Assembly (NCBI GenBank): GCA_024231215.1
Contig: JAAEQR010000034.1
Location: forward strand, 12,668-76,667
Direction of reading: 5' to 3'
Origin: PVC group bacterium
GTDB lineage: Bacteria > Omnitrophota > Gorgyraeia > B26-G9
DNA: 64,000 bases
The notes under the pieces were generated by a model. The model saw only the letters and a program-made list of their open reading frames with translations. It did no database searches and was not told the origin of the DNA. Position 1 is the stretch's first letter; every line of letters begins with the position of its first letter. Positions 1 to 64,000 of this stretch are shown here, piece after piece. A program made the position numbers and the translations under genes.

Positions 1-456
1 CGGCACAAGAGCTGCAACAGAATCAACTACTATAATGTCAAAAGCGTTAGACCGGACTAATGTTTCAGTTATTTCTAATGCTTGTTCTCCGTAATCCGGT
101 TGGCTAATGTAAAGGGATTTTACATCTACACCGAGCTTAGAAGAGTGTTCTGTAGAAAGAGCATGTTCAGCATCAATGAAAGCTGCTACTCCCCCGACTT
201 TCTGAGCCTCGGCGATAACGTGCAGGGTAAGGGTAGTCTTTCCGCCCATTTCAGGGCCGTAAATCTCGACAACCCTTCCTCTTGGTAGCCCTCCAATTCC
301 TAAAGCCCCATCTAGCCCTATACTACCAGTGGAAATAGATTCTATTTTCGTGTTTATCGCGTCGTCCCCCAACTTCATTATGGAGCCTTTGCCAAATTGT
401 TTTTCAACCTGGGCAACTGCTTCATCTATTGCTTTCTGTTTTTCTGTGATTGTCAT
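1..456 (-). CDS. recA: RecA recombinase, N-terminal 152 aa (5' partial; gene continues past window start)
   Basis: Reverse-complement translation from ATG at 456..454 reads [32 protein letters not shown]...[33 protein letters not shown]: canonical RecA N-terminus with Walker A GPEMGGKT. Absent from the ORF track because the window edge truncates it. Confidence 0.85.
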
Positions 457-686
457 TAATATTTGCTCCCGCTTTTTAGTTCACCTCGCAACAAAAGAGC
501 AAGTTTATCGGGGAAGATAATCCATGTTCCCCGCTCAACTCTCTGTATGCCAATCTTATATTTCCTAGCCCACGCAATTAGCGTAGGCCGGGAAACTCCT
601 GCTTCTCTCATTGCCTCTGTAACAGAAATAGCGTCTTCTGTTTCAAAGGCAGCTTCTTCCAACTGAATTCTTGAATTACCCCTCAT
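456..686 (-). CDS. small helix-turn-helix DNA-binding protein (MerR/excisionase-like)
   Basis: Internal Met start of track ORF 456..869 ([46 protein letters not shown]...); HTH-like segment; its TAA stop overlaps the recA ATG (TAATG coupling). Confidence 0.4.
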
Positions 687-1770
687 CTTTCTTATCCAAT
701 TTGTCAAATTCGTCAGCACACTTTTGCCAGATTGCATCATCACAATTACGGCATTCTGATTTGTTGCCATTATCTCTTCCGTAATCATGACCATATGGAC
801 AAGGATTATCTTCAGTGGGGCGAACCCTCGCTCTTTCTCTGCGAGTCCTTCTCTCGGAATCTGCATCATTCACTTCTACAACCTCGGCAGTCGAACCAGC
901 AACCGCGCCACGGTTTTGAAACGGGCTGGCGCCAACAGGTGCGTCTTTCGGCTCAGTGTCCACTGGTTTCTCCTCTTCTTCAACCTCTTGTGTTCCATAA
1001 TAAAGATTGCGAACCTCTTCATAAGTAGGAACAATAAGAAGTTCATCAAGGCTGTAAGTATGATCAAGAACATCTTCCTTGTAAGGTTCTCTGTCGAGAA
1101 AGTCTACCCTTTCATATTTGAAAAATTTACCAAACTGGTTATTAACCTGGATGGTTCTCATCTCAACTGTCTTGCCAATTTCCCGATCATAAAATATTAA
1201 AACCCCGTCACCTTTCTTAGACGAACCAGCTTCTTTGATTAGAGTGTTCTCGAAAAGGAAATAAGACTCTTCAAAAAGTTGAACCTTAGCTTCCGACTCG
1301 GGAGCATCCAGATTTATGATGTTGTAATAGCACCGATGTTTCGCCTGATGTTTCTTAATCATTTCCTTGTCTGCATCAGGGTCTTTCTCTAATTCATTTA
1401 ATTCTTCACAGATTGGGCATTTTCCTTTATTACCGCCGAAGGTCTTATCCAGACACAGAACTCTTTCTTCACTCGGGCCAACATTTTTGTGTACCCATAT
1501 ATCCAGGATATAATCTTCTTTCCCTGCCGGGACTTGCTGAGGATGATTCTTCGTTTTAACCCTGTACGGCAGAATATCTATTCTGTTGTAAACAGGATCA
1601 CTTGGTCTTTCACCAACTTCGGGTTTATAAAACAGATCTTTTCTATAACCGCCGATCAAATCCAGATCTAAAATCTGCCTTTTTCCGGAAAATCCATCCC
1701 CGGTAGCCTTTTTGTAATTATTCAGTAATCTTTCTTGTGCTTCTTTTACTCGTTCTTCTTTTGTACTCAT
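676..1770 (-). CDS. gp32-like zinc-binding ssDNA-binding protein (putative)
   Basis: 364-aa ORF; H-x12-C-x11-C-x2-C (HKNVGPSEERVLCLDKTFGGNKGKCPIC) matches the T4 gp32 His/Cys3 zinc-site spacing; acidic C-terminal tail (EEVEEEEKPVDTEPKD) as in SSBs; operon with recA. Confidence 0.45.
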   Translation of the reverse strand: MSTKEERVKEAQERLLNNYKKATGDGFSGKRQILDLDLIGGYRKDLFYKPEVGERPSDPVYNRIDILPYRVKTKNHPQQVPAGKEDYILDIWVHKNVGPSEERVLCLDKTFGGNKGKCPICEELNELEKDPDADKEMIKKHQAKHRCYYNIINLDAPESEAKVQLFEESYFLFENTLIKEAGSSKKGDGVLIFYDREIGKTVEMRTIQVNNQFGKFFKYERVDFLDREPYKEDVLDHTYSLDELLIVPTYEEVRNLYYGTQEVEEEEKPVDTEPKDAPVGASPFQNRGAVAGSTAEVVEVNDADSERRTRRERARVRPTEDNPCPYGHDYGRDNGNKSECRNCDDAIWQKCADEFDKLDKKDEG

Positions 1771-1940
1771 TTTTAAATCTCCTTTTTTAAAGTTTTAATT
1801 AGTTTTTCATAATTGATAATAAGCTCATTTAAGTTTGCAATAAATTTTACAGGAACATAAGAAGGTGCTGATTTGGTTAGATTAAATTTAGCGTCATTGA
1901 TTTTTTGATTAAAATACAATTCAAGTGACATTTAATAAAT

Positions 1941-2411
1941 TTACCTCCTTGCATGATCCAACAATTTTTCTCTTACTATTTCCGCCGATATACCAGACGG
2001 TTCAAATTCTTTTTTTAAATCTCTAGGTGTAGTCGGCCCAGCGAAATAATTGCCGATCCACATTCTTACTTCATTTTCCAGCGCCACTTTTTTATCAGTA
2101 ACAGCATCCAGTCTGCCAGAAATAATATCGTCTTCATACATCGCCTGGCTTAACGCGGAAACTGCCTCTTGATAGCGCGGATCTAATTCAATGCTCATCG
2201 TGATCAATGAATCAGTTACTTTTCCTCCTCTTTCTCTCACCTCCTTGCTTATTTCAGCAGATACTTGTTTGACCTTTTGCTTGAGATCTCTTGCATTCTT
2301 TTTTGTCTCCGCAGAAAGTTCCCCGTACTTTAGTCTCAACCGGGGTTGTCTTAACCATTCGACATCTAATGCCTCAGATTCAATGTCAAAATCTTTCCTG
2401 ATCTCGCTCAT
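1941..2411 (-). CDS. hypothetical protein
   Basis: 156-aa ORF in the same orientation as neighbours; no recognisable motif. Confidence 0.45.
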   Translation of the reverse strand: MSEIRKDFDIESEALDVEWLRQPRLRLKYGELSAETKKNARDLKQKVKQVSAEISKEVRERGGKVTDSLITMSIELDPRYQEAVSALSQAMYEDDIISGRLDAVTDKKVALENEVRMWIGNYFAGPTTPRDLKKEFEPSGISAEIVREKLLDHARR

Positions 2412-2434
2412 AATTTTTCTCCCTTTTTATTTAT

Positions 2435-2935
2435 TTAATTTTTAATTTCAATAGAAGCAATTGTGTCATGTATTGCTCCCCCATGGGAAAATAAACCTAT
2501 TTTATAAACTTGGAATCCTCTTCCTTTTCCCATTACATTACTATGATATCCAAAAGTTATTATTCTGCCGTTCTTTTTTAAAATTCTCGGAACCTCATCT
2601 TTCAATCTTTTAAATGGGCTGGCCTTATTTCCTTTATAAAATTCCATGCTTTTTCTATACGAATAAGGTGGGTCAAGAAGAATAGTATCAAAAATTTTTC
2701 CTTTCCATTTCATAACAAGTTGTAATGCGTCTTCATGGAAATCGGCAAGAGCATCTTCATCTATATCATTTCGCACTTCATCAATATCAAGTTTTGTATA
2801 TCCAGAAAATAAATTCAGAGTCAATCCGACACATTCATTTTCAACCCATTTTCGTATAGGTCTTACTTTGAATGTATATTTATTCAAGGGACATTTTATG
2901 TAATCAAATTTTATTCTCTTTTCCACTTTACTCAA
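2435..2935 (-). CDS. DNA methyltransferase, amino-MTase type (N6-adenine/N4-cytosine; DPPY motif IV)
   Basis: 166 aa; LNLFSGYT (motif I-like) followed by DPPY; small phage-type MTase without an obvious TRD. Confidence 0.6.
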   Translation of the reverse strand: MSKVEKRIKFDYIKCPLNKYTFKVRPIRKWVENECVGLTLNLFSGYTKLDIDEVRNDIDEDALADFHEDALQLVMKWKGKIFDTILLDPPYSYRKSMEFYKGNKASPFKRLKDEVPRILKKNGRIITFGYHSNVMGKGRGFQVYKIGLFSHGGAIHDTIASIEIKN

Positions 2936-5900
2936 ACCTCTTTATGAAGTCACAGAAGTTCTTGATACCATCCCGAAACATTTCCTTGTTCTCAGGATTG
3001 TATATTGTTGAAGCAGGATGAATAACCCAACTGATAAAGCAACCATACTTTTCATTCCATTCCAACTCACCGCTCTTATTCATTATACCGCTTTCTTCAT
3101 CTGTAAAAAACTTAATTGAAGTGTTCCCACAAGCCAGAGCAACAAACGGTTCAATTCTTTCAAACTCATCGTCCAGCCACATAGAACATTTTTCTATATG
3201 CTTTTTTGTCGGGGTCTTTATTGTCCTTCCGGGATAGCATTTACAGACATTTGTTACATGGAAATCTCTTCGGGTAAAAGAATTATCTTCTACCTGTTCC
3301 CATAATTTCTTACCGGAATCTCCCACAAAACCTACGCCTGTACGGTCTTCATCCGCTCCAGGTGCTTCACCTATAATCATAATGTTCCGGGTAGAACGGC
3401 TCGGGAGGACAGGGAGAGTACATTCTCCTTCCAGTTGACACTCTTTGCATTCCAGTAATTCCGTGTTTTTGTACCTTGCCCTTTTTACAGGTTTCAACTT
3501 TAATCCTTCAAGTCTGCCCCTCAGTAAATCTTCTGCGAACCACATCCGGTGGCAGACAATGTTACCGCTTTTCTGAGGCATGTTTATTTTAATAAGAACA
3601 TATGAATCTTCTGAATGTTCTATCTCTTCTATATTCTCATTGTAATACGTTTTATCAAAAGAAAACTGGAGATCCCCTGTTTCATCTCTGAATAATACGC
3701 TTACACTGGCTTTTTTCCCGCTACTCCCTTTAAATGTACTAAGCTTTAATTCTTCTATTTTTCCGAAATAATACCTCATATTAGAGTCAATGTCGTATAC
3801 TTTTATGTCTTTTGCTTTTTCTATCTTTATTCCGGAACCATTTAAAAAATTGATAAATTTCTTATACTGATACAAACTATCCCGTACAAAAGAGAGTCCT
3901 GTGTACTCAGATAATCTATCGGCTTCTTCGTCGGTAATAGCCACATTATCATACGCATTTATAATGTCAAGTATATTAAGGAACCTTTTTGTCACTGGTT
4001 CTTTCTCTTCTGAACCCTCATAAAACCCCTTGGCTTCAAGCTTTTTAAAGCTTTTTGCGGTCTTTTCGCCAACACCTTTGATCTCTATAAACGGGGCATA
4101 AAGGATGTTATCTTTTATACTCCACAAGAACGGATCGCTTATCCCGACCTTCGGAAACCGCACATCTATCCCTAAACGGAAAGCTTCCTGAACGAATTCT
4201 GTCTTCTTCGCGTCTTTCTCTGTCCCGGACGCGCCGTATGTGAGAAGGGCGCATATAAACTCCGTGGGATAATTTTGTTTCAGATATTGATCCCAATACG
4301 TCAGCATTGTGTAAACAACTGAATGACTTTTATTAAACGAATACTTTCCATATTCTACAATATTATTCCAGAGGCCATAAGCCTGTTCGTCTGTCAAAGT
4401 TTTCTTCTCTACACACCCTTCCACGAATTGTTCCTCATATTTCCTGAGAGCATCTTTGCCTTTGCTCTTGGCAATATCTTTTCTTATCTTGTCACAAACA
4501 CCCCACTTTAATCCCGCGAGAAGGTTCGCAACCATCATAATCTGTTCTTGGTAAATAAGGAGACCGTAAGTGTCTTTCGTTATCTCGTCGTAAATATGGT
4601 GGAGCCCCGGAGTCTCTTCTAACCCTTTTTTTCTTTTTATATATAAATCGCTGATGCCACTGTTAAGCGGCCCTGGCCTGTAAAGAGCGGTGATGTCAAC
4701 TAAAGTGTTAAAGTTATCGACGCCAACCTGTTTACAATATTTTCGTAACCCCCGAGACCCCACTTGAAAACAGCCTACATTGTTCCCTTTACTGAACTCA
4801 CTGAAACACTTCTCATCATCCAAAGGGATTTCCTTAAAGTTTAAATCTACTCCACGGTTTTCTTTTATGAGCCTCTTAGTTTCCTCTAACACCGATAGCA
4901 TTGACAACCCGAGTACATCCAGCTTAATCAACCCAACATGTTCGATGTCGTCTTTGTCCCAATTTATTACCGGGTTCTTATCTTTATCAACAGTGAAAGC
5001 ACACCTCGTCCCTCCACGAAGGTCTTCATCTGAAATAACCAGGGCTGCTGCATGCACCCCTTTATTCCGGATAGTGCTTTCCATTTCAGCAGATATTTTT
5101 GCCACTTTAGGATATTTCCTGGCGAACCACTTTCCATCTTCAAACATTTCAAATGCTTCTTTGATTGTCTCTCCATAACCTTCATCGCCTTTCAGCCTTG
5201 ATATTATAGCTGAACACCCTCTATCCACATCAACGTAAGGCACATCAAACACTCTGGAGACATCTCTTAAAGCCTGTTTGCCTCCCATAACAGAAGTAGT
5301 GCTTACACTGTTTACATTCCACTCCCCATACAACTCTCCCAGATGATCTCGTATAAGGTGCCGTTTAACATCCGGAAAATCAATATCTATGTCAGGCAGA
5401 GAAATTCTGTCTGGATTTATAAATCTGGAAAACAACAGGTTATACTTTATAGGATCTACACCAGTAATGCCTATCAGATAACAAACAAGAGAGCCAGCAC
5501 TGGAACCCCTTCCCGGGGAAATAAATATATCATTCTTCTTACACCATTCTATAAGTTCCCATACAATCAAAAAATAACGGACAAAATCCTGTCTCACTAT
5601 TAGATTGATTTCCTCTTCAAGCCTTTCCTGATATGCGTCTTCTCCTTTCTTCCCTATCCTGTGCATTCCGCTTTCGCATAAATTTTTTAAGAAAAAGATT
5701 TCGTCTTCCCACGCTAAACTCTCAGGCAAAGGAAGATGAATCTTTTTCTCAGGTATTTTTGTGAACCCACTACACTTCTCCGCCACTTCCATCGTGTTTA
5801 TCAAAGCCCTTCGGCATTCTCTTGAAGAGAGAGCGCCCTGAGCCTCAAAACTTTCAATCATTTCTTCTCTGGTTTTCAAAAAATAACTTCCAGAATCTTT

Positions 5901-6602
5901 AAACTTCCACCTTTTCGGGTCTTTCCATTTCTTCTTAATCTGTACCGCGAGTAAAACTTCATGGTTCAGCACATCTTCACTATTAACAAAATGAGAATCG
6001 TTTGTCGCTATTAACGGCAAACTATACTTTTCTGAATACATTTGACATAATACATTAACATCTTTCTGCTCCTGAAAATTATGAGGCATGATTTCCAGGT
6101 AGAGATCTTCCGTGCTTTGGTCTATTAACCTTTTCAAAAAGTTTTCTCCCCATGGGAAAGAAAGGAAAGACGCGGAACAGGCAGTAGATATGATCAACCC
6201 TTCCCGGTTCTCCGCGAGAAGTTCTGGAGATATTCTCGGTCGGTAATAGAACCCTTCTATGTTTGACAGGGTAATAAGCTTAAGGAGATTGTTCCAGCCG
6301 ACCTCGTTCTTGGCAAACAAGGAAACATGAGCCCGTTTCTCTCCTTTTTCATGGAGAATAATATCTGGAACTATATATAACTCCGCACCGAAGATCGGTA
6401 TAATATTATTCTTTTCACATTCTTTTTGGAACTTAATCGCTCCATCCACGTTGCCATGGTCTGTCATTGCAAGATGGGTAAACCTCGCCCTCCTTGCCAC
6501 TGAAGCATATTTTTTATGAGAGCCAAACCCGTCTAAATACGAGTATTGTGAATGGCAATGTAGGTGACAAAAGTTTTGATCCATTTTAATATCCCAAAGC
6601 AC
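2928..6602 (-). CDS. dnaE: DNA polymerase III alpha subunit (DnaE-type, PHP domain) with C-terminal family-4 uracil-DNA glycosylase domain
   Basis: N-terminal PHP motif HLHCHSQYSYLDGFG...MTDHGNVDG; long polymerase core; C-terminal ~200 aa carry UDG family-4 motifs GEAPGADEDRTGVGFVGDSGKKL and HPAS plus four Cys. Likely true start is the second Met (MDQNF, ~6584). Confidence 0.85.
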   Translation of the reverse strand: MLWDIKMDQNFCHLHCHSQYSYLDGFGSHKKYASVARRARFTHLAMTDHGNVDGAIKFQKECEKNNIIPIFGAELYIVPDIILHEKGEKRAHVSLFAKNEVGWNNLLKLITLSNIEGFYYRPRISPELLAENREGLIISTACSASFLSFPWGENFLKRLIDQSTEDLYLEIMPHNFQEQKDVNVLCQMYSEKYSLPLIATNDSHFVNSEDVLNHEVLLAVQIKKKWKDPKRWKFKDSGSYFLKTREEMIESFEAQGALSSRECRRALINTMEVAEKCSGFTKIPEKKIHLPLPESLAWEDEIFFLKNLCESGMHRIGKKGEDAYQERLEEEINLIVRQDFVRYFLIVWELIEWCKKNDIFISPGRGSSAGSLVCYLIGITGVDPIKYNLLFSRFINPDRISLPDIDIDFPDVKRHLIRDHLGELYGEWNVNSVSTTSVMGGKQALRDVSRVFDVPYVDVDRGCSAIISRLKGDEGYGETIKEAFEMFEDGKWFARKYPKVAKISAEMESTIRNKGVHAAALVISDEDLRGGTRCAFTVDKDKNPVINWDKDDIEHVGLIKLDVLGLSMLSVLEETKRLIKENRGVDLNFKEIPLDDEKCFSEFSKGNNVGCFQVGSRGLRKYCKQVGVDNFNTLVDITALYRPGPLNSGISDLYIKRKKGLEETPGLHHIYDEITKDTYGLLIYQEQIMMVANLLAGLKWGVCDKIRKDIAKSKGKDALRKYEEQFVEGCVEKKTLTDEQAYGLWNNIVEYGKYSFNKSHSVVYTMLTYWDQYLKQNYPTEFICALLTYGASGTEKDAKKTEFVQEAFRLGIDVRFPKVGISDPFLWSIKDNILYAPFIEIKGVGEKTAKSFKKLEAKGFYEGSEEKEPVTKRFLNILDIINAYDNVAITDEEADRLSEYTGLSFVRDSLYQYKKFINFLNGSGIKIEKAKDIKVYDIDSNMRYYFGKIEELKLSTFKGSSGKKASVSVLFRDETGDLQFSFDKTYYNENIEEIEHSEDSYVLIKINMPQKSGNIVCHRMWFAEDLLRGRLEGLKLKPVKRARYKNTELLECKECQLEGECTLPVLPSRSTRNIMIIGEAPGADEDRTGVGFVGDSGKKLWEQVEDNSFTRRDFHVTNVCKCYPGRTIKTPTKKHIEKCSMWLDDEFERIEPFVALACGNTSIKFFTDEESGIMNKSGELEWNEKYGCFISWVIHPASTIYNPENKEMFRDGIKNFCDFIKRFE

Positions 6603-6746
6603 TCATAATATTCAACAGCACGATCAGGCCTAACAGGTAATAAAACACCTTTATCCACTGGAGAGAGAAAAAATACCAACTACATCTAATACATAAATAA
6701 ACAACAAAAAGCCAAAAAATAGTTTCCATTTTTCCCTCTCAACTTT

Positions 6747-7040
6747 TTAAAGTTCTGCTTTTATATTAATTGCTTTAAAAACTTTTATTAGTTCTGTCTG
6801 CAATTTTTTACTTATCATCATATCCAACTCTTCGCTGTCTAAATATAAGTCTAACCCATCCGTCCACTCTTTGAGAAACTCTCCTATTTTTACCCCGATG
6901 TGTTTCTTTATATTTAATTCCCTTATGGCAGATTTAAACTGCGCTACGATTGCCTTTTCCAACTCTTTTTCAAGTTCCGGGTGCTTATCAATAATAAAAC
7001 TAATTTTGGTTCTCAATAAATCTTCAACTATATTTTCCAT
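6747..7040 (-). CDS. hypothetical protein
   Basis: Track ORF 6747..7115; internal Met (MENIVEDLL) has a strong AAGGAG SD and avoids overlap with the upstream gene. Confidence 0.4.
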   Translation of the reverse strand: MENIVEDLLRTKISFIIDKHPELEKELEKAIVAQFKSAIRELNIKKHIGVKIGEFLKEWTDGLDLYLDSEELDMMISKKLQTELIKVFKAINIKAEL

Positions 7041-7050
7041 TTTTTTCTCC

Positions 7051-7260
7051 TTATTCTTTGCAGTACGGACAACAGGCTCGTATTCCCTCACCTTCCATAA
7101 AAAACTTAGAATCAAATGTCCAGCCCTGACTTTCTAAAAACTCCATCGCCTCTGTCGCGGTTTCTTCTGATTCTAAACTGACGATCACTTCACCGTAACA
7201 GCCTTCTTTATCCCTTTGTTCGTCACAATTAACTATTACTATTCTCTGTAGTTCTATCAT
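7051..7260 (-). CDS. hypothetical small protein (C-terminal CCPYC)
   Basis: 69-aa ORF, co-oriented, Cys pair at C-terminus. Confidence 0.35.
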   Translation of the reverse strand: MIELQRIVIVNCDEQRDKEGCYGEVIVSLESEETATEAMEFLESQGWTFDSKFFMEGEGIRACCPYCKE

Positions 7261-7269
7261 AGAGCCACC

Positions 7270-7680
7270 TCATCCGTAAATTGTCGCACATATCCTGCAA
7301 GGATGATGTTCGCTTACCTTATCATATATTTTCTTTATATGATCTAAATCCTCAGACATCAAACTCCCTACTTCCCAGCCTCCTTTCTCTTCATCATCAT
7401 AATCTTCATCGAAATAAGCGAGAAAGTATTTTTTAGGATCAACGCTTTTCTTTCTTTTGCCTTTCATGGGAATCTCTTTTATTCCGGATAGAATGGCTTG
7501 ATTTATTTTCTCTTCAAATTTCAGCAACTTAGAGTGCCACCCGTAAACATTGAGCCACTTAGAAAGCAGTTCCCAAACAAGGATATAACAATCTTTACAC
7601 AGGAAAATTTTTTCATCCTGGAACGGGGTCTCTAATTCGTATTCTATTTTCCTTCTTTTACATCTACTACATTTTTCCAT
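7270..7680 (-). CDS. zinc-ribbon protein
   Basis: CSRCKRRK...CKDCY and HPCRICATIYG Cys motifs; start moved to MEKCSRC, which has a GAGGGGGA SD. Confidence 0.45.
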   Translation of the reverse strand: MEKCSRCKRRKIEYELETPFQDEKIFLCKDCYILVWELLSKWLNVYGWHSKLLKFEEKINQAILSGIKEIPMKGKRKKSVDPKKYFLAYFDEDYDDEEKGGWEVGSLMSEDLDHIKKIYDKVSEHHPCRICATIYG

Positions 7681-7696
7681 TTTTCCCCCTCTCTTT

Positions 7697-7726
7697 ATAT
7701 ATATCACGGAATTAATTTTGCTGTAC
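7697..7726 (-). promoter_or_regulatory. promoter of the cgTGaTATATA family (minus strand)
   Basis: Minus-strand reads AAAAAACGTACAGCaaaattaattccgTGaTATATATAAAGAG, ~20 nt before the start of 7270..7680; same element as at 20194, 29194, 29708 and 32178. Confidence 0.4.
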
Positions 7727-7779
7727 GTTTTTTAATAAAAACTTTGTACAAATTAAAGCATGGTTCGGATATACCCCAA

Positions 7780-8097
7780 TTAAATGCCATTGGCTATCAA
7801 ATCATCTAAAATTTTGCTGGCATTATAATATTGTTCATGTGCATTTTCATTGTCACTTCCGGTATGCAAATAAAATTGTTGTAGAACATACAAAACATTT
7901 TTCAATTTTTTCTGCATTTCTGCTATTTTATCTTCGCCAACAGCACTTAATTCATGCTTATGCAAAATGCTGGCTTCCTTTTTAAAGTTTGCCCCACACG
8001 AATTACATTCCCATCTTTCGTTATAAGTCCCATTACTACTAATTGTTGGCTTATATTTTACTATCGAACAAGCACATCCACAATTTTGTTCTTCCAT
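7780..8097 (-). CDS. Cys-rich zinc-finger protein
   Basis: CGCAC...C-x2-C pairs (CNSCGANF); AAGGAG SD. Confidence 0.45.
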   Translation of the reverse strand: MEEQNCGCACSIVKYKPTISSNGTYNERWECNSCGANFKKEASILHKHELSAVGEDKIAEMQKKLKNVLYVLQQFYLHTGSDNENAHEQYYNASKILDDLIANGI

Positions 8098-8139
8098 TTT
8101 TTATCTCCTTTTCTTCGCACTTCGCATACGCCTTAGCCA

Positions 8140-8388
8140 TTAAATGAAATACTTGCTAAGCACTTCTTGCAATCGTTCTTTATCTAATTCCACAGTATAA
8201 CGTTCTTCGATCAAATTTATAGATTCTATCTCCGCAAGTACATCATCTAATTTGGCATATGTGGAAATTGCTCTTTTGTATTTTACATCTGTTTCCTCAA
8301 TTTTGTCCTCACACCACGTATGGTATCTGTCACCCTCGCCGTCGTCATCATACTGTATGTATATTTCGTCTAATAACATTTTGCTCAT
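8140..8388 (-). CDS. small acidic protein, paralog family member 1
   Basis: 82 aa; C-terminus ...LQEVLSKYFI shared with 9407..9664; similar to 8436..8687. Confidence 0.5.
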   Translation of the reverse strand: MSKMLLDEIYIQYDDDGEGDRYHTWCEDKIEETDVKYKRAISTYAKLDDVLAEIESINLIEERYTVELDKERLQEVLSKYFI

Positions 8389-8435
8389 CGCCTATCTCCT
8401 TTCGTTTATTCGCAACATCGCATATGCCTTAGCCA

Positions 8436-8687
8436 TTAGGGTAAATATTTGCTTTTAATTATCTCAAATTGTTGTCTGCTTATACGCATCATATCGTTAT
8501 CACGATGAGAATAATATTCCTCAAGCTCCGCAAAAACTTCCCCTAATTCGGTATATGATGAAATTGCTTGTGCTTTTTCTTTAGCATAATCTTTATATTT
8601 TATCCAAGAACCATCAGCATCTTCTTCAACATCTAATCTATGCCTATCCCAATCAAAACAATCTATACCTATCTCATACCTTTTCAT
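8436..8687 (-). CDS. small acidic protein, paralog family member 2
   Basis: 83 aa; SSYTELGEVFAELEE...KSKYLP parallels the other two paralogs. Confidence 0.5.
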   Translation of the reverse strand: MKRYEIGIDCFDWDRHRLDVEEDADGSWIKYKDYAKEKAQAISSYTELGEVFAELEEYYSHRDNDMMRISRQQFEIIKSKYLP

Positions 8688-8729
8688 TGCCTATCTCCTT
8701 TCCCCGCAACTTCACATATACCTGTACCA

Positions 8730-9377
8730 TTAAATGCCATTGTTGGCCTCGTCAAATAGGCACGGATGCCGAGCCTCGGTTTCACTGTGAACATCAAACG
8801 CACAATTATAAATATGTAGCCCTAAATCTGGATTAACTAAATTTCTAATAATTTGATCCTTCCTGTGCTTAATTTTGTACCCTGAAATATCAAAACCGAA
8901 TCCTTTACTGCCCTTTTTCCGTATATCAAATTTTTCACTTTTTTGAAATGAATTTGAAATTGAATAATTTGACCAAAAACAATGTCTGTCAATTATCTCT
9001 GAGGGTTCAACAAACGGCTTATAATATGGCTTTACATTTTCAACAACATATTTCCCTTTATAGAAATGCTTTAAAAAAACAATTTCTCCCCATAAATTCA
9101 TATCTGGAAAAACTGCATCATACATTTCAGCAATAGCACCCATCCTTCTTATGTCAGAATGGCTTTGACATGGTGGACTTGACCATATGAAATCGTAATC
9201 CTTGTAATTCTTTAATAAAAAATCATGTGCATCATCAACAACAACTGTATCATCAGGAAACAAATCTTTATATATTTCTGCTATCTCTGGATTTAGTTCA
9301 ACTGCTGTAACTTCTACACCCTCCCATAGTTTTCTATTACCGCCAATCCCAGCGTACAAGTTTAAAACTTTCTTCAT
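8730..9377 (-). CDS. compact DNA (cytosine-5)-methyltransferase-like protein
   Basis: 215 aa; motif I LYAGIGG, motif IV SSPPCQSHS (PCQ), motif VI VVENV; much shorter than typical Dcm-type enzymes. Confidence 0.6.
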   Translation of the reverse strand: MKKVLNLYAGIGGNRKLWEGVEVTAVELNPEIAEIYKDLFPDDTVVVDDAHDFLLKNYKDYDFIWSSPPCQSHSDIRRMGAIAEMYDAVFPDMNLWGEIVFLKHFYKGKYVVENVKPYYKPFVEPSEIIDRHCFWSNYSISNSFQKSEKFDIRKKGSKGFGFDISGYKIKHRKDQIIRNLVNPDLGLHIYNCAFDVHSETEARHPCLFDEANNGI

Positions 9378-9406
9378 AATATATTCTCCCTATTACTGTT
9401 CATCAA

Positions 9407-9664
9407 TTAGATGAAATACTTGCTCAATACTTCTTTCAATCTTTTTTGATAGAAAGTATCTCCATCCTCATCTAAACGTAAATCTATTTTCCGAATCTCC
9501 GCAAGTACATCCTCTAATTCAGGCTTATTCGAAATGCTGGCTTTAAATTGCTCAATTTTGTCAATCGCCTCTTCAATTAAATCTCGCTGTACTGTTATCT
9601 GTTTTTCATCGTTTTTACACAACGCAACTTTTAACATTTTTTCAACACTCATTATTCCCTCCAA
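9407..9664 (-). CDS. small acidic protein, paralog family member 3
   Basis: 85 aa; ELEDVLAEIRKIDL...KEVLSKYFI matches 8140..8388. Confidence 0.5.
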   Translation of the reverse strand: MEGIMSVEKMLKVALCKNDEKQITVQRDLIEEAIDKIEQFKASISNKPELEDVLAEIRKIDLRLDEDGDTFYQKRLKEVLSKYFI

Positions 9665-9679
9665 AATTTATCTCCTGTA

Positions 9680-10591
9680 TCATCCTAGCTCCTCCAGGAA
9701 CTTAAATGCTGGCTTCTCTTTTAAATCATATTCAAGAATTCCATAAGAACTATCCACTGAATCCGCTATATCATATAGGATAACCTCTTCAATAGGACTA
9801 TGCTGAATATAATTGAGTAATAATTCTATATATTCTTTTTGTTCTTCATAAAAGCAATTGCTTGTTTTCCACCCCGTTTCTGTTAACCAGATGGGTTTAT
9901 GAAGTTTCTGGAGAGTTCCCAGAATTGATTTATATGAACCACCCCGGAAAGGTATTCCAAAAACAATTCTCCTTATCACTGACAAAGCCGAGTCTCGGTA
10001 TACATGGAAGGAAACAATATCAAAATACTTTTTATACCTTTCCGCAGCTTTGATCCAGGCATACCAGTCATTGTTGTCCATAACACTAACGCAAGGCGCA
10101 ACTATCCGGGCGTCACTCTTCCTTGAAATAACCTCACTCGCTGGCTTAAGAATATTTTCGAAATAAAAGAACCTTGAACCCTGATAAAACCGGGGCAGAT
10201 TTGGTTCATTCCAAATTTCATAAAAATTGATCATCCCCTTATACCGTTCTACCACTGTCTCAACAAAGTTAACCCATTTCTCAATAAAAAATTCTGGATC
10301 GTTAAACCCTTTATCCGCCCACTCGGGATTGTAGCCCAATATAGCCAGGATTTTTATTCCTCTTCCTTCACAAAACGAAACGATATTATCTGTAGCCTCC
10401 CAGTCAAACTTCCCCTCATCTGGTTCAATCAAAAACCAATTGAAGTCACACCGGACAAGCGGTGGGTTAAGTTCTCCCAGTTTCTCAAACTGCTGTAAAT
10501 CGTAGAGCAAATGAACATTCAACCCATAATCTTTTTTGCATGGAATTGAACGAAACCTCTGTAACAGCCACATAATTAAAGATCTAATCAT
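9680..10591 (-). CDS. glycoside hydrolase, clan GH-A (GH5/GH39-like TIM barrel)
   Basis: FYEIWNEPN (acid/base Glu in NEP) and IWLTETGW (nucleophile Glu in TE-x-G) at the expected spacing. Confidence 0.6.
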   Translation of the reverse strand: MIRSLIMWLLQRFRSIPCKKDYGLNVHLLYDLQQFEKLGELNPPLVRCDFNWFLIEPDEGKFDWEATDNIVSFCEGRGIKILAILGYNPEWADKGFNDPEFFIEKWVNFVETVVERYKGMINFYEIWNEPNLPRFYQGSRFFYFENILKPASEVISRKSDARIVAPCVSVMDNNDWYAWIKAAERYKKYFDIVSFHVYRDSALSVIRRIVFGIPFRGGSYKSILGTLQKLHKPIWLTETGWKTSNCFYEEQKEYIELLLNYIQHSPIEEVILYDIADSVDSSYGILEYDLKEKPAFKFLEELG

Positions 10592-10658
10592 AGTCTTTCA
10601 CCTCTTTTTGTTGTTCTTTTTAATTCGAGATCCCCCCAGAACCCCGAATAGTTAACTC

Positions 10659-10946
10659 TTACACCTTCCAGTTTTCAACTTTCTCTACAATACGTCCAGC
10701 TGCCTCACCTCTTTCTTTCTCTGTATGAGCTTCCTGCCACTGTTCATAATCTTCACAGGGCTCTACCAGTCCTAAAGGACACTCCTTACAACCGCTGCAA
10801 ACCTCGCACAACGGGCAATATGCTTCCGCCTTGGAAATCTTCTCGTAGAGTTCGTCTGGAAGGTCTTCTTTAAACTCAATCTCCGGATGATCTCTCAAGT
10901 GTTTCCACATTTCTAAACAAAGTCTTTTGGCTCTCTTTTTTGTCAT
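10659..10946 (-). CDS. Cys-rich small protein
   Basis: CPLCEVCSGCKECPLGLVEPCED cluster. Confidence 0.4.
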   Translation of the reverse strand: MTKKRAKRLCLEMWKHLRDHPEIEFKEDLPDELYEKISKAEAYCPLCEVCSGCKECPLGLVEPCEDYEQWQEAHTEKERGEAAGRIVEKVENWKV

Positions 10947-10947
10947 G

Positions 10948-11502
10948 TTACCACCTCGGAATCATTTTATCCATATTTTTACTAACATATAAATCTAAAG
11001 GGTTTATTTCATAAGGCTCTTGACCCTCAACAGCCCTGTGAGAACAGCCTGCCTGGTATGCCATGGCAACAAATTCACTGCACACCATTGCGTCCCTGTC
11101 CCAGTCTCCAACTTTCCGTAAACCGAGTATTGCTTTTACAGCAAGGGCAACCAATTGTAGAAAAGCATATCTCTCCCCATGCTTCCGGAAAGAATAGGCC
11201 TGTAATTTCTCAAGCCTTCTCTTTGTTAAAGCAACACCTTTCGGTCTAGCCACCCTGATTTGATACTTCAGGCTATTATACTTAGTGGCTGTCTTAATTC
11301 TTATTCCGTTCATCCCAGCTTCCGCCATCATGGGAATACCTTTTATTTCTCCCAAGTACAGCGCAACATGAGCTATCGGAACCGCATCTTTTCTTGATAC
11401 TCTCCATTTAGAAAACCAGAAGATGTGTTTGTGTAACCAGCTATCACAATATGTGAATATTGTTTCTCCCCCGGCTAAATCGTAATCGCTTAATACTGCC
11501 AT
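10948..11502 (-). CDS. hypothetical protein, possible permuted papain-fold (NlpC/P60-like) hydrolase
   Basis: Track ORF 10948..11625; internal start MAVLSDY has a GGAGGAAGC SD; conserved-looking His (HVALYLGE) then Cys (CSEFVAMAY). Weak. Confidence 0.3.
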   Translation of the reverse strand: MAVLSDYDLAGGETIFTYCDSWLHKHIFWFSKWRVSRKDAVPIAHVALYLGEIKGIPMMAEAGMNGIRIKTATKYNSLKYQIRVARPKGVALTKRRLEKLQAYSFRKHGERYAFLQLVALAVKAILGLRKVGDWDRDAMVCSEFVAMAYQAGCSHRAVEGQEPYEINPLDLYVSKNMDKMIPRW

Positions 11503-11515
11503 GCTTCCTCCTTTT

Positions 11516-12976
11516 TCATGTTCTTCCCATATTTGTAATTCTTCCATCCAGATACGGCTGTCCGCATTCCAAACACTGTAAAACCAAAGCTTCTTTGTTC
11601 GGCAATATACCTCTGTGCCGATCAACCAGAGTTCTTACTCTTATAGAATTATTTAATTTATCTTCCTCTGAACTGTTCAATGCCAGCGCCATCGTAACAT
11701 GGTTTAATTTCCTGGCATCTTCTGAAAGATCACTCTCTCTAATATCCCTGTCCAGTGTCTGCTTGTTGGAATGCGAAGCAGTTACCATTAATAAGTTCCT
11801 CTCCTGACCAATCGCCCTGTGTCCCATCCAGACAGAATCTATCTGGTGCCTTCTTTCCTCTTTAGTGTCCGGTTTACATATATCAGCATAATCTGTAACA
11901 ATCACGTCCGGAACAAAGTCTTCATAATATTCAAGATTGTCTAATATATTTCTCATATCGTCTGGGGTCGTGGATTTACTCGGGGCGCACTCTATCCTCA
12001 GCCTTGAGTTCTTAACGAAACCAGACATGGAATTGATCTTGGTATACACTTGATTATAATTCATAACAGGCTTGATAACTTTTCTTTTAAAGACATCGCC
12101 ATTCTGATCAAAGAAGGGGATTTCCACTTCTCTTTCACTCTCTTCTTCGTGAAAAGGGACAACTCCCCCGGTCAACCTCTGGTAAAATCTTAAATTCAAA
12201 TCATGTTTCGGCATCTCCCAAGAGAAGAATAAAACATTACATTTATTCAAAGTCGCCCACAAAGCCATTTCCATCAGCATGAATGTTTTACCCCGTTTTG
12301 CCGGGCCAATAACAGCAAGAAAGTCTCCCCGTCTTAAAGGCCTGATAAGGTCTCCTAACGCCCCAGGCAAGCGGAGAAGGGCGTTAGTTTGACCAAGAGC
12401 GTTCAGGGAGGTCATTATCTCTTCTGTGCTACTGTCCCAGAAATTAAACCCGTCTGACACAGTTTCTTCGACTCTCTTGAATTTGGCTATCTCTGCCTCT
12501 ACTGCCGTGTAGTCTCCGAGTAGCCGTAAACCTTTTATCCTTTCCTCAAGAATTTCAATGGCAGATCCCTTAAAATAATTCTTTGCCTTATCAACATTAT
12601 AATCAACATTATAGTGCTGATCCTCTTCCTCAAACCTGTCACTTATCCTTGATAAAAAAGTGTCTATTAATTCTATCTTTGATTCATTCGCTATAGCAGT
12701 CTTCTTTGCCTCGAACAGACTTTTGATGTCTTTAAGGGGGGCTTTTTTATACTTATCGTAATATTCTATACACCATTTAGCGACGGTCTTTGTATAAAAA
12801 ATATTGAAATATTCCGGTTGGTACATAGGTCTAATTCTTTTGATAAAATCTGTCGAAATAATCAATCCCAAAACAACATCCTGCTCTTCATTTTTATTTA
12901 TTTCTTGACTTTCAAAATTGATAGGCATGATTGTTTTCTTTATTTCTCCTATGTAAATTAACTCATACTGCACCAA
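11516..12976 (-). CDS. replicative DNA helicase, DnaB-like
   Basis: DnaB N-domain-like EQDVVLGLIISTDFIKRI; RecA-fold Walker A LAVIGPAKRGKTFMLMEMAL in the C-terminal half. Confidence 0.7.
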   Translation of the reverse strand: MVQYELIYIGEIKKTIMPINFESQEINKNEEQDVVLGLIISTDFIKRIRPMYQPEYFNIFYTKTVAKWCIEYYDKYKKAPLKDIKSLFEAKKTAIANESKIELIDTFLSRISDRFEEEDQHYNVDYNVDKAKNYFKGSAIEILEERIKGLRLLGDYTAVEAEIAKFKRVEETVSDGFNFWDSSTEEIMTSLNALGQTNALLRLPGALGDLIRPLRRGDFLAVIGPAKRGKTFMLMEMALWATLNKCNVLFFSWEMPKHDLNLRFYQRLTGGVVPFHEEESEREVEIPFFDQNGDVFKRKVIKPVMNYNQVYTKINSMSGFVKNSRLRIECAPSKSTTPDDMRNILDNLEYYEDFVPDVIVTDYADICKPDTKEERRHQIDSVWMGHRAIGQERNLLMVTASHSNKQTLDRDIRESDLSEDARKLNHVTMALALNSSEEDKLNNSIRVRTLVDRHRGILPNKEALVLQCLECGQPYLDGRITNMGRT

Positions 12977-12989
12977 TACTGTTAGGTGT

Positions 12990-13169
12990 TCATTTTTTCA
13001 CCTTTCCAACTTTCCCTATAAAAAATGACCAGATAAGAAAACACAAAAAGACACCCTTTGTATCATCTGCTGAAACCATGGCAAGTGACGGAGTAAAATA
13101 AAAAGCTTTCCAGTCAAACTTACTCTGCTTAAAACAATTGATTAAATATATTTCTATTTTTTTATTCAT
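12990..13169 (-). CDS. small hydrophobic protein (59 aa)
   Basis: Manually found: ATG overlaps the TGA of 13166..13813 (ATGA coupling), GGGGAGAA SD; not in track (<60 aa). Confidence 0.3.
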   Translation of the reverse strand: MNKKIEIYLINCFKQSKFDWKAFYFTPSLAMVSADDTKGVFLCFLIWSFFIGKVGKVKK

Positions 13170-13813
13170 TTTAATTCTCCCCTGTTATGTTCAAAAACTG
13201 CTATAGAAAAACCTCTCGGAGTAGCACTTCTGATATTTTTCGTCTTATCGCTTTTGCCCCCAAGTTTTTTATGCTGTCTTGAATAACCGGCTTCAGGAAT
13301 CACTGGGTTTTTCTCTGGCATAACAAACCCATTACCAGTCCACAAACAAGTTCTCTTCGGGTAAGCGTCCCTTGGTGCTATGTGTTCAGGCCAGTCAGGG
13401 TGCTGGTCGTCTTCCGGTAAGTACCCTCCATATTCAAAAGGGTCAAAAATATACTCTGGTTTCCTCCAATATGTTGAGAACGTACTTACCGGATTTTCAA
13501 CCATGTACGGACTTTTGTAACGATCAATTATTCTTAAACAACTTGATAAAAGAGTGAATGCTTCGACTGCTGCCTGTGGGCCTTTTGATTTAAAATGCGT
13601 TGCCCCGGAAACCGCCGTATGAGTGCATGGTGGGAATGCGAAAACGATACTTGGTGCAAAATCAGGGAAAAACTTGTTAACATCTGCCTGGATATGGTGA
13701 ATGTTGTCTTCATCCTCAGCCTTTTGTATATCAACACAATAACATTCATGTCCGGCGTCTGCCCATGGTTTAACCATGATCCCTGTATGATCACACAAGC
13801 TTAAAACCTTCAT
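13166..13813 (-). CDS. compact C5-cytosine methyltransferase-like protein (divergent motif I)
   Basis: 215 aa; motif IV FAFPPCTHTAVSG, motif VI MVENP, C-terminal motif X-like ATPRGFSIAVFEHN; motif I lacks G-x-G (LSLCDHTG). Confidence 0.5.
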   Translation of the reverse strand: MKVLSLCDHTGIMVKPWADAGHECYCVDIQKAEDEDNIHHIQADVNKFFPDFAPSIVFAFPPCTHTAVSGATHFKSKGPQAAVEAFTLLSSCLRIIDRYKSPYMVENPVSTFSTYWRKPEYIFDPFEYGGYLPEDDQHPDWPEHIAPRDAYPKRTCLWTGNGFVMPEKNPVIPEAGYSRQHKKLGGKSDKTKNIRSATPRGFSIAVFEHNRGELK

Positions 13814-13840
13814 GTCTCAATCCCCTTTACCTCTTTAAAA

Positions 13841-15325
13841 CTAAACAGCAGCCATTTGGAACTTGTTTACTCCTCGATTCTTCTTTTTTTCTGCCCAATT
13901 CTGTCGCTGTTTTTCATGCTCTCTTTTTTCTCTTTCTCGGATCTCTGCTCCCACTTTATGTTCTTCATAAGCGGTTTTTGCATCCAGAATCTTTTCTTCA
14001 GATGGGTCTAAATCATAAGAATTACCGTTCGTCTGCTTCATCCAAATCACAAATTCTTTCCACAGCCAAAGTCCGTACAACTTATATATACCACCCTTTC
14101 GGAAGTCACTGAATTTTTTTTGTAAAAAATTTATATGCTGGGTATAAAATCCGTCACCCTTTATCAAAGGAAGGTTTATATATTTTCCAATTTTCTGCTC
14201 ATATAAGGCTTTTTGAGACACAATATAGTTAACACCCTTGACAAGCGCACAAAGCTCCGTATCGTTGATCTGAGAGCTTCTGAGAGCCTGTCTGTACAAC
14301 TTTAATACCCTTTCATCCTTAATTTTCTCCATTTTCAGGTCAGGGTCTTTATATAAATGTATCAGGGCGCAACTGCAACCATTTTTTTCATTTAATAACC
14401 ACGCTTTACAACTGCGGTATTGTTTACTTTTATTATTGTAATGTCCCTGTGCATCGGGGGTCTGGAGAAAGTCGGCTCTGTCTATTGCTTTGTAAAGTTC
14501 TTCCTCTCCCCACTCCCTGTGACCCATTTCAGCCGGGACTCCAAAATCTTCGAGGTGTTTAAAGTTTAAAGTTCTATGTCTTTTTATAAAAATACCTTTC
14601 TCAAGTTCTCCGAACATTTTTGCGGAATCCTGGTAGACTTTGGTATTTGTTTTATGGGTGATTAGATTTGATTTGGAATTCCAGTATTCGACATATTTGT
14701 TAGTCTCGTCTAACTTTTCGGCATTATTGATCTTTTTATCGGTAAAAAAAAGAGTGGCACAATTAAAAGACTTATCCGAAGACTCCGTAGGGTTTTCTTT
14801 TTCAGAAAACCCTATATCTTTTACGTTAGTAAAAGATACTTCCTTATTCTTATTATCTAATACTTTATTACTATAGGGCGAGTCGTCCGCATTCCGACCC
14901 GACCGAGAACCGGAAAACCCGTCATCCGGTGGGGCCTGATTATAGTCAATAAGGGTGTAATTTACCTCTTTTTCGTCTATATTCCACCGATCAAGGTGTT
15001 CTTTTATCACCTTTTTGTCCAAAACAGGTGTTTCTAACACATAATACCCATTAGATAAGAACCTTCCATTTGACCCTTTTATAGTATAATTGTACAAATA
15101 CCCGAATTCTTTCAGTTCTTTTATAGCCGATGAAACGCTGTCTTTGCCATCTTTTGATTTGTTTATGAGGTCTGTTCTCCATGCTTTCCAGTCGGGGGGT
15201 CTGCTGATCAGGTAGGTGTGAATGCCTTTTGCTTTCCAGGACAGGTTGCTGTCCTCGATGCAATCCAGCTTAATTGTTTTGTATGATTCACTTTTATTTA
15301 CTCGTAGAATTTTTAGGTCTGCCAT
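13841..15325 (-). CDS. hypothetical protein, possibly replication-associated (N-terminal winged-helix-like region)
   Basis: 494 aa, between helicase and primase; no catalytic motif recognised. Confidence 0.35.
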   Translation of the reverse strand: MADLKILRVNKSESYKTIKLDCIEDSNLSWKAKGIHTYLISRPPDWKAWRTDLINKSKDGKDSVSSAIKELKEFGYLYNYTIKGSNGRFLSNGYYVLETPVLDKKVIKEHLDRWNIDEKEVNYTLIDYNQAPPDDGFSGSRSGRNADDSPYSNKVLDNKNKEVSFTNVKDIGFSEKENPTESSDKSFNCATLFFTDKKINNAEKLDETNKYVEYWNSKSNLITHKTNTKVYQDSAKMFGELEKGIFIKRHRTLNFKHLEDFGVPAEMGHREWGEEELYKAIDRADFLQTPDAQGHYNNKSKQYRSCKAWLLNEKNGCSCALIHLYKDPDLKMEKIKDERVLKLYRQALRSSQINDTELCALVKGVNYIVSQKALYEQKIGKYINLPLIKGDGFYTQHINFLQKKFSDFRKGGIYKLYGLWLWKEFVIWMKQTNGNSYDLDPSEEKILDAKTAYEEHKVGAEIREREKREHEKQRQNWAEKKKNRGVNKFQMAAV

Positions 15326-15478
15326 ATTTTTGCTCCTTGATATTAAATTGCTCTATAAACTAAAAAACCCCGAAACGCAGTTATTTTTTGTCAAATTGTA
15401 AGAAGGTGGGAAAATTGAGAGAACAAAAAATTCTGCATTACAGGGTGTATGTGTGAATTATAATTCCGATTTAAAAAA

Positions 15479-15536
15479 TTCTCGGGGGCTATTATTAAAA
15501 AGGGTTTTTTGGTTTACGGAAAGTCTCCCCCGAGAA
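15479..15536 (-). terminator. GC-rich inverted repeat with minus-strand U-tract (terminator or attenuator-like)
   Basis: TTCTCGGGGG ... CCCCCGAGAA, 10-bp arms; TTTTTTAA follows on the minus strand; lies in the 5' leader of 13841..15325, downstream of a candidate promoter. Confidence 0.35.
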
Positions 15537-15564
15537 TTAGTAAACATAATTTACTTACGATAGG

Positions 15565-15593
15565 ACTTTAAAACGCTTTTTGTACCTTGTCAA
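15565..15593 (-). promoter_or_regulatory. candidate sigma70-like promoter (TTGACA-17-TAAAGT) on minus strand
   Basis: Minus-strand reads cagTTGACAaggtacaaaaagcgttTTAAAGtcc. Confidence 0.3.
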
Positions 15594-15856
15594 CTGTTTT
15601 TTTAAGTAAAGATTTTTCAATCTCTTCCGGTGAATATTCTTTTCTCTCTTTAGCCTCTGCTTTTTTTCCTTTATTCCACTGGTTTATTGGTCTGAATTCA
15701 GAAATAGCCACATACGCGAGAGTAATTCTCGACAGGAATGGCTATTTTCTTTTGACCTCCTTCTCTTTCGACTTTGTTTGTTTCTATCATGGTTTCATTT
15801 GATCCTCCTTATGGTCTTTTTGTTCCATTATTTTCAAACTCCTTTTTTTTTAGTTT

Positions 15857-16081
15857 TTAAATACACATTTCGCAACCTTCTAGACCACAATCAGTACATT
15901 GGAGACAGCACCAATATTGTTCCTCGTCATTCTTGGAATCCATCTCCATTATATTTACAGAACCACATTTCCCACATATAGAAGCACCACACGCACATTC
16001 TATCCAACAACAATTTGATGTTTGTTTATTATGTAATCTTCCACAGTTGTTGCATTTCATCTTTTCGTTTTTTAATTCCAT
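15857..16081 (-). CDS. Cys-rich zinc-finger protein
   Basis: CNNCGRLHNKQTSNCCWIECACGASICGKCG...CCLQCTDCGLEGCEMC. Confidence 0.45.
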   Translation of the reverse strand: MELKNEKMKCNNCGRLHNKQTSNCCWIECACGASICGKCGSVNIMEMDSKNDEEQYWCCLQCTDCGLEGCEMCI

Positions 16082-16091
16082 TTGATCCTCC

Positions 16092-16316
16092 TTATGGTCT
16101 TTCTATCAACAATCTTCTTTTAGCTGGCTCAGGCCATTTTCTTCTTACCATAGATTTTAAATTATTGCTGTAGTTCTGTCTCTGGTATAGCCTGTTATAT
16201 TCCCTCCTCTCTTCTTCTTTCTCTTCTGCCTTTTTTGATAAATATTCAACTGTCCACATCTCATTCATTTGCTTAATATACTTCTCAATATCATCAGTTC
16301 TTTCTTCTAAAGTCAT
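16092..16316 (-). CDS. hypothetical basic protein
   Basis: 74 aa, coupled upstream of the primase gene (start overlaps by 4 nt). Confidence 0.35.
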   Translation of the reverse strand: MTLEERTDDIEKYIKQMNEMWTVEYLSKKAEEKEEERREYNRLYQRQNYSNNLKSMVRRKWPEPAKRRLLIERP

Positions 16317-17224
16317 ACACTACCCCTGAATATTTTTTTAACGAATCTGTCTGCCTCTAATTGGGAAAAATCTCCCGGGTCTTCAACACCATCGAGGGAA
16401 ATAATATTAACCCCGACTCCTAAACCGGATAATTCAGAGCCTAATCTAAACGCTTGTGCTTTAGCTTGTTTTTCTGTGTCAAAAAGGATAGTAACCTTTT
16501 TAAACCTGTTCGCTAATAACAGCACTTGTCTGTCAGTGTAACTAATCCCAAAGGTACAAACGGAGTGATCGCCCAGCCTCCACTTATCGAAGATCCCTTC
16601 AACGACAATACAATGATCTCCGGGGACGCTGTCTATTCCATAAACGATATTCTTGTAGTGTACAACTTCATCTTTCTTGGAACAGCTTTTGTATCTCAAG
16701 TCAGTCTGGTCAGTATACCCTCTTCCCTGGAAAGATACAAGCTTATTTTTAAAATAGATAGGAATTATTATCCGGAACTTATAATCCCCCAAATGTCCAG
16801 TGGAATATACTTTATATTTCTCTATAAGCCTGTTAGGATCAAAGCCTCTGCCGTAAAGATACTGGAATGCTTTCTTGTTCAAGGGTTCTTCCTGACCTTT
16901 TGGCAAAATGAGAGAAGTTCTCGCAGCCTCCCTTGGCTTGTGCTGTTTTAAAAGGTGATCACGGACATTCAGTTCCAGTTTATAATTCAAATGTACATCG
17001 AGCCAGTTCTCCCCGACAAGGTGTAGCATTGCTTCGTTCAGGGGATGATAATGGCACTTAAAACAAAAAAACCCAAACTTTTCGGGGTGTATTGCTCCGA
17101 TTTTTTTACCGGAGCTGGAGCCACAATTCGGGAACGGACATTGCACCTCATAATACCCCCGAGAGTTTGGGCCTGAATATTGAACGTCGTAATCATTGAA
17201 AATTCTGGGAAAATCATATATCAT
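16313..17224 (-). CDS. dnaG: DNA primase, DnaG-type (CHC2 zinc finger + TOPRIM)
   Basis: Zinc finger CPFPNCGSSSGK...HPEKFGFFCFKCHYH; TOPRIM CIVVEGIFDKW, DTEKQ and SLDGVEDPGD. Confidence 0.8.
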   Translation of the reverse strand: MIYDFPRIFNDYDVQYSGPNSRGYYEVQCPFPNCGSSSGKKIGAIHPEKFGFFCFKCHYHPLNEAMLHLVGENWLDVHLNYKLELNVRDHLLKQHKPREAARTSLILPKGQEEPLNKKAFQYLYGRGFDPNRLIEKYKVYSTGHLGDYKFRIIIPIYFKNKLVSFQGRGYTDQTDLRYKSCSKKDEVVHYKNIVYGIDSVPGDHCIVVEGIFDKWRLGDHSVCTFGISYTDRQVLLLANRFKKVTILFDTEKQAKAQAFRLGSELSGLGVGVNIISLDGVEDPGDFSQLEADRFVKKIFRGSV

Positions 17225-17399
17225 TGATGATCCTCTCTATTGAATTTTTTCTTGTCATGTAGGCATAGTCATTGACTACATGATCAAACCATTCATCAGT
17301 ATATTTCCTTCTCTTATACCAGACATATACCTTTTCCAATATGCCTAAGATTGAAAGCATACCTAAGACAAGCACTGACGTAAACGCTAAACTAATCAT
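17214..17399 (-). CDS. small membrane protein
   Basis: 61 aa with one hydrophobic helix. Confidence 0.35.
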   Translation of the reverse strand: MISLAFTSVLVLGMLSILGILEKVYVWYKRRKYTDEWFDHVVNDYAYMTRKNSIERIINDI

Positions 17400-17409
17400 C
17401 TTTAACCTC

Positions 17410-17709
17410 CTATTTTAAATTTTTTATTTTATTTATATAATAACAAACTCTATCGAAGTCAAGCCAACCACAAACATTATCCCCGGAATCTTCTTCATCA
17501 AGAAAAGAACCATCAAGGAGCCCAGCTTTGTTTATTGGTGCTATTTCATAAAGCCCTAATTCCCCACCATAAGTGGTATACCCGCGTACAATGGATAATT
17601 GCATCCCATTCTTAAAGGTCAGAAGTAGTCTTGAAATAAACATATCAGAAGTGTCTTCCACTTTTTCTATTCCTAAAAGCTTGTTTTTAAATGTTGTTAA
17701 ATTATTCAT
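17410..17709 (-). CDS. hypothetical protein
   Basis: 99-aa ORF, co-oriented. Confidence 0.4.
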   Translation of the reverse strand: MNNLTTFKNKLLGIEKVEDTSDMFISRLLLTFKNGMQLSIVRGYTTYGGELGLYEIAPINKAGLLDGSFLDEEDSGDNVCGWLDFDRVCYYINKIKNLK

Positions 17710-17931
17710 TTAGTCCTCCTTATTTTTTAATTCTTCAATTTCTTTTTCTAAAAAACTATACCCGACCAAAGGAACACACAGCATTTTATCGCCGTTTTCT
17801 ATTATATACTTTAACATATAACCCACCAACATTTCATCTGTTGGTGTACACCAATTCTGTGCTCCATCGAGCAAAGTACAATCATCAATAGCATAGTTGT
17901 TTTCCAGCATCCATTTCCAAAATTCATTCAT
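17710..17931 (-). CDS. hypothetical protein
   Basis: 73-aa ORF, contiguous with the downstream gene. Confidence 0.4.
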   Translation of the reverse strand: MNEFWKWMLENNYAIDDCTLLDGAQNWCTPTDEMLVGYMLKYIIENGDKMLCVPLVGYSFLEKEIEELKNKED

Positions 17932-18066
17932 TCTATCAAATCCCTTATCACACTACATAGTAAATAAATAAATATTATTACCGATCCAACAATTGCCAAT
18001 ATAACTAAACCAAGAAATATAACAACAACAAACGACTCTACCGCGTTAATAGATAAATCCATATTA

Positions 18067-18282
18067 TCACCTCTTAACCTCCTTGGTATTTTTTAATAAA
18101 TAATCTTCAAATGTTTCTCTCTCGCCATACCATTTTCGATATCTTTTACCAAATTTAATCCAATAATGAAAGTCAAAATCACTTCCAATTATTACCGCTT
18201 TTAAAAATGTTGCCCATACGGCTATGGATATTAAATATACTATTACGGTTGAAGCTATGACTATTAGTTTTGTTTGTTCCAT
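18067..18282 (-). CDS. small membrane protein
   Basis: 71 aa, two hydrophobic segments; AAGGAGG SD. Confidence 0.4.
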   Translation of the reverse strand: MEQTKLIVIASTVIVYLISIAVWATFLKAVIIGSDFDFHYWIKFGKRYRKWYGERETFEDYLLKNTKEVKR

Positions 18283-18284
18283 AA

Positions 18285-20177
18285 TTAACCTCCTTGGTAT
18301 TTTTTAAATAATTCGAATAACAGGCTACTATCTTTTACATCTTTACCGTCAATAATAGCCGTTATTACCTTATTTTTTTCATCTATTATTTTTAACATAT
18401 CCTCTTCGATAGTGTTCTCGGAAACCAGATAATAAATATTAACATGATCTGCTGTTTGCCCTATCCTCTGGCACCTGTCCTCAGCTTGAATATGTAAAGC
18501 TGGCACCCAGTCTACTTCTAAGAATGCCACTGTGCTTGCAGCCGTTAATGTGATTCCTACTCCCGCAGCCTTTATGTTTCCAACAAAGATTTTTATTTCC
18601 GGATTTTCCTGGAATGAGTCAACCGCTTTCTGTTTCCTTTTTGGTGTATCTCTTCCATCAAGTTTAACAGCAATGTCCCCATATTTTTCCATTATAAAAT
18701 CAATAGTCTTATGATGAACCGCGAACAAAACTATTTTCTGATCAGTCTCCAGAAAATTATCTATCCATTCAGAAATATAATTCATCTTACCCGTAACCGC
18801 TAACTGGCGAAGCTTATTGAATTCTGCTAACACTCTTGCCATCTGAGCCCGTCTTGCAGCATCATCCCCTTCCAGACTTCTTATAAAGCTGACTATATCT
18901 GCTTTAGCCCTTTTGTATTCACTTCTATTGTTGATCTCCAAAGGAATAACAGTTTTAGTTTTTGGAGGCAACTCTTTCAATACATCTTCCTTTATTCTAC
19001 GGATCATAAAAGATTTTATAATGGAGTTTAATTTCTCAACATTGCTCGCTCCATTATACGTCCAGCCAAAGCCATTGTGTACAGGATTACAAAATTCCTG
19101 AGTATACCTAAACCAGTTTGGAAATAACTCAGGCTTAAGCATATTCAACCCTGTAAAAAATTCCGATGGTCTGTTCGTTATCGGTGTTCCGGAAACGCAT
19201 AGGATATGATCTATTCCATGAGCGAGAGAACATCCGGCTTTTGTCCTGTTTGCTTTTGGATTCTTAAGATAATGATGTTCGTCAAAAATTACTAATTGAG
19301 TGTTTATGTCCATTAAAAACTCTAAATAATCTTTTAATATATCGTAGTTGATTATTATTATGTTCTCGTCTCTTCCCCTTATCACTTCATGTCTGCCTTG
19401 AAAAATTCTATAATTTTCTTCCGGAACCCAGTCGTCCAGTTCTCTACTCCAATTTATTTTTAATGTTGCCGGACAAACAATTATAGCTGGTCTTAACTCT
19501 GGATTCATTTTCATATACAGGATAGCTTGCAGTGTCTTGCCTAGTCCCATATCATCAGATAGCAAAACTCGTCCATCTAATTCGTTCAAGCGCTTTATCC
19601 CTTCCACTTGAAAAGGGAAAGGGCTTTTACCGGAGAGACTAACCATTTTGCTAATATCATCTGTCATTAAGACAGTCGGCTTTTTCTCCTTTATTTCTCC
19701 TGTAATTGTAAAACCTAAATTCTTAACTTCTTTGACTGTGTACTCAGACACAGGAACACTCCACAACTTTTCTCTGGAGTGGTACTCCCGACCAGGCAAA
19801 TTTTTTACTTCTTGTAAAACTTTTACCCACTCTTCTTTTTTCGGTAGTTTAAATTCTAAATATATCCTGTTGTCTTTTATTTCAGCCTTCTTAATTTTTT
19901 CCGCTTTTGAATTCGTCGATCTCTTTTTTTTCTTCGGGTCTGGGATATTGTTGTATTCTATCCCCAGACTGGATAATTGTTTTCTGTACTTTCCCATCAT
20001 ACTGTAAGCTGCGATTGCCGTAAGCACTGTCCAATTATTCTCTCCATGGAGTTGTCTGGCGAATATAGTATCGTATTTGTTAAAACCTATCCCGTCAACT
20101 GTTCTCGCTCCATCACAATTAAATAAAATTGCACTTAAAGCTTCCCTCAATTCGATGTAATTTTCTTTTTCCTTCAT
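18285..20177 (-). CDS. SNF2/Rad54-family helicase/ATPase
   Basis: Motif I LSDDMGLGKT, motif II IFDEHHYLKN, motif III CVSGTPITN, C-terminal motifs IV-VI (FLEVDWVPALHIQAEDRCQRIGQ). Confidence 0.85.
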   Translation of the reverse strand: MKEKENYIELREALSAILFNCDGARTVDGIGFNKYDTIFARQLHGENNWTVLTAIAAYSMMGKYRKQLSSLGIEYNNIPDPKKKKRSTNSKAEKIKKAEIKDNRIYLEFKLPKKEEWVKVLQEVKNLPGREYHSREKLWSVPVSEYTVKEVKNLGFTITGEIKEKKPTVLMTDDISKMVSLSGKSPFPFQVEGIKRLNELDGRVLLSDDMGLGKTLQAILYMKMNPELRPAIIVCPATLKINWSRELDDWVPEENYRIFQGRHEVIRGRDENIIIINYDILKDYLEFLMDINTQLVIFDEHHYLKNPKANRTKAGCSLAHGIDHILCVSGTPITNRPSEFFTGLNMLKPELFPNWFRYTQEFCNPVHNGFGWTYNGASNVEKLNSIIKSFMIRRIKEDVLKELPPKTKTVIPLEINNRSEYKRAKADIVSFIRSLEGDDAARRAQMARVLAEFNKLRQLAVTGKMNYISEWIDNFLETDQKIVLFAVHHKTIDFIMEKYGDIAVKLDGRDTPKRKQKAVDSFQENPEIKIFVGNIKAAGVGITLTAASTVAFLEVDWVPALHIQAEDRCQRIGQTADHVNIYYLVSENTIEEDMLKIIDEKNKVITAIIDGKDVKDSSLLFELFKKYQGG

Positions 20178-20193
20178 AATTTATCCTACACCT

Positions 20194-20223
20194 TATATAT
20201 ATCACGCTTTTAATTTTGTCACA
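20194..20223 (-). promoter_or_regulatory. promoter for the SNF2 operon (gTGACA-15-TGaTATATA)
   Basis: Minus-strand reads gtgTGACAaaattaaaagcgTGaTATATATAAGG, ~20 nt before the SNF2 start. Confidence 0.4.
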
Positions 20224-20259
20224 CAAAAAAAGCCCCTATTAAGCATTTTAATAGAGGCT
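20224..20259 (-). terminator. rho-independent terminator (minus strand)
   Basis: AGCCCCTATTAA-gcatt-TTAATAGAGGCT hairpin, 12-bp stem with one mismatch, followed on the minus strand by TTTTTTTGTGTG. Confidence 0.5.
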
Positions 20260-20270
20260 TTTAATTAGGT

Positions 20271-20438
20271 TTATATCCCAAAAACATAAAATAATTTTTC
20301 AGCTTTCTTTTCTGTTTTTTTAATTTCTTCTTTGTTTTCACAAAGATCAAAGTCTAAGACAGAAACATCGGCATCTATGTCGTCACAATAAACCTCTTGA
20401 ACTATTCCGGTCTTTACAAATATAATTATTTTTGACAT
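20271..20438 (-). CDS. small protein (55 aa), N-terminus MSKII
   Basis: Manually translated MSKIIIFVKTGIVQEVYCDDIDADVSVLDFDLCENKEEIKKTEKKAEKLFYVFGI; the 38-nt RBS/start segment is identical to that of 20510..20848. Confidence 0.4.
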   Translation of the reverse strand: MSKIIIFVKTGIVQEVYCDDIDADVSVLDFDLCENKEEIKKTEKKAEKLFYVFGI

Positions 20439-20509
20439 AATACTTTCTCCTTTTTAATAATTTTAAAACTTATGCCAGCCTGTTGAACAAGCTAGCATAA
20501 AGTCTAAAA

Positions 20510-20848
20510 CTACGATCCAATCTTTGTTTCGATTGTTGTCGGAGTCAGATAAACTTTTAAAAGTTTACCTGTAGTAAAGCCAGTCATACAGGCTAATTCC
20601 CTAACGGTCGCTATTGTATCACCACCGTCGTCGCCACCGTAGACCGCCCTCTTCTCTTCCCACCAATCGTCGTCTTTAGCGGGATTGATTCCTTTAGCAT
20701 AAACAATTTTTCTCTTTTCGGCTGGTTGATCAAAACACATTAAATATACTCCTTGATCGCCAACCAGAAAGATTTCTGCATCAATGCTTAAACCTGTAAC
20801 GAGATTTTTCACTTCATCCAGATTAAAATTTAAAATTGTTTTTGACAT
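20510..20848 (-). CDS. hypothetical protein
   Basis: 112 aa; N-terminus MSKTI and the upstream RBS region duplicated from 20271..20438. Confidence 0.5.
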   Translation of the reverse strand: MSKTILNFNLDEVKNLVTGLSIDAEIFLVGDQGVYLMCFDQPAEKRKIVYAKGINPAKDDDWWEEKRAVYGGDDGGDTIATVRELACMTGFTTGKLLKVYLTPTTIETKIGS

Positions 20849-20881
20849 AATACTTTCTCCTTTTTAATAATTTTATAAAGC

Positions 20882-20911
20882 TTACTCCTGTACTGATTAG
20901 TACAAGAGTAA
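20882..20911 (-). repeat. hairpin TTACTCCTGTACT-gatt-AGTACAAGAGTAA (copy 1 of a 58-nt intergenic repeat)
   Basis: 13-bp stem immediately 3' of the stop of 20915..21076; second copy at 21299..21328 differs only in the loop. Confidence 0.5.
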
Positions 20912-20914
20912 AAC

Positions 20915-21076
20915 TTATAAATCTCTTTTACGCCGTTCTAATATATCAATTGCTATTTGTTCAATTGTTGAACCACCAACAGACAACTCATTTTTCAATT
21001 CCTCAATGGTAATTTTATTATCGGTGTCATTATATTGATTAACCGATTTTAATAAATCATTTAGTGTATCTTCCAT
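20915..21076 (-). CDS. small protein (53 aa)
   Basis: Manually translated MEDTLNDLLKSVNQYNDTDNKITIEELKNELSVGGSTIEQIAIDILERRKRDL; conserved AAAAAGGAGAAAG SD. Confidence 0.4.
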   Translation of the reverse strand: MEDTLNDLLKSVNQYNDTDNKITIEELKNELSVGGSTIEQIAIDILERRKRDL

Positions 21077-21117
21077 AATCTTTCTCCTTTTTAATAATTT
21101 TATAACGGCACATGATA

Positions 21118-21270
21118 GATTATCTCTGGAAAAGATTCTTCCATTTCTTCAATAGATAAACGATGTGCCTCCCAATCATGGATTGAATAATCTTGTTGTT
21201 GCATAGATTGATATGCTCCAATTAGATCGGCATAGGCACATTTGATTACTTCTTTTTGTTTGTCTGTCAT
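21118..21270 (-). CDS. small protein (50 aa)
   Basis: Manually translated MTDKQKEVIKCAYADLIGAYQSMQQQDYSIHDWEAHRLSIEEMEESFPEIIYHVPL; GGAGG SD. Confidence 0.4.
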
Positions 21271-21298
21271 AATTAAGACCTCCTTAATTTTATAAAGC

Positions 21299-21328
21299 TT
21301 ACTCCTGTACTGGAAAGTACAAGAGTAA
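21299..21328 (-). repeat. hairpin TTACTCCTGTACT-ggaa-AGTACAAGAGTAA (copy 2)
   Basis: Identical stem to 20882..20911, directly 3' of the stop of 21332..21835. Confidence 0.5.
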
Positions 21329-21331
21329 AAC

Positions 21332-21835
21332 TTATAAATTATCGTTAATCTCTTCTTGTGTCCACTCTTGCCAACATAAGCCTAGAGACACGTCCCAGAC
21401 TTTGATTGGTTTAGTATCACAGATCAATATCCTTTTCTCGATCCGGTATTCCTCCTCACCATCATGATGGATCAATACATCCCCTTCCATTCTAAAAGAC
21501 ATGGGAGAATTATTGTTGCCGGTAAAATCTGTTGTATTTTCTATAAACTTTAAAATTTGATCTTTTTCCATCCACGGACATTCCCAGCCATTCCATTTGC
21601 AATTTGTATCTACATAAGCATCATAAATTCCGCCTTCTATGTAGTCGAAACCAACCTTGATTTTTTTGATGTCTGTTGGTAAAATTACATCCATCTCTAC
21701 AATATCACTTTTAGGAATAGAATAAGAAAACCCACCACCGAGAGGAAAACAGGAGATACAATCTTCCTTGACATCCTCATCCCTGTAATTGAAATAATAA
21801 GGCTTGCCGTTTTGTTCTACTTTGAGTATTTTCAT
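21332..21835 (-). CDS. hypothetical protein
   Basis: 167-aa ORF. Confidence 0.5.
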   Translation of the reverse strand: MKILKVEQNGKPYYFNYRDEDVKEDCISCFPLGGGFSYSIPKSDIVEMDVILPTDIKKIKVGFDYIEGGIYDAYVDTNCKWNGWECPWMEKDQILKFIENTTDFTGNNNSPMSFRMEGDVLIHHDGEEEYRIEKRILICDTKPIKVWDVSLGLCWQEWTQEEINDNL

Positions 21836-21844
21836 AACCGCCTC

Positions 21845-22393
21845 CTATACCCAGACTTCATTGAGACCTTTTTTAATCTCAGTAAAGCCTAGTAAAATTC
21901 TTTTTCTTTCCCAGCCGATACTTCGAAGATATTTATATAAATCTTCTTTCTTTAATCTTTTACAAAAATTCTCTTTTTCCTTTTTCTTGATTTCTGTTGG
22001 CGGGTTAAAGAAAATGTCAACGATGTCCTGAGAATCTTGGGACATATTCAGAATCGTCGCATCAATAATGCTATTGACGTTTTCCTGTCTTTTATCTTCA
22101 ACTTGAAAATCATCAATGTCAACAATAATTCTCCTTTCCCAAAAATGGTTTTTTCCTTCTCTTCTTCTCTGTTCCCCAGACAATTCACGACATTTTGTAT
22201 AGAGTCCAAAGTATAAAGAGTTTGATAAAAAATTCTCAAACTTTCCAATTTTGGGATCAAAATTCTCAGCACACTGACAAAAAATTAAATTCGCCTCAGA
22301 CAAAATCTCTTCTCTTTCCAAGCGATTTTTTCTCATCACTGAAGATACTGCACGATCAATAATAGGCTTTGAATCTAGATAAAGTTTTTCCAT
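21845..22393 (-). CDS. sigma-70-family-like protein (region 2 and HTH-like C-terminus), putative phage sigma factor
   Basis: EANLIFCQCAENFDPKIGKFENFLSNSLYFGL aligns with sigma region 2.2-2.3 (LiQeGniGLmkAvekFDPerGfkFsTYAtwwI). Confidence 0.4.
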   Translation of the reverse strand: MEKLYLDSKPIIDRAVSSVMRKNRLEREEILSEANLIFCQCAENFDPKIGKFENFLSNSLYFGLYTKCRELSGEQRRREGKNHFWERRIIVDIDDFQVEDKRQENVNSIIDATILNMSQDSQDIVDIFFNPPTEIKKKEKENFCKRLKKEDLYKYLRSIGWERKRILLGFTEIKKGLNEVWV

Positions 22394-22419
22394 AATGTTA
22401 CCCTCTTATAATAGTTTTT

Positions 22420-22466
22420 AAGATTTATAAAAATCTTATGTAAGGCTATTAAAAATTAATAGCCTT
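22420..22466 (-). promoter_or_regulatory. early-gene promoter/hairpin cassette (TTAATA-17-TATAAA; hairpins A 22420-22437, B 22442-22466)
   Basis: Hairpin A AAGATTTataaAAATCTT; hairpin B AAGGCTATTAA-aaa-TTAATAGCCTT; on the minus strand the -35 lies in an arm of B and the -10 in the loop of A. Confidence 0.45.
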
Positions 22467-22479
22467 ACCATAATGACTT

Positions 22480-22698
22480 TTAGTGATTTTTTTCGATCCC
22501 ATCAATTTCGATGATCTGAGAATTGGTTATTTTAACCAAACTGTCTATAATTCTATCTGCCTCCACTTCCGATGCACAATCATATTGACCGATGTATTCA
22601 CAGTGGTAATCTAAAAAATATACATCATAAGCATATGATCCGTCGGTCAACTTTAATTTTACCTTTTGGATTTTTTCTACTCGTTGTGTATCTCCCAT
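22480..22698 (-). CDS. hypothetical protein
   Basis: 72-aa ORF following a cassette. Confidence 0.45.
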   Translation of the reverse strand: MGDTQRVEKIQKVKLKLTDGSYAYDVYFLDYHCEYIGQYDCASEVEADRIIDSLVKITNSQIIEIDGIEKNH

Positions 22699-22741
22699 AA
22701 TGTTGCCCTCTTATAATAATAGTTTTTAAAGTTTTAATTGA

Positions 22742-23050
22742 TTAAATATTAAATCCAAGTGCTTTCCTAACTTTTTTCGTCAAACTACCTTTATAATCTT
22801 TATTATGGGTAGTACAAATTTTTCCTTGGATTCTGTCATATAGCCACGCACCGGATAAAATTAAACTATCGGTCAATTCTTCAATTTCTTTGACTTGATA
22901 TTGAATATCTGAATTATCTAAAGAATCGTTATTCTGTAAATATTCGCTAACTGCCTCAACCATTTTATAATGTACTTCTTTTTGAAAATGGTTGTGTAAT
23001 TGCTTAAGCCTTTTTTTTAGTTGCTTTTGTGTTTTAATCATAATAATCAC
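22742..23050 (-). CDS. hypothetical protein
   Basis: 102-aa ORF. Confidence 0.45.
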   Translation of the reverse strand: MIIMIKTQKQLKKRLKQLHNHFQKEVHYKMVEAVSEYLQNNDSLDNSDIQYQVKEIEELTDSLILSGAWLYDRIQGKICTTHNKDYKGSLTKKVRKALGFNI

Positions 23051-23081
23051 CTTTTTAATAATAATAGTTTTTAAAGTTTAA

Positions 23082-23573
23082 TTAATGTAAATCACCATTT
23101 TCAAGATATTCATAATTATTCATTATTGAATGTTCATTAAATTCATCAATTGACATTCTATAATCGAGTGTTGAATATCCGTCCTTTTCAATTTTGTAAC
23201 AAATATCATCGAAAATAGACTTGAATTCAATTTCTGTGTCCTCATCTGTACCCTCATCAAAAAAAATATTAACGCTATTCCGATGAGAATAACGTCCTAT
23301 ATGTTTTATTGTAATATCGTTTTTTTTCCATTGAAATTGACCAATAAAACAAGCTCCATCTCCTTGACGATAGGATAGAGAATAATATACTTTTAAATCG
23401 TCAAAAGTTATATTATTCTCATCTAACAAATATTTACAATATTCTGTCAGGTCTTCTGGTAAAAAAGGATAATCTTCTAGTTCATACCATTTTTCAATAG
23501 CTTTTTCTTGACTTTCTCTAGACAGTTCGCTGAATTCATAAATAATAATTTCTTCTTTTCTCATAATAATCAC
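23082..23573 (-). CDS. hypothetical protein
   Basis: 163-aa ORF. Confidence 0.5.
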   Translation of the reverse strand: MIIMRKEEIIIYEFSELSRESQEKAIEKWYELEDYPFLPEDLTEYCKYLLDENNITFDDLKVYYSLSYRQGDGACFIGQFQWKKNDITIKHIGRYSHRNSVNIFFDEGTDEDTEIEFKSIFDDICYKIEKDGYSTLDYRMSIDEFNEHSIMNNYEYLENGDLH

Positions 23574-23595
23574 CTTTTTAATAATAATAGTTTTT

Positions 23596-23641
23596 AAGAT
23601 TATAAAAATCTTATGTAAGACTATTAAAAATTAATAGCCTT
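23596..23641 (-). promoter_or_regulatory. early-gene promoter/hairpin cassette (hairpins A 23596-23612, B 23617-23641)
   Basis: Near-identical copy of the 22420..22466 cassette (A shortened by one T; B with one A/G change). Confidence 0.45.
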
Positions 23642-23654
23642 ACCATAATGACTT

Positions 23655-23975
23655 TTAAAGGTTAGGATCAAAACCGTTTTCGAGGCAATCTCTTTTTAAT
23701 CCGTCCTTAACATTCCAGAGAATCGGGTAATTGTTGTTCATTTCATATTGTCTATAATCTTTCTCTGGAATCCAACCACTCTTCACCATTGCCAGCAATG
23801 CCGTTTCTTTGTATTGTTCTCCGTAACCATATTCAAAAGGGCAATACAAAACCTTGCTATCGCTAGCCCTTACAATTCTCGCTGAATGGTAAGTGTTGCC
23901 GTTAATCTTGTCAAACCATCGGCAACCAGTGACAAAAAACTTGAGTTCTCTTTTTGTTGTCTTTTCGTTGTACAT
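23655..23975 (-). CDS. hypothetical protein
   Basis: 106-aa ORF; AAAGGAGAAAG SD; the iteron array lies directly upstream. Confidence 0.5.
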   Translation of the reverse strand: MYNEKTTKRELKFFVTGCRWFDKINGNTYHSARIVRASDSKVLYCPFEYGYGEQYKETALLAMVKSGWIPEKDYRQYEMNNNYPILWNVKDGLKRDCLENGFDPNL

Positions 23976-23998
23976 AATTCTTTCTCCTTTTTAATAAA

Positions 23999-24054
23999 GT
24001 TCTCGCCTTCCGAGTTCTCGCCTTCCGAGTTCTCGCCTTCCGAGTTCTCGCCGA
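23999..24054. repeat. iteron-like direct repeats, 3.7 x 15 bp (GTTCTCGCCTTCCGA)
   Basis: Units at 23999-24013, 24014-24028, 24029-24043, and a partial unit 24044-24054; GC-rich island in AT-rich DNA. Confidence 0.8.
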
Positions 24055-24067
24055 GTGTAACGAAAAT

Positions 24068-24226
24068 TCTCAAAACCAAAAATCCTGGATTTTCGAAATT
24101 TTTTCCAGCACCGAAAAGAAACATTTTTTGATGTTTCTGCAGCACCGAAAAGAAACATTTTTTTGATGTTCCTAGACTATCCCGAAAATTTTCAGAATCG
24201 AAAAAACCAGGTTTTTCGAAATTTGA
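24068..24226. repeat. cluster of inverted repeats plus a 33-bp direct repeat (x2) in a non-coding leader
   Basis: AAAATCC-t-GGATTTT (24079-24093); two copies of CAGCACCGAAAAGAAACATTTTTTGATGTTTCT (24106-24138, 24139-24172), each holding palindrome AGAAACAT-n6-ATGTTTCT; CGAAAAAACC-a-GGTTTTTCG (24199-24218). Confidence 0.7.
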
Positions 24227-24257
24227 AATTTTTTAAAAAACCCTTAATAATAAATTT

Positions 24258-24310
24258 AAGATTTATAAAAATCTTATACCTAGCTATCAATAATAAAAAT
24301 TGATAGCTAG
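24258..24310 (-). promoter_or_regulatory. early-gene promoter/hairpin cassette (TTGATA-17-TATAAA; hairpins A 24258-24275, B 24280-24310)
   Basis: Hairpin A AAGATTTataaAAATCTT; hairpin B CTAGCTATCAAT-aataaaa-ATTGATAGCTAG (12-bp perfect stem). Confidence 0.5.
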
Positions 24311-24320
24311 TTACAAAATT

Positions 24321-25220
24321 TTAATCATTTTCTTTATAATCTACATTGTTATTATAATGTAGATTATTAGAATATTCATTTTCACAAAATTCAATGCAAG
24401 TTTCACAAAGTAATAATCCCTCATACGCCTCTAAATCATCAACTTGATGATCAGTGTCGCAAAATTCGCATTTTGTGACAACATTTTTATCAGCGTATTT
24501 TGATTTATTACTTTTTTTACCGTAAACTTGACCAGTATATTTATTATAATCATAACCACTTCCATAAACACTCCCGCAAAATCGATCATAATAATCGTTT
24601 GACATATACTTATTTTTATAAGTATATTTCTCTTGTTTATAAGTAGTGTTGGAATAATAAATATTTTTGTCTTTTTCAAAATCACCAAAAGAAAATAAAT
24701 ATCCTTTTTCGTCAAGTGCTATAACTCTAGATCCTTTTAAAGATATTTTCAACAATTTTTTAATATGATCTTTTTCAAAATCACAATTAGAAAAATTTGC
24801 TAAAATGTCTTTCACGAAAATTTGAGAATCTGACAAATTTTCATTTTTTTTGTCAGTAATGGAGATAACTCCATTGTGTGCAAAACCTTTTTCGCTGATA
24901 ATTTCAGTACTTTGTAATAATGAAATATTGTCAGTGATAGGAAAAGGATGACAATTTTCCGCCTTTACTTTTCCCGCGGTTGCTATCCTAGCGTGAATAA
25001 CTATACTGACATCCTGTTCATGTAATCCAAAATCAAAAAGTTTTGCATTCAAACTTTTCCTTAATGCTTTCGCACTTGAAAAACCTTTTTTAATAAATAC
25101 TCCTTTACTGGGAATATTAAACATATAACCAGCGCCATCGGGATTATTTATCAAACAATTTTTAACAATACTGTTATCCGGTAAAAATTGCTTTTTCGGT
25201 TTGTAAATAATAATACACAT
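24321..25220 (-). CDS. class-II glutamine amidotransferase-like (Ntn hydrolase, YafJ-type) protein with C-terminal zinc ribbon
   Basis: N-terminal Met-Cys (MCIIIYKP; Cys2 nucleophile after Met removal); HARIATAG fits the H-x-R-x-A-T-x-G motif of GATase-II; C-terminal CEFCDTDH...CETCIEFC. Confidence 0.5.
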   Translation of the reverse strand: MCIIIYKPKKQFLPDNSIVKNCLINNPDGAGYMFNIPSKGVFIKKGFSSAKALRKSLNAKLFDFGLHEQDVSIVIHARIATAGKVKAENCHPFPITDNISLLQSTEIISEKGFAHNGVISITDKKNENLSDSQIFVKDILANFSNCDFEKDHIKKLLKISLKGSRVIALDEKGYLFSFGDFEKDKNIYYSNTTYKQEKYTYKNKYMSNDYYDRFCGSVYGSGYDYNKYTGQVYGKKSNKSKYADKNVVTKCEFCDTDHQVDDLEAYEGLLLCETCIEFCENEYSNNLHYNNNVDYKEND

Positions 25221-25249
25221 AATAGTTAACCCTTTTTAATAATAAATTT

Positions 25250-25302
25250 AAGATTTATAAAAATCTTATACCTAGCTATCAATAATAAAAATTGACAGCT
25301 AG
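25250..25302 (-). promoter_or_regulatory. early-gene promoter/hairpin cassette (hairpins A 25250-25267, B 25272-25302)
   Basis: Same A/B hairpins as 24258..24310, one mismatch in B's right arm. Confidence 0.5.
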
Positions 25303-25316
25303 CTACAAAATTTCAA

Positions 25317-26615
25317 TTAAATTCCCTTTTCAATACAAGCTTGCAAAAATTGCTTGTATTTTAATTTTCTAGCCATTTCAAGAACATTTTGCCAGTTCAT
25401 TTTTTGAATTGACATTATACTATCATTTTCGGCGATAATAGCAATCAAATTAGTTAATTGCATAAATCCAATTAAAGAATTTATTTTTAATGTTCCGCGC
25501 CATAATCTAAACTCAATTGTTGAAATGGGTATTAAATTAACACTTTGATAGCGTCCTTGCTTGACATTTTTTTCTTTAATGCCAGTGACAAGCTTTTTAT
25601 TTAATTTTCCTAGATCTTCATTTTTATGACAATAATTCAGATTATTTCTTTTTGAGAAAAGAAATAAATGTTGCCACAATTTCTCGAAAATTAAACAAAT
25701 TTTAGTTGCTGACAATTCATAATTTGAAAAATATTGACGATTTACATGGATATGAAATCCACAATTTCCCGAATTATGAGAAACGGCATTATAATCACGA
25801 CATATTTCAACTAATTTTTGTAAAGGGAATTTATTGACAAAAAAATCTAGAGTGCAAGGTTGTGAACAAATTTCAATTCCTAGATCTGACAATGAACCGT
25901 CTGTTTTTAAATAAAAATATTTTTCATTTTCACTTAAATTATATAATTCATAAACTAAATCGGGTACATTATCAATTTTTTCAATCTCTAGCTCCCAACC
26001 TAAAAACAAGTCAGTTGCTTTTTTTTGTGAAATGGAATGAAAAGTCATTCTATTCGGTGTATAATCATAATTATGTAAGTGTTCAATGCACCCATGATCA
26101 TTATAGCAATCTTCACAATAAGATCGGTGACATGATTCACAATAATAAGATTGATCATCGTGATATAAATCACCACAACGTGAACACGTAAAGTATTCTT
26201 CTAGACAATTTTCGCATAAACAATGATCATTATTATAATGATAATGATCATTGTCCCGATGTATATCACATTCACAACTATCACAAACTAGGTAATCATT
26301 TTCATAACAAGTTTGACAAACTATTCTATTTCCATCATTTATAGAAATAGAATCATCATTAAGATGAACATTTCCGCAATCGTCACACTCAAAAAATAAT
26401 TCCTCAAAACATTCTTCACAATAATTTTTTCTGTTAATTCGCTGTAGATTTTCCCTATCTCTTTCAAAATGTTCCTTACAATGACTACACTTAAAAACAT
26501 TGTTTTTAAAACATTCTGAACAATAAGAAAAATCCTCATTGTGATATTCAGTTACAACTTGTCCACAACTAGAACAAACTTTTTCCGCTTGTACTTCTTT
26601 TTCCTCTTTTTCCAT
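25317..26615 (-). CDS. Amidoligase_2-family-like protein with N-terminal Cys-rich zinc-ribbon repeats
   Basis: N-terminal ~190 aa hold more than ten C-x2-C pairs; the C-terminal half has GWELEIE, KTDGSL..GIEICSQP and CGFHIHV, resembling amidoligase (GS-like) motifs. Confidence 0.45.
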   Translation of the reverse strand: MEKEEKEVQAEKVCSSCGQVVTEYHNEDFSYCSECFKNNVFKCSHCKEHFERDRENLQRINRKNYCEECFEELFFECDDCGNVHLNDDSISINDGNRIVCQTCYENDYLVCDSCECDIHRDNDHYHYNNDHCLCENCLEEYFTCSRCGDLYHDDQSYYCESCHRSYCEDCYNDHGCIEHLHNYDYTPNRMTFHSISQKKATDLFLGWELEIEKIDNVPDLVYELYNLSENEKYFYLKTDGSLSDLGIEICSQPCTLDFFVNKFPLQKLVEICRDYNAVSHNSGNCGFHIHVNRQYFSNYELSATKICLIFEKLWQHLFLFSKRNNLNYCHKNEDLGKLNKKLVTGIKEKNVKQGRYQSVNLIPISTIEFRLWRGTLKINSLIGFMQLTNLIAIIAENDSIMSIQKMNWQNVLEMARKLKYKQFLQACIEKGI

Positions 26616-26646
26616 AATATTTAACCCTTTAAATAATTATAAATTT

Positions 26647-26697
26647 AAGGTTATAAAAACCTTATAACTAACTATCAAAAATTATTTGATAGTTAGA
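26647..26697 (-). promoter_or_regulatory. early-gene promoter/hairpin cassette (TTGATA-17-TATAAC; hairpins A 26647-26663, B 26668-26697)
   Basis: A AAGGTTataaaaAACCTT (compensated variant of AAGATTT/AAATCTT); B CTAACTATCAAA-aattat-TTTGATAGTTAG. Confidence 0.5.
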
Positions 26698-26712
26698 TAC
26701 AAAATTTTAAAA

Positions 26713-26988
26713 TTAAACAGACTCGGATAATATGCAATCTAGACAATAATTTTTCCCATTTATTTTATTTGTCTTTTCTTTATATCTTTCAAAATATCCA
26801 TTGCAATGGCTACACTTAAAAATATTTTTTAGATACGTTTTTTCTTTTCGGTCAAATAATGTAATCTCTTTCCAAATTTTGTTATTTGACTTAACATTAA
26901 AACGATCAATCGCCTGTTTTTTATAACAGTATGTCCACTCATAAACCGTTCCGCCATTTCGTACCATTGTTATTAAAAATCTTTTCAT
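26713..26988 (-). CDS. small zinc-ribbon protein
   Basis: CSHCNGYFERYKEKTNKINGKNYCLDC. Confidence 0.45.
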   Translation of the reverse strand: MKRFLITMVRNGGTVYEWTYCYKKQAIDRFNVKSNNKIWKEITLFDRKEKTYLKNIFKCSHCNGYFERYKEKTNKINGKNYCLDCILSESV

Positions 26989-27018
26989 AATATTTAACCC
27001 TTTAAATAATTATAAATT

Positions 27019-27069
27019 TAAAGTTTATAAAAAACTTTATAACTAACTATCAAATAATATTGATAGTTA
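27019..27069 (-). promoter_or_regulatory. early-gene promoter/hairpin cassette (hairpins A 27019-27037, B 27042-27069)
   Basis: A AAAGTTTataaaaAACTTT; B CTAACTATCAA-ataat-ATTGATAGTTAG; TTGATA-18-TATAAA on the minus strand. Confidence 0.45.
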
Positions 27070-27082
27070 GATACAAAATTTT

Positions 27083-27226
27083 ATTAAGCTATTTTTTGCC
27101 TGATTGCATTACGTCTAGAAAAAACTTTACCATTTTTATCAACTTCAAAAATGGTTTGAACATAAATAATTTTATTTCTTAAGTCTACAGCTTTTATCCA
27201 TTTTGTTTTTTTGATAATTTTCATTT
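27083..27226 (-). CDS. small basic protein (47 aa)
   Basis: Manually translated MKIIKKTKWIKAVDLRNKIIYVQTIFEVDKNGKVFSRRNAIRQKIA; AGGAAT SD; not in track. Confidence 0.3.
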
Positions 27227-27235
27227 TTTTTATTC

Positions 27236-27652
27236 CTAGATTATATCATATTTACGGAAAAGAGAAAAAACTTTACTTGTAATAAAATTAAAATAATTAA
27301 AAATTATTTTATCTTTATCATCATTACAAAGTTTGATATTTTCCCAATTTTCAAAAAGTGAAACAATATCTTTTTCAGATTTAGCAATTTTAAAACAGGA
27401 ACTTTTATTGGAAAGCCACTCTTTAAAGGCTAATTGTTTAGTTAGCCCTTTATATGGTTTTATTCGATAATAACCATACTGTTCCATAAAAATATCATGT
27501 AGAAATTCAAGCTTTGAAGCATTGGTCAAATTGCCGTAAAAATAATTGCTATGATCAATACTATCTAAAATATACTTACTACTTTTTTGATATAACTTTT
27601 CATTAGACATAATAAGCCCCTTTTTTAATTTAATATTTAAACATAAAATCAT
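27236..27652 (-). CDS. hypothetical protein
   Basis: 138 aa; first gene of the leftward arm next to the control region. Confidence 0.45.
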   Translation of the reverse strand: MILCLNIKLKKGLIMSNEKLYQKSSKYILDSIDHSNYFYGNLTNASKLEFLHDIFMEQYGYYRIKPYKGLTKQLAFKEWLSNKSSCFKIAKSEKDIVSLFENWENIKLCNDDKDKIIFNYFNFITSKVFSLFRKYDII

Positions 27653-28139
27653 TTTAATAATTATAAAATGACTTTATGTAAAAACATTATAAATAATGTT
27701 TTTACAACTAATTACATTGAAATCTGAAATATACAATTAAAAAATGCATATCGCTTGTAATTAGATTTTAGGGTTTTTATTATGTTAAAGGGTTTTGATT
27801 GGGATTACTTTATTTGATTTACTTGCTTTTTGCAAATTTCCGGTTTGCCCGTTTTCAATCAATCAAGATGTTTAAAACATCTTTTTTTTCATCCGTATAT
27901 TTTCAAAGATCAATAGTTAAAAACAACTATTTTGAAATAAACATTTAACATATAAAATCATTAAATATTTATTTACTAACTGTATATAGTATCGCTATAT
28001 ATAGTCAATTTGTCAATAGCTATTTTAAAAAAATTGCCTTTTTTTAGAAAAAAATTCAATAAGTTAGTCTAGCCTAATTTAGCTAATTATAACACTAATT
28101 AGAAAGTAGTAACACGATTTATCCTACACAATTTAAGAA

Positions 28140-28610
28140 ATTACAATAATTACATAATCCAGGATAATTGAATCATTTTAAATAATTACTAAAAATGAAT
28201 AAAATGGCTATAATCGGGATAACAAGCATTTTAAATAATTGATCTATTTTAAGTAATTACAATAAATGAAGTAAGTACAGAAAATGATTATAATAAACAA
28301 TTACTAAAATTAAACTAATTACAGAAAATGAATAAAATACCAGTATCATAATAAACAATTACAATAATTTAAGTAATTACAAAAAATGAACAGAACAACC
28401 ATTTTCCATAATTACAAAAAATGAAATAAATAACCTGGTTTTAATAAATTGAATCATTTTAAATAATTACTAAAAATAGACAAAATAAGCCAATACCATT
28501 TTAAACAATTACTTAAAATGAATAAATGAAAAAACTTACAAAATACTACAAACAATTACAATAAGTACTTAAAATGAATAAAATGAAGTAATTATTAAAA
28601 ATGTTAAAAA
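28140..28610. repeat. array of about 12 degenerate direct repeats, core AATTAC(T/A)AAAAATGAATAAA
   Basis: Copies near 28186, 28255, 28300, 28314, 28358, 28375, 28410, 28465, 28507, 28554, 28573, 28593; a longer ~30-bp unit TTGAATCATTTTAAATAATTACTAAAAAT occurs at 28168 and 28449; ORF-free. Confidence 0.75.
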
Positions 28611-28870
28611 AAGCTATAGAGTAGATATAAACAATCATATAGACCTTGCTATAATATACCCTCATACTGTATATAAGACACGCCATAAGCATATAGAATA
28701 CTCTATACCCATATACTATAGAGTGCTTAATATAATGGCTATAGAAGGGTATATATTAAGCCATATAGAGTGTCATATATAATAATGGCTTAAGAAGGGG
28801 ATATATTAAGGATGTAAGCTGATTGACGGCTTAAGAGTGGTATATAAAGACATATAGCGATATTATAACC
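28610..28870. repeat. cluster of (C/T)ATATAGAG-type short motifs and three ~29-bp direct repeats
   Basis: AATGGCTATAGAAGGGTATATATTAAGCC (28734-28762), AATGGCTTAAGAAGGGGATATATTAAGGA (28783-28811), CGGCTTAAGAGTGGTATATAAAGAC (28826-28850); at least 6 copies of nTATAGnG. Confidence 0.6.
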
Positions 28871-29082
28871 GGAACTCAATCCAAAAATTATAATATTGCA
28901 ATAATGCGATATAGTTAACACTATAATCAAGTAGACATAATTACTATTTTGTCTTATTATATAAACTATACATAATCATATATTATGTATAATAAAAGGC
29001 TAAACCATGTCACACACTATATATGGTACTGTTTAACCCCGCGTGTTTTCCCAGGAAATTTTTTAGGGGGTGGTGTTTTCTG

Positions 29083-29160
29083 GGGGATCCCCCGCTTAAG
29101 CCATCCGAACATAACCATCCGCTTAAGCCATCCGAACATAGCCATCGCTTAAGCCATAAA
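29083..29160. repeat. GC-rich palindrome GGGGGATCCCCC followed by 2.6 x 27-bp direct repeats (CGCTTAAGCCATCCGAACATAACCATC)
   Basis: Repeats at 29093-29119, 29120-29145 and a partial copy at 29146-29160, immediately upstream of the first rightward promoter. Confidence 0.7.
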
Positions 29161-29174
29161 AACAGAAAAAAGTG

Positions 29175-29202
29175 TTAGTCATCTACCTATACGTGATATA
29201 TA
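29175..29202 (+). promoter_or_regulatory. promoter AAAAAAGTG-TTAGTC-16-TGaTATATA
   Basis: -35-like TTAGTC 29175-29180, extended -10 TGaTATATA 29194-29202, ~18 nt before the ATG at 29221. Confidence 0.5.
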
Positions 29203-29220
29203 GGGGTTAGAGAGGTAAAG

Positions 29221-29460
29221 ATGGAAATAAACTCAATTTTTGAAATAGGTTGTAAGATTGCGATAGGAGGTGTGTGGATTTCTATAATTCTTGCACTTTT
29301 GTTTTTTTGGCATTGGTTTTGGGAAAAAGTTACTAATCGCTGGTTCGTCAGAGAAATCAGTGCTTCGGCTGCGTTAGAGGTTTTTGGTACGATTTCCTGC
29401 ACTATTATATCTATTGGTCTGATAATAGCGTTTATTGGTCTTTTAGTGGGGGAAGGTTAA
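29221..29460 (+). CDS. small membrane protein (2 TM)
   Basis: 79 aa; hydrophobic segments IAIGGVWISIILALLFF and GTISCTIISIGLIIAFIGLLV. Confidence 0.5.
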   Translation: MEINSIFEIGCKIAIGGVWISIILALLFFWHWFWEKVTNRWFVREISASAALEVFGTISCTIISIGLIIAFIGLLVGEG

Positions 29461-29464
29461 AACA

Positions 29465-29692
29465 ATGAAGAGAACGGATGAAAGGTGTAAAGTAGCTTTA
29501 CAATGTATTGTAGATCTGCAATCCATGGGAAGTTACTTCTTATGGGCAAAAATGGCAGCTATTGCAAGATATGCGTTAACCGGGGAAGTTGATGAACTGG
29601 AACCATGGCCTGTGCCTCAAGAAGTGAAAGATAAGATTGATCAGACATGCAGTGATTCCGGTTATACTGGCAAAATAGAGAAAAAGTGTTAG
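29465..29692 (+). CDS. hypothetical protein
   Basis: 75-aa ORF. Confidence 0.45.
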   Translation: MKRTDERCKVALQCIVDLQSMGSYFLWAKMAAIARYALTGEVDELEPWPVPQEVKDKIDQTCSDSGYTGKIEKKC

Positions 29693-29716
29693 TCATTCCC
29701 GTTATAGTGATATATA
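29689..29716 (+). promoter_or_regulatory. promoter AAAAAGTG-TTAGTC-16-TGaTATATA (second copy)
   Basis: TTAGTC 29689-29694; TGaTATATA 29708-29716; precedes the ATG at 29736. Confidence 0.5.
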
Positions 29717-29735
29717 GGGATGATGGGGGCATAAG

Positions 29736-30278
29736 ATGAACACATGGTTTACATCAGATTTACATCTGGGACATGAAAATATAATCGAGTATTGTAAGCG
29801 CCCTTTTAAAGATGGTGAGCATATGGACAAAACTCTTATTAGAAATTGGAATGAAAGAGTTAAAGATGATGATACAGTTTTCCATCTTGGAGATTTTTGT
29901 TTTAAAGGAGGATGGGAAGGTGGGGGGAATAAAGCTCGATATTGGGAAAATCAATTAAATGGTAAGGTTATTCATGTATCTGGAAATCATGATAAAAATA
30001 ATTCTACAAAATCAATTCTTACTCAAGCTATTTTTGAATTCGGTAATAAAAAAATTATAGCTCGGCATGTACCCTTTGAGAATACAAATGAAATTCCCTC
30101 GGAAATAGATTATGCGTTAGTAGGTCATGTACATGAGAAATGGAAACAGAAATGGTTATATGATGAGTTTAACTATAGGCTGAATATTCCAATGATAAAT
30201 GTTGGTGTGGATGTTTGGGACTTTAGACCTATTAAGTTAATAGAGATAATAAAATATTATGAGAGGGTGATAATATGA
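29736..30278 (+). CDS. metallophosphoesterase (calcineurin-like)
   Basis: SDLHLGHEN, GDFCFKG and VSGNHD: D-x-H / GD / GNH[DE] motifs of MPP enzymes. Confidence 0.7.
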   Translation: MNTWFTSDLHLGHENIIEYCKRPFKDGEHMDKTLIRNWNERVKDDDTVFHLGDFCFKGGWEGGGNKARYWENQLNGKVIHVSGNHDKNNSTKSILTQAIFEFGNKKIIARHVPFENTNEIPSEIDYALVGHVHEKWKQKWLYDEFNYRLNIPMINVGVDVWDFRPIKLIEIIKYYERVII

Positions 30279-30667
30279 GAGAAATTAAGTTCAGGGCTTA
30301 TGACAGGGTGAAGGAGAAGTGGATGTGGCCTTATCCGGAGGGATTTCATATCATTGGTGAGGTAACTGTATTCAATATGCTTAACGGGGTGCCGTTAAGG
30401 AATTTTAATGATATTGAGATCTTACAGTTTACCGGATTGTATGATTTTAATGATGTTCCGATATATGAAGGTGATATTCTGATTGCAGATCCCTTGAAGT
30501 ATGCGGATGAGACTACCCCTTACCAGGTTATTTTTGAGGATGGGTGCTTCAGGATGGAATATGCGGAATGGGAAAGAGGTTTAGGGAGGCCTGCGATTAC
30601 GAAGTCCGGTTTACGGATTCTGGATGATGTGGTTATTGGAAATAAATTTGAGGGGTTGAAAAGATGA
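30275..30667 (+). CDS. YopX-like phage protein
   Basis: MREIKFRAYD, LQFTGLYDFNDVPIYEGDIL and VIGNKFE match the YopX family consensus. Confidence 0.6.
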   Translation: MREIKFRAYDRVKEKWMWPYPEGFHIIGEVTVFNMLNGVPLRNFNDIEILQFTGLYDFNDVPIYEGDILIADPLKYADETTPYQVIFEDGCFRMEYAEWERGLGRPAITKSGLRILDDVVIGNKFEGLKR

Positions 30668-30831
30668 GTATAGATGGGGGAGATGTCAGGATTATAATAA
30701 TATTCCTGCTGTTGATTGTAGTGTTTCTCATAGCATCGGAGACTCTCCGGAGCCAGAAGGAAATAATATGTTCTCTGGAGAGGATAGAGAAGAAGATTGA
30801 ACTTCAGATAAACTATGAGGAGGAGATATGA
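30664..30831 (+). CDS. small membrane protein (55 aa)
   Basis: Manually translated MSIDGGDVRIIIIFLLLIVVFLIASETLRSQKEIICSLERIEKKIELQINYEEEI; ATGA overlaps on both sides. Confidence 0.35.
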   Translation: MSIDGGDVRIIIIFLLLIVVFLIASETLRSQKEIICSLERIEKKIELQINYEEEI

Positions 30832-31025
30832 CAGAATGGGAAAAAGAAATTGAAAAACAGCTTGATGACGAAACAAATATATTCCATCATGAAAGAAAAA
30901 TTCTTTTAAGAATAATTAAACAGGAAATCAAGAAGTTTGGTGACGAACTTGTGGATAAATCTACAAAAAGTGGTTGGCTGGACAGCCTTATAAAGGCTAT
31001 ATATAAAAAAAGAGGTATAAAATGA
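30828..31025 (+). CDS. hypothetical protein
   Basis: 65-aa ORF, coupled (ATGA). Confidence 0.45.
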   Translation: MTEWEKEIEKQLDDETNIFHHERKILLRIIKQEIKKFGDELVDKSTKSGWLDSLIKAIYKKRGIK

Positions 31026-31240
31026 CTATAACGTATACCAAAACTACAGATGGTTCCCGTGTTCGGATTGTTCGGATCAGTTACAATGGTGTGATTTATG
31101 GGGCATGGGATGAGGACGCGAATATCAATTATCCGGAGGATTTAACCCTGGAAAGAGATTTGTCTCTTCTGGTGGAGATCGGGGTTTTAATAGGGAGACA
31201 GATGGAAAGGGATGAACCTTCAAAGATTCTTCCCTTATAA
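31022..31240 (+). CDS. hypothetical protein
   Basis: 72-aa ORF, coupled. Confidence 0.45.
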   Translation: MTITYTKTTDGSRVRIVRISYNGVIYGAWDEDANINYPEDLTLERDLSLLVEIGVLIGRQMERDEPSKILPL

Positions 31241-31247
31241 AAGAAAA

Positions 31248-31276
31248 CCCCGGAGCACAAGCTTCCGGGGGGCCAT
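31248..31276. other. GC-rich hairpin CCCCGGAG-cacaagc-TTCCGGGG with A-tract on the + side (possible terminator, strongest on the minus strand)
   Basis: Follows the stop of 31022..31240; no T-run follows on the + strand. Confidence 0.3.
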
Positions 31277-31385
31277 GAGACTCTAACGACTCATAGGGAT
31301 GATAAATGTACTATGGTTATAGTAGTACATTCTGTCAATAATTTTTTGGTCATTTTTTAAAAAATGTTAAATATAATTTTCAAGG

Positions 31386-31625
31386 ATGTTAAATATGAAA
31401 AAAATAAGTAAACTTTTTAAGAGATTTATTTTTAGTTCTTTTCTTAAATTCTTTCGGAATTGTTGTGTGCTTTGTGTTGTTGCTTCGTTCTTAGAAGGCG
31501 CGTTTTTAGGGGCTTCTAATCTGAATTTTATCTTCGGGGTAGGGCTTGCGGGATTTATGGTAACCACCACTTTGTACGGGGAGTATTTTGCAGCGCATAT
31601 AGAGGAGTATTCCTGTGATAGATAG
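31386..31625 (+). CDS. membrane protein
   Basis: 79 aa; likely start MKKISK at 31396 with AAGGATG SD; hydrophobic core. Confidence 0.4.
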   Translation: MLNMKKISKLFKRFIFSSFLKFFRNCCVLCVVASFLEGAFLGASNLNFIFGVGLAGFMVTTTLYGEYFAAHIEEYSCDR

Positions 31626-31641
31626 GTGGGATATTTTATAG

Positions 31642-31667
31642 TAGGTATATATACCTACTATAAAGAG
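31642..31667. promoter_or_regulatory. 26-bp perfect palindrome TATAGTAGGTATATATACCTACTATA (candidate operator)
   Basis: Exact dyad symmetry; lies just upstream of the promoter at 31692. Confidence 0.5.
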
Positions 31668-31691
31668 AAAATGACACAGTACAAAAAAGTG

Positions 31692-31719
31692 TTGAATCTT
31701 TTTTTTACGCCTGTATACT
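31692..31719 (+). promoter_or_regulatory. promoter AAAAAAGTG-TTGAAT-16-TATACT
   Basis: Preceded by the AAAAAAGTG element shared by this promoter family; followed by the CTTGCA-n8-TGCAAG palindrome and the ATG at 31741. Confidence 0.45.
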
Positions 31720-31740
31720 TGCAAAAACGCTTGCAAGGGG

Positions 31741-31926
31741 ATGATTATGGCGAATTCGGGGATAAAGACGATTGAAGAGAGGTTTCTTGAAGAGAAAGAG
31801 AAGAAAAAGTCGGAAGGGTGTATAGCAGATGACGCCCAGGGATGTTTGATTTGCGGTTGTCCCACTTATACAAACATTAAAGTGTGTGCGCCCTGCTTTC
31901 AACGCTACAGAGATATATTTATGTAA
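31741..31926 (+). CDS. small zinc-ribbon protein
   Basis: CLICGCPTYTNIKVCAPC. Confidence 0.45.
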   Translation: MIMANSGIKTIEERFLEEKEKKKSEGCIADDAQGCLICGCPTYTNIKVCAPCFQRYRDIFM

Positions 31927-31936
31927 GGAGAAGATA

Positions 31937-32146
31937 ATGAGGATAACACCGTTAGAAATTGAAATTGAACGAGGATCTTTTGGCAGGACTCTTTTTATTA
32001 TTTTGTTAAATATCGATCTTGATCATAGTAATTCAAGTTTATTAGAGATTGGGATTTATCAAGGGGGATTTCGTTTTGAGATATTCTTCTGGAGATACAT
32101 CCGGTATACCCTGATAGAAAGATTTTTAGACAGATTAGGCGAATAA
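31937..32146 (+). CDS. hypothetical protein
   Basis: Internal start of track ORF 31886..32146, with an AAGGAGAAG SD before MRITPLEIEIE. Confidence 0.4.
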   Translation: MRITPLEIEIERGSFGRTLFIILLNIDLDHSNSSLLEIGIYQGGFRFEIFFWRYIRYTLIERFLDRLGE

Positions 32147-32158
32147 AAAGAAAAAAGC

Positions 32159-32186
32159 TTCCTCAAAACTATATCCGTGATATATA
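32159..32186 (+). promoter_or_regulatory. promoter AAAAAAGC-TTCCTC-16-TGaTATATA
   Basis: cgTGaTATATATAAAGAG, 18 nt before the ATG at 32205; weak -35. Confidence 0.4.
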
Positions 32187-32204
32187 TAAAGAGAAGGGAC
32201 AATT

Positions 32205-32546
32205 ATGGGAACGATTACGAGAACCAGAGAAAGAAATTTTATAAAAGAAAGCGCTTTAGCCCACTATGACGGAATGATTGCCTGGGCGAAAAGCCAACGG
32301 CGGTTTAATGAACCGGATAAACACACCATGTATTATCATTTACATGAATGTTGGTTTTCAGAAGATTGTGATTATTGTACTACATATAGTGTCGAAGACT
32401 TTGATGACGGTTGTTATAAATGTCCTTTAAGTAAAAACCGTGAGTGTTGTGGTGGTCTATGGTATGAAATGAATGATACAATGTTTTGGTGGACATGGAT
32501 AAGAAAGGCGAAAAAAGTAAAACAATATATAGCGGATAATGGTTAA
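32205..32546 (+). CDS. Cys-rich protein
   Basis: 113 aa; CWFSEDCDYCTTYSVEDFDDGCYKCPLSKNRECCGG. Confidence 0.5.
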   Translation: MGTITRTRERNFIKESALAHYDGMIAWAKSQRRFNEPDKHTMYYHLHECWFSEDCDYCTTYSVEDFDDGCYKCPLSKNRECCGGLWYEMNDTMFWWTWIRKAKKVKQYIADNG

Positions 32547-32686
32547 AAGATCAAAATTATGAGGTGGCGGTAGCAGTCCGTCTTAAATGACCGAAAGCGT
32601 AATTGCTTATAGTGAGGCTTGCGTGGAACGAAATGAAAGCGCGATGTCCAATATTGATGCTCAGCCTCATGATTTAGGAGAACGAA

Positions 32687-32923
32687 ATGATATTAACAAA
32701 AACTTATAACATGGAAATCGGGAGTGAGGATGTGGACGTTTTCACTTTAGAGAGCCAGGCTGGAAAAATGCACGGCTGCCTGTTTGATATAGAATCGATG
32801 TTCAGCGACAAGCTGAAAGGACATCCTCTCACTTTTATCGAAAAGTACCTATTGGAAGAATTACAGAAAGAGTTTTATGAGATACTGCAAGAACGTAAAT
32901 TTGATCTGTTCTGCGTTTCTTAA
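32687..32923 (+). CDS. hypothetical protein
   Basis: 78 aa; GGAGAACGAA SD. Confidence 0.45.
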   Translation: MILTKTYNMEIGSEDVDVFTLESQAGKMHGCLFDIESMFSDKLKGHPLTFIEKYLLEELQKEFYEILQERKFDLFCVS

Positions 32924-33028
32924 TCTCGGGAGATAATATGAGAGTTGTCTTAAGAATGGTTTTGTATGGAGCAATAATCGGGACAACCATACTGATGTAT
33001 ATAGCATGGGAAATATCGAGGTTTTAAT

Positions 33029-33193
33029 ATGGATGTACAAGCTGAAAAATTAACCAGAAAATGTGAACTACAGACTTGTAAAGGAACAATGACAGGGGTG
33101 AGGTATAAGAAAGGAGTTCTGTGGAAATGTGATGTCTGCACCGCAAGGCTTTTTGACCCTGAAGAATCGGAAGATGGAGAAAATAATGAATAG
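33029..33193 (+). CDS. small zinc-ribbon protein (54 aa)
   Basis: Manually translated MDVQAEKLTRKCELQTCKGTMTGVRYKKGVLWKCDVCTARLFDPEES...; not in track. Confidence 0.3.
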   Translation: MDVQAEKLTRKCELQTCKGTMTGVRYKKGVLWKCDVCTARLFDPEESEDGENNE

Positions 33194-33446
33194 AGGGAAA
33201 CGCGCATTGGCAGATCCGCTGAAAGGAAAAGTCTGCCAGAGGTGCAGAGTAGATCTTACACCGGAAAACACATATCTTAACCCGGATGGTTATCCTTATC
33301 ATATATGGTGTAAGGATTGTAACACTCCGGAAACGATTATCCGCAAGTGGACTAGCAGGGGAGAACTTGCTACAAACATCAGGCTGAAACAGTTAGAGAA
33401 GGAAATTTCTTACTTAAAAGAGGCTTTGGAAAGAACGAAAAAATAA
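33186..33446 (+). CDS. small zinc-ribbon/coiled-coil protein
   Basis: Internal start MNRGKRALADPLKGKVCQRCRVDLTPENTY...CKDC of track ORF 33129..33446; GGAGAA SD. Confidence 0.4.
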   Translation: MNRGKRALADPLKGKVCQRCRVDLTPENTYLNPDGYPYHIWCKDCNTPETIIRKWTSRGELATNIRLKQLEKEISYLKEALERTKK

Positions 33447-33458
33447 TAAAAAAAGTGT

Positions 33459-33485
33459 TTGACAAAATAATTTGATATTATAAAT
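33459..33485 (+). promoter_or_regulatory. promoter AAAAAGTG-TTTGACA for the 17-gene sugar operon
   Basis: TTGACA 33459-33464 preceded by AAAAAGTG; AT-rich -10 candidates (TATTAT / TATAAAT) downstream; AAAGGAG SD and ATG at 33514. Confidence 0.45.
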
Positions 33486-33513
33486 TAAATATACATATAA
33501 AGGAGCAACATAG

Positions 33514-34512
33514 ATGCCAAAGATACTAATGCTTGATCCTAACCCTAAATCTGCAGTTTCTTTTTATCGCAGTATCGGGACTTTTTCATATCTTCACAGG
33601 TTAGACCCAAATGTTCATTACGAACTGCTTTCCGTTTACAACTGGAATACATGGATGGGCGCAGATATTCTGTATGTGCAGAGGCCATACGCTGACGATC
33701 ATCTTGGAGCGATAGTTGAAGCACAAAAATGTAATGTAAAAGTGTGGGTTGACACAGATGATTTACTTCATGAAATCCCGAATTACAATCCTAACCACAG
33801 AACTTTTAACAATCCTAAAGAAAAATTCCTGGATAATTTCTTAAACTCAGTAAAAAGAGCGGATGTTGTTACTGTTACAACTGAAGTTTTAAAGGATTAT
33901 TATTCTGAGTACAATGAGAATGTTCAGATAGTGGAAAACGCTCACAATGATTATGCTTTCCCTTTTATGAAACTTATCGGGGATTCAGCAAAGGCAATAA
34001 ACTGGAGAGGGAGCAACACTCACCGGATGGACGTTCTATCGGTTGCTCAACAGATAGTGAATGTCCGTGAAAAGCATAAAGACTGGAAATGGATTTTTGT
34101 CGGAAACGATTTATGGTATATAACAGAACTTCTCAAAGGGAACGCCATAGAGATTCCCGAAAAACCTATTCTGACATTCTTTGAACTCCTCAGAACCGTC
34201 GGCAGTTCTATACAGGTTGTCCCTCTCGTTGATAATAATTTTAATCGTGCTAAATCCTCTATATCCTGGATAGAGGCTACTTATGGGGGAATGACTACGG
34301 TTGCTCCGAACTTCCCAGAGTTTAATAAGCCGGGCTGTTTGTGTTATGAAGGAGAAGAACAGTTTGAATATTATCTTGAGAAATGTATTAAATCTAAAGC
34401 TTTTCGTCAGGAAAATTATGAGAAATCCTTTAAGTATATAAAGGAAAACTTACTGTTAAGTCAGGTTAACCGGAAAAGGATGGATATCATAAACGAGTTG
34501 AGGAATAAATGA
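33514..34512 (+). CDS. putative glycosyltransferase (GT-B-like), first gene of the sugar operon
   Basis: 332 aa; Rossmann-like C-terminal half; weak assignment. Confidence 0.3.
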   Translation: MPKILMLDPNPKSAVSFYRSIGTFSYLHRLDPNVHYELLSVYNWNTWMGADILYVQRPYADDHLGAIVEAQKCNVKVWVDTDDLLHEIPNYNPNHRTFNNPKEKFLDNFLNSVKRADVVTVTTEVLKDYYSEYNENVQIVENAHNDYAFPFMKLIGDSAKAINWRGSNTHRMDVLSVAQQIVNVREKHKDWKWIFVGNDLWYITELLKGNAIEIPEKPILTFFELLRTVGSSIQVVPLVDNNFNRAKSSISWIEATYGGMTTVAPNFPEFNKPGCLCYEGEEQFEYYLEKCIKSKAFRQENYEKSFKYIKENLLLSQVNRKRMDIINELRNK

Positions 34513-35027
34513 TAGTTGCAGATTATATAGTCAAGTATCTTGAAGATTATGGAGTAAAACACTGCTTCTCCGTTGTCGGTGGAGGGAGCATGTGGTTGAA
34601 CAACTCTTTCGGAAAATCAAAGAAAATTAAAACTGTATATATGCACCATGAACAGGCTTGCGCGATTGCCGCAGAGGGATATTCCCGAGTGAATAATGAT
34701 TTGTCTGTGGTTTGTGTCACCACTGGCCCCGGAGGATTAAACTGTCTTACAGGGGTAATGGGGCAATGGACGGATTCTGTCCCTGTCCTGTATATTTCAG
34801 GACAGGTTGATTCAAGAACAATCAAAACAAGTAATCTTCGTCAGTTGGGGGATCAGGAAGTTGATATAATTAGTGCGGTTAAACCAATAACCAAATTCTC
34901 TCTTTTATTAAGGGATAGTATTGATTTGTATTTTTGGTTGCGTATTATGATTAACACGGCGATGGCGCATAGGAGAGGGCCAGTGTGGATTGATATCCCC
35001 TGGGATGTTCAAAAAGAAAAGGTATAA
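34509..35027 (+). CDS. TPP-dependent enzyme, N-terminal (Pyr) domain subunit (ALS/YerE-like)
   Basis: YIVKYLEDYGVKHCFSVVGGGSMWL...HHEQACAIAAEGYSRV...VVCVTTGPGGLNCLTGV...DSVPVLYISGQV: canonical TPP_enzyme_N including the catalytic Glu in HEQ; stop overlaps the next ATG (TAATG). Confidence 0.75.
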   Translation: MIVADYIVKYLEDYGVKHCFSVVGGGSMWLNNSFGKSKKIKTVYMHHEQACAIAAEGYSRVNNDLSVVCVTTGPGGLNCLTGVMGQWTDSVPVLYISGQVDSRTIKTSNLRQLGDQEVDIISAVKPITKFSLLLRDSIDLYFWLRIMINTAMAHRRGPVWIDIPWDVQKEKV

Positions 35028-35452
35028 TGAATATAGAAAGATATGAGAACCCACTGATAATAGCTGGTCACGGAATACGCTTATCTGGCGCGATAGATTT
35101 ATTCCACGAATTGTTAGACAAGTTAAATATCCCCGTAGTTACAACCTTTAATGGATTTGATATAGTAGCTTCTGATCATCCGAATTTTGCAGGAAGAATA
35201 GGAACCATGGGTACTCCCGAAGGGAATAAGATATTAAGGGAAGCGGATCTGGTTTTGTGTATAGGGACTCGGAACAATGTCAGGCAAATAGGTTATAAGA
35301 AAGAGGCCTTCGCCAAGAGTGCAAGAAAAGTGGTTCTTGTGGATGTGGATGAAGATGAATTATATAAAACTGGCGTTGGTTTAAAAGTGAGAAGGTTCTG
35401 TTGCATGGATGCGAAACAATTTATTCAGGAGTGTTTGGATTACGATGATTGA
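35027..35452 (+). CDS. TPP-dependent enzyme, central domain subunit
   Basis: PLIIAGHGIRLSGA...LNIPVVTTFNGFDIVASDHPNFAGRIGTMGT...ADLVLCIGTR aligns with the ALS central domain; TGA overlaps the next ATG (ATGATTGA). Confidence 0.7.
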   Translation: MNIERYENPLIIAGHGIRLSGAIDLFHELLDKLNIPVVTTFNGFDIVASDHPNFAGRIGTMGTPEGNKILREADLVLCIGTRNNVRQIGYKKEAFAKSARKVVLVDVDEDELYKTGVGLKVRRFCCMDAKQFIQECLDYDD

Positions 35453-35999
35453 TCCATATAATTTTATAAAAGTATTAACAAAAAATTTACCGGAAGACGC
35501 TATAGTGGTTTGCGCTAATGGAACCCCATGCGTTACAATGTTTCAAGAAGGTGTTGTCAAGAAGGGGCAGAGGATCTTCTGGAACTCCGGATGTGCTGCC
35601 ATGGGTTATGCCCTTCCTGCTGCGATAGGGGCTCATTATGCAAGTGGCAAAGAAGTAATCTGCATAGAGGGTGACGGGAGTTTGATGTTTAATTTACAGG
35701 AACTTCAGACAATAGACCACCATGAGCTCCCGATTAAATTGTTCGTATTTAACAATGGTGGTTATCACTCAATAAAGGAAACTCAGGATGTTTTTTTTAA
35801 AGGCGATTATCATGGCAGTGCCTTGGGAGATGTTAGTTTTCCGGATTGGGAAGAAGTCGCGGAAACATTCAACTTCCCATATTTTGTTATGGATGGGGAC
35901 GATAGAGGTGTGATTGCTCACTTCCCTTTTAATAAGTTTAAAAATGTTTTTATTGAAGTTAAATTAGGTGAATATAAATTTAGGAGGCAGGAATTATGA
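35445..35999 (+). CDS. TPP-dependent enzyme, C-terminal (PP) domain subunit
   Basis: TPP-binding motif GDGSLMFNLQELQTIDHHELPIKLFVFNNGGY (GDG-x25-NN); start taken at the in-frame ATG 35445 overlapping the upstream stop, rather than track 35409. Confidence 0.75.
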   Translation: MIDPYNFIKVLTKNLPEDAIVVCANGTPCVTMFQEGVVKKGQRIFWNSGCAAMGYALPAAIGAHYASGKEVICIEGDGSLMFNLQELQTIDHHELPIKLFVFNNGGYHSIKETQDVFFKGDYHGSALGDVSFPDWEEVAETFNFPYFVMDGDDRGVIAHFPFNKFKNVFIEVKLGEYKFRRQEL

Positions 36000-36463
36000 A
36001 TGGTTATCAAGAGCCTTGTCCTAAATGCGGGACACTTTCTTCCGGCTGTTCGGTCTTCACGAACGGGGCGATTTCTCAAGACTTTTGTAAATGTCCTGAA
36101 TGCGGTATTGCTTTCCCAAAAAAGGGTTCAACGGCAAAAGTTGAAATAATTGATGATGAAGAATTCTTTTCGGTACCCAAACCAGAAAAATTCTCATTAA
36201 AAGAAATATGTATTTGCGCAGCAGTAAAAGCAGTTGATGGAACCATTATTCGTGGACACAGGCACAGGGATTGTAGAGATGGGATAATAAGGAGAGGGAA
36301 AGAACCCATGAAAGAATGGGCTGGAGATGGTTTTATCACTTCTTACGGGAGGTTCGTTGACAGGATAGAGGGTTACGAGTTGATGAAATCTATCGACTGG
36401 GAATCTGTTAATCCGGAAGGGTATCAGAAGTGTGAGTGGTTATTCTCGGAAGATTTATATTAA
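35996..36463 (+). CDS. zinc-ribbon protein with uncharacterised C-terminal domain
   Basis: CPKCG...CKCPECG; ATGA-coupled to the upstream gene. Confidence 0.45.
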   Translation: MNGYQEPCPKCGTLSSGCSVFTNGAISQDFCKCPECGIAFPKKGSTAKVEIIDDEEFFSVPKPEKFSLKEICICAAVKAVDGTIIRGHRHRDCRDGIIRRGKEPMKEWAGDGFITSYGRFVDRIEGYELMKSIDWESVNPEGYQKCEWLFSEDLY

Positions 36464-36478
36464 AAGAGAGGTATAATT

Positions 36479-37261
36479 ATGAATAAGTTAGAATACGAAA
36501 TGATTGAAACTCTTAAGCGCTTGAAGAATGATTATGGGTGTATACAGATTAAGGCTGAGTTCGAGAACGAGGGAAGTCGTCAGGTAGAACTTTGTCGGCT
36601 TAAAGATGTAATAAGCAAAGTAGACATACCGTTAATTCTTAAGATTGGCGGTGTAGAAGCAGTAACAGATATATACGAGGCCTTGACGATAGGGGCGAAG
36701 GGGATAGTTGCTCCCATGGCCGAAACTGCTTACGCGCTTTCTAAATTTATTGATGCTGTGGAAAAATTCGTTCCGAAGGATAATCGGGAAGATGTTGAAT
36801 TTGCCGTGAACATTGAGACTATTACAGCGTATGAAAATTTTGAAAAAATGCTTAAATTAAAGAACATTGATGTTCTCCAAAGCGTGACAGTCGGGCGGGT
36901 GGATTTTACAGGTTCACTCGGGGAAGATAGAAATTATGTTGATACAGTAACAATGCGTGAACTTTGCAAAAATATCTTTTCTAAAGCTAAGGCTAAAAAT
37001 TTACGAACAGCTTTGGGCGGGGCTATTTCTTCTGCGTCAGAAACTTTCCTGGAAACTTTAACTGAAGAAAATTTATTGAACAAATACGAAACTCGGAAAA
37101 TTGTATATGATATCGAAGGGTTAAAAACCTATAAGGAAGGTTTAGAGGAAGGAATAAAATTTGAACTTCAGTGGTTGAAAAGTAAAGAGAGATATTATCA
37201 TCTGATAGCAATTGAAGACGAAAAAAGAATAAAAATGTTGGAGGAGAGAGTCAATGGGTGA
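36479..37261 (+). CDS. TIM-barrel aldolase/lyase-like protein (HpcH/HpaI or PEP-utilising family?)
   Basis: 260 aa; KIGGVEAVTDI...IVAPMAETAYA resembles aldolase/lyase barrels; weak. Confidence 0.3.
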   Translation: MNKLEYEMIETLKRLKNDYGCIQIKAEFENEGSRQVELCRLKDVISKVDIPLILKIGGVEAVTDIYEALTIGAKGIVAPMAETAYALSKFIDAVEKFVPKDNREDVEFAVNIETITAYENFEKMLKLKNIDVLQSVTVGRVDFTGSLGEDRNYVDTVTMRELCKNIFSKAKAKNLRTALGGAISSASETFLETLTEENLLNKYETRKIVYDIEGLKTYKEGLEEGIKFELQWLKSKERYYHLIAIEDEKRIKMLEERVNG

Positions 37262-38300
37262 GTGTGGAATATGTGGTCATGAATTAAACAAAGACGTTCT
37301 GGTTCTGGAGAATATCCCGGAAAAAACATTCTGTTTCTCAGACAAAACTGTTACTTTAAACATCGCGAAGTGTGGTCACTGCGGAGTAGTGCAGTTATTT
37401 GACGTTCCATTAAACGATGATTTCAGGGATGTCCATCGAAGTATAGAATCAATGCCCGGCCACCGGATGAAAAAGAAGAAAGACTTGGACGATTTTATAG
37501 AAGAGTTTGGTTTGTGGAGCAAAAGGTTTTTCGAAATGGGTTGTGGCAATGGACAGTATTTGGATATTCTCAGGGAAATAGGTGTTGAGTGCGACGGGTA
37601 TGAAGCCAATGAAGACAACATAGATGAATGTATAGACAAAGAGTATTGTGTTTCCGACGGTGTTGCTTTTAAAGAGGAAATTTTTAATAAATATGATGTT
37701 ATTTTTTCTTTTTATTTTTTAGAGCATATGCCTGATCCGGTGGATGTCTTAACAAATGTTTATGACAAGCTTAACCCCGGAGGGATGATTTACATAGAAG
37801 TCCCGAACTATAAGTACATAGAAAAAGATGGGCTCTGGCTTGAGTTCACAAGAGACCACAGGTTTTATTATGACCTTTCTTCTATGAGATTTTTATTATC
37901 AAAAACTGGCTTCAAATTGCTTAAGATAACTCCGGGAGACTTGACTTTAAAAGTGATAGCGAAGAAACCGGACGACTTCGAGAATGTCCGGGAAAGCATG
38001 GAAAAAGACATAGTCGATTTTGATATATTAACTAACAAGATAGGAAATTATGTTATAGTTGGCGCAGGACATTATACTCAAACACTGTTAAACAAGACTG
38101 CTAATAAGCCTGTACAAATATATGATTCCGTTCCCGACAAGATAGGGAAAATTCTTTGTGGAGTGAAAATTTTACCCCAGGGAGAGATTCGGGATTGTGA
38201 ATTTAATAATATTATTATAAGTTGCGGGGCGTACAATCAAGAAGCGGAGAAAAATATTGAAAGACTTACGGAAGGAAAGAATATAATTATCTGGGGGTAG
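37254..38300 (+). CDS. SAM-dependent C-methyltransferase-like (N-terminal zinc ribbon + class I MTase + C-terminal Rossmann-like domain, TylC3/NovU architecture)
   Basis: CGICGHEL...CGHCG; MTase motif I FEMGCGNGQYLD; the three-part layout matches NDP-hexose C-methyltransferases. Confidence 0.55.
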   Translation: MGECGICGHELNKDVLVLENIPEKTFCFSDKTVTLNIAKCGHCGVVQLFDVPLNDDFRDVHRSIESMPGHRMKKKKDLDDFIEEFGLWSKRFFEMGCGNGQYLDILREIGVECDGYEANEDNIDECIDKEYCVSDGVAFKEEIFNKYDVIFSFYFLEHMPDPVDVLTNVYDKLNPGGMIYIEVPNYKYIEKDGLWLEFTRDHRFYYDLSSMRFLLSKTGFKLLKITPGDLTLKVIAKKPDDFENVRESMEKDIVDFDILTNKIGNYVIVGAGHYTQTLLNKTANKPVQIYDSVPDKIGKILCGVKILPQGEIRDCEFNNIIISCGAYNQEAEKNIERLTEGKNIIIWG

Positions 38301-38301
38301 C

Positions 38302-39402
38302 ATGTCGTATACACAGAGAGAAGAACAAGTAAGAGAGTCTATTGAAGTTCGCAAACCTGTCGCATGGGCTAAGATTCAGCAAACTGACCAGAGAGTAAAA
38401 GAAGGAAAAAGCATCGCCCTTTTACAACTGCAATACAGATATGTCTGTAATGAAGTTTGCAAACACTGTGCTATAGAACGGTTTAAAGTTAACTTGGAAG
38501 GTAGAAAATTAACTCCTGCCGATGTGAAAGATATTGCAGATCAGGCTCATGAGTATGGGCTATTTTCTATCTGCATTTCGGGAGGTGAACCGTTAATCTT
38601 TCATGATCTGGAACAGGTAATAGACGCTATCGGCCCAGAAAGATTCATATTATCAATGGACACTAATGGGTTGGCTTTATCTCAACATGAGATAAAATGG
38701 CTGGTAACGAAAGGGGTTGACCGTATTCACCTGAGTATTGATGGGTTACAGGAAAATCACGACGAGTTTAGACACGAAGAAGGAGCATGGCAGCATAATA
38801 TAGACATGCTTCCATATTGTAAACAGTATGGGCTTGGAGTTGTTGTGAACATAGTTGCCACTAAAGATTTGGTAAGAAGCAGAGAAATAGAAGAACAACT
38901 TGAGTTTATACAGAAGTTTGGTTTTCATGCTTCTTTGATTTATGCGAAACCAGTTGGTAATTTTGAAGAGGCTGGAGACCAGGTTTTAAACAAAAAAGAT
39001 TTTGCATATCTTGAAACTTTAACGAAAAAGTATAACTGTTCAACTCACCTTACTCCCGCTTACGGCAGAGATGTTGGCTGTCTGTGTTTCAAGCGCCACT
39101 TTTCAATACTGCCAAACGGGAAAGTCCTTCCCTGTCCATGGCTCCCGATTTCTATGGGGAACGTACTGGAAGAAAAACTGGAAACAATTATAACAGGGTC
39201 GTTGATGAATCCATGGTTTAGCTGGAAGCATAAACACACTTGTCATTCGGGAAATCAGGATTCTTATTTTTATAAAAATGTTGTTTCTCAGTTAGATGAA
39301 CTCCACGATCTCTTTGGATATCCGGTTGACTGGAAATTGTTGAATTGGCATTTTGAATACTTCAGGAAGAGTTCCACTAAAATTACTGAGAAGGGGAGCT
39401 AA
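38302..39402 (+). CDS. radical SAM enzyme with SPASM/twitch-like C-terminal Cys cluster
   Basis: CNEVCKHC (C-x3-C-x2-C), ISGGEPL, C-terminal CLCFKRHFSILPNGKVLPCPW. Confidence 0.75.
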   Translation: MSYTQREEQVRESIEVRKPVAWAKIQQTDQRVKEGKSIALLQLQYRYVCNEVCKHCAIERFKVNLEGRKLTPADVKDIADQAHEYGLFSICISGGEPLIFHDLEQVIDAIGPERFILSMDTNGLALSQHEIKWLVTKGVDRIHLSIDGLQENHDEFRHEEGAWQHNIDMLPYCKQYGLGVVVNIVATKDLVRSREIEEQLEFIQKFGFHASLIYAKPVGNFEEAGDQVLNKKDFAYLETLTKKYNCSTHLTPAYGRDVGCLCFKRHFSILPNGKVLPCPWLPISMGNVLEEKLETIITGSLMNPWFSWKHKHTCHSGNQDSYFYKNVVSQLDELHDLFGYPVDWKLLNWHFEYFRKSSTKITEKGS

Positions 39403-40371
39403 ATGGAGATTGGTGAAAGAGATATTGTAGAGGAAGATATAAAAAAAGTATTATCTGAAAATCTGCCATGGAACAGGCTGAGAAATAAAACGATAGCGGT
39501 TTCCGGTTCAAGAGGTTTTATTGCTTCGTGGATAGTTAAATTATTAGAATCAATACAGGAAGAATATAATATTACAATCTGGCATATCAATAAACCTGAA
39601 TATGATATTAACAGGTCTCTGTTCAGTATTGGTGTCCCCAAGAGAGTAGATTATATTTTTCATGCAGCCAGTTATGCGTCACCTCTAAAGTTCAAAGAAA
39701 ATCCTGTAGATGTGATCTTGCCGAATACGATTGGTACTCATAACCTGTTGAAATTGGCAGATGCGAAAGAGGCTGAGTTTGTATACTTCAGCACATCGGG
39801 GGTTTACGGGTGGCATGATTTTGATGACTACCCTTTGTCCGAAAAACAATTCGGCAGACTTGATTGTTCTGAAGTAAAGAACTGTTATCTTGAATCAAAA
39901 AGACTGGGGGAACAGTTGTGTGTTTCTCACAGTTATCAGTATGATATAGAAATCAAGATTCTCCGGCTGGGGATATGCTATGGCCCGGGGTTAAGCCTGG
40001 ATGATGGTCGCGTGATGAATACTTTTATAAAGAAAATACTTGATAAAAAAGAACTACCTGTATACAATGAGCATGTCTATCGGAGTTTTATGTATATAAC
40101 GGATGTTCTTAGCGCAATTTTTACAATTTTATTCCACGGGGAAAATAGCCCATATAATGTATCAGCAGACAAAGAAATTTCCATCCTTCAATTAGCCCAA
40201 TTGTTTTCTTCCATGTACCCGAACTCAAAATTGAGTTACCTAAAACGGACAGACAGGTTGAGTGTTGACTTCAACAGGACATGGATGAATACAGGAAAAT
40301 TGAAAAATCTCGGCTGGGAACAAAGAGTCAGCTTAGAAGATGGTATAGAAAGAACAGTGGAGAGTTACTAG
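39403..40371 (+). CDS. NAD-dependent epimerase/dehydratase (extended SDR)
   Basis: Gly-rich IAVSGSRGFIAS and catalytic Y-x3-K (YLESKRL). Confidence 0.75.
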   Translation: MEIGERDIVEEDIKKVLSENLPWNRLRNKTIAVSGSRGFIASWIVKLLESIQEEYNITIWHINKPEYDINRSLFSIGVPKRVDYIFHAASYASPLKFKENPVDVILPNTIGTHNLLKLADAKEAEFVYFSTSGVYGWHDFDDYPLSEKQFGRLDCSEVKNCYLESKRLGEQLCVSHSYQYDIEIKILRLGICYGPGLSLDDGRVMNTFIKKILDKKELPVYNEHVYRSFMYITDVLSAIFTILFHGENSPYNVSADKEISILQLAQLFSSMYPNSKLSYLKRTDRLSVDFNRTWMNTGKLKNLGWEQRVSLEDGIERTVESY

Positions 40372-41561
40372 TGAGAAAAATATATTACAATGAAGCGATA
40401 ATTGATGAAAACGAAATAAATTCTATATGCCAGTTTATAACAGGGAAAGCCAACAGGCTTGCATATGGAGAAGAAGTTTTAGTGACAGAAAAGAAGTTAG
40501 CTGATTTTTTAAAAGTCAAACATTGTCTTCTGACTAATTCGGGGTCTTCCGCAAACTTGTTGGCTTTTATGGCATTGACATCCCCTGAATTAAAAGAGAG
40601 AAGGATAGAGCGAGATGACGAGATAATAACCACTGCGTTAGGTTTCCCTACAACTATTTCTCCTATCGTGAATTATGGAGCCGTCCCGGTCTTTGTGGAT
40701 GTTGATCTATGGACTATGAATATAAACATAGAAAGAATGAAAGAAGCTTTATCTCCGAAAACAAAAGCTGTAGTGGTGGCGCATACTCTCGGGAATCCTG
40801 CCAATATAGATGCTATAATGGGCTTCTGTGAAGAAAACGGGTTATACTTTATTGAGGACAACTGTGATTCTTTAGGCAGTAAATATAACAATAAACTTAC
40901 AGGCACTTTCGGTGATATTGGAACTTCTTCTTTTTACCCTGCACATGCGATAACAATGGGCGAAGGTGGAGCGGTATACACAAATAATACAGAACTGCAT
41001 AACATAATGCGCTCTATGAGAGACTGGGGAAGAGATTATAAATGTTCGGAATGTACCTGGGACTGCAAGAAAAGATTTGATTCCGGGTATGATTGCAGAT
41101 ATACATATTCTCATTTTGGATATAATTTAAAAGTAACTGAAATGCAAGCTTTAATTTTAAACAAACAAATAGATAAGCTTCCCATGATAATTGAAAAAAG
41201 GAAACTTAACTGGAAGAAATTACGAGTTAAGCTGGATGGTTTAGGTTTTCCTTTTCAAAGCCCTACTCCCAATTCTGATCCATTGTGGTTCTCTTTTGTT
41301 TTAATAGCAAAAGAACATGACAGGGACGACTTAACAGAATATTTAGAAAGAAACGGAATAGGGACGAGAGTTATTTTCGGCGGGAATCTTACAAAACAAA
41401 AATGTTTCAAAACGCTTTCTCCGCTCTACAGGGTGGTGGGGGATCTCAAAAATTCTGACTATATAATGGAGAATGCGTTTTTTATCGGGTGCCATCCTGG
41501 AATGACAGATGAAGACATGGATTACATTGTGGAGGCAATAGAGAGGTATGTTCAAAGATGA
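40371..41561 (+). CDS. DegT/DnrJ/EryC1-family PLP/PMP enzyme with His replacing the Schiff-base Lys (E1/ColD-type sugar 3-dehydratase signature)
   Basis: Family motifs LTNSGSSANLLAF, AVPVFVDVD, KTKAVVVAHTLGNP, FIEDNCDSLGSKY, GDIGTSSFYPAHAITMGEGG; the position of the conserved Lys (FSFhxxKxiT) holds His (PAHAIT); Cys-rich insert CSECTWDC...DCRY; GTG start overlapping the upstream stop. Confidence 0.65.
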   Translation: MRKIYYNEAIIDENEINSICQFITGKANRLAYGEEVLVTEKKLADFLKVKHCLLTNSGSSANLLAFMALTSPELKERRIERDDEIITTALGFPTTISPIVNYGAVPVFVDVDLWTMNINIERMKEALSPKTKAVVVAHTLGNPANIDAIMGFCEENGLYFIEDNCDSLGSKYNNKLTGTFGDIGTSSFYPAHAITMGEGGAVYTNNTELHNIMRSMRDWGRDYKCSECTWDCKKRFDSGYDCRYTYSHFGYNLKVTEMQALILNKQIDKLPMIIEKRKLNWKKLRVKLDGLGFPFQSPTPNSDPLWFSFVLIAKEHDRDDLTEYLERNGIGTRVIFGGNLTKQKCFKTLSPLYRVVGDLKNSDYIMENAFFIGCHPGMTDEDMDYIVEAIERYVQR

Positions 41562-42237
41562 CAAACTCGTAAAGGTAAAGAACACAATATTCAATGATGA
41601 AAATTTAATAAAAATAGGGGATCTGTTCTGGACAAAAGAAGACATCCCTGCGTATGAGTATTTAAAAGATAGCCATAAAAGAGAAATGGAAAGTATTCTC
41701 CCACATCTTGTGGGGAATGAAGTTGCCGTTCAAGCTGGCGGTCACTGCGGATTCGTGATCAAAGAATTAGAAGAACATTTCAAAAGGATTTACACTTTTG
41801 AACCGGATAACACAATGTTCCTGGCTCTTTGCTTGAATGTACCAAATAAAAATGTTTATAAGTTTCAAGCCTGTCTGGGGGAAAGACACAAAATGGTTGA
41901 TATGGAAATAAATCCTATCTGCCCTCATGCTGGAGCAAAGTATGTTAAGGGCAGGGGAAATATTCCAATGCTGGTTGTAGATGATCTCGCTTTAGATTGT
42001 TGTGACCTACTGATGCTCGATCTTGAAGGGAATGAGTATAAAGCCGTTCTTGGAGCATCTGAAACAATTCAGAAATTCCACCCCGTATTGTGTGTAGAAA
42101 GATACTGGGGGCCGAGAACAACTGGGCTTCCAGAGTCATTTTTTGACTCCCTCCTGGGCTACTTAAATTATGAATTAGTTGATAGAGTTGGAGAGAACAA
42201 ACAGGATTTTATCTATAAATATAAGGGGGTCAAATGA
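41548..42237 (+). CDS. FkbM-family methyltransferase
   Basis: VAVQAGGHCGFV and LMLDLEGNEYKAVLGA match the Methyltransf_21 (FkbM) core. Confidence 0.6.
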   Translation: MFKDDKLVKVKNTIFNDENLIKIGDLFWTKEDIPAYEYLKDSHKREMESILPHLVGNEVAVQAGGHCGFVIKELEEHFKRIYTFEPDNTMFLALCLNVPNKNVYKFQACLGERHKMVDMEINPICPHAGAKYVKGRGNIPMLVVDDLALDCCDLLMLDLEGNEYKAVLGASETIQKFHPVLCVERYWGPRTTGLPESFFDSLLGYLNYELVDRVGENKQDFIYKYKGVK

Positions 42238-43109
42238 AACCATATGTTGTCGTCACACCCGGCTACAATTCTTTTTGCGGGGGAATAAAAGTATTACATC
42301 GATTAACCCATTTTCTGAACGAGCATGGAATTCCCGCATACTCAACGGCGGGGGGGACTCCGCCGGACTGGAATGTAAGATTCTTAAAAGACCTGACGCC
42401 ATACGAAATGAAAGAAATACAACAAACTGGTATAGCTGTTTATCCGGATGTTGTATGGGGGAACCCTCTTAAATTCAATAACTGTGTCCAGTATGATTTA
42501 CAGCAAATGAGACCGATCCAGTCTAATATGCTTGGTGTCTCGCTGGAGAATTGTTTCGGTTCTAAAGTAAAACCAGATTTGACTATGATGGTAATATACA
42601 TGGAAGACCTGTTTAAGCTTCCGGAGAAAGAAGAAAGAAGAGGAACCTGTTATTATAAAGGGAAAGGAAAAACAGAATGTTCTGATCCGGACTGGTTAAA
42701 TATTGTCAACATAAGCAGAGAAGATCTGGCCAGATTATATCAAACTTCTGAATTATTAGTCTGCGCGGATAATATGACACAGACTACGGTTGAAGCGAGA
42801 TTATGCGGATGCCCTGTAAGGATGATAGAACCCGGTATGTTGTCATGGGAGAATTATCGTAATGATAACTGGGGAATGAACGGGATAATAATAAATGATG
42901 ATAAAACTATTGAACAGGCGGTTTTAGAACTGCCAGCTTTTAAACAGGATTATGATGAAAGGATGAAAAAGAACAGGGAAGAGTTCCTCCAGTTTGTTGA
43001 GGTTACACAAAACAGGCAAGTGGATTATATTCCACTGGAGTTGGCTTTTCATCCAGGGGTATTTGGGATTAGCCCGGAAATAATGAAAATTTTTGGAGAG
43101 AGGGGATAA
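42234..43109 (+). CDS. hypothetical protein (possible glycosyltransferase)
   Basis: 291 aa, ATGA-coupled. Confidence 0.4.
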   Translation: MKPYVVVTPGYNSFCGGIKVLHRLTHFLNEHGIPAYSTAGGTPPDWNVRFLKDLTPYEMKEIQQTGIAVYPDVVWGNPLKFNNCVQYDLQQMRPIQSNMLGVSLENCFGSKVKPDLTMMVIYMEDLFKLPEKEERRGTCYYKGKGKTECSDPDWLNIVNISREDLARLYQTSELLVCADNMTQTTVEARLCGCPVRMIEPGMLSWENYRNDNWGMNGIIINDDKTIEQAVLELPAFKQDYDERMKKNREEFLQFVEVTQNRQVDYIPLELAFHPGVFGISPEIMKIFGERG

Positions 43110-43110
43110 T

Positions 43111-43818
43111 ATGAGTTACCTTGAACTTAGGGGAAAAGTAGAACAGAACAAACAGCCGATCTGCCATGACTCAGTGTTCATTGCTATTTACACCAATAAG
43201 TGTAAAGAATATTGTGATCAAAGATTTTTCAGTAACCTTTTCAGTTCTAATCTCAATCATGCTTCAGTTAATGTTGTTGATAATTCATCTGATATAGAAT
43301 ACACAAAGAAGTTAGAGAAAATTTGCGAGGACAAAGCCAATGTGTATAGGATTGATATAGATGAGAAAAGGAAAGATGTCCGTTTTCTCCGGAATGTTAC
43401 TGAAAGTGTTTTATTATTGAGAGAAAAATTTTTAGAGGGGAATTGGAAATATTTTATTATACTTGAATCCGATGTTCTGCCGAAAGACAATGAATGGTTG
43501 ACTTCTTTTATGGAGGTGACGGATGAAGCCGATATAATCGGCGGGCTTTATTATATGGGGTTTCATGATCCCGGACTATGGCAGGGGGAAATAAGAGTTG
43601 TCCCGACGCACCATGTTCTCTCCGGTTGTACTTTATATAAAAGAGAAGTGATCGAAAAATATCCTTTTCGGTGGAGCGAAGAGAATCTAGGGGCTTTCCC
43701 GGATGCGTACATTTGTTTTGACGCGGGGAATGAATACAGGTTAGCTAATTACACCAAAATCGTGTGTGATCATTTAGAAAAATCTCAGGGGGATAGGGGA
43801 CATGGAAGAATCTCTTAA
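43111..43818 (+). CDS. hypothetical protein (possible GT-A-like glycosyltransferase)
   Basis: Start at MSYLEL with a GGAGAGAGGGGA SD; acidic motif ILESDVLP. Confidence 0.35.
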   Translation: MSYLELRGKVEQNKQPICHDSVFIAIYTNKCKEYCDQRFFSNLFSSNLNHASVNVVDNSSDIEYTKKLEKICEDKANVYRIDIDEKRKDVRFLRNVTESVLLLREKFLEGNWKYFIILESDVLPKDNEWLTSFMEVTDEADIIGGLYYMGFHDPGLWQGEIRVVPTHHVLSGCTLYKREVIEKYPFRWSEENLGAFPDAYICFDAGNEYRLANYTKIVCDHLEKSQGDRGHGRIS

Positions 43819-44245
43819 TAAAAAAGAAAAGTTTTTTGAGTCTGAAACAAAAAGGTTTATAGAGTATTTCGGCTTAAAAAACTGGGAAATAGAAATTTGC
43901 CGAACGGAGTCCGATGATTCTCGGGCTTCCTGTATTGCGAGAGAATCATTTGACGGTTCTTTGTCTGACAGGCTGGCTTTAATTCAATATGATAAGGAAT
44001 GGATAAATAGCGAAATTCCTTATGAAGAAATATCAAGGTCTGCATTCCACGAAGTTATGGAAATCCTTTTAATGGTTTTGCGGAATTATAATAAATATCG
44101 GGACAAGCATCTTTCATACGGAACCATAGATTCAGAGGTACATAATATAATAAGAACGCTTGAGAATACAATATATGAGGATTTTTTAAAACCAAAAATA
44201 AGGAAGAAAAATGGCAACAAAAAACATAGAAAGTCAAACTCGTAG
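43802..44245 (+). CDS. hypothetical protein
   Basis: 147 aa, last gene of the coupled block. Confidence 0.45.
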   Translation: MEESLNKKEKFFESETKRFIEYFGLKNWEIEICRTESDDSRASCIARESFDGSLSDRLALIQYDKEWINSEIPYEEISRSAFHEVMEILLMVLRNYNKYRDKHLSYGTIDSEVHNIIRTLENTIYEDFLKPKIRKKNGNKKHRKSNS

Positions 44246-44786
44246 AGGCCCTTTTGGTGGCGCTCCCGGTCAGGGCAGACCTCCAAAAAGCAAACAGTTA
44301 AAAAACTATGACAAAGCTTTAAAAATTCTTGATGATAATATCGAGAAGGCTTTAGGGGTGTTGGTTGATGGTTTAGAAGCAACAAAAGATATTTACAATA
44401 AAAGCGGAGAAATAATTGCAGAAGATGTTCCAGATAATTATTACCGATTTAATTGTGCTTGTGTGCTAATCAAGAAGGTACTTCCTGATAAAAAGGCAAA
44501 GGAAATCACTGGCCCCGGCGGGGCGCCACTATTACCAACTACTGTTATCGACCGGAGGAAAGTTGTTATGAACATTGTCCGGAAACTTGATGAACTGGAT
44601 CTGGATGAAGTGAAGGAAATGCAGGAAAAGGGTGATTTTAAATTATTTAAAGATGCCGATTATGTGATCGAAGAAGAGGCAGAGGAAGAGAATAATAATG
44701 CTGGAAACAGAATCTCAGAAGACATCGGAAGAGCTACAGAGGGAGAAGCGGAAGAAGAGGTGGAAAGAGCGGAAGAAGAAGATTGA
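44211..44786 (+). CDS. putative terminase small subunit / DNA-binding protein
   Basis: 191 aa, basic N-terminus, acidic C-terminal tail, immediately upstream of the large terminase. Confidence 0.35.
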   Translation: MATKNIESQTRRGPFGGAPGQGRPPKSKQLKNYDKALKILDDNIEKALGVLVDGLEATKDIYNKSGEIIAEDVPDNYYRFNCACVLIKKVLPDKKAKEITGPGGAPLLPTTVIDRRKVVMNIVRKLDELDLDEVKEMQEKGDFKLFKDADYVIEEEAEEENNNAGNRISEDIGRATEGEAEEEVERAEEED

Positions 44787-46338
44787 TGCCGGGGAAGATC
44801 CGAAAGATTTAAAAACTTTTGAAAGGGCTCAAAAGGCTGTTGAACTTCTTCGGATGGATTTCGCAGCAGGGAAAGAAATCCTGGAGGAGTATGAAAGAGA
44901 AGCTTTAACAGCTGTTGTTGTTAAAAAGTGTACAGATGATTTTTATTACTTCTGTAAGTATATATTGGGGAATGATTTGATGATGAGGGAGCCTCATCGT
45001 AGATGGTGTGATGATCATCAAAAAACTGTTTTGGCAAACACAAAACGTGTTATGAGATTAAAGCCGCGTAAGACATTTAAGACTACAATTTATGGACTTG
45101 GCTTTTTATTATGGGCTTGGGGCTGTGTCAGTCATGAAATAAGATTTTTCTATACCTCTTCCAACAAACTGCTTTTAGACGAAGTTGCGGATGGGCTGTC
45201 TCAATATATTGGTACAGAGAAAAATGAGACTTTTTATTCATATCTGTTCGGAGTAACTAAAGACCCGGAAGCCAAGAATACAAGCGATGTTATGAATGTT
45301 CAAGGGAGAGAGGGAAAAGGTTTTTCTCTTATCCTTAGAACTTCCGGGGGAAGCACAGTTGGTATTCACCCAAATGTAATCATTATAGATGACCCTGTCG
45401 GGGAAGATGACCGGAAATATGAGAGTGAACGAAAATCAAAGGAATTATGGTTTGATACACTGCAACCTCTTCTGGTTTCTTTCTATGATGTTAAGACCGG
45501 GATAGAATTTGAATCAATTTTTTACATAGGGACAAGGTGGCACTTAAGAGATTTAGTCTGGCATATACAAGAGGAATTAGTAAAGAAAAAAGGTCAGGTT
45601 TGGGATATAGAATCTGAATCAATAACGAAGGACGGTACTCCCACTGGTGAACCATCCTATCCCGATTTTATGCCAGCAGAAAAGATCAAAGAATTCCGTA
45701 TAAGTATGTCAGAAGAGTTCTTCGCAGCACAAGAACTTAACAACCCAATTGCCCAGGGGATGATTGTTTTTGATTTAGGGAAACTGCACTTTATTCGTCA
45801 GGAACAGTTTGACGCGATAAAATTGTACGGAAAAATCATCTGTGCTTTTGACCCTGCACTGGGGAAGGCCTCTGGTGATTACCCCGCAGTATGGTTCATT
45901 CATTATTACAATGATACAATCACTTTCTTTGACGCAATTGATAAAAAAATAGAAATAGCTTTACTCGTTCATCAAATCGCCTCTAAAAATAAATTATACG
46001 GGTGTCGGACTTTAGTGTATGAAGACAACAATGCAATGCTTATCGGTCAAAGTCTGGAGAAAGCGCACAAAAGAATAAACCACAAAATAGTATTAGACCC
46101 AGTTCACCATGGGAGCGGCAGCAATAAGAGAGAAAGAATTGTTTCCTGTCAGGACGTATTGTATAGTGGCGTAGCTCAGTTTATGAATGATTATGAGAAC
46201 AGATACCCGGAGGCTATGAATCAAGTAGCTTTTTACGGGGCTTATGGTCACGATGATTTTCCGGATGCAATGGAGATGGGAATCAGTTACTTAAACCAAG
46301 AACATTTTAAATTTGTCAGGCACGAAGAATGTCTTTAA
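44698..46338 (+). CDS. terminase large subunit
   Basis: ATPase: LKPRKTFKTT and IIIDDPVGEDD; nuclease: ICAFDPALGKASGDYPAVWF and GHDDFPDAME; N-terminal extent uncertain (overlaps upstream ORF). Confidence 0.75.
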   Translation: MLETESQKTSEELQREKRKKRWKERKKKIDAGEDPKDLKTFERAQKAVELLRMDFAAGKEILEEYEREALTAVVVKKCTDDFYYFCKYILGNDLMMREPHRRWCDDHQKTVLANTKRVMRLKPRKTFKTTIYGLGFLLWAWGCVSHEIRFFYTSSNKLLLDEVADGLSQYIGTEKNETFYSYLFGVTKDPEAKNTSDVMNVQGREGKGFSLILRTSGGSTVGIHPNVIIIDDPVGEDDRKYESERKSKELWFDTLQPLLVSFYDVKTGIEFESIFYIGTRWHLRDLVWHIQEELVKKKGQVWDIESESITKDGTPTGEPSYPDFMPAEKIKEFRISMSEEFFAAQELNNPIAQGMIVFDLGKLHFIRQEQFDAIKLYGKIICAFDPALGKASGDYPAVWFIHYYNDTITFFDAIDKKIEIALLVHQIASKNKLYGCRTLVYEDNNAMLIGQSLEKAHKRINHKIVLDPVHHGSGSNKRERIVSCQDVLYSGVAQFMNDYENRYPEAMNQVAFYGAYGHDDFPDAMEMGISYLNQEHFKFVRHEECL

Positions 46339-46363
46339 CCTGACAGAAAAAAGGGGGATGAAG

Positions 46364-46642
46364 ATGTCTTTTAAAACAAGAGAAGAACAAAAATGTTTCG
46401 GAGAGAGTAGGTCTAAGGCAGCCAAGAAAGTTACAAAGAAAAAAGAGGAACTGTCAGCTGCTCTCGTAGAGGCTTTGGGGGGCGAGGGGTTACAGTCTTT
46501 AATAGATAACCAGACCTCCGCAGTTTGTACAGGATTTAGTAACAAAGATGGAGTTCCCGTAGTGGTGTTTTTTACCGGGAAATATCTGCTCATGGAGAAA
46601 GATAAAAAATATGCCCATGTAGCGGGTAGCAGGGGGTTTTAA
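46364..46642 (+). CDS. hypothetical basic protein
   Basis: Start MSFKTREEQ with a GGGGGA SD (track ORF 46313..46642). Confidence 0.4.
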   Translation: MSFKTREEQKCFGESRSKAAKKVTKKKEELSAALVEALGGEGLQSLIDNQTSAVCTGFSNKDGVPVVVFFTGKYLLMEKDKKYAHVAGSRGF

Positions 46643-47905
46643 ATGCCCTATTCAAATGAGAGACTGCAAGAGATCTATAACTATTCTCGGGAGCATGGAG
46701 AGAATGAAACATGTGCTTTCTTTAAGATAAAACACGAAACCCTTTCTCGCACAATAAGAGAATACCATATCAGGTTTAAAACCAGAGAGGGACAGGATCA
46801 ATATGATTATAGTCAAAAAGAAAAGCATAATTTTCAGAAAGTAGTAAATAATGGAGCAATGGAACTTTCTTTAAAAACCCATGAGATAAAGACGATAGAT
46901 GAATTGCTTGCCTACGCGGAAATCGACACTGATCTGTGGGAAGTCTGGAAGAGTACAACAAACGTGTGGGGTTCTTCTGTTAACCCAAACTATCAGGTTA
47001 AAGCATGGCTTAAAAGAAAGACATGTGAGATAGATATTAAAAAAATCTGTTCAGAGGTTATCGAAAGGATAGGCAAATACAGTAAACCATCCAAGATCAA
47101 ACGGAAACTGGACAAAGAAGGGTTTCTATGGGAGGTTGGACTCATTGACCACCATGTAGGGCAACTCAGTTATGATAAGGAAGTCGGAGAGGACTATGAT
47201 GTAGATATAGCCATGCGAATAGCGAAAGAGGCTGTTGAATTTTTATGTGACAAGATTACTCCTTACAAAATAAACAAGGTTTTGTATATAATCGGAAACG
47301 ACTATTTGAATGTTGCATCTTCAGATAATACTACTACTGGAGGAACAACCCAGGATGAAGACGGAAGGTATCACAGGTCTTTCATGTGCGGTGTAGATAT
47401 TCATGTAGACGCCATCAACAGGCTTAAGAAGGTTGCGGATGTTCATGTTCTCCAGGTTCCCGGAAACCATTCAACGGAACGGGAATTTTATTTAGGATCT
47501 GTTCTACAAGCGTGGTACAGGGGAGATGAGAATGTTCTTATAGATAACAGCCCGATGTCAAGAAAATATTACAGGTATGGAAGTAACCTGTTGGGCTTTG
47601 CCCACGGGGACAAGAATCTAAAACTTGACAGACTGCTCGGCTTAATGCCGTTGGAGGCGAAGAAGGATTGGCCTCTGGCAAGTAACTATGAATGGCATTT
47701 GGGACATCTCCACCATGACGCGAAGATGCAGCATAATTTAAAGTCAGAGAGGGGGATAAAAATCAGAAGGCTAAACACTTTAATACCCTTAGATGCGTAT
47801 CACTATAATGCTGGCTATGTAAGAATAAGAGAAACACAGTCTTTTCTGTGGCACCCGACCTTGGGTGACATGGTTCATATCAATTACAGGATAAAGGAGA
47901 ATTAG
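46643..47905 (+). CDS. metallophosphoesterase-domain protein (Mre11/SbcD-like?)
   Basis: YIIGNDYLN, VPGNHSTE, GFAHGD, HLGHLHHD: MPP motifs; N-terminal HTH-like region. Confidence 0.45.
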   Translation: MPYSNERLQEIYNYSREHGENETCAFFKIKHETLSRTIREYHIRFKTREGQDQYDYSQKEKHNFQKVVNNGAMELSLKTHEIKTIDELLAYAEIDTDLWEVWKSTTNVWGSSVNPNYQVKAWLKRKTCEIDIKKICSEVIERIGKYSKPSKIKRKLDKEGFLWEVGLIDHHVGQLSYDKEVGEDYDVDIAMRIAKEAVEFLCDKITPYKINKVLYIIGNDYLNVASSDNTTTGGTTQDEDGRYHRSFMCGVDIHVDAINRLKKVADVHVLQVPGNHSTEREFYLGSVLQAWYRGDENVLIDNSPMSRKYYRYGSNLLGFAHGDKNLKLDRLLGLMPLEAKKDWPLASNYEWHLGHLHHDAKMQHNLKSERGIKIRRLNTLIPLDAYHYNAGYVRIRETQSFLWHPTLGDMVHINYRIKEN

Positions 47906-48187
47906 ATGGAAGACAGCATTGGAAAGCAGATAGAAGGTGTCGGAACGGAACTGATAAAATTTGTACAAGAGAAGAACAGGCGATACGGGAACAGTGGGTT
48001 AGACCCGTTCAGAGTTTTCAGTAAGCTTTCTCCCCGGGAAGGGTTTAATCTTCGGATGGATGATAAAATATCCAGGATTAAAAACTCCGACGTTCTAAGA
48101 AAGAATGATGTTGTCGATTTGATGGGGTATTTAATGCTGGTGTGTATCAACGAAGGCTGGATAAAGTTTGATGATTTATTAGATTAA
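47906..48187 (+). CDS. hypothetical protein
   Basis: 93-aa ORF. Confidence 0.45.
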   Translation: MEDSIGKQIEGVGTELIKFVQEKNRRYGNSGLDPFRVFSKLSPREGFNLRMDDKISRIKNSDVLRKNDVVDLMGYLMLVCINEGWIKFDDLLD

Positions 48188-48252
48188 ACAAAATAAATAA
48201 ATGATAACAAATGGTTTAATTTAAAAAAGTAACACGAATCTGAAAAAAGTAT

Positions 48253-48282
48253 TTGACAAACTTTTTTAAATTGTGTATATAA
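48253..48282 (+). promoter_or_regulatory. promoter AAAAAAGTA-TTTGACA-17-TATATA (portal operon)
   Basis: TTGACA 48253-48258, a 17-nt spacer ending TTGTG, TATATAAAG 48276-48284. Confidence 0.55.
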
Positions 48283-48316
48283 AGAGTAATTTTGGCTCTC
48301 AAAACTTGCTCTTTGT

Positions 48317-49879
48317 GTGTTAATCGACGGCCTTACGATACAAGGCAAACCTCGCGTAGCCCGGCGATACAGGGCCATTTTTCTTAAGAAATATATCTAT
48401 AGAATGGCCATAAACAAATACGATACATTATTCACAATAAGACACCCTGAATTAAAGAAGCGCGAAAACAACTGGCAGCTTATTTATCATTCCTATGTTG
48501 GCGGCGTTGAATATTCTGAAGCCGGATATTTAATTAAATATCCAAAAGAGAGTATGGGAAGTTTTACTAAGAGGAAAGAAAGGGCAGTCTATTTTAATCA
48601 GATGTCTCCCATCGTTGATATGATCTCCGGGATGTTGTTCCTGAACAAGCCGACCAGAGAGATCCCTCAAGAACTTAAATACTTTGAAACATCAATTACA
48701 CCTTCTGGCGATAAAAACCTGAACGAATTTATGCGCCTCGTTGCTGCGTATTCATTTATGTTCACATGCGGAGTACTGATAGACTCCCCCGAGTTTGACC
48801 CGGAAGAAGTAAAAACAAAAAAAGACAGGGTGGATAATAAACTTAATCCATATTCTGTTTTATATCTCCCTTTTAAAATAAGGGATTTTTATGTAAATGA
48901 AGAAAGCGGAGAACTTGAATGGATTTTATTGGATAACTCCTACATAGATCATAGTGACCCGTTTTTAAAAAGCGAAAATATATATAAGTACACTCTCTGG
49001 GACAGAGAAAAAGCTGTCGATTATACAAGAAGGGGTGAAAGAAACGAAGTTCTCCCCGGGGAAGAAAGATATCATAACCTGGGTTTTGTTCCTTTTAGAT
49101 TTGTTTCATGGAGAGATGACAACAGTGATTTTATAGCCGAGACAGTCTGCGAAGACATAGCAATGGTTTCTAAACTTATATACAACAATATGAGTTACAT
49201 GGATGAAATGCTTGCTTCTGGTACTTTTAAAATGCTTGCTTACCCGACAAAAGATGGGAGTACCCCAGATGAATTGTCACAAGGAGGTGTTGGCCCGTTA
49301 TCCATCCTTCCTTATGATCTGATAAGTCACACTGAGCCTAGCTTTATCGGTGCTGAGTTATCCGGAATAGATCCTTTTGTAAAAGCTATAAATTTTTATA
49401 TGACTGAAATTCTTAAAAAAGTCGGTTTATCTACAGATGAGATGAAGGAATTTGTTAAATCTGGTACAGCTAAACGAATCGATATGGAGAAAATGCGGGC
49501 TCTTCTTACTTCCGGCGCGATGATGATGAGTAAGTTGGAAGAATGGATGATGTTTACCGCAGCTAAATGGGAAGGGAAGTCTGTTGATGGAAGAGTTGAT
49601 TACACATCATCTTTCTCAGATGAAGACCTTGAAACTGAAGTTACACTATTAACAGGCCTACTGGTTCATCCAGTTAAAAGTTTGAAGATAGAAGTCCTCA
49701 GTCTCCTTGTTCGGAAACTGCTCGGCAACTACCTTGAACCAGAAGTTCTGGAAAGTATTCAAAAAGATATAGAAACGAATACCGTTATTAAAACAGATGA
49801 TTTTGCCCCTCAAAATACACAAGGGGTGGCAAATAAAATTTTAAATAAACCACAGGAGAAAGTAGCAAATGAAGCCTAA
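48317..49879 (+). CDS. putative portal protein
   Basis: About 490-520 aa, first gene after the terminase block, followed by scaffold and capsid genes; the likely start is MAINKYD at 48404. Confidence 0.45.
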   Translation: MLIDGLTIQGKPRVARRYRAIFLKKYIYRMAINKYDTLFTIRHPELKKRENNWQLIYHSYVGGVEYSEAGYLIKYPKESMGSFTKRKERAVYFNQMSPIVDMISGMLFLNKPTREIPQELKYFETSITPSGDKNLNEFMRLVAAYSFMFTCGVLIDSPEFDPEEVKTKKDRVDNKLNPYSVLYLPFKIRDFYVNEESGELEWILLDNSYIDHSDPFLKSENIYKYTLWDREKAVDYTRRGERNEVLPGEERYHNLGFVPFRFVSWRDDNSDFIAETVCEDIAMVSKLIYNNMSYMDEMLASGTFKMLAYPTKDGSTPDELSQGGVGPLSILPYDLISHTEPSFIGAELSGIDPFVKAINFYMTEILKKVGLSTDEMKEFVKSGTAKRIDMEKMRALLTSGAMMMSKLEEWMMFTAAKWEGKSVDGRVDYTSSFSDEDLETEVTLLTGLLVHPVKSLKIEVLSLLVRKLLGNYLEPEVLESIQKDIETNTVIKTDDFAPQNTQGVANKILNKPQEKVANEA

Positions 49880-50717
49880 AATTAAAAAGTACCCTGAATA
49901 TTTCTCGATGAGACCAGGGGAAGAGAATCAATTGCATTTTGATCTTCAACGTCATAATGAAGGTGAAGGTGAAGGTGAGGGGGAAGGCGAAGGGACTGAA
50001 AATCTTGTAGATTTTACTGATCCGGAAACCAAAGAATCTCTTCAAATTCCTGCTGAGATCCAGAAAGTTATTGGTCATGTTATTTCAGCAACAAGGAAGA
50101 AAACTGAATCCGAGTATTCTTCTTTGACAGAGAAGATAGAAAAACTCCAGAATGAAAATGAGGAGATTGATTCTGTTAAAGACGAACTGGAAAAGATGAA
50201 GATGGAAAAGATGACTGCTGAAGAAAAAGCGGAAGCTAATGCGAAGAAGGTCATCAAAGACTATGAAAAAACAATGAAGACTGCCCAGGCAGAAAGGGAC
50301 AATTGGAAGACACTTTTTGAAGAAACCACGATAAGGAATGAAATAATGTCTTCTTTCGCCGGGAATCAACTCTGCAATCCTGAACAGGTTGCTATCCTCC
50401 TTGAAAGAGAAGGAACTGCACATATCGAAGAAAAAGTTGATTCTGAGGGCAAGCCCACAGGGAAATACGAAACAAGAATTACCCTTTCTATCGAAGACGA
50501 TAAAGGGAATTATGATGTCCTTGACGGTACCCCGAAAGAATTGTTTAGTAAATGGATAAAGATGGATGTAAATAGTCATCATCTTCAAAATGATTTAAAG
50601 CCTGGAGCAGGCTCAGGGCATAAAATTAAAATGCCTGACGGGAAAAAAGTTGATCTTTCACAGATTGAGAATCCTGTTGAAAGAATGAATATTGAAAGAG
50701 AGAGAAGTGGTAAATAG
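49869..50717 (+). CDS. putative scaffolding protein
   Basis: E/K-rich coiled coil (EKIEKLQNENEEIDSVKDELEKMKMEK); sits between portal and capsid. Confidence 0.45.
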   Translation: MKPKIKKYPEYFSMRPGEENQLHFDLQRHNEGEGEGEGEGEGTENLVDFTDPETKESLQIPAEIQKVIGHVISATRKKTESEYSSLTEKIEKLQNENEEIDSVKDELEKMKMEKMTAEEKAEANAKKVIKDYEKTMKTAQAERDNWKTLFEETTIRNEIMSSFAGNQLCNPEQVAILLEREGTAHIEEKVDSEGKPTGKYETRITLSIEDDKGNYDVLDGTPKELFSKWIKMDVNSHHLQNDLKPGAGSGHKIKMPDGKKVDLSQIENPVERMNIERERSGK

Positions 50718-50787
50718 TTTTTATATTTAAAGTGAGAGCAGACATAGAGCCAGATAATTATTATGTGAAAACATAGGAGGATTATAC

Positions 50788-51714
50788 ATGTCACTCACAT
50801 TGGTTGAAGCTGCAAAGCTAAACTCTGGAGATGTTATCCGTTCCGCTATCATAGAACTCTATGCTAGAAGTTCGGATGTATTACAGTATTTGCCTTTTGA
50901 TGATATTCAGGGCAATGCTTACAAGTATAACCGCGAAGAAACTCTTCCGGGTATAGGATTTAGAGGGGTTAACGAGGCTTATAGCGAGTCTACAGGCGTT
51001 CTTAATCCGATAACTGAACCGCTTGTGATTGCTGGTGGCGATCTTGATGTCGATAAGTTTATTGTCGATACAATGGGTCTAAGCCAAAGATCGGTTCAAG
51101 AAGCAATGAAAGTTAAGGCTCTTTCTCTGAATTGGACTAAAACTTTTATCAAAGGGGATCAACAATCTGAACCTAGAGAATTTGATGGTATTCAAGTTCG
51201 TTGTACAGGGGATCAGGTAATAAGTAATGGTACTGACGCTGGCGGGACAGCCTTATCTCTCGCTAAAATCGATACACTTATTGACCAGGTTAATGAACCT
51301 CAATATCTTCTCATGAATAAAGCAATGAGAAGGCGTTTGACTCAAGCTGCAAGAACCTACACTGTGTCTGGTTTTTTAACTTACACACAAGATTCTTTTG
51401 GTCGGACTCAAACTGTTTATAATGATTTGCCTATTCTCATCTGTGATGAGGACAATGAGGGAAATCAAATTCTTCCTTTTACTGAAGCTGCCGCATCAGG
51501 CGATAGCGTAACCTCATCAATCTACTGTGTTTCTTTTGGAGATGGTAAACTGATGGGTCTTCAAAATGGCGGGATGGATGTTCGGGATATTGGTGAACTC
51601 GATACTAAACCAGCTTTAAGAACAAGGGTAGAATGGTATAACGGCATAGCCGTTTTCCACGGTAAATCTGTTGCTCGTCTAAGGTACATCAAAGACGACA
51701 CGGTAACGGTATAG
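50788..51714 (+). CDS. putative major capsid protein
   Basis: 308 aa, AGGAGG SD, positioned after the scaffold gene. Confidence 0.4.
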   Translation: MSLTLVEAAKLNSGDVIRSAIIELYARSSDVLQYLPFDDIQGNAYKYNREETLPGIGFRGVNEAYSESTGVLNPITEPLVIAGGDLDVDKFIVDTMGLSQRSVQEAMKVKALSLNWTKTFIKGDQQSEPREFDGIQVRCTGDQVISNGTDAGGTALSLAKIDTLIDQVNEPQYLLMNKAMRRRLTQAARTYTVSGFLTYTQDSFGRTQTVYNDLPILICDEDNEGNQILPFTEAAASGDSVTSSIYCVSFGDGKLMGLQNGGMDVRDIGELDTKPALRTRVEWYNGIAVFHGKSVARLRYIKDDTVTV

Positions 51715-51726
51715 GGAGGAGATAAT

Positions 51727-52158
51727 ATGAGTACAGTAAGACGATCTAGAACTTTTGATTATGATCTGTATTTGCACGACGGGACTGCTCTGACTGCATC
51801 TGCATCTGGTACTGTTGATTCTGCCGCAGTTGTTCTCGACCTTGGTACTGGTTTTGTTGACGCTGATCTTATTTTAGATGTAAGCGCGCTGGACGTTGCC
51901 AACGGTGATGAAATAGCAACTGTTGAAGTAAGGCTGAGTGACACTCAGATAGCAACTGAAGTTTATGTTGCGACTCAATACGAGTTGGGTGATTCTGCTG
52001 TTGTTTCGGGAGATGTTGATAGAACCACTGGTCGATATATTATACCTTTCAATAATATTGTCGAAGACGGAAGTTGTAAAAGGTACATGCACTTGTACTT
52101 TACGCTCGCAGGAACCATTGCAGCATTTACCGCTACAGCTTACATAGTCAAGAAGTAG
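51727..52158 (+). CDS. hypothetical structural protein
   Basis: 143 aa, GGAGGAGA SD. Confidence 0.45.
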   Translation: MSTVRRSRTFDYDLYLHDGTALTASASGTVDSAAVVLDLGTGFVDADLILDVSALDVANGDEIATVEVRLSDTQIATEVYVATQYELGDSAVVSGDVDRTTGRYIIPFNNIVEDGSCKRYMHLYFTLAGTIAAFTATAYIVKK

Positions 52159-52222
52159 AACTTAATTTTCTATGGTCGCTGTAAAAGGCGGCCATAGAAA
52201 TAAAAACACAAAGGAGACCAAA

Positions 52223-52528
52223 ATGAACTTACCCCAAAACAAAGACGGGAAGTTTTTCCTTCTGAATTCAGAGGGGAAGGAAGTAGAATTTAATCACGCA
52301 ATTGATGTTCAAGAAGCATTATTTGGAGTGATAGGAAAAGACATAGATTACAAACCGGAACATTTTTTACCGGAAGATTTTGACATGAAAGTTAAAATTG
52401 GTAAAAATGTCCCCGATTCAAGAGAAGATATTATAAATAAAAAGATTAAAAAAAGAGGGAGACCTCCTAAAAACAAAGAAGAAGTGATAGCCAAAGAAGA
52501 GGAAAAGACTGAAAAAGGGAATGATTAG
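52223..52528 (+). CDS. hypothetical protein
   Basis: Start MNLPQNK with an AAGGAG SD (track 52172..52528). Confidence 0.4.
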   Translation: MNLPQNKDGKFFLLNSEGKEVEFNHAIDVQEALFGVIGKDIDYKPEHFLPEDFDMKVKIGKNVPDSREDIINKKIKKRGRPPKNKEEVIAKEEEKTEKGND

Positions 52529-52533
52529 AAACA

Positions 52534-53046
52534 ATGCTTAGTGAAACTTATACTATTGAAGACGTTAAGAACAGACTAAGAAAACCATATTCTTTTTATG
52601 ATTTTAATTCAGATGATGAGTTTGAGTCAACACTCATAACTGTTTCTGAAGATGTAAAATTTCTTCAGATGTACCCTCTTGTTGGTACAACTGGATATGG
52701 CACTATTGAAGATAAGGATAGAGTCAGCTTAACAGCTTACGAAGTATATGTTTATTGGGCGGAAATTTATTATATTTGTTACGAATTTTTAAAATTGGAC
52801 GAGAGAACAACTGGACAGCGCCAAACCAGTTCTGGTTCAGAATCATTAAAAGTTGAAGGGTATCAATACCAGGTTAATAACAGTTATGGTTCTAAATCAC
52901 AGGAAGATGTTTCAAGAGGTTATTTCTTGGAGAAGGCCAGAGGCTATATGAAGTTAGCTGGTTTTGATATGTATTCTCTGGAAAGAACATGCAGTATATT
53001 CGGAACAACTTCAGCAAGCAATGATTCAAGCGAAACTTTAACATGA
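52534..53046 (+). CDS. hypothetical structural protein
   Basis: 170-aa ORF. Confidence 0.45.
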   Translation: MLSETYTIEDVKNRLRKPYSFYDFNSDDEFESTLITVSEDVKFLQMYPLVGTTGYGTIEDKDRVSLTAYEVYVYWAEIYYICYEFLKLDERTTGQRQTSSGSESLKVEGYQYQVNNSYGSKSQEDVSRGYFLEKARGYMKLAGFDMYSLERTCSIFGTTSASNDSSETLT

Positions 53047-54056
53047 TCCCATATGTAGATATTGAATTATATGACCCTATCAGTGTTTATAGCGATTATT
53101 ATTTAACTGGAGAAGACTTGGATATATTGTCCAGTATGATCGAGGAAGGGAGACCCCAGGATGCAGTTGATTACTTTATTAGTCAAAACATACTTCCTCC
53201 TGGAATTAAATATCAAGAGGCATTGTCAAAATATTTGGATTATTCTTCCATGGGTATTTTAAAAGAAAAAGAAAAGAAAAGAGTGTTGCGCAATACTGCG
53301 CTATTAACACTGGGATTATCCTCACTCCTGTACACGAACTATAACACTTTCATCAAAAAGGTTTATGCTGACCATGTTTTCAAAAAAGCTGCCCTGACAG
53401 CCGGGGGAGCGAAACGGGTTGTTAAAGATGAGATCTTAGGCGGGATGGAGCAAATAGTAGACGGAACTTTTACACAAACCCAATTCTTTATTACAAACAG
53501 TATAAAGACCCTTCAGAAAGAAATGTTAACCGCAAATATACGTTTAAATAAGATCGGCCTCAAAGGGGAAGCAGTATCTTATCTTATAGAGGAATTCAAA
53601 GCCGACCTGAAGAACAGATACCCGCACATATTTAAAGCTATCAAAGATGGTAATGTATTAGTTACATCCAAATATGGGCAGGATGGTTATCGGGTTAAAC
53701 ATTTCAAAGTCGATAACTATCTTGACAGTATCATTAGTAAGTCTATCCTTGATTTAGACCGAACTGCCAATGTTGTTTCCGCGACAATTGCCGGGGAAAA
53801 GGTTCTTGAATTTTATCTTGCGAATACAAGAAAAGTTAAGAAAGACAGGGAGATCTGCCAAGAGATCATTGCGAAGAAAATCAACGGAGTTTCTGTATTA
53901 GCGTTAGACGAAGATACTGCGGGGAAGTTAGGAATAATGACCGTTGCCGAGGCAGAAGGTACACCGGATTTTGCGTTCTCTTATAATTGCAGACATGGTC
54001 TCAAAAGGCTGGATCGTGGATATTTACAAGGGATAAATAAAATATTGGGAGACTGA
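53043..54056 (+). CDS. hypothetical structural protein
   Basis: 337-aa ORF, coupled. Confidence 0.45.
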   Translation: MIPYVDIELYDPISVYSDYYLTGEDLDILSSMIEEGRPQDAVDYFISQNILPPGIKYQEALSKYLDYSSMGILKEKEKKRVLRNTALLTLGLSSLLYTNYNTFIKKVYADHVFKKAALTAGGAKRVVKDEILGGMEQIVDGTFTQTQFFITNSIKTLQKEMLTANIRLNKIGLKGEAVSYLIEEFKADLKNRYPHIFKAIKDGNVLVTSKYGQDGYRVKHFKVDNYLDSIISKSILDLDRTANVVSATIAGEKVLEFYLANTRKVKKDREICQEIIAKKINGVSVLALDEDTAGKLGIMTVAEAEGTPDFAFSYNCRHGLKRLDRGYLQGINKILGD

Positions 54057-54057
54057 T

Positions 54058-54321
54058 ATGAAATTCAAATTTAAAATCGAGTTTGATGATGGAAAGATTC
54101 TGGAGCTCTCAGAAAAGAAGGCGAGAGAGCTTTATTTAAAATTGGGGGAGTATTTTTGTAGCCCTTTTCCTGAGTCTCGTATAAAATTGGGGGAGTATTC
54201 TTGTAGCCCTTTTCCTGAGCCTCGTATTTATGAGGAGCCTATAATTGAATGGCCAGAACGTGCGCCGGAACACACACCATCATATCCTATAATAACTTGT
54301 CAGGTGAACGATGGCTGTTGA
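54058..54321 (+). CDS. small protein with internal 15-aa tandem repeat
   Basis: KLGEYFCSPFPESRI / KLGEYSCSPFPEPRI encoded by a 45-bp x2 direct repeat (54138-54227). Confidence 0.4.
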   Translation: MKFKFKIEFDDGKILELSEKKARELYLKLGEYFCSPFPESRIKLGEYSCSPFPEPRIYEEPIIEWPERAPEHTPSYPIITCQVNDGC

Positions 54322-54715
54322 CGATCAACTCACATCAACTAAATTAAGCACAGCAAAAACTCATGTGTATAATGTTACACAACTGGGTTTAGATGTGACT
54401 CTTATAGGTTCAGCGACAAAAGATGAATTCGGGGGAATACTTACCGAAAGCACAATAGACCTTAAAGCCTTTCCGGTAAGACTCACCCCTTATGATAGAG
54501 ATGTAACGAGAAGAATAAGCTGGGCGGAAGACACAGATCTTATCGCATATGTTTCCAAAAAGGAAATAGATGACTTAGGATTAACTTCAGAGAATATAAG
54601 ACGGAACTACAAGAAGATCAGACACGGGGGAAAGACATATGAACTTCGTTATACAGAACCATATAACGCTTTTGGAACTGACTTTCTGTATTATGTGCTT
54701 GGCGGTAAAGCTTAA
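54311..54715 (+). CDS. hypothetical structural protein
   Basis: 134-aa ORF. Confidence 0.45.
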   Translation: MAVDDQLTSTKLSTAKTHVYNVTQLGLDVTLIGSATKDEFGGILTESTIDLKAFPVRLTPYDRDVTRRISWAEDTDLIAYVSKKEIDDLGLTSENIRRNYKKIRHGGKTYELRYTEPYNAFGTDFLYYVLGGKA

Positions 54716-55302
54716 TGGTTACATGTAGATTAGATCAAAGAAGTTTCGATGAATTCGTAAAGGGATTACAGGAATTAGGGCATAAGATCAACGATCCTAA
54801 CCTGCAATTGCATCGAGCTAAAAAATTTAGGGAATATACTATAAAGGCAGTTAGCAGCGGGGAAATAGATTTAAAGGCTTTGTCAGGGTTAACCCAGGCT
54901 ATTTCCGGAGGAACTTACGGCCCCATATGGAAGACAGGCGGGGTTTTAAGAGAAATGGGGTTTAAATCCACAGGAAAGAATACTGCGGAAGCTGGGTATT
55001 GGGACGACACTACAAGGATGCTTCCCGGGAAAAAGATAACTTATGCCGGATGGGTAAGGGCTTTACATACAGGTTTTCGCATCCCTTTAAAGGGGGACGC
55101 AGGGGAAAGAGTTAGATGGTGGTTCAGGAAATATCACGGGATTGTATTTAAAGAAAGTACAGAATGGTTAATAGTACCGCCGAGACCGTTTGTTTGGAAA
55201 GCTTATTTTGATTATGTCAGGACGAATAAAGACGTTGAAGCAGTTGATGAATTCTTAAGAGGATTATCTAATAGTCCGAAAACTACCAGTGGGGCATCTT
55301 AA
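54715..55302 (+). CDS. hypothetical structural protein
   Basis: 195-aa ORF. Confidence 0.45.
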   Translation: MVTCRLDQRSFDEFVKGLQELGHKINDPNLQLHRAKKFREYTIKAVSSGEIDLKALSGLTQAISGGTYGPIWKTGGVLREMGFKSTGKNTAEAGYWDDTTRMLPGKKITYAGWVRALHTGFRIPLKGDAGERVRWWFRKYHGIVFKESTEWLIVPPRPFVWKAYFDYVRTNKDVEAVDEFLRGLSNSPKTTSGAS

Positions 55303-56414
55303 TGTTTGATGAATTTCAAAATGTAGCGTGGACTCCTTCTGATGCGGGGCTCATAACAATTGCCGACAATACAGACACCTCGGTTTCCGGGGCATGCACA
55401 AGCCTTGTATTCGCAAGTGCTGCGAATGAATATGTTGACTTCACCTTCACTGGTGTTGATTTATCTCAATGGCAGGAAGTGGTTTTATGGCTTTACATGA
55501 GAGACCAGCTTACTGCGGATAATGTTTTACGGATTACGATAGATGGAACTAATTATGATCTCAGTAGAGCCGATATAGTCAATGCTGGCAAATGGAAACA
55601 GATCCTGTTTGACTGTACGGAAATGGGAACTGTTTATTCTATTCGTTTCACTTCTCTGGTTGCCAACTTGACACTGTTCGTGGATTATGTAGGTCACAGG
55701 AAAGTGGGTTATGACATGGACGTTGATGTTATAAAGGCCCTTAAAGCCCACATAAGCCTTGACTATGATGTTGCGACAACTTTATCCGCCGATGTGTCTG
55801 CTGGTGCTACCGATATTTCAGTGGACAGTATTGCGTACATCACTGACAAGTCCCTGATTGAATTAGAGGATGCCTCGGGGAACATAGAACCGACCCAGAT
55901 AGAAAGTCGGGAAGGAACAACCCTGACCATGGGGGTATCTGTTACAGGAACATACTCTGAAGGGGACGAAGTGAGAATAACCTGTCCCGTAAGATCAGAG
56001 GATTTTGATGAGTTGGAACCTGACCCGGTGTGCGGGATAAATGTTTACGATAGACACGCGGACAGGACTCCGGACATTCTCCAAACAGAGAATGGCCCGA
56101 AGTATATTGAGTATCTCGGCTCACTCGGGATAATCATATACATAGATTGTAGCAACAAAAAAAAGTTGTTGCAATTATCCAGAGAATTTGATAATAAATA
56201 TGGAAAAGGATTTGTATTTTTGTTAGACGGAGATAAAGTAACTATATATTTAGAGGATTCTGTTTTCTCAGATTCGATTATAGGAAATAACCCCAGAATG
56301 GCTTATTATTATTTTGTCGAACCCCAGCCTTACTCGCAGTCAGTTTTCGGCACCACTGGAACCTTAACCGTAATACCGCAATCTTTGAGTACAGCAGTCA
56401 CTATAGAAAGTTGA
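55302..56414 (+). CDS. hypothetical structural protein
   Basis: 370-aa ORF. Confidence 0.45.
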   Translation: MFDEFQNVAWTPSDAGLITIADNTDTSVSGACTSLVFASAANEYVDFTFTGVDLSQWQEVVLWLYMRDQLTADNVLRITIDGTNYDLSRADIVNAGKWKQILFDCTEMGTVYSIRFTSLVANLTLFVDYVGHRKVGYDMDVDVIKALKAHISLDYDVATTLSADVSAGATDISVDSIAYITDKSLIELEDASGNIEPTQIESREGTTLTMGVSVTGTYSEGDEVRITCPVRSEDFDELEPDPVCGINVYDRHADRTPDILQTENGPKYIEYLGSLGIIIYIDCSNKKKLLQLSREFDNKYGKGFVFLLDGDKVTIYLEDSVFSDSIIGNNPRMAYYYFVEPQPYSQSVFGTTGTLTVIPQSLSTAVTIES

Positions 56415-56416
56415 TA

Positions 56417-56590
56417 TGAAATATAGATTTAAAAATAAAACGGATTGTATTCAACAGTTGTCCCTTATAAGCGGCGGTAGTGTTGTAGTCTTACCGAGAA
56501 GTCGGACAGGGGGTTTTGTTGATTTAGATATTTCTACGATGTACAAAGATGAATTTGAGAGAGCAAGAAATTTTTTTGAAGTTACTCTTA
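56417..56590 (+). CDS. small protein (57 aa)
   Basis: Manually found ORF (MKYRFKNKTDCIQQLSLISGGSVVVLPRS...) just past the upstream stop. Confidence 0.25.
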
Positions 56591-56626
56591 TTTAGATAGA
56601 GGAATAATTAAAGGAGGTTTTACGAT

Positions 56627-58426
56627 ATGCCTAATTATGGAGCATATGCTAAACGAGTCCCGGCAACAGGTGGGGCGGTTTTAGCTGATGTAGATATTTA
56701 CAAGCTTGCTTTATTGGCTAAGACAGAACGCGGAATTGTGGACAGCGATGGTTTACCCATTGTCCATTCTGAAATATACTCTTTTTCAGATTTTTACAAG
56801 AAGTGTGGAGGTCATAATACCAGTTATTATGGTGCCTATGTCGCAGAGTCTTTTTTCAAGGAACTGGAAAGTAATATCAGTTGCGAGTTAAAGGTTCTCA
56901 GTTATTTAGATGCTTCTGCCGTTCAAGCGACTTACGAAATGCTGGACGATGACAGTGACAAGATTTTTGATGTTAAGGCTGGAAGAAAAGGGAAGAATGA
57001 TAAATCAGCTTTCGGCAACAAGATCGGAATAAAGGTCACTCAGATAGCGACACTTGAGATGAAAATTTCAAGCGGTATTGGGACAACTGCCACAACTGCA
57101 ACACTCAATAGTGTTGACAGCCTGGATGTAGGACACTACATCACTTTCACAGAAGGTTCAAATGTGGAAACAAGGGCTTTAACAGCAGTAAACGATTCTA
57201 CGAAAGCAGTTACATTCGCAGCCTTGAGCGGAGGAACTGGTTTTACCGCTTCAGGAACTACTGTCAATAGAGAAGACGTGAAGATTGAAGTCGCAACAAA
57301 AGACAATGGCGGTTCTTACCAAAAACAGGAAGAATGGGAAGAGGCTTTTACCGAAGCTGATACAACTGGAATTGCCGGGGTTATCAATGACGTAATTAGC
57401 GGGAGTGATTATATCATTCTTGCTGTTGATGCCACAAACACCAGTGATCCTGAAGATATAACTCCTGCTGCGCTAACTACCTGGACAGCATTAACAGGGG
57501 GTGCGGACGGTTCTGCTGCGGCGGATTCGGACTGGGATTCTTTAGCCACTACTTACTTTGGGGACGAAGAGTTCTCAATCATGCTTGCTCCTGAAGGGAC
57601 GAGTATTACTCACAATAACAACATGGTAGATTTTTGTACCGATGGTTACAAAGGGTTATACTATTGTCAATCTTCAAATGGAGCCTCTGCTGATACTCTG
57701 AAAAACTTTGGAGCATCAATGAGGGGCGGGATCAAGTTTGGAATGATTCCTTCTGACAAGTGGATCGGTGTTGATGATCCTCTCAGGAGAGGTCAATTAA
57801 AGGATATACCGAAGGTCGGTATAGACGCAGCATTCTGGTTTAACACCTACAGCAAATTTGGAGAAAGCAAAGTTGCCGCAGGAAATAAACCTGAGATGAT
57901 TCTTAAAAGTAGCGATAAACTTCGGGACAGTAATGGTTTAGTGCATGATGATAGAACTGGGGCTGGCGGCAGAATGATCAGGAATTATTCTGTTAACATA
58001 TGCCGTTACAAAAGAGGAAGAGGGATTACTAACAATAGTGCCAGGACTCTTAGTACGGATGCTGGTTACAGGTATCAGAATCAGATAATGCAGTGGATCT
58101 TATATTCTCGCTCAATTGTTGCTTTTTTAAAGCAGATAGAACAAGACAAGGCTGGAGCAACTACTATGTTGTCGCACAGGGCTTCAGTTGAAAGTTATAT
58201 GAGAAAGAAATATAACGCTGGTCATCTGTTTGTAGGACAGAAAGAAGACGGTTCATTCACTGGTTTTACCGATGTATGTATAGTCATAAATGATTTTACG
58301 ATAAATACTCTGGTAAATATATCCAATGGTATTGAAGAAATCTTCTTACAATTTGTTGCACCGCCGCCTATTGAAGAAGCGATTCTTTCTCTGGCTAGTG
58401 CATCAGTCACAACAGTAAAAGGATAG
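56627..58426 (+). CDS. putative tail sheath protein
   Basis: 599 aa; AAAGGAGG SD; followed by a small tube-like gene, a frameshifted chaperone pair and a tape measure gene (myovirus order). Confidence 0.4.
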   Translation: MPNYGAYAKRVPATGGAVLADVDIYKLALLAKTERGIVDSDGLPIVHSEIYSFSDFYKKCGGHNTSYYGAYVAESFFKELESNISCELKVLSYLDASAVQATYEMLDDDSDKIFDVKAGRKGKNDKSAFGNKIGIKVTQIATLEMKISSGIGTTATTATLNSVDSLDVGHYITFTEGSNVETRALTAVNDSTKAVTFAALSGGTGFTASGTTVNREDVKIEVATKDNGGSYQKQEEWEEAFTEADTTGIAGVINDVISGSDYIILAVDATNTSDPEDITPAALTTWTALTGGADGSAAADSDWDSLATTYFGDEEFSIMLAPEGTSITHNNNMVDFCTDGYKGLYYCQSSNGASADTLKNFGASMRGGIKFGMIPSDKWIGVDDPLRRGQLKDIPKVGIDAAFWFNTYSKFGESKVAAGNKPEMILKSSDKLRDSNGLVHDDRTGAGGRMIRNYSVNICRYKRGRGITNNSARTLSTDAGYRYQNQIMQWILYSRSIVAFLKQIEQDKAGATTMLSHRASVESYMRKKYNAGHLFVGQKEDGSFTGFTDVCIVINDFTINTLVNISNGIEEIFLQFVAPPPIEEAILSLASASVTTVKG

Positions 58427-58436
58427 GAGGAATAAA

Positions 58437-58910
58437 TTGGGAAGACCACAAAGTTATAATTACGAAATACAGATTGGAAGCAGTGCTGCTGCGGTAGTTT
58501 ACCCCGCTTCAATAGGAGAATTTGGAGAAGGGGAAGAAGGCCGGATCGATGTGGCGGATGGAGACAGACGTTATAAGATCAGAGATCAGATCTATGATAT
58601 TGGAGAGATAGAAGTAGTTGTTTATCTCAAAGCCGACATGAGGGAAGTTAATCTCATGGATCGTTGGGCTATAAGTGGTGATTCAGAAACGGTCTATATT
58701 CGTGCTAGAGGAGAAGGAAGAGATGATCCCAGCACTGGTGTTCCGGTTGGTGGAAGAACGATAATGGCTGAATGGGAACTTACAGATGTTGAGTGTGCCA
58801 TGGGTAAGAAGTCTCCTTTTGATAGAAACAGTAAAGCTGTTGATACCAAAAGATATACCCTTTTGCCGACAGAAGTTCTGAGGACTTATCCTGATCGACC
58901 AAATCCGTAA
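58437..58910 (+). CDS. putative tail tube protein
   Basis: 157 aa, immediately after the sheath candidate. Confidence 0.4.
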   Translation: MGRPQSYNYEIQIGSSAAAVVYPASIGEFGEGEEGRIDVADGDRRYKIRDQIYDIGEIEVVVYLKADMREVNLMDRWAISGDSETVYIRARGEGRDDPSTGVPVGGRTIMAEWELTDVECAMGKKSPFDRNSKAVDTKRYTLLPTEVLRTYPDRPNP

Positions 58911-58950
58911 ATAGTTTTTAAATACAAAGAGCAAGTAACAAGGAGTTTTT

Positions 58951-59817
58951 ATGACGAAGGACAAAATTAGACTATATTTTGGTTTAACAAGGAATGAAGA
59001 ATGGTACAACTACGCAGAGATTTTCCCATGTGAAGGCGGAACTCTCGCGATGTTGGACACAGGGGACAAGACCGGGATTTCCCGGTTTAAGAAATTGGTT
59101 AAAGGTTCTGTTAAAACTTTATACTCAGAAGAGGGCAAGAGTTATAATCTTATCCCTGCTGACTACGGGGGTATAAGAGCCATTGATGCCTGGAAGATCG
59201 GATATGAACAGATTAAGATAACAACCGATGAAGAACACCCGATAATCCCGGAAAATTTCTTCTGCGAAGTTTGCAGTCGTCCAAACGAGGAAAGGTATAC
59301 TCCGGTAAGAGAAAGTTGGCAGAAACTTATTGATGACGGTTTAATCGATGAAGTTTTTTCTGATGACTCTTCCTGGAAGTTTGAAGTTAAGCTGGAGTGT
59401 CCCATAGTTGTTCCTCAAAGCCAGATTTCTGTAGGAGGAGAATTCGATACACTTATCATGCAACCAGTATCTCTTGACGATGTGATGCTCATACAAAAAG
59501 ATAATTTTGCGATGAGTACAGAAGCTAATCAAATATTTGCCACATGGGATATTGCTATTGTTAATGTGCCGGGTTTAAGTGACAGGGAATTAAATACCCT
59601 GAAGAGAACACCGGAATCCTTCTTTACAAAAACATATCTCGATCCAAAGAATTATGAGACCATGGAAAGAGCTATGGTGCAAAATGCTAAAGGTATTGAT
59701 GCTTCAGACAGAAAGGTTTACTGTAGCTATTGCGGGGGAGAAATCGGAGGTTATTTGGATCAAACAAATTTTTTCTCTCCCTTGTTGCCGAAGCCATTTT
59801 CCCGAAAAGGCATGTAA
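58951..59817 (+). CDS. tail assembly chaperone (gpG-like, short form)
   Basis: 288 aa; overlapped at its 3' end by a -1-frame ORF; position between tube and tape measure. Confidence 0.5.
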   Translation: MTKDKIRLYFGLTRNEEWYNYAEIFPCEGGTLAMLDTGDKTGISRFKKLVKGSVKTLYSEEGKSYNLIPADYGGIRAIDAWKIGYEQIKITTDEEHPIIPENFFCEVCSRPNEERYTPVRESWQKLIDDGLIDEVFSDDSSWKFEVKLECPIVVPQSQISVGGEFDTLIMQPVSLDDVMLIQKDNFAMSTEANQIFATWDIAIVNVPGLSDRELNTLKRTPESFFTKTYLDPKNYETMERAMVQNAKGIDASDRKVYCSYCGGEIGGYLDQTNFFSPLLPKPFSRKGM

Positions 59818-60092
59818 GAAGCGATGTGATATTTTATCCATCCATCGGGAACAAGGGATATCCGTACACGGACTGGAGAACGAATAACTGGGAATTTTCG
59901 TGTGAGTTTTTAGAGGATGTGTCTGAACGATATAAACATATTTGCCGGATATTGAGGATCAAGTATCACTGGCCTCCGGACATTGTTGACAACATTAAAA
60001 TAAAAAGATTATTAAGGATTTTTGAAGAAACGATGGAAGATTTTACGATAAAAGACCCCGACACGGGTGAAGAAAAGTTCATGTTAGACTGA
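59730..60092 (+). CDS. tail assembly chaperone -1 frameshift extension (gpGT-like long form, 58951..59770 joined to 59770..60092)
   Basis: The -1 frame ORF begins inside the upstream gene; slippery heptamer A_AAT_TTT at 59764-59770 in the zero frame. Confidence 0.4.
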   Translation: MRGRNRRLFGSNKFFLSLVAEAIFPKRHVRSDVIFYPSIGNKGYPYTDWRTNNWEFSCEFLEDVSERYKHICRILRIKYHWPPDIVDNIKIKRLLRIFEETMEDFTIKDPDTGEEKFMLD

Positions 60093-60108
60093 TCTTAAGA
60101 GGTTATGA

Positions 60109-61872
60109 TTGAATATTCTAAAAGGATTTGCTAAAGACATAGTTATTCGCTTTACCGCAGACACCGCCCGATTAACTCAGGGGCTCAATAAAGTGAAACA
60201 AGAGATAAGGGGATTACAGGCCCCCATCCCCCCTACCGGAATTAGACCGCAAGGAATCTCGGTCGTAGGTGGTGTTGTTGGAGGCGCCCTGGGAATGGGG
60301 GGTATTGGTCAAACTGCAATAAAGAAAAGTGCGATTGAAAAAGAAGCTAAAGAGGCCAGTGCTGCATTAAAAAGTACATCCGACCGTTTTGCTACTTTAC
60401 GACAGGGTTTAAATTCTTCTCTCTTACCATTAGGTCAATTCTCCGGGTTATTAAGAGCCCTACCAGGGTGGCTTAAAGTCGCGATTGTGGGGATAGTAGG
60501 CCTTAAAAAGACCTTCCATTACGGCAGTATAATTGAACAATCCAAAATGGTTCTCGAAAGTATATACGGAAATGAAGCCCAGGCAGTGAGGACTATTAAA
60601 GGGATGAGAGATTTTTCCCGGAGAACCCAATTTTTACCGGAAACCATCGTTGGCGGAACTACAATGCTGGCTAAATACGGTGTCAACCCGTTTGAGAAGA
60701 ATACTTACGGATTAAAGGGGGGTAAAACGGCAATGGATTTGATGGCGGGTTTAGCTGCCATGCCGGGAATGGGGGGACAACCGATTGGTTTAGACAGGGC
60801 GGTTAACGCTGCCATTGCTGGTCGAGATATACGACCTCTAAAAGCCCTTGGCCCGGAAGTATTAGCTGCCTACCAAAAAGCGAGAGATGCTGGCATATCA
60901 GGATCTCCCGAATATATAAGGGTTATGTTAACCGAGTTAGCAAAACTACCGAAGATATTAAGACTGGCTAATGCCCAGATGTTTACTATGTCCGGTATGT
61001 GGTCTACCATTACAGGTTTCGCGGAAGAGATCTTTATGGATATAGCTGGCGCAGGACAACGAGAAGGTGTATTAACCTTTTGGTCTCAATTAAAAGAAAT
61101 ATTATTTGAAATAAGAACTGCTGGTGAAAGTTTTATAATAAGTATGCAGCCATTCTTTCAGCAATTTGGAGTTTTTCTTGGTGTAGGTTTTAAAGCAGTC
61201 TTCGAAGTAATAAAGTCTGCTTTTATAATCCTGGCGCCGTTCTTTAGTATATTAAAAGAAGTCTTAAAAATCTTTTTCCAGATAGGAACATTTTTAGGTC
61301 AGACGTTTATAAAAACCTTAAAGTTCTTAATGGAAGTAATAGGGAAAGCTTTTGAAATTTTTGGGGCGAATGGTTTTGTAACAAGAGCTATTGATATGCT
61401 GTACCAATTTTCAATAGGTCTACAAGTAACCTTTAAGTTCTGGGGTCTTTATATAGATTGGCTTTTCTTAAAAATTTCTAATAACTTAGATGGGATTTTT
61501 GCGAAATTCAAGTTGTTTAAGCCTTTGTGGGAAGGGTTCCAAACCATTGGGAGGTTTATGTCCCCGACATTTAATCAAGCGATAATGGAAGGTGCTGACC
61601 CTAAATATAAAGAGGAAAGTGAAAAGGCAAGAGAGCAGAACTGGGAGACTTTAACTGACATTTATAAATGGATTGACGATAAACATAAAGCGCTAGATGA
61701 GATGTCAGGTGGCTTTAATAAATTAAATGTTACCGAAAAGAATATTGAAAAAGTTTCAAAAGGGATAAGAGATGGGATAGGGGATCTTGTTGAGTATTTT
61801 ACTGGCGGAACAGTTGCTCCTATTTCAGCACCAGTAAACCCAAGCAATGCCCCAGGAGGAGAAAAGCAATGA
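60109..61872 (+). CDS. putative tail tape measure protein
   Basis: 587 aa; Gly-rich GGVVGGALGMGGIGQ and long hydrophobic/helical segments. Confidence 0.45.
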   Translation: MNILKGFAKDIVIRFTADTARLTQGLNKVKQEIRGLQAPIPPTGIRPQGISVVGGVVGGALGMGGIGQTAIKKSAIEKEAKEASAALKSTSDRFATLRQGLNSSLLPLGQFSGLLRALPGWLKVAIVGIVGLKKTFHYGSIIEQSKMVLESIYGNEAQAVRTIKGMRDFSRRTQFLPETIVGGTTMLAKYGVNPFEKNTYGLKGGKTAMDLMAGLAAMPGMGGQPIGLDRAVNAAIAGRDIRPLKALGPEVLAAYQKARDAGISGSPEYIRVMLTELAKLPKILRLANAQMFTMSGMWSTITGFAEEIFMDIAGAGQREGVLTFWSQLKEILFEIRTAGESFIISMQPFFQQFGVFLGVGFKAVFEVIKSAFIILAPFFSILKEVLKIFFQIGTFLGQTFIKTLKFLMEVIGKAFEIFGANGFVTRAIDMLYQFSIGLQVTFKFWGLYIDWLFLKISNNLDGIFAKFKLFKPLWEGFQTIGRFMSPTFNQAIMEGADPKYKEESEKAREQNWETLTDIYKWIDDKHKALDEMSGGFNKLNVTEKNIEKVSKGIRDGIGDLVEYFTGGTVAPISAPVNPSNAPGGEKQ

Positions 61873-62504
61873 GTGAAAAAGGAGGACACGCAATAATAAT
61901 AAACACTTCTAACTGGATGCCATTCATCTTCCAGTTTAACCCGGAATCGATTGAAACAAAGAAAAAGATCAGTTACGCAACTGCTCCGAACATTGGTGGC
62001 TCTTCCAAGAAAAAATATTTTTCAGGGTTTGACGCTAAAGAAATAAGTTTTACTATAAAATGTGTAGATAAAGAAAGTGCTACTGGAGTGATGGGGGAGA
62101 TTTCTTACTTTGAACAATTAAGAGAGCCTGATCCGGGTTTACTTGGTATTGCTAATTCATTCTGGGGAAATGAAAATTATCCCCCTCCCCAAGTTCTATT
62201 CCAGTTTGGAGTGAGTTTTATCCCTTTGTTCTGGGATGTAATTAGTGTAAATATAACTGAAGATCATTTCCATTCCGGAATGGTCAGGGGGATGTTAGGA
62301 TTCCCTAAAGTTTGTGAAGTGGAAATATCTCTTTCTTTAGACGAAGATGGCATTTTTAATAAAGCGAACCAAGTGGCGAAGAAAGCTGCTGTAATCGCAG
62401 CCACTGCCAAGTCTACAGTGAGAGAAACTAAAACCCTACTTGGTAGGGGCTCTACACGGAGAGAAATACCTCCGTATAAAATTCCAATTCCTCCAAAATG
62501 GTAA
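61869..62504 (+). CDS. hypothetical tail/baseplate protein
   Basis: 211 aa, coupled. Confidence 0.45.
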   Translation: MSEKGGHAIIINTSNWMPFIFQFNPESIETKKKISYATAPNIGGSSKKKYFSGFDAKEISFTIKCVDKESATGVMGEISYFEQLREPDPGLLGIANSFWGNENYPPPQVLFQFGVSFIPLFWDVISVNITEDHFHSGMVRGMLGFPKVCEVEISLSLDEDGIFNKANQVAKKAAVIAATAKSTVRETKTLLGRGSTRREIPPYKIPIPPKW

Positions 62505-62510
62505 AATATT

Positions 62511-62780
62511 ATGTTAAGATGGGAAACTGTAGAAGAAAAAGAACTGTATGGCTTAACTGTTAGACTGTATAGAGATCCATTTGTGGCAAGAGATACTGTC
62601 CAGGCTGGTTTAAAGAATTTAGAATTAGATCATTATGCTTACAAATTTCTTGGTAGTGAACTCTATACATATAAGATATTAAACACGAACTTTACAAAGT
62701 TTATAGAAGAACGGGGAGATGTAGATCGTTTAGGAGATTTGGGAATCCCGGTTGAGGCCGATTCAAGGACAACATTTTAA
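62511..62780 (+). CDS. hypothetical tail/baseplate protein
   Basis: 89-aa ORF. Confidence 0.45.
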   Translation: MLRWETVEEKELYGLTVRLYRDPFVARDTVQAGLKNLELDHYAYKFLGSELYTYKILNTNFTKFIEERGDVDRLGDLGIPVEADSRTTF

Positions 62781-64000
62781 TGGCAATAATGGAAAAATTG
62801 GGAGGGTTAGTCCGCAACGTAAATGCTCTCGGTTCTCGCAGTGGAATGGTTTCATGGAAAATAAAAATCCATGATGAAGATTTTACTAAAATTCTTGGGC
62901 CGTATGTTAACGGGATAACAGTAAAACGAAGACTCTTCCCTGCAAAAAAGAGTGAATCCAGTTTCCCTTATGAAGCGACAATCGAAATTATCTCTAACAG
63001 TTATGTAGAACATACTTTTACAGAGGGCTGCTCTATAAAAATATACCTCGGGTATAGTTCAATGCTGACTGAAAAGGATTTAGTTTTTAAAGGGGAAATG
63101 ATAACTTACCCAAGCGGTGAAGCCAAAGAGATGTTGCGGTACACTATCAAGGCGTATGGCGCTGGTGATGCGGGGATGTTCCTTACTGAAAAGAATAAAA
63201 CCTTTTTAGGAAAAACAAAGAGTATGATCGTGAAAGAAATAATGGCTAATTATCCTGATTATGAATCTACCGTTGAAATAAAAAAAGATGTTGTTATTTC
63301 CGGGAAGTATTCTCCCGGGCAAGAAGGGGAAACTGACTTTGTACTTTTAGGGAACATGGCAAAGAAGTGGGGATGCGTTTGCTGGTTTGAATTCCCTAAC
63401 AAATTTTATTTTGTAGATGCGGCAAAGGCTCATGACTACAATACCCCGTATAAGTTAGGTTATAGGACAGATCAGGCGGAATGTAATGTAGAAAGTGTGA
63501 ACTGGAAACATAATCCCAGTAGGGCAGCAGAATCATTTAACCCGGGATCAAAAGGTCTCGGAGAAGGCGGAGATTCAACTGATCCAGATTCTTATAAAAT
63601 TGATGCTTATGGACACACTTGGACTTTGAAAGAGATGTTCGCAAAGACATTGGATAAGAATAACCCTAACTTTGGAGAGTTCGCTAGGATATATGGTTCT
63701 GTAGCTTCGAAATTAACTGTTAATTGGCAGGGTTATATAGCATTAAAACTTTTTTACAGAAAAATGTCCGATGATCCAACTGGGGCAAGAGCCTCAGATA
63801 GTGATGATTCAGGATGGGAAATACGGGTTAAGTTAAATGATGGAGATCCTGGCGCAATACCCCCATTTAATGCGGAATTATATTATGAATCCATAAACCC
63901 AAAAGCCAATCATTCGGATCTGCCATACTTTATTCATTTTTACTCAGGAGCAAAGTTGCCGTACATTCAGTTAAAAGTAAACGAAACAGTTCTTACTTAT
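62780..64000 (+). CDS. hypothetical tail/baseplate protein (3' partial; continues past window end)
   Basis: ATG overlaps the upstream TAA (TAATG); open frame runs to the window edge (MAIMEKLGGLVRNVNALGSRSGMVSWKIKIHDEDFTK...). Confidence 0.45.
   Translation, partial: MAIMEKLGGLVRNVNALGSRSGMVSWKIKIHDEDFTKILGPYVNGITVKRRLFPAKKSESSFPYEATIEIISNSYVEHTFTEGCSIKIYLGYSSMLTEKDLVFKGEMITYPSGEAKEMLRYTIKAYGAGDAGMFLTEKNKTFLGKTKSMIVKEIMANYPDYESTVEIKKDVVISGKYSPGQEGETDFVLLGNMAKKWGCVCWFEFPNKFYFVDAAKAHDYNTPYKLGYRTDQAECNVESVNWKHNPSRAAESFNPGSKGLGEGGDSTDPDSYKIDAYGHTWTLKEMFAKTLDKNNPNFGEFARIYGSVASKLTVNWQGYIALKLFYRKMSDDPTGARASDSDDSGWEIRVKLNDGDPGAIPPFNAELYYESINPKANHSDLPYFIHFYSGAKLPYIQLKVNETVLTY

Follow-up and report, generated by a model that had tools for sequence, protein, structure and literature searches.

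The stretch of DNA analysed here (64 kb; hereafter the window) is part of a tailed phage of ~90 kb, and the contig from which it was taken is filed at NCBI in a "PVC group bacterium" MAG; because the contig is stored in a public bacterial MAG, the sugar genes of the phage could be miscredited to the metabolism of the bacterium. The gene of interest lies in a cassette of sugar-related genes that is followed directly by the virion module, and the features of this region are as follows:

33459..33486, + strand: best sigma-70-like promoter match of the region, in the gap 5' of the cassette (weak evidence)
33514..34512, + strand: glycosyltransferase (phrog_7162), first gene of the cassette
34509..35999, + strand: acetolactate-synthase/YerE-like TPP enzyme in three ORFs (N 34509-35027, M 35027-35452, C 35409-35999)
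35996..36463, + strand: zinc-ribbon protein of the T4_Y16D family
36479..37261, + strand: HpcH/HpaI-like TIM-barrel protein (aldolase/lyase family)
37254..38300, + strand: class I SAM methyltransferase with an N-terminal Cys4 zinc ribbon and a weak match to TcaB9 (sugar C-methyltransferase)
38302..39402, + strand: radical-SAM/SPASM enzyme
39403..40371, + strand: extended SDR with a Ser/Thr-Tyr-Lys triad and 'TSGVYG' for 'TSEVYG'
40359..40373, + strand: GGAG ribosome-binding site and GTG start of the E1-type gene, with a 1-base overlap with the SDR stop
40371..41561, + strand: predicted E1-type (RfbH/DdhC/AscC-like) PMP-dependent NDP-4-keto-6-deoxyhexose 3-dehydrase, 396 aa, short N-terminus
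41548..42237, + strand: FkbM-family methyltransferase
42234..43109, + strand: compact glycosyltransferase of GT-B fold, 291 aa, member of a rare family (19 homologues) that lacks a Pfam model
43093..43818, + strand: conserved 241-aa protein with GT-A-like DxSxD and ESD motifs
44698..46338, + strand: terminase large subunit, start of the virion module directly 3' of the cassette

In total, the cassette encodes two methyltransferases and three glycosyltransferases, of which two are confirmed and the third, the 241-aa protein, is a putative member recognized by its motifs. The 291-aa protein was placed as GT-B by fold search only; searches of PDB sequences with the 332-aa and 291-aa cassette proteins, as well as with the profile of the 291-aa family, yielded nothing. 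The HpcH-like protein shares 54.6% identity with the product of a gene that adjoins a TPP enzyme and an E1 in a bacterial locus (L062). The SDR is probably a ketoreductase or an epimerase; a role as a 4,6-dehydratase or as a UXS-type decarboxylase was ruled out, because the acidic catalytic residue (Glu) is replaced by Gly in 'TSGVYG'.

The cassette is kept in the related loci L001/L003, L002, L004 and L091 at 44-76% protein identity, with a conserved core that consists of the TPP enzyme, the HpcH-like protein, a methyltransferase, the radical-SAM/SPASM enzyme, the SDR and glycosyltransferases. The three-way split of the TPP gene recurs in L004 and L091, and in L001 the gene is fused; the slot in L001 that matches the FkbM methyltransferase holds a B12-radical-SAM enzyme. 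When the cassette was compared by megablast with 50,697 phage records, no match was obtained, and the best matches to annotated phage proteins reached 48% identity in one case (a 2.6-kb Salmonella fragment) and at most 34% in the others; at both the DNA and the protein level, therefore, no close cultured phage relative was found.

An earlier note, made from the sequence alone, had placed a DegT-family ORF at 40371-41561, and both its coordinates and its family proved exact, the 396-aa protein matching Pfam DegT (PF01041) at 1.2e-85. GGAG is found 8-12 nt 5' of the GTG start, which shares one base with the TAG that ends the preceding SDR gene, an overlap suggestive of translational coupling, and the N-terminus, MRKIYYNE, is common to relatives at 67-73% identity. 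Against the NCBIfam RfbH model (NF011936), for which the curated equivalog cut-off is 423 bits, the protein scored 502.4 bits (9e-151) and covered profile positions 36-437 of 440. The closest relative in the PDB was Yersinia E1 (3bcx; 7e-110, 370 bits by HMMER), with ColD the second-best solved relative (1e-53, 185 bits), and an AF2 model computed without cofactor (pLDDT 89.8), of fold type I (DegT/aspartate aminotransferase), returned 3bcx as its top Foldseek match (TM 0.91, E 6e-47). Given the values for Pfam, RfbH and E1, the match to E1 is far beyond chance. The PMP-dependent sugar 3-dehydrase that the note had predicted is supported by the RfbH score and the E1 match; as to its "E1/ColD type", the E1 half stands, by virtue of a score of 370 versus 185 bits, the RfbH cut-off and a cysteine-bearing loop, and the ColD half does not, since the protein has the His of that type but also four invariant loop cysteines and a ColD score half that of E1. 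The NCBI name of the protein is already RfbH, and lists of viral auxiliary genes include rfbH/ddhC/ascC (PMC10653327); the E1 assignment itself is routine.

Three features within the gene bear on catalysis and on the putative iron-sulfur site:

40863..40868, + strand: Cys165 (E1 Cys193) and Asp166 (E1 Asp194), placed by homologue alignment
40926..40970, + strand: active-site motif SSFYPAHAITMGEGG, residues 186-200, with His192 in the E1 His220 column
41037..41102, + strand: predicted iron-sulfur loop with rewired ligands, Tyr223 at E1 Cys251 and then four Cys

At the position of the Schiff-base Lys of the DegT/DnrJ/EryC1 aminotransferases ('SF..xK'), the protein carries His192 (codon 40944-40946), as had been read in the earlier note. 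His192 pairs with the first His of 'YPAHH' in 3bcx in the HMMER alignment, and the H220K mutant structure 3bb8 reads 'YPAKH' at this point; the Lys of the mutant thus identifies the column as that of E1 His220, which is occupied by His in 120 of 120 close homologues. The His is not shifted off the catalytic position and no nearby Lys could substitute for it; Lys is absent from TGTFGDIGTSSFYPAHAITMGEGGAVYTNNT, and none lies within 15 residues of His192. The columns of D194, Y217 and F345, reportedly E1-specific active-site residues, correspond to D166, Y189 and F307 and are conserved in 119-120 of the 120 homologues. Ala193, at E1 position 221, was found in the window protein only, His being present there in 115 of 120, and this departure counts against a functional E1.

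The stretch CSECTWDC...DCRY (residues 225-244) had been described as a Cys-rich insert that could correspond to the E1 iron-sulfur site. It does occupy the location of the E1 iron-sulfur loop, but it is not an insertion; the loop of ColD at the same place is of similar length and aligns without gaps, and that of Yersinia E1 is longer by ~7-8 residues. The [2Fe-2S] motif of E1 is reportedly numbered C193-X57-C251-X1-C253-X7-C261, and these cysteines are conserved family-wide (193 in 118/120 homologues, 251 in 113/120, 253 and 261 in 120/120), with the complete canonical motif carried by 113 of the 120 homologues and by 77 of 80 metagenome loci. In the window protein C193, C253 and C261 are present and position 251 is Tyr, so that cysteines are indeed found where the suggested match to E1 expected them, but not the canonical ligand set. 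Instead, the loop reads C225-x2-C228-x3-C232-x9-C242, equivalent to E1 positions 253, 256, 261 and 278.

Tyr at position 251 occurs in seven of the 120 sequences, and all seven also have Cys256, Cys278 and Arg279. Within this variant clade C225, C228, C232 and C242 are invariant, and the two closest relatives (P0002 and P0003) have Ser instead of Cys at position 193; among the sequences sampled, the variant pattern is confined to a small, almost entirely viral group. In the cofactor-free AF2 model the loop has a low pLDDT (54-71). Because the canonical ligand Cys251 is missing, iron-sulfur binding is a prediction, and we infer that a cluster would probably be held by C225, C228, C232 and C242 rather than by C193/C251/C253/C261. 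The variant loop is also present in a full-length viral E1 (L005) encoded directly 3' of a cytidylyltransferase and a CDP-glucose 4,6-dehydratase, a setting which supports a 3-dehydrase role for enzymes with this loop. In a neighbor-joining tree computed with the loop masked, the short clade was monophyletic (97/100), and its grouping with the long-form variant-loop sequences was recovered in 0 of 100 bootstraps; a single origin of the variant loop is thus unsupported.

The relatives of the cassette did not bear out the further claim that 3-deoxygenation defines the whole operon. Where E1 would stand, the sister cassettes L090 and L092 have a Lys-bearing DegT aminotransferase together with a hexapeptide acetyltransferase; since E1 can be exchanged in this manner, it counts as an optional step within a larger phage cassette for building and transferring sugar. 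The genes that usually precede E1 in its pathway are missing as well; neither a cytidylyltransferase nor a CDP-glucose 4,6-dehydratase was found by tblastn in the 64-kb window or in L001-L004, and motif and tblastn searches of the window turned up no gene for an E3 reductase, ferredoxin or flavodoxin. These statements of absence cover the 64 kb of the window, and ~26 kb of the contig lie outside it. Of the 80 bacterial E1 loci, 50 carry the cytidylyltransferase and 61 the CDP-glucose 4,6-dehydratase, and both are present in viral L005; an E3-type reductase accompanies E1 in only 2 of the 80, which makes its absence normal and means that E3 is not a defining partner in practice. In ~26 of the 80, a homologue of the TPP enzyme of the phage (38-43% identity, E ~1e-140 to 1e-150) is encoded no more than 10 kb from E1. 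As a purpose of the cassette, DNA glycosylation found no support; the window contains a C5-cytosine methylase-like ORF, and no hydroxymethylase was detected among the ORFs scanned.

The ORF is likely, in our view, to code for a working PMP-dependent nucleotide-sugar 3-dehydrase of E1 type that belongs to the ~90-kb tailed phage. By analogy with E1, whose mechanism and four-cysteine cluster have been described (PMC8987622), PMP would condense with an NDP-4-keto-6-deoxyhexose, giving a Schiff base at the C4 keto group of the sugar, His192 would deprotonate PMP at C4', and the C3 hydroxyl would leave; the 3,4-enamine intermediate would then be reduced by two single electrons via an iron-sulfur cluster held by loop 223-243, and hydrolysis would give an NDP-4-keto-3,6-dideoxyhexose and regenerated PMP. 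As no E3 reductase gene is nearby, the electrons would be supplied, as they are to SpnQ, by general ferredoxin or flavodoxin systems, here those of the host, and the keto-sugar substrate would be supplied by the host or by genes beyond the window. Both supplies are assumed, because the window has no cytidylyltransferase, 4,6-dehydratase, E3, ferredoxin or flavodoxin gene and its SDR lacks the acidic residue. After the E1 step, the YerE-like TPP enzyme, the SDR, the methyltransferases and the radical-SAM enzyme would elaborate the sugar, probably to a yersiniose-type hexose that is 3,6-dideoxygenated and is C-branched and/or methylated, which the three glycosyltransferases (one of them motif-inferred) would pass to an acceptor, most plausibly a virion protein.

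A broader reading, which we put forward tentatively as possible, is that the window protein belongs to a virus-specific branch of E1 in which the iron-sulfur site has moved to a self-contained C-x2-C-x3-C-x9-C loop, and that this branch serves a widespread, undescribed phage sugar cassette. In such a branch, with Cys251 lost and Cys193 dispensable, the type of cluster or the redox partner may have changed; the cassette would combine TPP-dependent two-carbon transfer with a rare family of GT-B transferases, and would put a 3,6-dideoxy, C-branched or methylated sugar on the virion or on another acceptor chosen by the phage.

The lost Cys251 and the lack of an encoded reductase partner in the window would also suit a redox-independent 3-dehydratase resembling ColD, the second-best solved relative, in which elimination of the 3-OH is followed by hydrolysis of the enamine, glutamate serves to regenerate PMP, the cysteines of the loop form a zinc site or a purely structural one, and no reductase is required; an E1 relative without any loop cysteine (L007) indicates that the family can drop the cluster. 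We nevertheless regard this as unlikely, because the protein scores twice as high against E1 as against ColD (370 vs 185 bits), the E1-distinguishing residues are retained, and the four loop cysteines, invariant in the clade, were gained in coordination rather than lost and form a site fully compatible with an iron-sulfur cluster. An invariant His in place of Lys, the lack of transaminase activity in E1 and ColD under comparable conditions (PMC8987622), and the absence from the window cassette of the hexapeptide N-acetyltransferase found alongside the aminotransferase of L090 and L092 all argue against the enzyme working in the infected cell mainly as a 4-aminotransferase, a side reaction of SpnQ, to give a 4-amino-4,6-dideoxy sugar instead of a 3-deoxy one; such a role is improbable, even though SpnQ acts as a transaminase if it is given no reductase (PMC8987622) and a true Lys-bearing aminotransferase takes the E1 slot in those two cassettes.

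It is also conceivable, with a very small probability, that the enzyme works on a substrate other than a free NDP-sugar, such as a sugar already linked to DNA or protein that the radical-SAM neighbour has oxidised, or that the gene is a decaying passenger. The absence from the window of a gene for NDP-4-keto-6-deoxyhexose synthesis, the truncated N-terminus and the fragmented TPP gene would be in keeping with one or other of these proposals. However, NTP-transferases are encoded in the related cassettes L005 and L092, the ORF and its catalytic residues are kept among relatives at 55-73% identity, and the three-piece TPP gene, which is maintained with identical break points in three phages, is for that reason not a product of decay; the C5-cytosine methylase-like ORF, without a hydroxymethylase match among the scanned ORFs, likewise lends no support to sugars on DNA. 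An E1-type 3-dehydrase acting on a nucleotide sugar is thus the reading that we prefer.

What is new here is a cysteine-rewired variant of E1 in a phage cassette; the E1/RfbH family and the viral listings of rfbH/ddhC/ascC were known. The variant loop constitutes a natural experiment on an unusual E1 iron-sulfur site, in which one ligand was lost and two cysteines were gained, with strict co-variation. Beside their virion genes these phages encode three predicted glycosyltransferases and a pathway of several enzymes for a rare sugar, deoxy or branched. Should the virion prove to be the acceptor, complex glycosylation in phages would reach further than the examples from mycobacteriophages, and the cassette would add a new source of rare-sugar enzymes.

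Compared with Yersinia pseudotuberculosis E1 (CDP-6-deoxy-L-threo-D-glycero-4-hexulose 3-dehydrase, AscC/DdhC/RfbH, PDB 3bcx), the window protein has the same fold and 44-48% identity, and shares with it the His at the Lys position, the equivalents of D194, Y217 and F345, the cysteines at 193, 253 and 261, and a cysteine-bearing loop after 'RDWGRD'. Unlike E1, it has Tyr for Cys251, the added Cys256 and Cys278, Ala for His221, a loop shorter by 7-8 residues and ~35-40 missing N-terminal residues, and its gene is phage-borne, with no cytidylyltransferase, 4,6-dehydratase or E3 nearby. ColD (GDP-4-keto-6-deoxymannose 3-dehydratase, PDB 2gms/3gr9) resembles it in fold, in His for Lys and in C3 dehydration, but has neither a cysteine loop nor need of a reductase, and is related at ~31% identity and 185 bits. 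SpnQ, likewise of E1 type, has the His and a [2Fe-2S] cluster but no dedicated E3, and uses general ferredoxin/flavodoxin reductase pairs (PMC8987622). This dTDP-4-keto-2,6-dideoxyglucose 3-dehydrase of the spinosyn pathway serves as our working model for electron supply, as a functional analogy only, and, unlike the window gene, it belongs to an actinomycete natural-product pathway.

In the yersiniose pathway, E1/E3 are said to be followed by the TPP enzyme YerE and then by the reductase YerF; similarly, the phage cassette joins E1 with an acetolactate-synthase-like TPP enzyme, called YerE-like by family resemblance and not by orthology to YerE itself, and with an SDR. Unlike that pathway, the cassette has no ddhA, ddhB or E3, and its TPP enzyme is divided among three ORFs; beyond it, the phage adds an HpcH-like protein, two methyltransferases, a radical-SAM/SPASM enzyme and three glycosyltransferases, one of which is motif-inferred.

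The reading frame of the 3-dehydrase is uninterrupted; its GTG start codon shares one base with the TAG stop of the preceding gene, and a GGAG lies 8-12 nt 5' of it. A longer, ATG-initiated reading from 40281 was rejected, as it would run 90 nt into the upstream gene and the closest relatives favour the shorter start. Since all five of the closest relatives share the N-terminus MRKIYYNE, the coordinates assigned in the earlier note are right:

40371-41561, + strand: E1-type 3-dehydrase ORF, 396 codons
residues 186-200 of the protein: active-site motif SSFYPAHAITMGEGG
residues 225-244 of the protein: Cys-rich stretch CSECTWDC...DCRY

The Pfam model DegT_DnrJ_EryC1 covers the window protein end to end (1.2e-85), and the NCBI RfbH equivalog model scores it at 502 bits, above the curated cut-off of 423 bits. 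Among solved structures, the top match was the Yersinia 3-dehydrase E1 (AscC/DdhC/RfbH; PDB 3bcx; 7e-110, 370 bits), followed by ColD (1e-53), with ordinary sugar aminotransferases ranking below; a structural search with an AlphaFold2 model built from 109 homologues (pLDDT 89.8) again placed E1 first (TM 0.91). In a residue-by-residue alignment, His192 falls opposite the first His of the E1 'YPAHH', and because the deposited H220K mutant (3bb8) reads 'YPAKH' in this column, the column is that of E1 His220. The catalytic position is His in all 120 of the closest database homologues, and no Lys was found within 15 residues of His192 in the window protein, bearing out the original proposal of a His in place of the Schiff-base Lys. 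E1 position 221 is His in 115 of the 120 homologues and Ala in the window protein only. Residues D194, Y217 and F345, which we take to set E1 apart from aminotransferases, are conserved as D166, Y189 and F307. Together, the match scores, the fold, the His192 column and these three residues indicate that the protein is E1-type, which narrows the earlier 'E1/ColD type' designation. The protein is a variant within the known E1 family rather than a new kind of protein; its gene is already annotated as RfbH at NCBI, and viral rfbH/ddhC/ascC genes already appear in published lists of auxiliary genes.

The Cys-rich stretch, previously taken for an insert with a possible iron-sulfur site, is not an insertion; ColD aligns gap-free across it, and Yersinia E1 has a loop 7-8 residues longer. 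In the numbering of the 3bcx sequence, cysteines occur at positions 192, 193, 251, 253, 257 and 261. Across the 120 homologues, Cys is found at position 193 in 118, at 251 in 113, and at both 253 and 261 in every protein, and conservation was not found at 192 and 257. The four conserved positions agree with the E1 ligand set C-X57-C-X1-C-X7-C, reportedly from Agnihotri et al. 2004. According to a review, four cysteines bind [2Fe-2S] in E1 and SpnQ (PMC8987622). The window protein keeps the cysteines at 193, 253 and 261, but the canonical set is broken by Tyr at 251. In the same alignment, all seven Tyr251 homologues carry new cysteines at 256 (otherwise Gly) and 278 (otherwise His), along with Arg at 279 (otherwise Lys). 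The invariant cysteines of the window clade are C225, C228, C232 and C242 (E1 253, 256, 261 and 278), and the two nearest relatives have Ser at position 193. From this pattern we infer that the clade would hold its cluster by a loop-local C-x2-C-x3-C-x9-C motif, a rewiring that is worth following up. The loop is the sole poorly modelled part of the AlphaFold2 structure (pLDDT 54-71), as would be expected of a site needing its cofactor.

This variant loop was absent from all 80 metagenome E1 loci, L008-L087, of which 77 have the canonical loop; the other three also lack the variant. Scanning 185,579 species-representative genomes for the pattern returned a single partial relative, on a short MAG contig, in which none of the loop cysteines remains; in IMG/VR, three viral genomes (51-90 kb) carry the variant loop. 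In a loop-masked NJ tree, the short proteins (388-401 aa) form a clade in 97 of 100 bootstraps, with the long-form variant proteins, P0099 and that of viral locus L005, outside it (0 of 100 joining); either lineages have swapped the loop, or the tree has too little resolution at depth. In L005 the variant-loop E1 comes after a cytidylyltransferase and a CDP-glucose 4,6-dehydratase, which is a canonical 3-dehydrase context. A Thermoflexia MAG contig (L007, JAUWHU010000155.1, 4-801) carries an E1 relative in which every loop Cys is lost (RDWGRDYDPDGSPPTLVTGLDEDYDPRY) and which may be a derivative without a cluster.

The contig is a phage genome of ~90 kb; its deposition in a 'PVC group bacterium' MAG probably reflects a binning artefact or a phage that went unrecognised in the bin. 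Genes for the terminase large subunit, exonuclease, portal and major capsid protein lie 3' of the E1 gene; the opposite arm encodes a DnaE-type polymerase, a gp32-like protein, a DnaB-like helicase and an SNF2 helicase, and the strand bias flips near 28 kb. No tRNAs were found in the window. The identical protein at NCBI, 'RfbH [PVC group bacterium]', is on an 89,976-bp MAG contig, and relatives appear in IMG/VR as viral genomes, those of the window group measuring 84.9 and 89.8 kb (comparable to the window phage) and 50.9 kb. G+C drops to 0.24-0.30 at 24000-28000, and the GC skew reverses close to 28 kb, where the two transcription arms diverge; this region may be an origin or early-promoter region. 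Features on the - strand of the window include:

2928-6602, - strand: 1224-aa fusion of a DnaE-type Pol III alpha, comprising PHP, NTPase and finger domains, to a C-terminal uracil-DNA-glycosylase-superfamily domain
8730-9377, - strand: short C5-cytosine DNA-methylase-like ORF, 215 aa
9680-10591, - strand: TIM-barrel glycoside-hydrolase-like protein, 303 aa, GH10/GH5/GH42 matches
24321-26615, - strand: Amidoligase_2 protein whose N-terminus is very rich in cysteine (32 Cys in 432 aa), adjoining a class-II glutamine-amidotransferase-like protein

The E1 gene belongs to a sugar cassette of tightly packed genes on a single strand, running from a promoter-like site at 33459 to the terminase:

glycosyltransferase, phrog_7162
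34509-35999, + strand: TPP enzyme, acetolactate-synthase type, three ORFs
zinc-ribbon protein, T4_Y16D-like
HpcH/HpaI-like protein
zinc-ribbon methyltransferase, weak TcaB9 match
radical-SAM/SPASM enzyme
SDR, then E1
FkbM methyltransferase, after E1
42234-43109, + strand: 291-aa protein, GT-B glycosyltransferase fold in model
241-aa protein, GT-A-like motifs

The SDR keeps the Tyr-x3-Lys pair and has Gly where UDP-glucuronate decarboxylase and the 4,6-dehydratases have their catalytic Glu, and is read as a putative ketoreductase or epimerase. The gene order recurs in the related phage loci L001/L003, L004 and L091, and in part in L002 (44-76% protein identity); tblastn with bacterial reference genes detected no cytidylyltransferase, CDP-glucose 4,6-dehydratase or E3 (the E1 reductase, AscD/DdhD) in the window or in L001-L004. 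Distant homologues of the first glycosyltransferase (23-27% identity) occur in phi92-like E. coli phages, with two matching places in nearly all of the records listed; in Escherichia phage JohannJBalmer (L006, MZ501084.1, 4644-7820) the two copies are side by side, are annotated 'putative disaccharide synthase', and adjoin two other glycosyltransferases and primase and polymerase genes.

The 291-aa protein, whose modelled GT-B fold is compact, belongs to a very rare family, with 19 homologues in 5.8 billion proteins and no Pfam model. Among the homologues found, its family occurs in phage sugar cassettes only (window, L005, L088, L089, L090 and L092). Most of these cassettes encode an FkbM methyltransferase together with an enzyme for TPP-dependent two-carbon transfer; either the TPP enzyme itself is retained or a split transketolase stands in its place. 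L088 encodes a canonical-loop E1, then an SDR, then a Fer4/LdpA-type iron-sulfur protein. In L090 and L092, a Lys-bearing DegT aminotransferase and a hexapeptide acetyltransferase occupy the E1 slot, so that 3-deoxygenation is an interchangeable tailoring step and, contrary to the earlier note, does not define the chemistry of the operon. The NTP-transferase encoded in L092 and L005 shows that the cassettes act on nucleotide sugars. The cassette adjoins virion genes in the window and baseplate genes in L001, and in L089 sits among tail-fibre-like genes, which points to virion proteins as the putative glycan acceptor. We found no evidence supporting DNA glycosylation, and the window does contain a C5-methylase-like ORF.

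An AscD/E3-type reductase lies within 10 kb in only 2 of the 80 metagenome E1 loci, where a cytidylyltransferase is present in 50, a 4,6-dehydratase in 61 and a YerE-like TPP enzyme in ~26; the E1/E3 pairing known from textbooks looks exceptional. SpnQ depends on general reductases (PMC8987622); such reliance is probably the rule for E1 enzymes, and general reductases are the likely electron supply of the window E1, for which SpnQ is the model. A 313-aa Fer4/LdpA-like iron-sulfur protein adjoins the phage E1 in L088 (3692-4633), and in bacterial locus L021 a homologue comes immediately after E1 (7410-8369); it is a candidate dedicated electron donor, alternative to the E3 reductase. No homologue is present in the window.

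The N, M and C domains of the TPP enzyme are separate ORFs in the window, L004 (4124-6132) and L091 (1389-2861), with identical break points in these three divergent phages; in L001 (3531-5291) the gene is fused, at 586 aa. The N/M junction in L004 holds an HNH/NUMOD4-type homing endonuclease ORF (4636-5172), which suggests that the split enzyme is a 'gene in pieces', made by homing-endonuclease insertion and then kept. This glycan cassette, conserved among phages and carrying a TPP enzyme in three pieces, merits follow-up. The YerE-like enzymes of the bacterial loci are close full-length homologues of the phage TPP enzyme (38-43% identity), and one locus, L062, combines the TPP homologue with an HpcH-like gene (54.6% identity). 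The logic of yersiniose biosynthesis is E1, a TPP enzyme and a reductase; as the window cassette combines E1, a TPP enzyme and an SDR, the most economical prediction, by analogy with that pathway, is that its product would be a 3,6-dideoxy, C4-branched, further methylated sugar.
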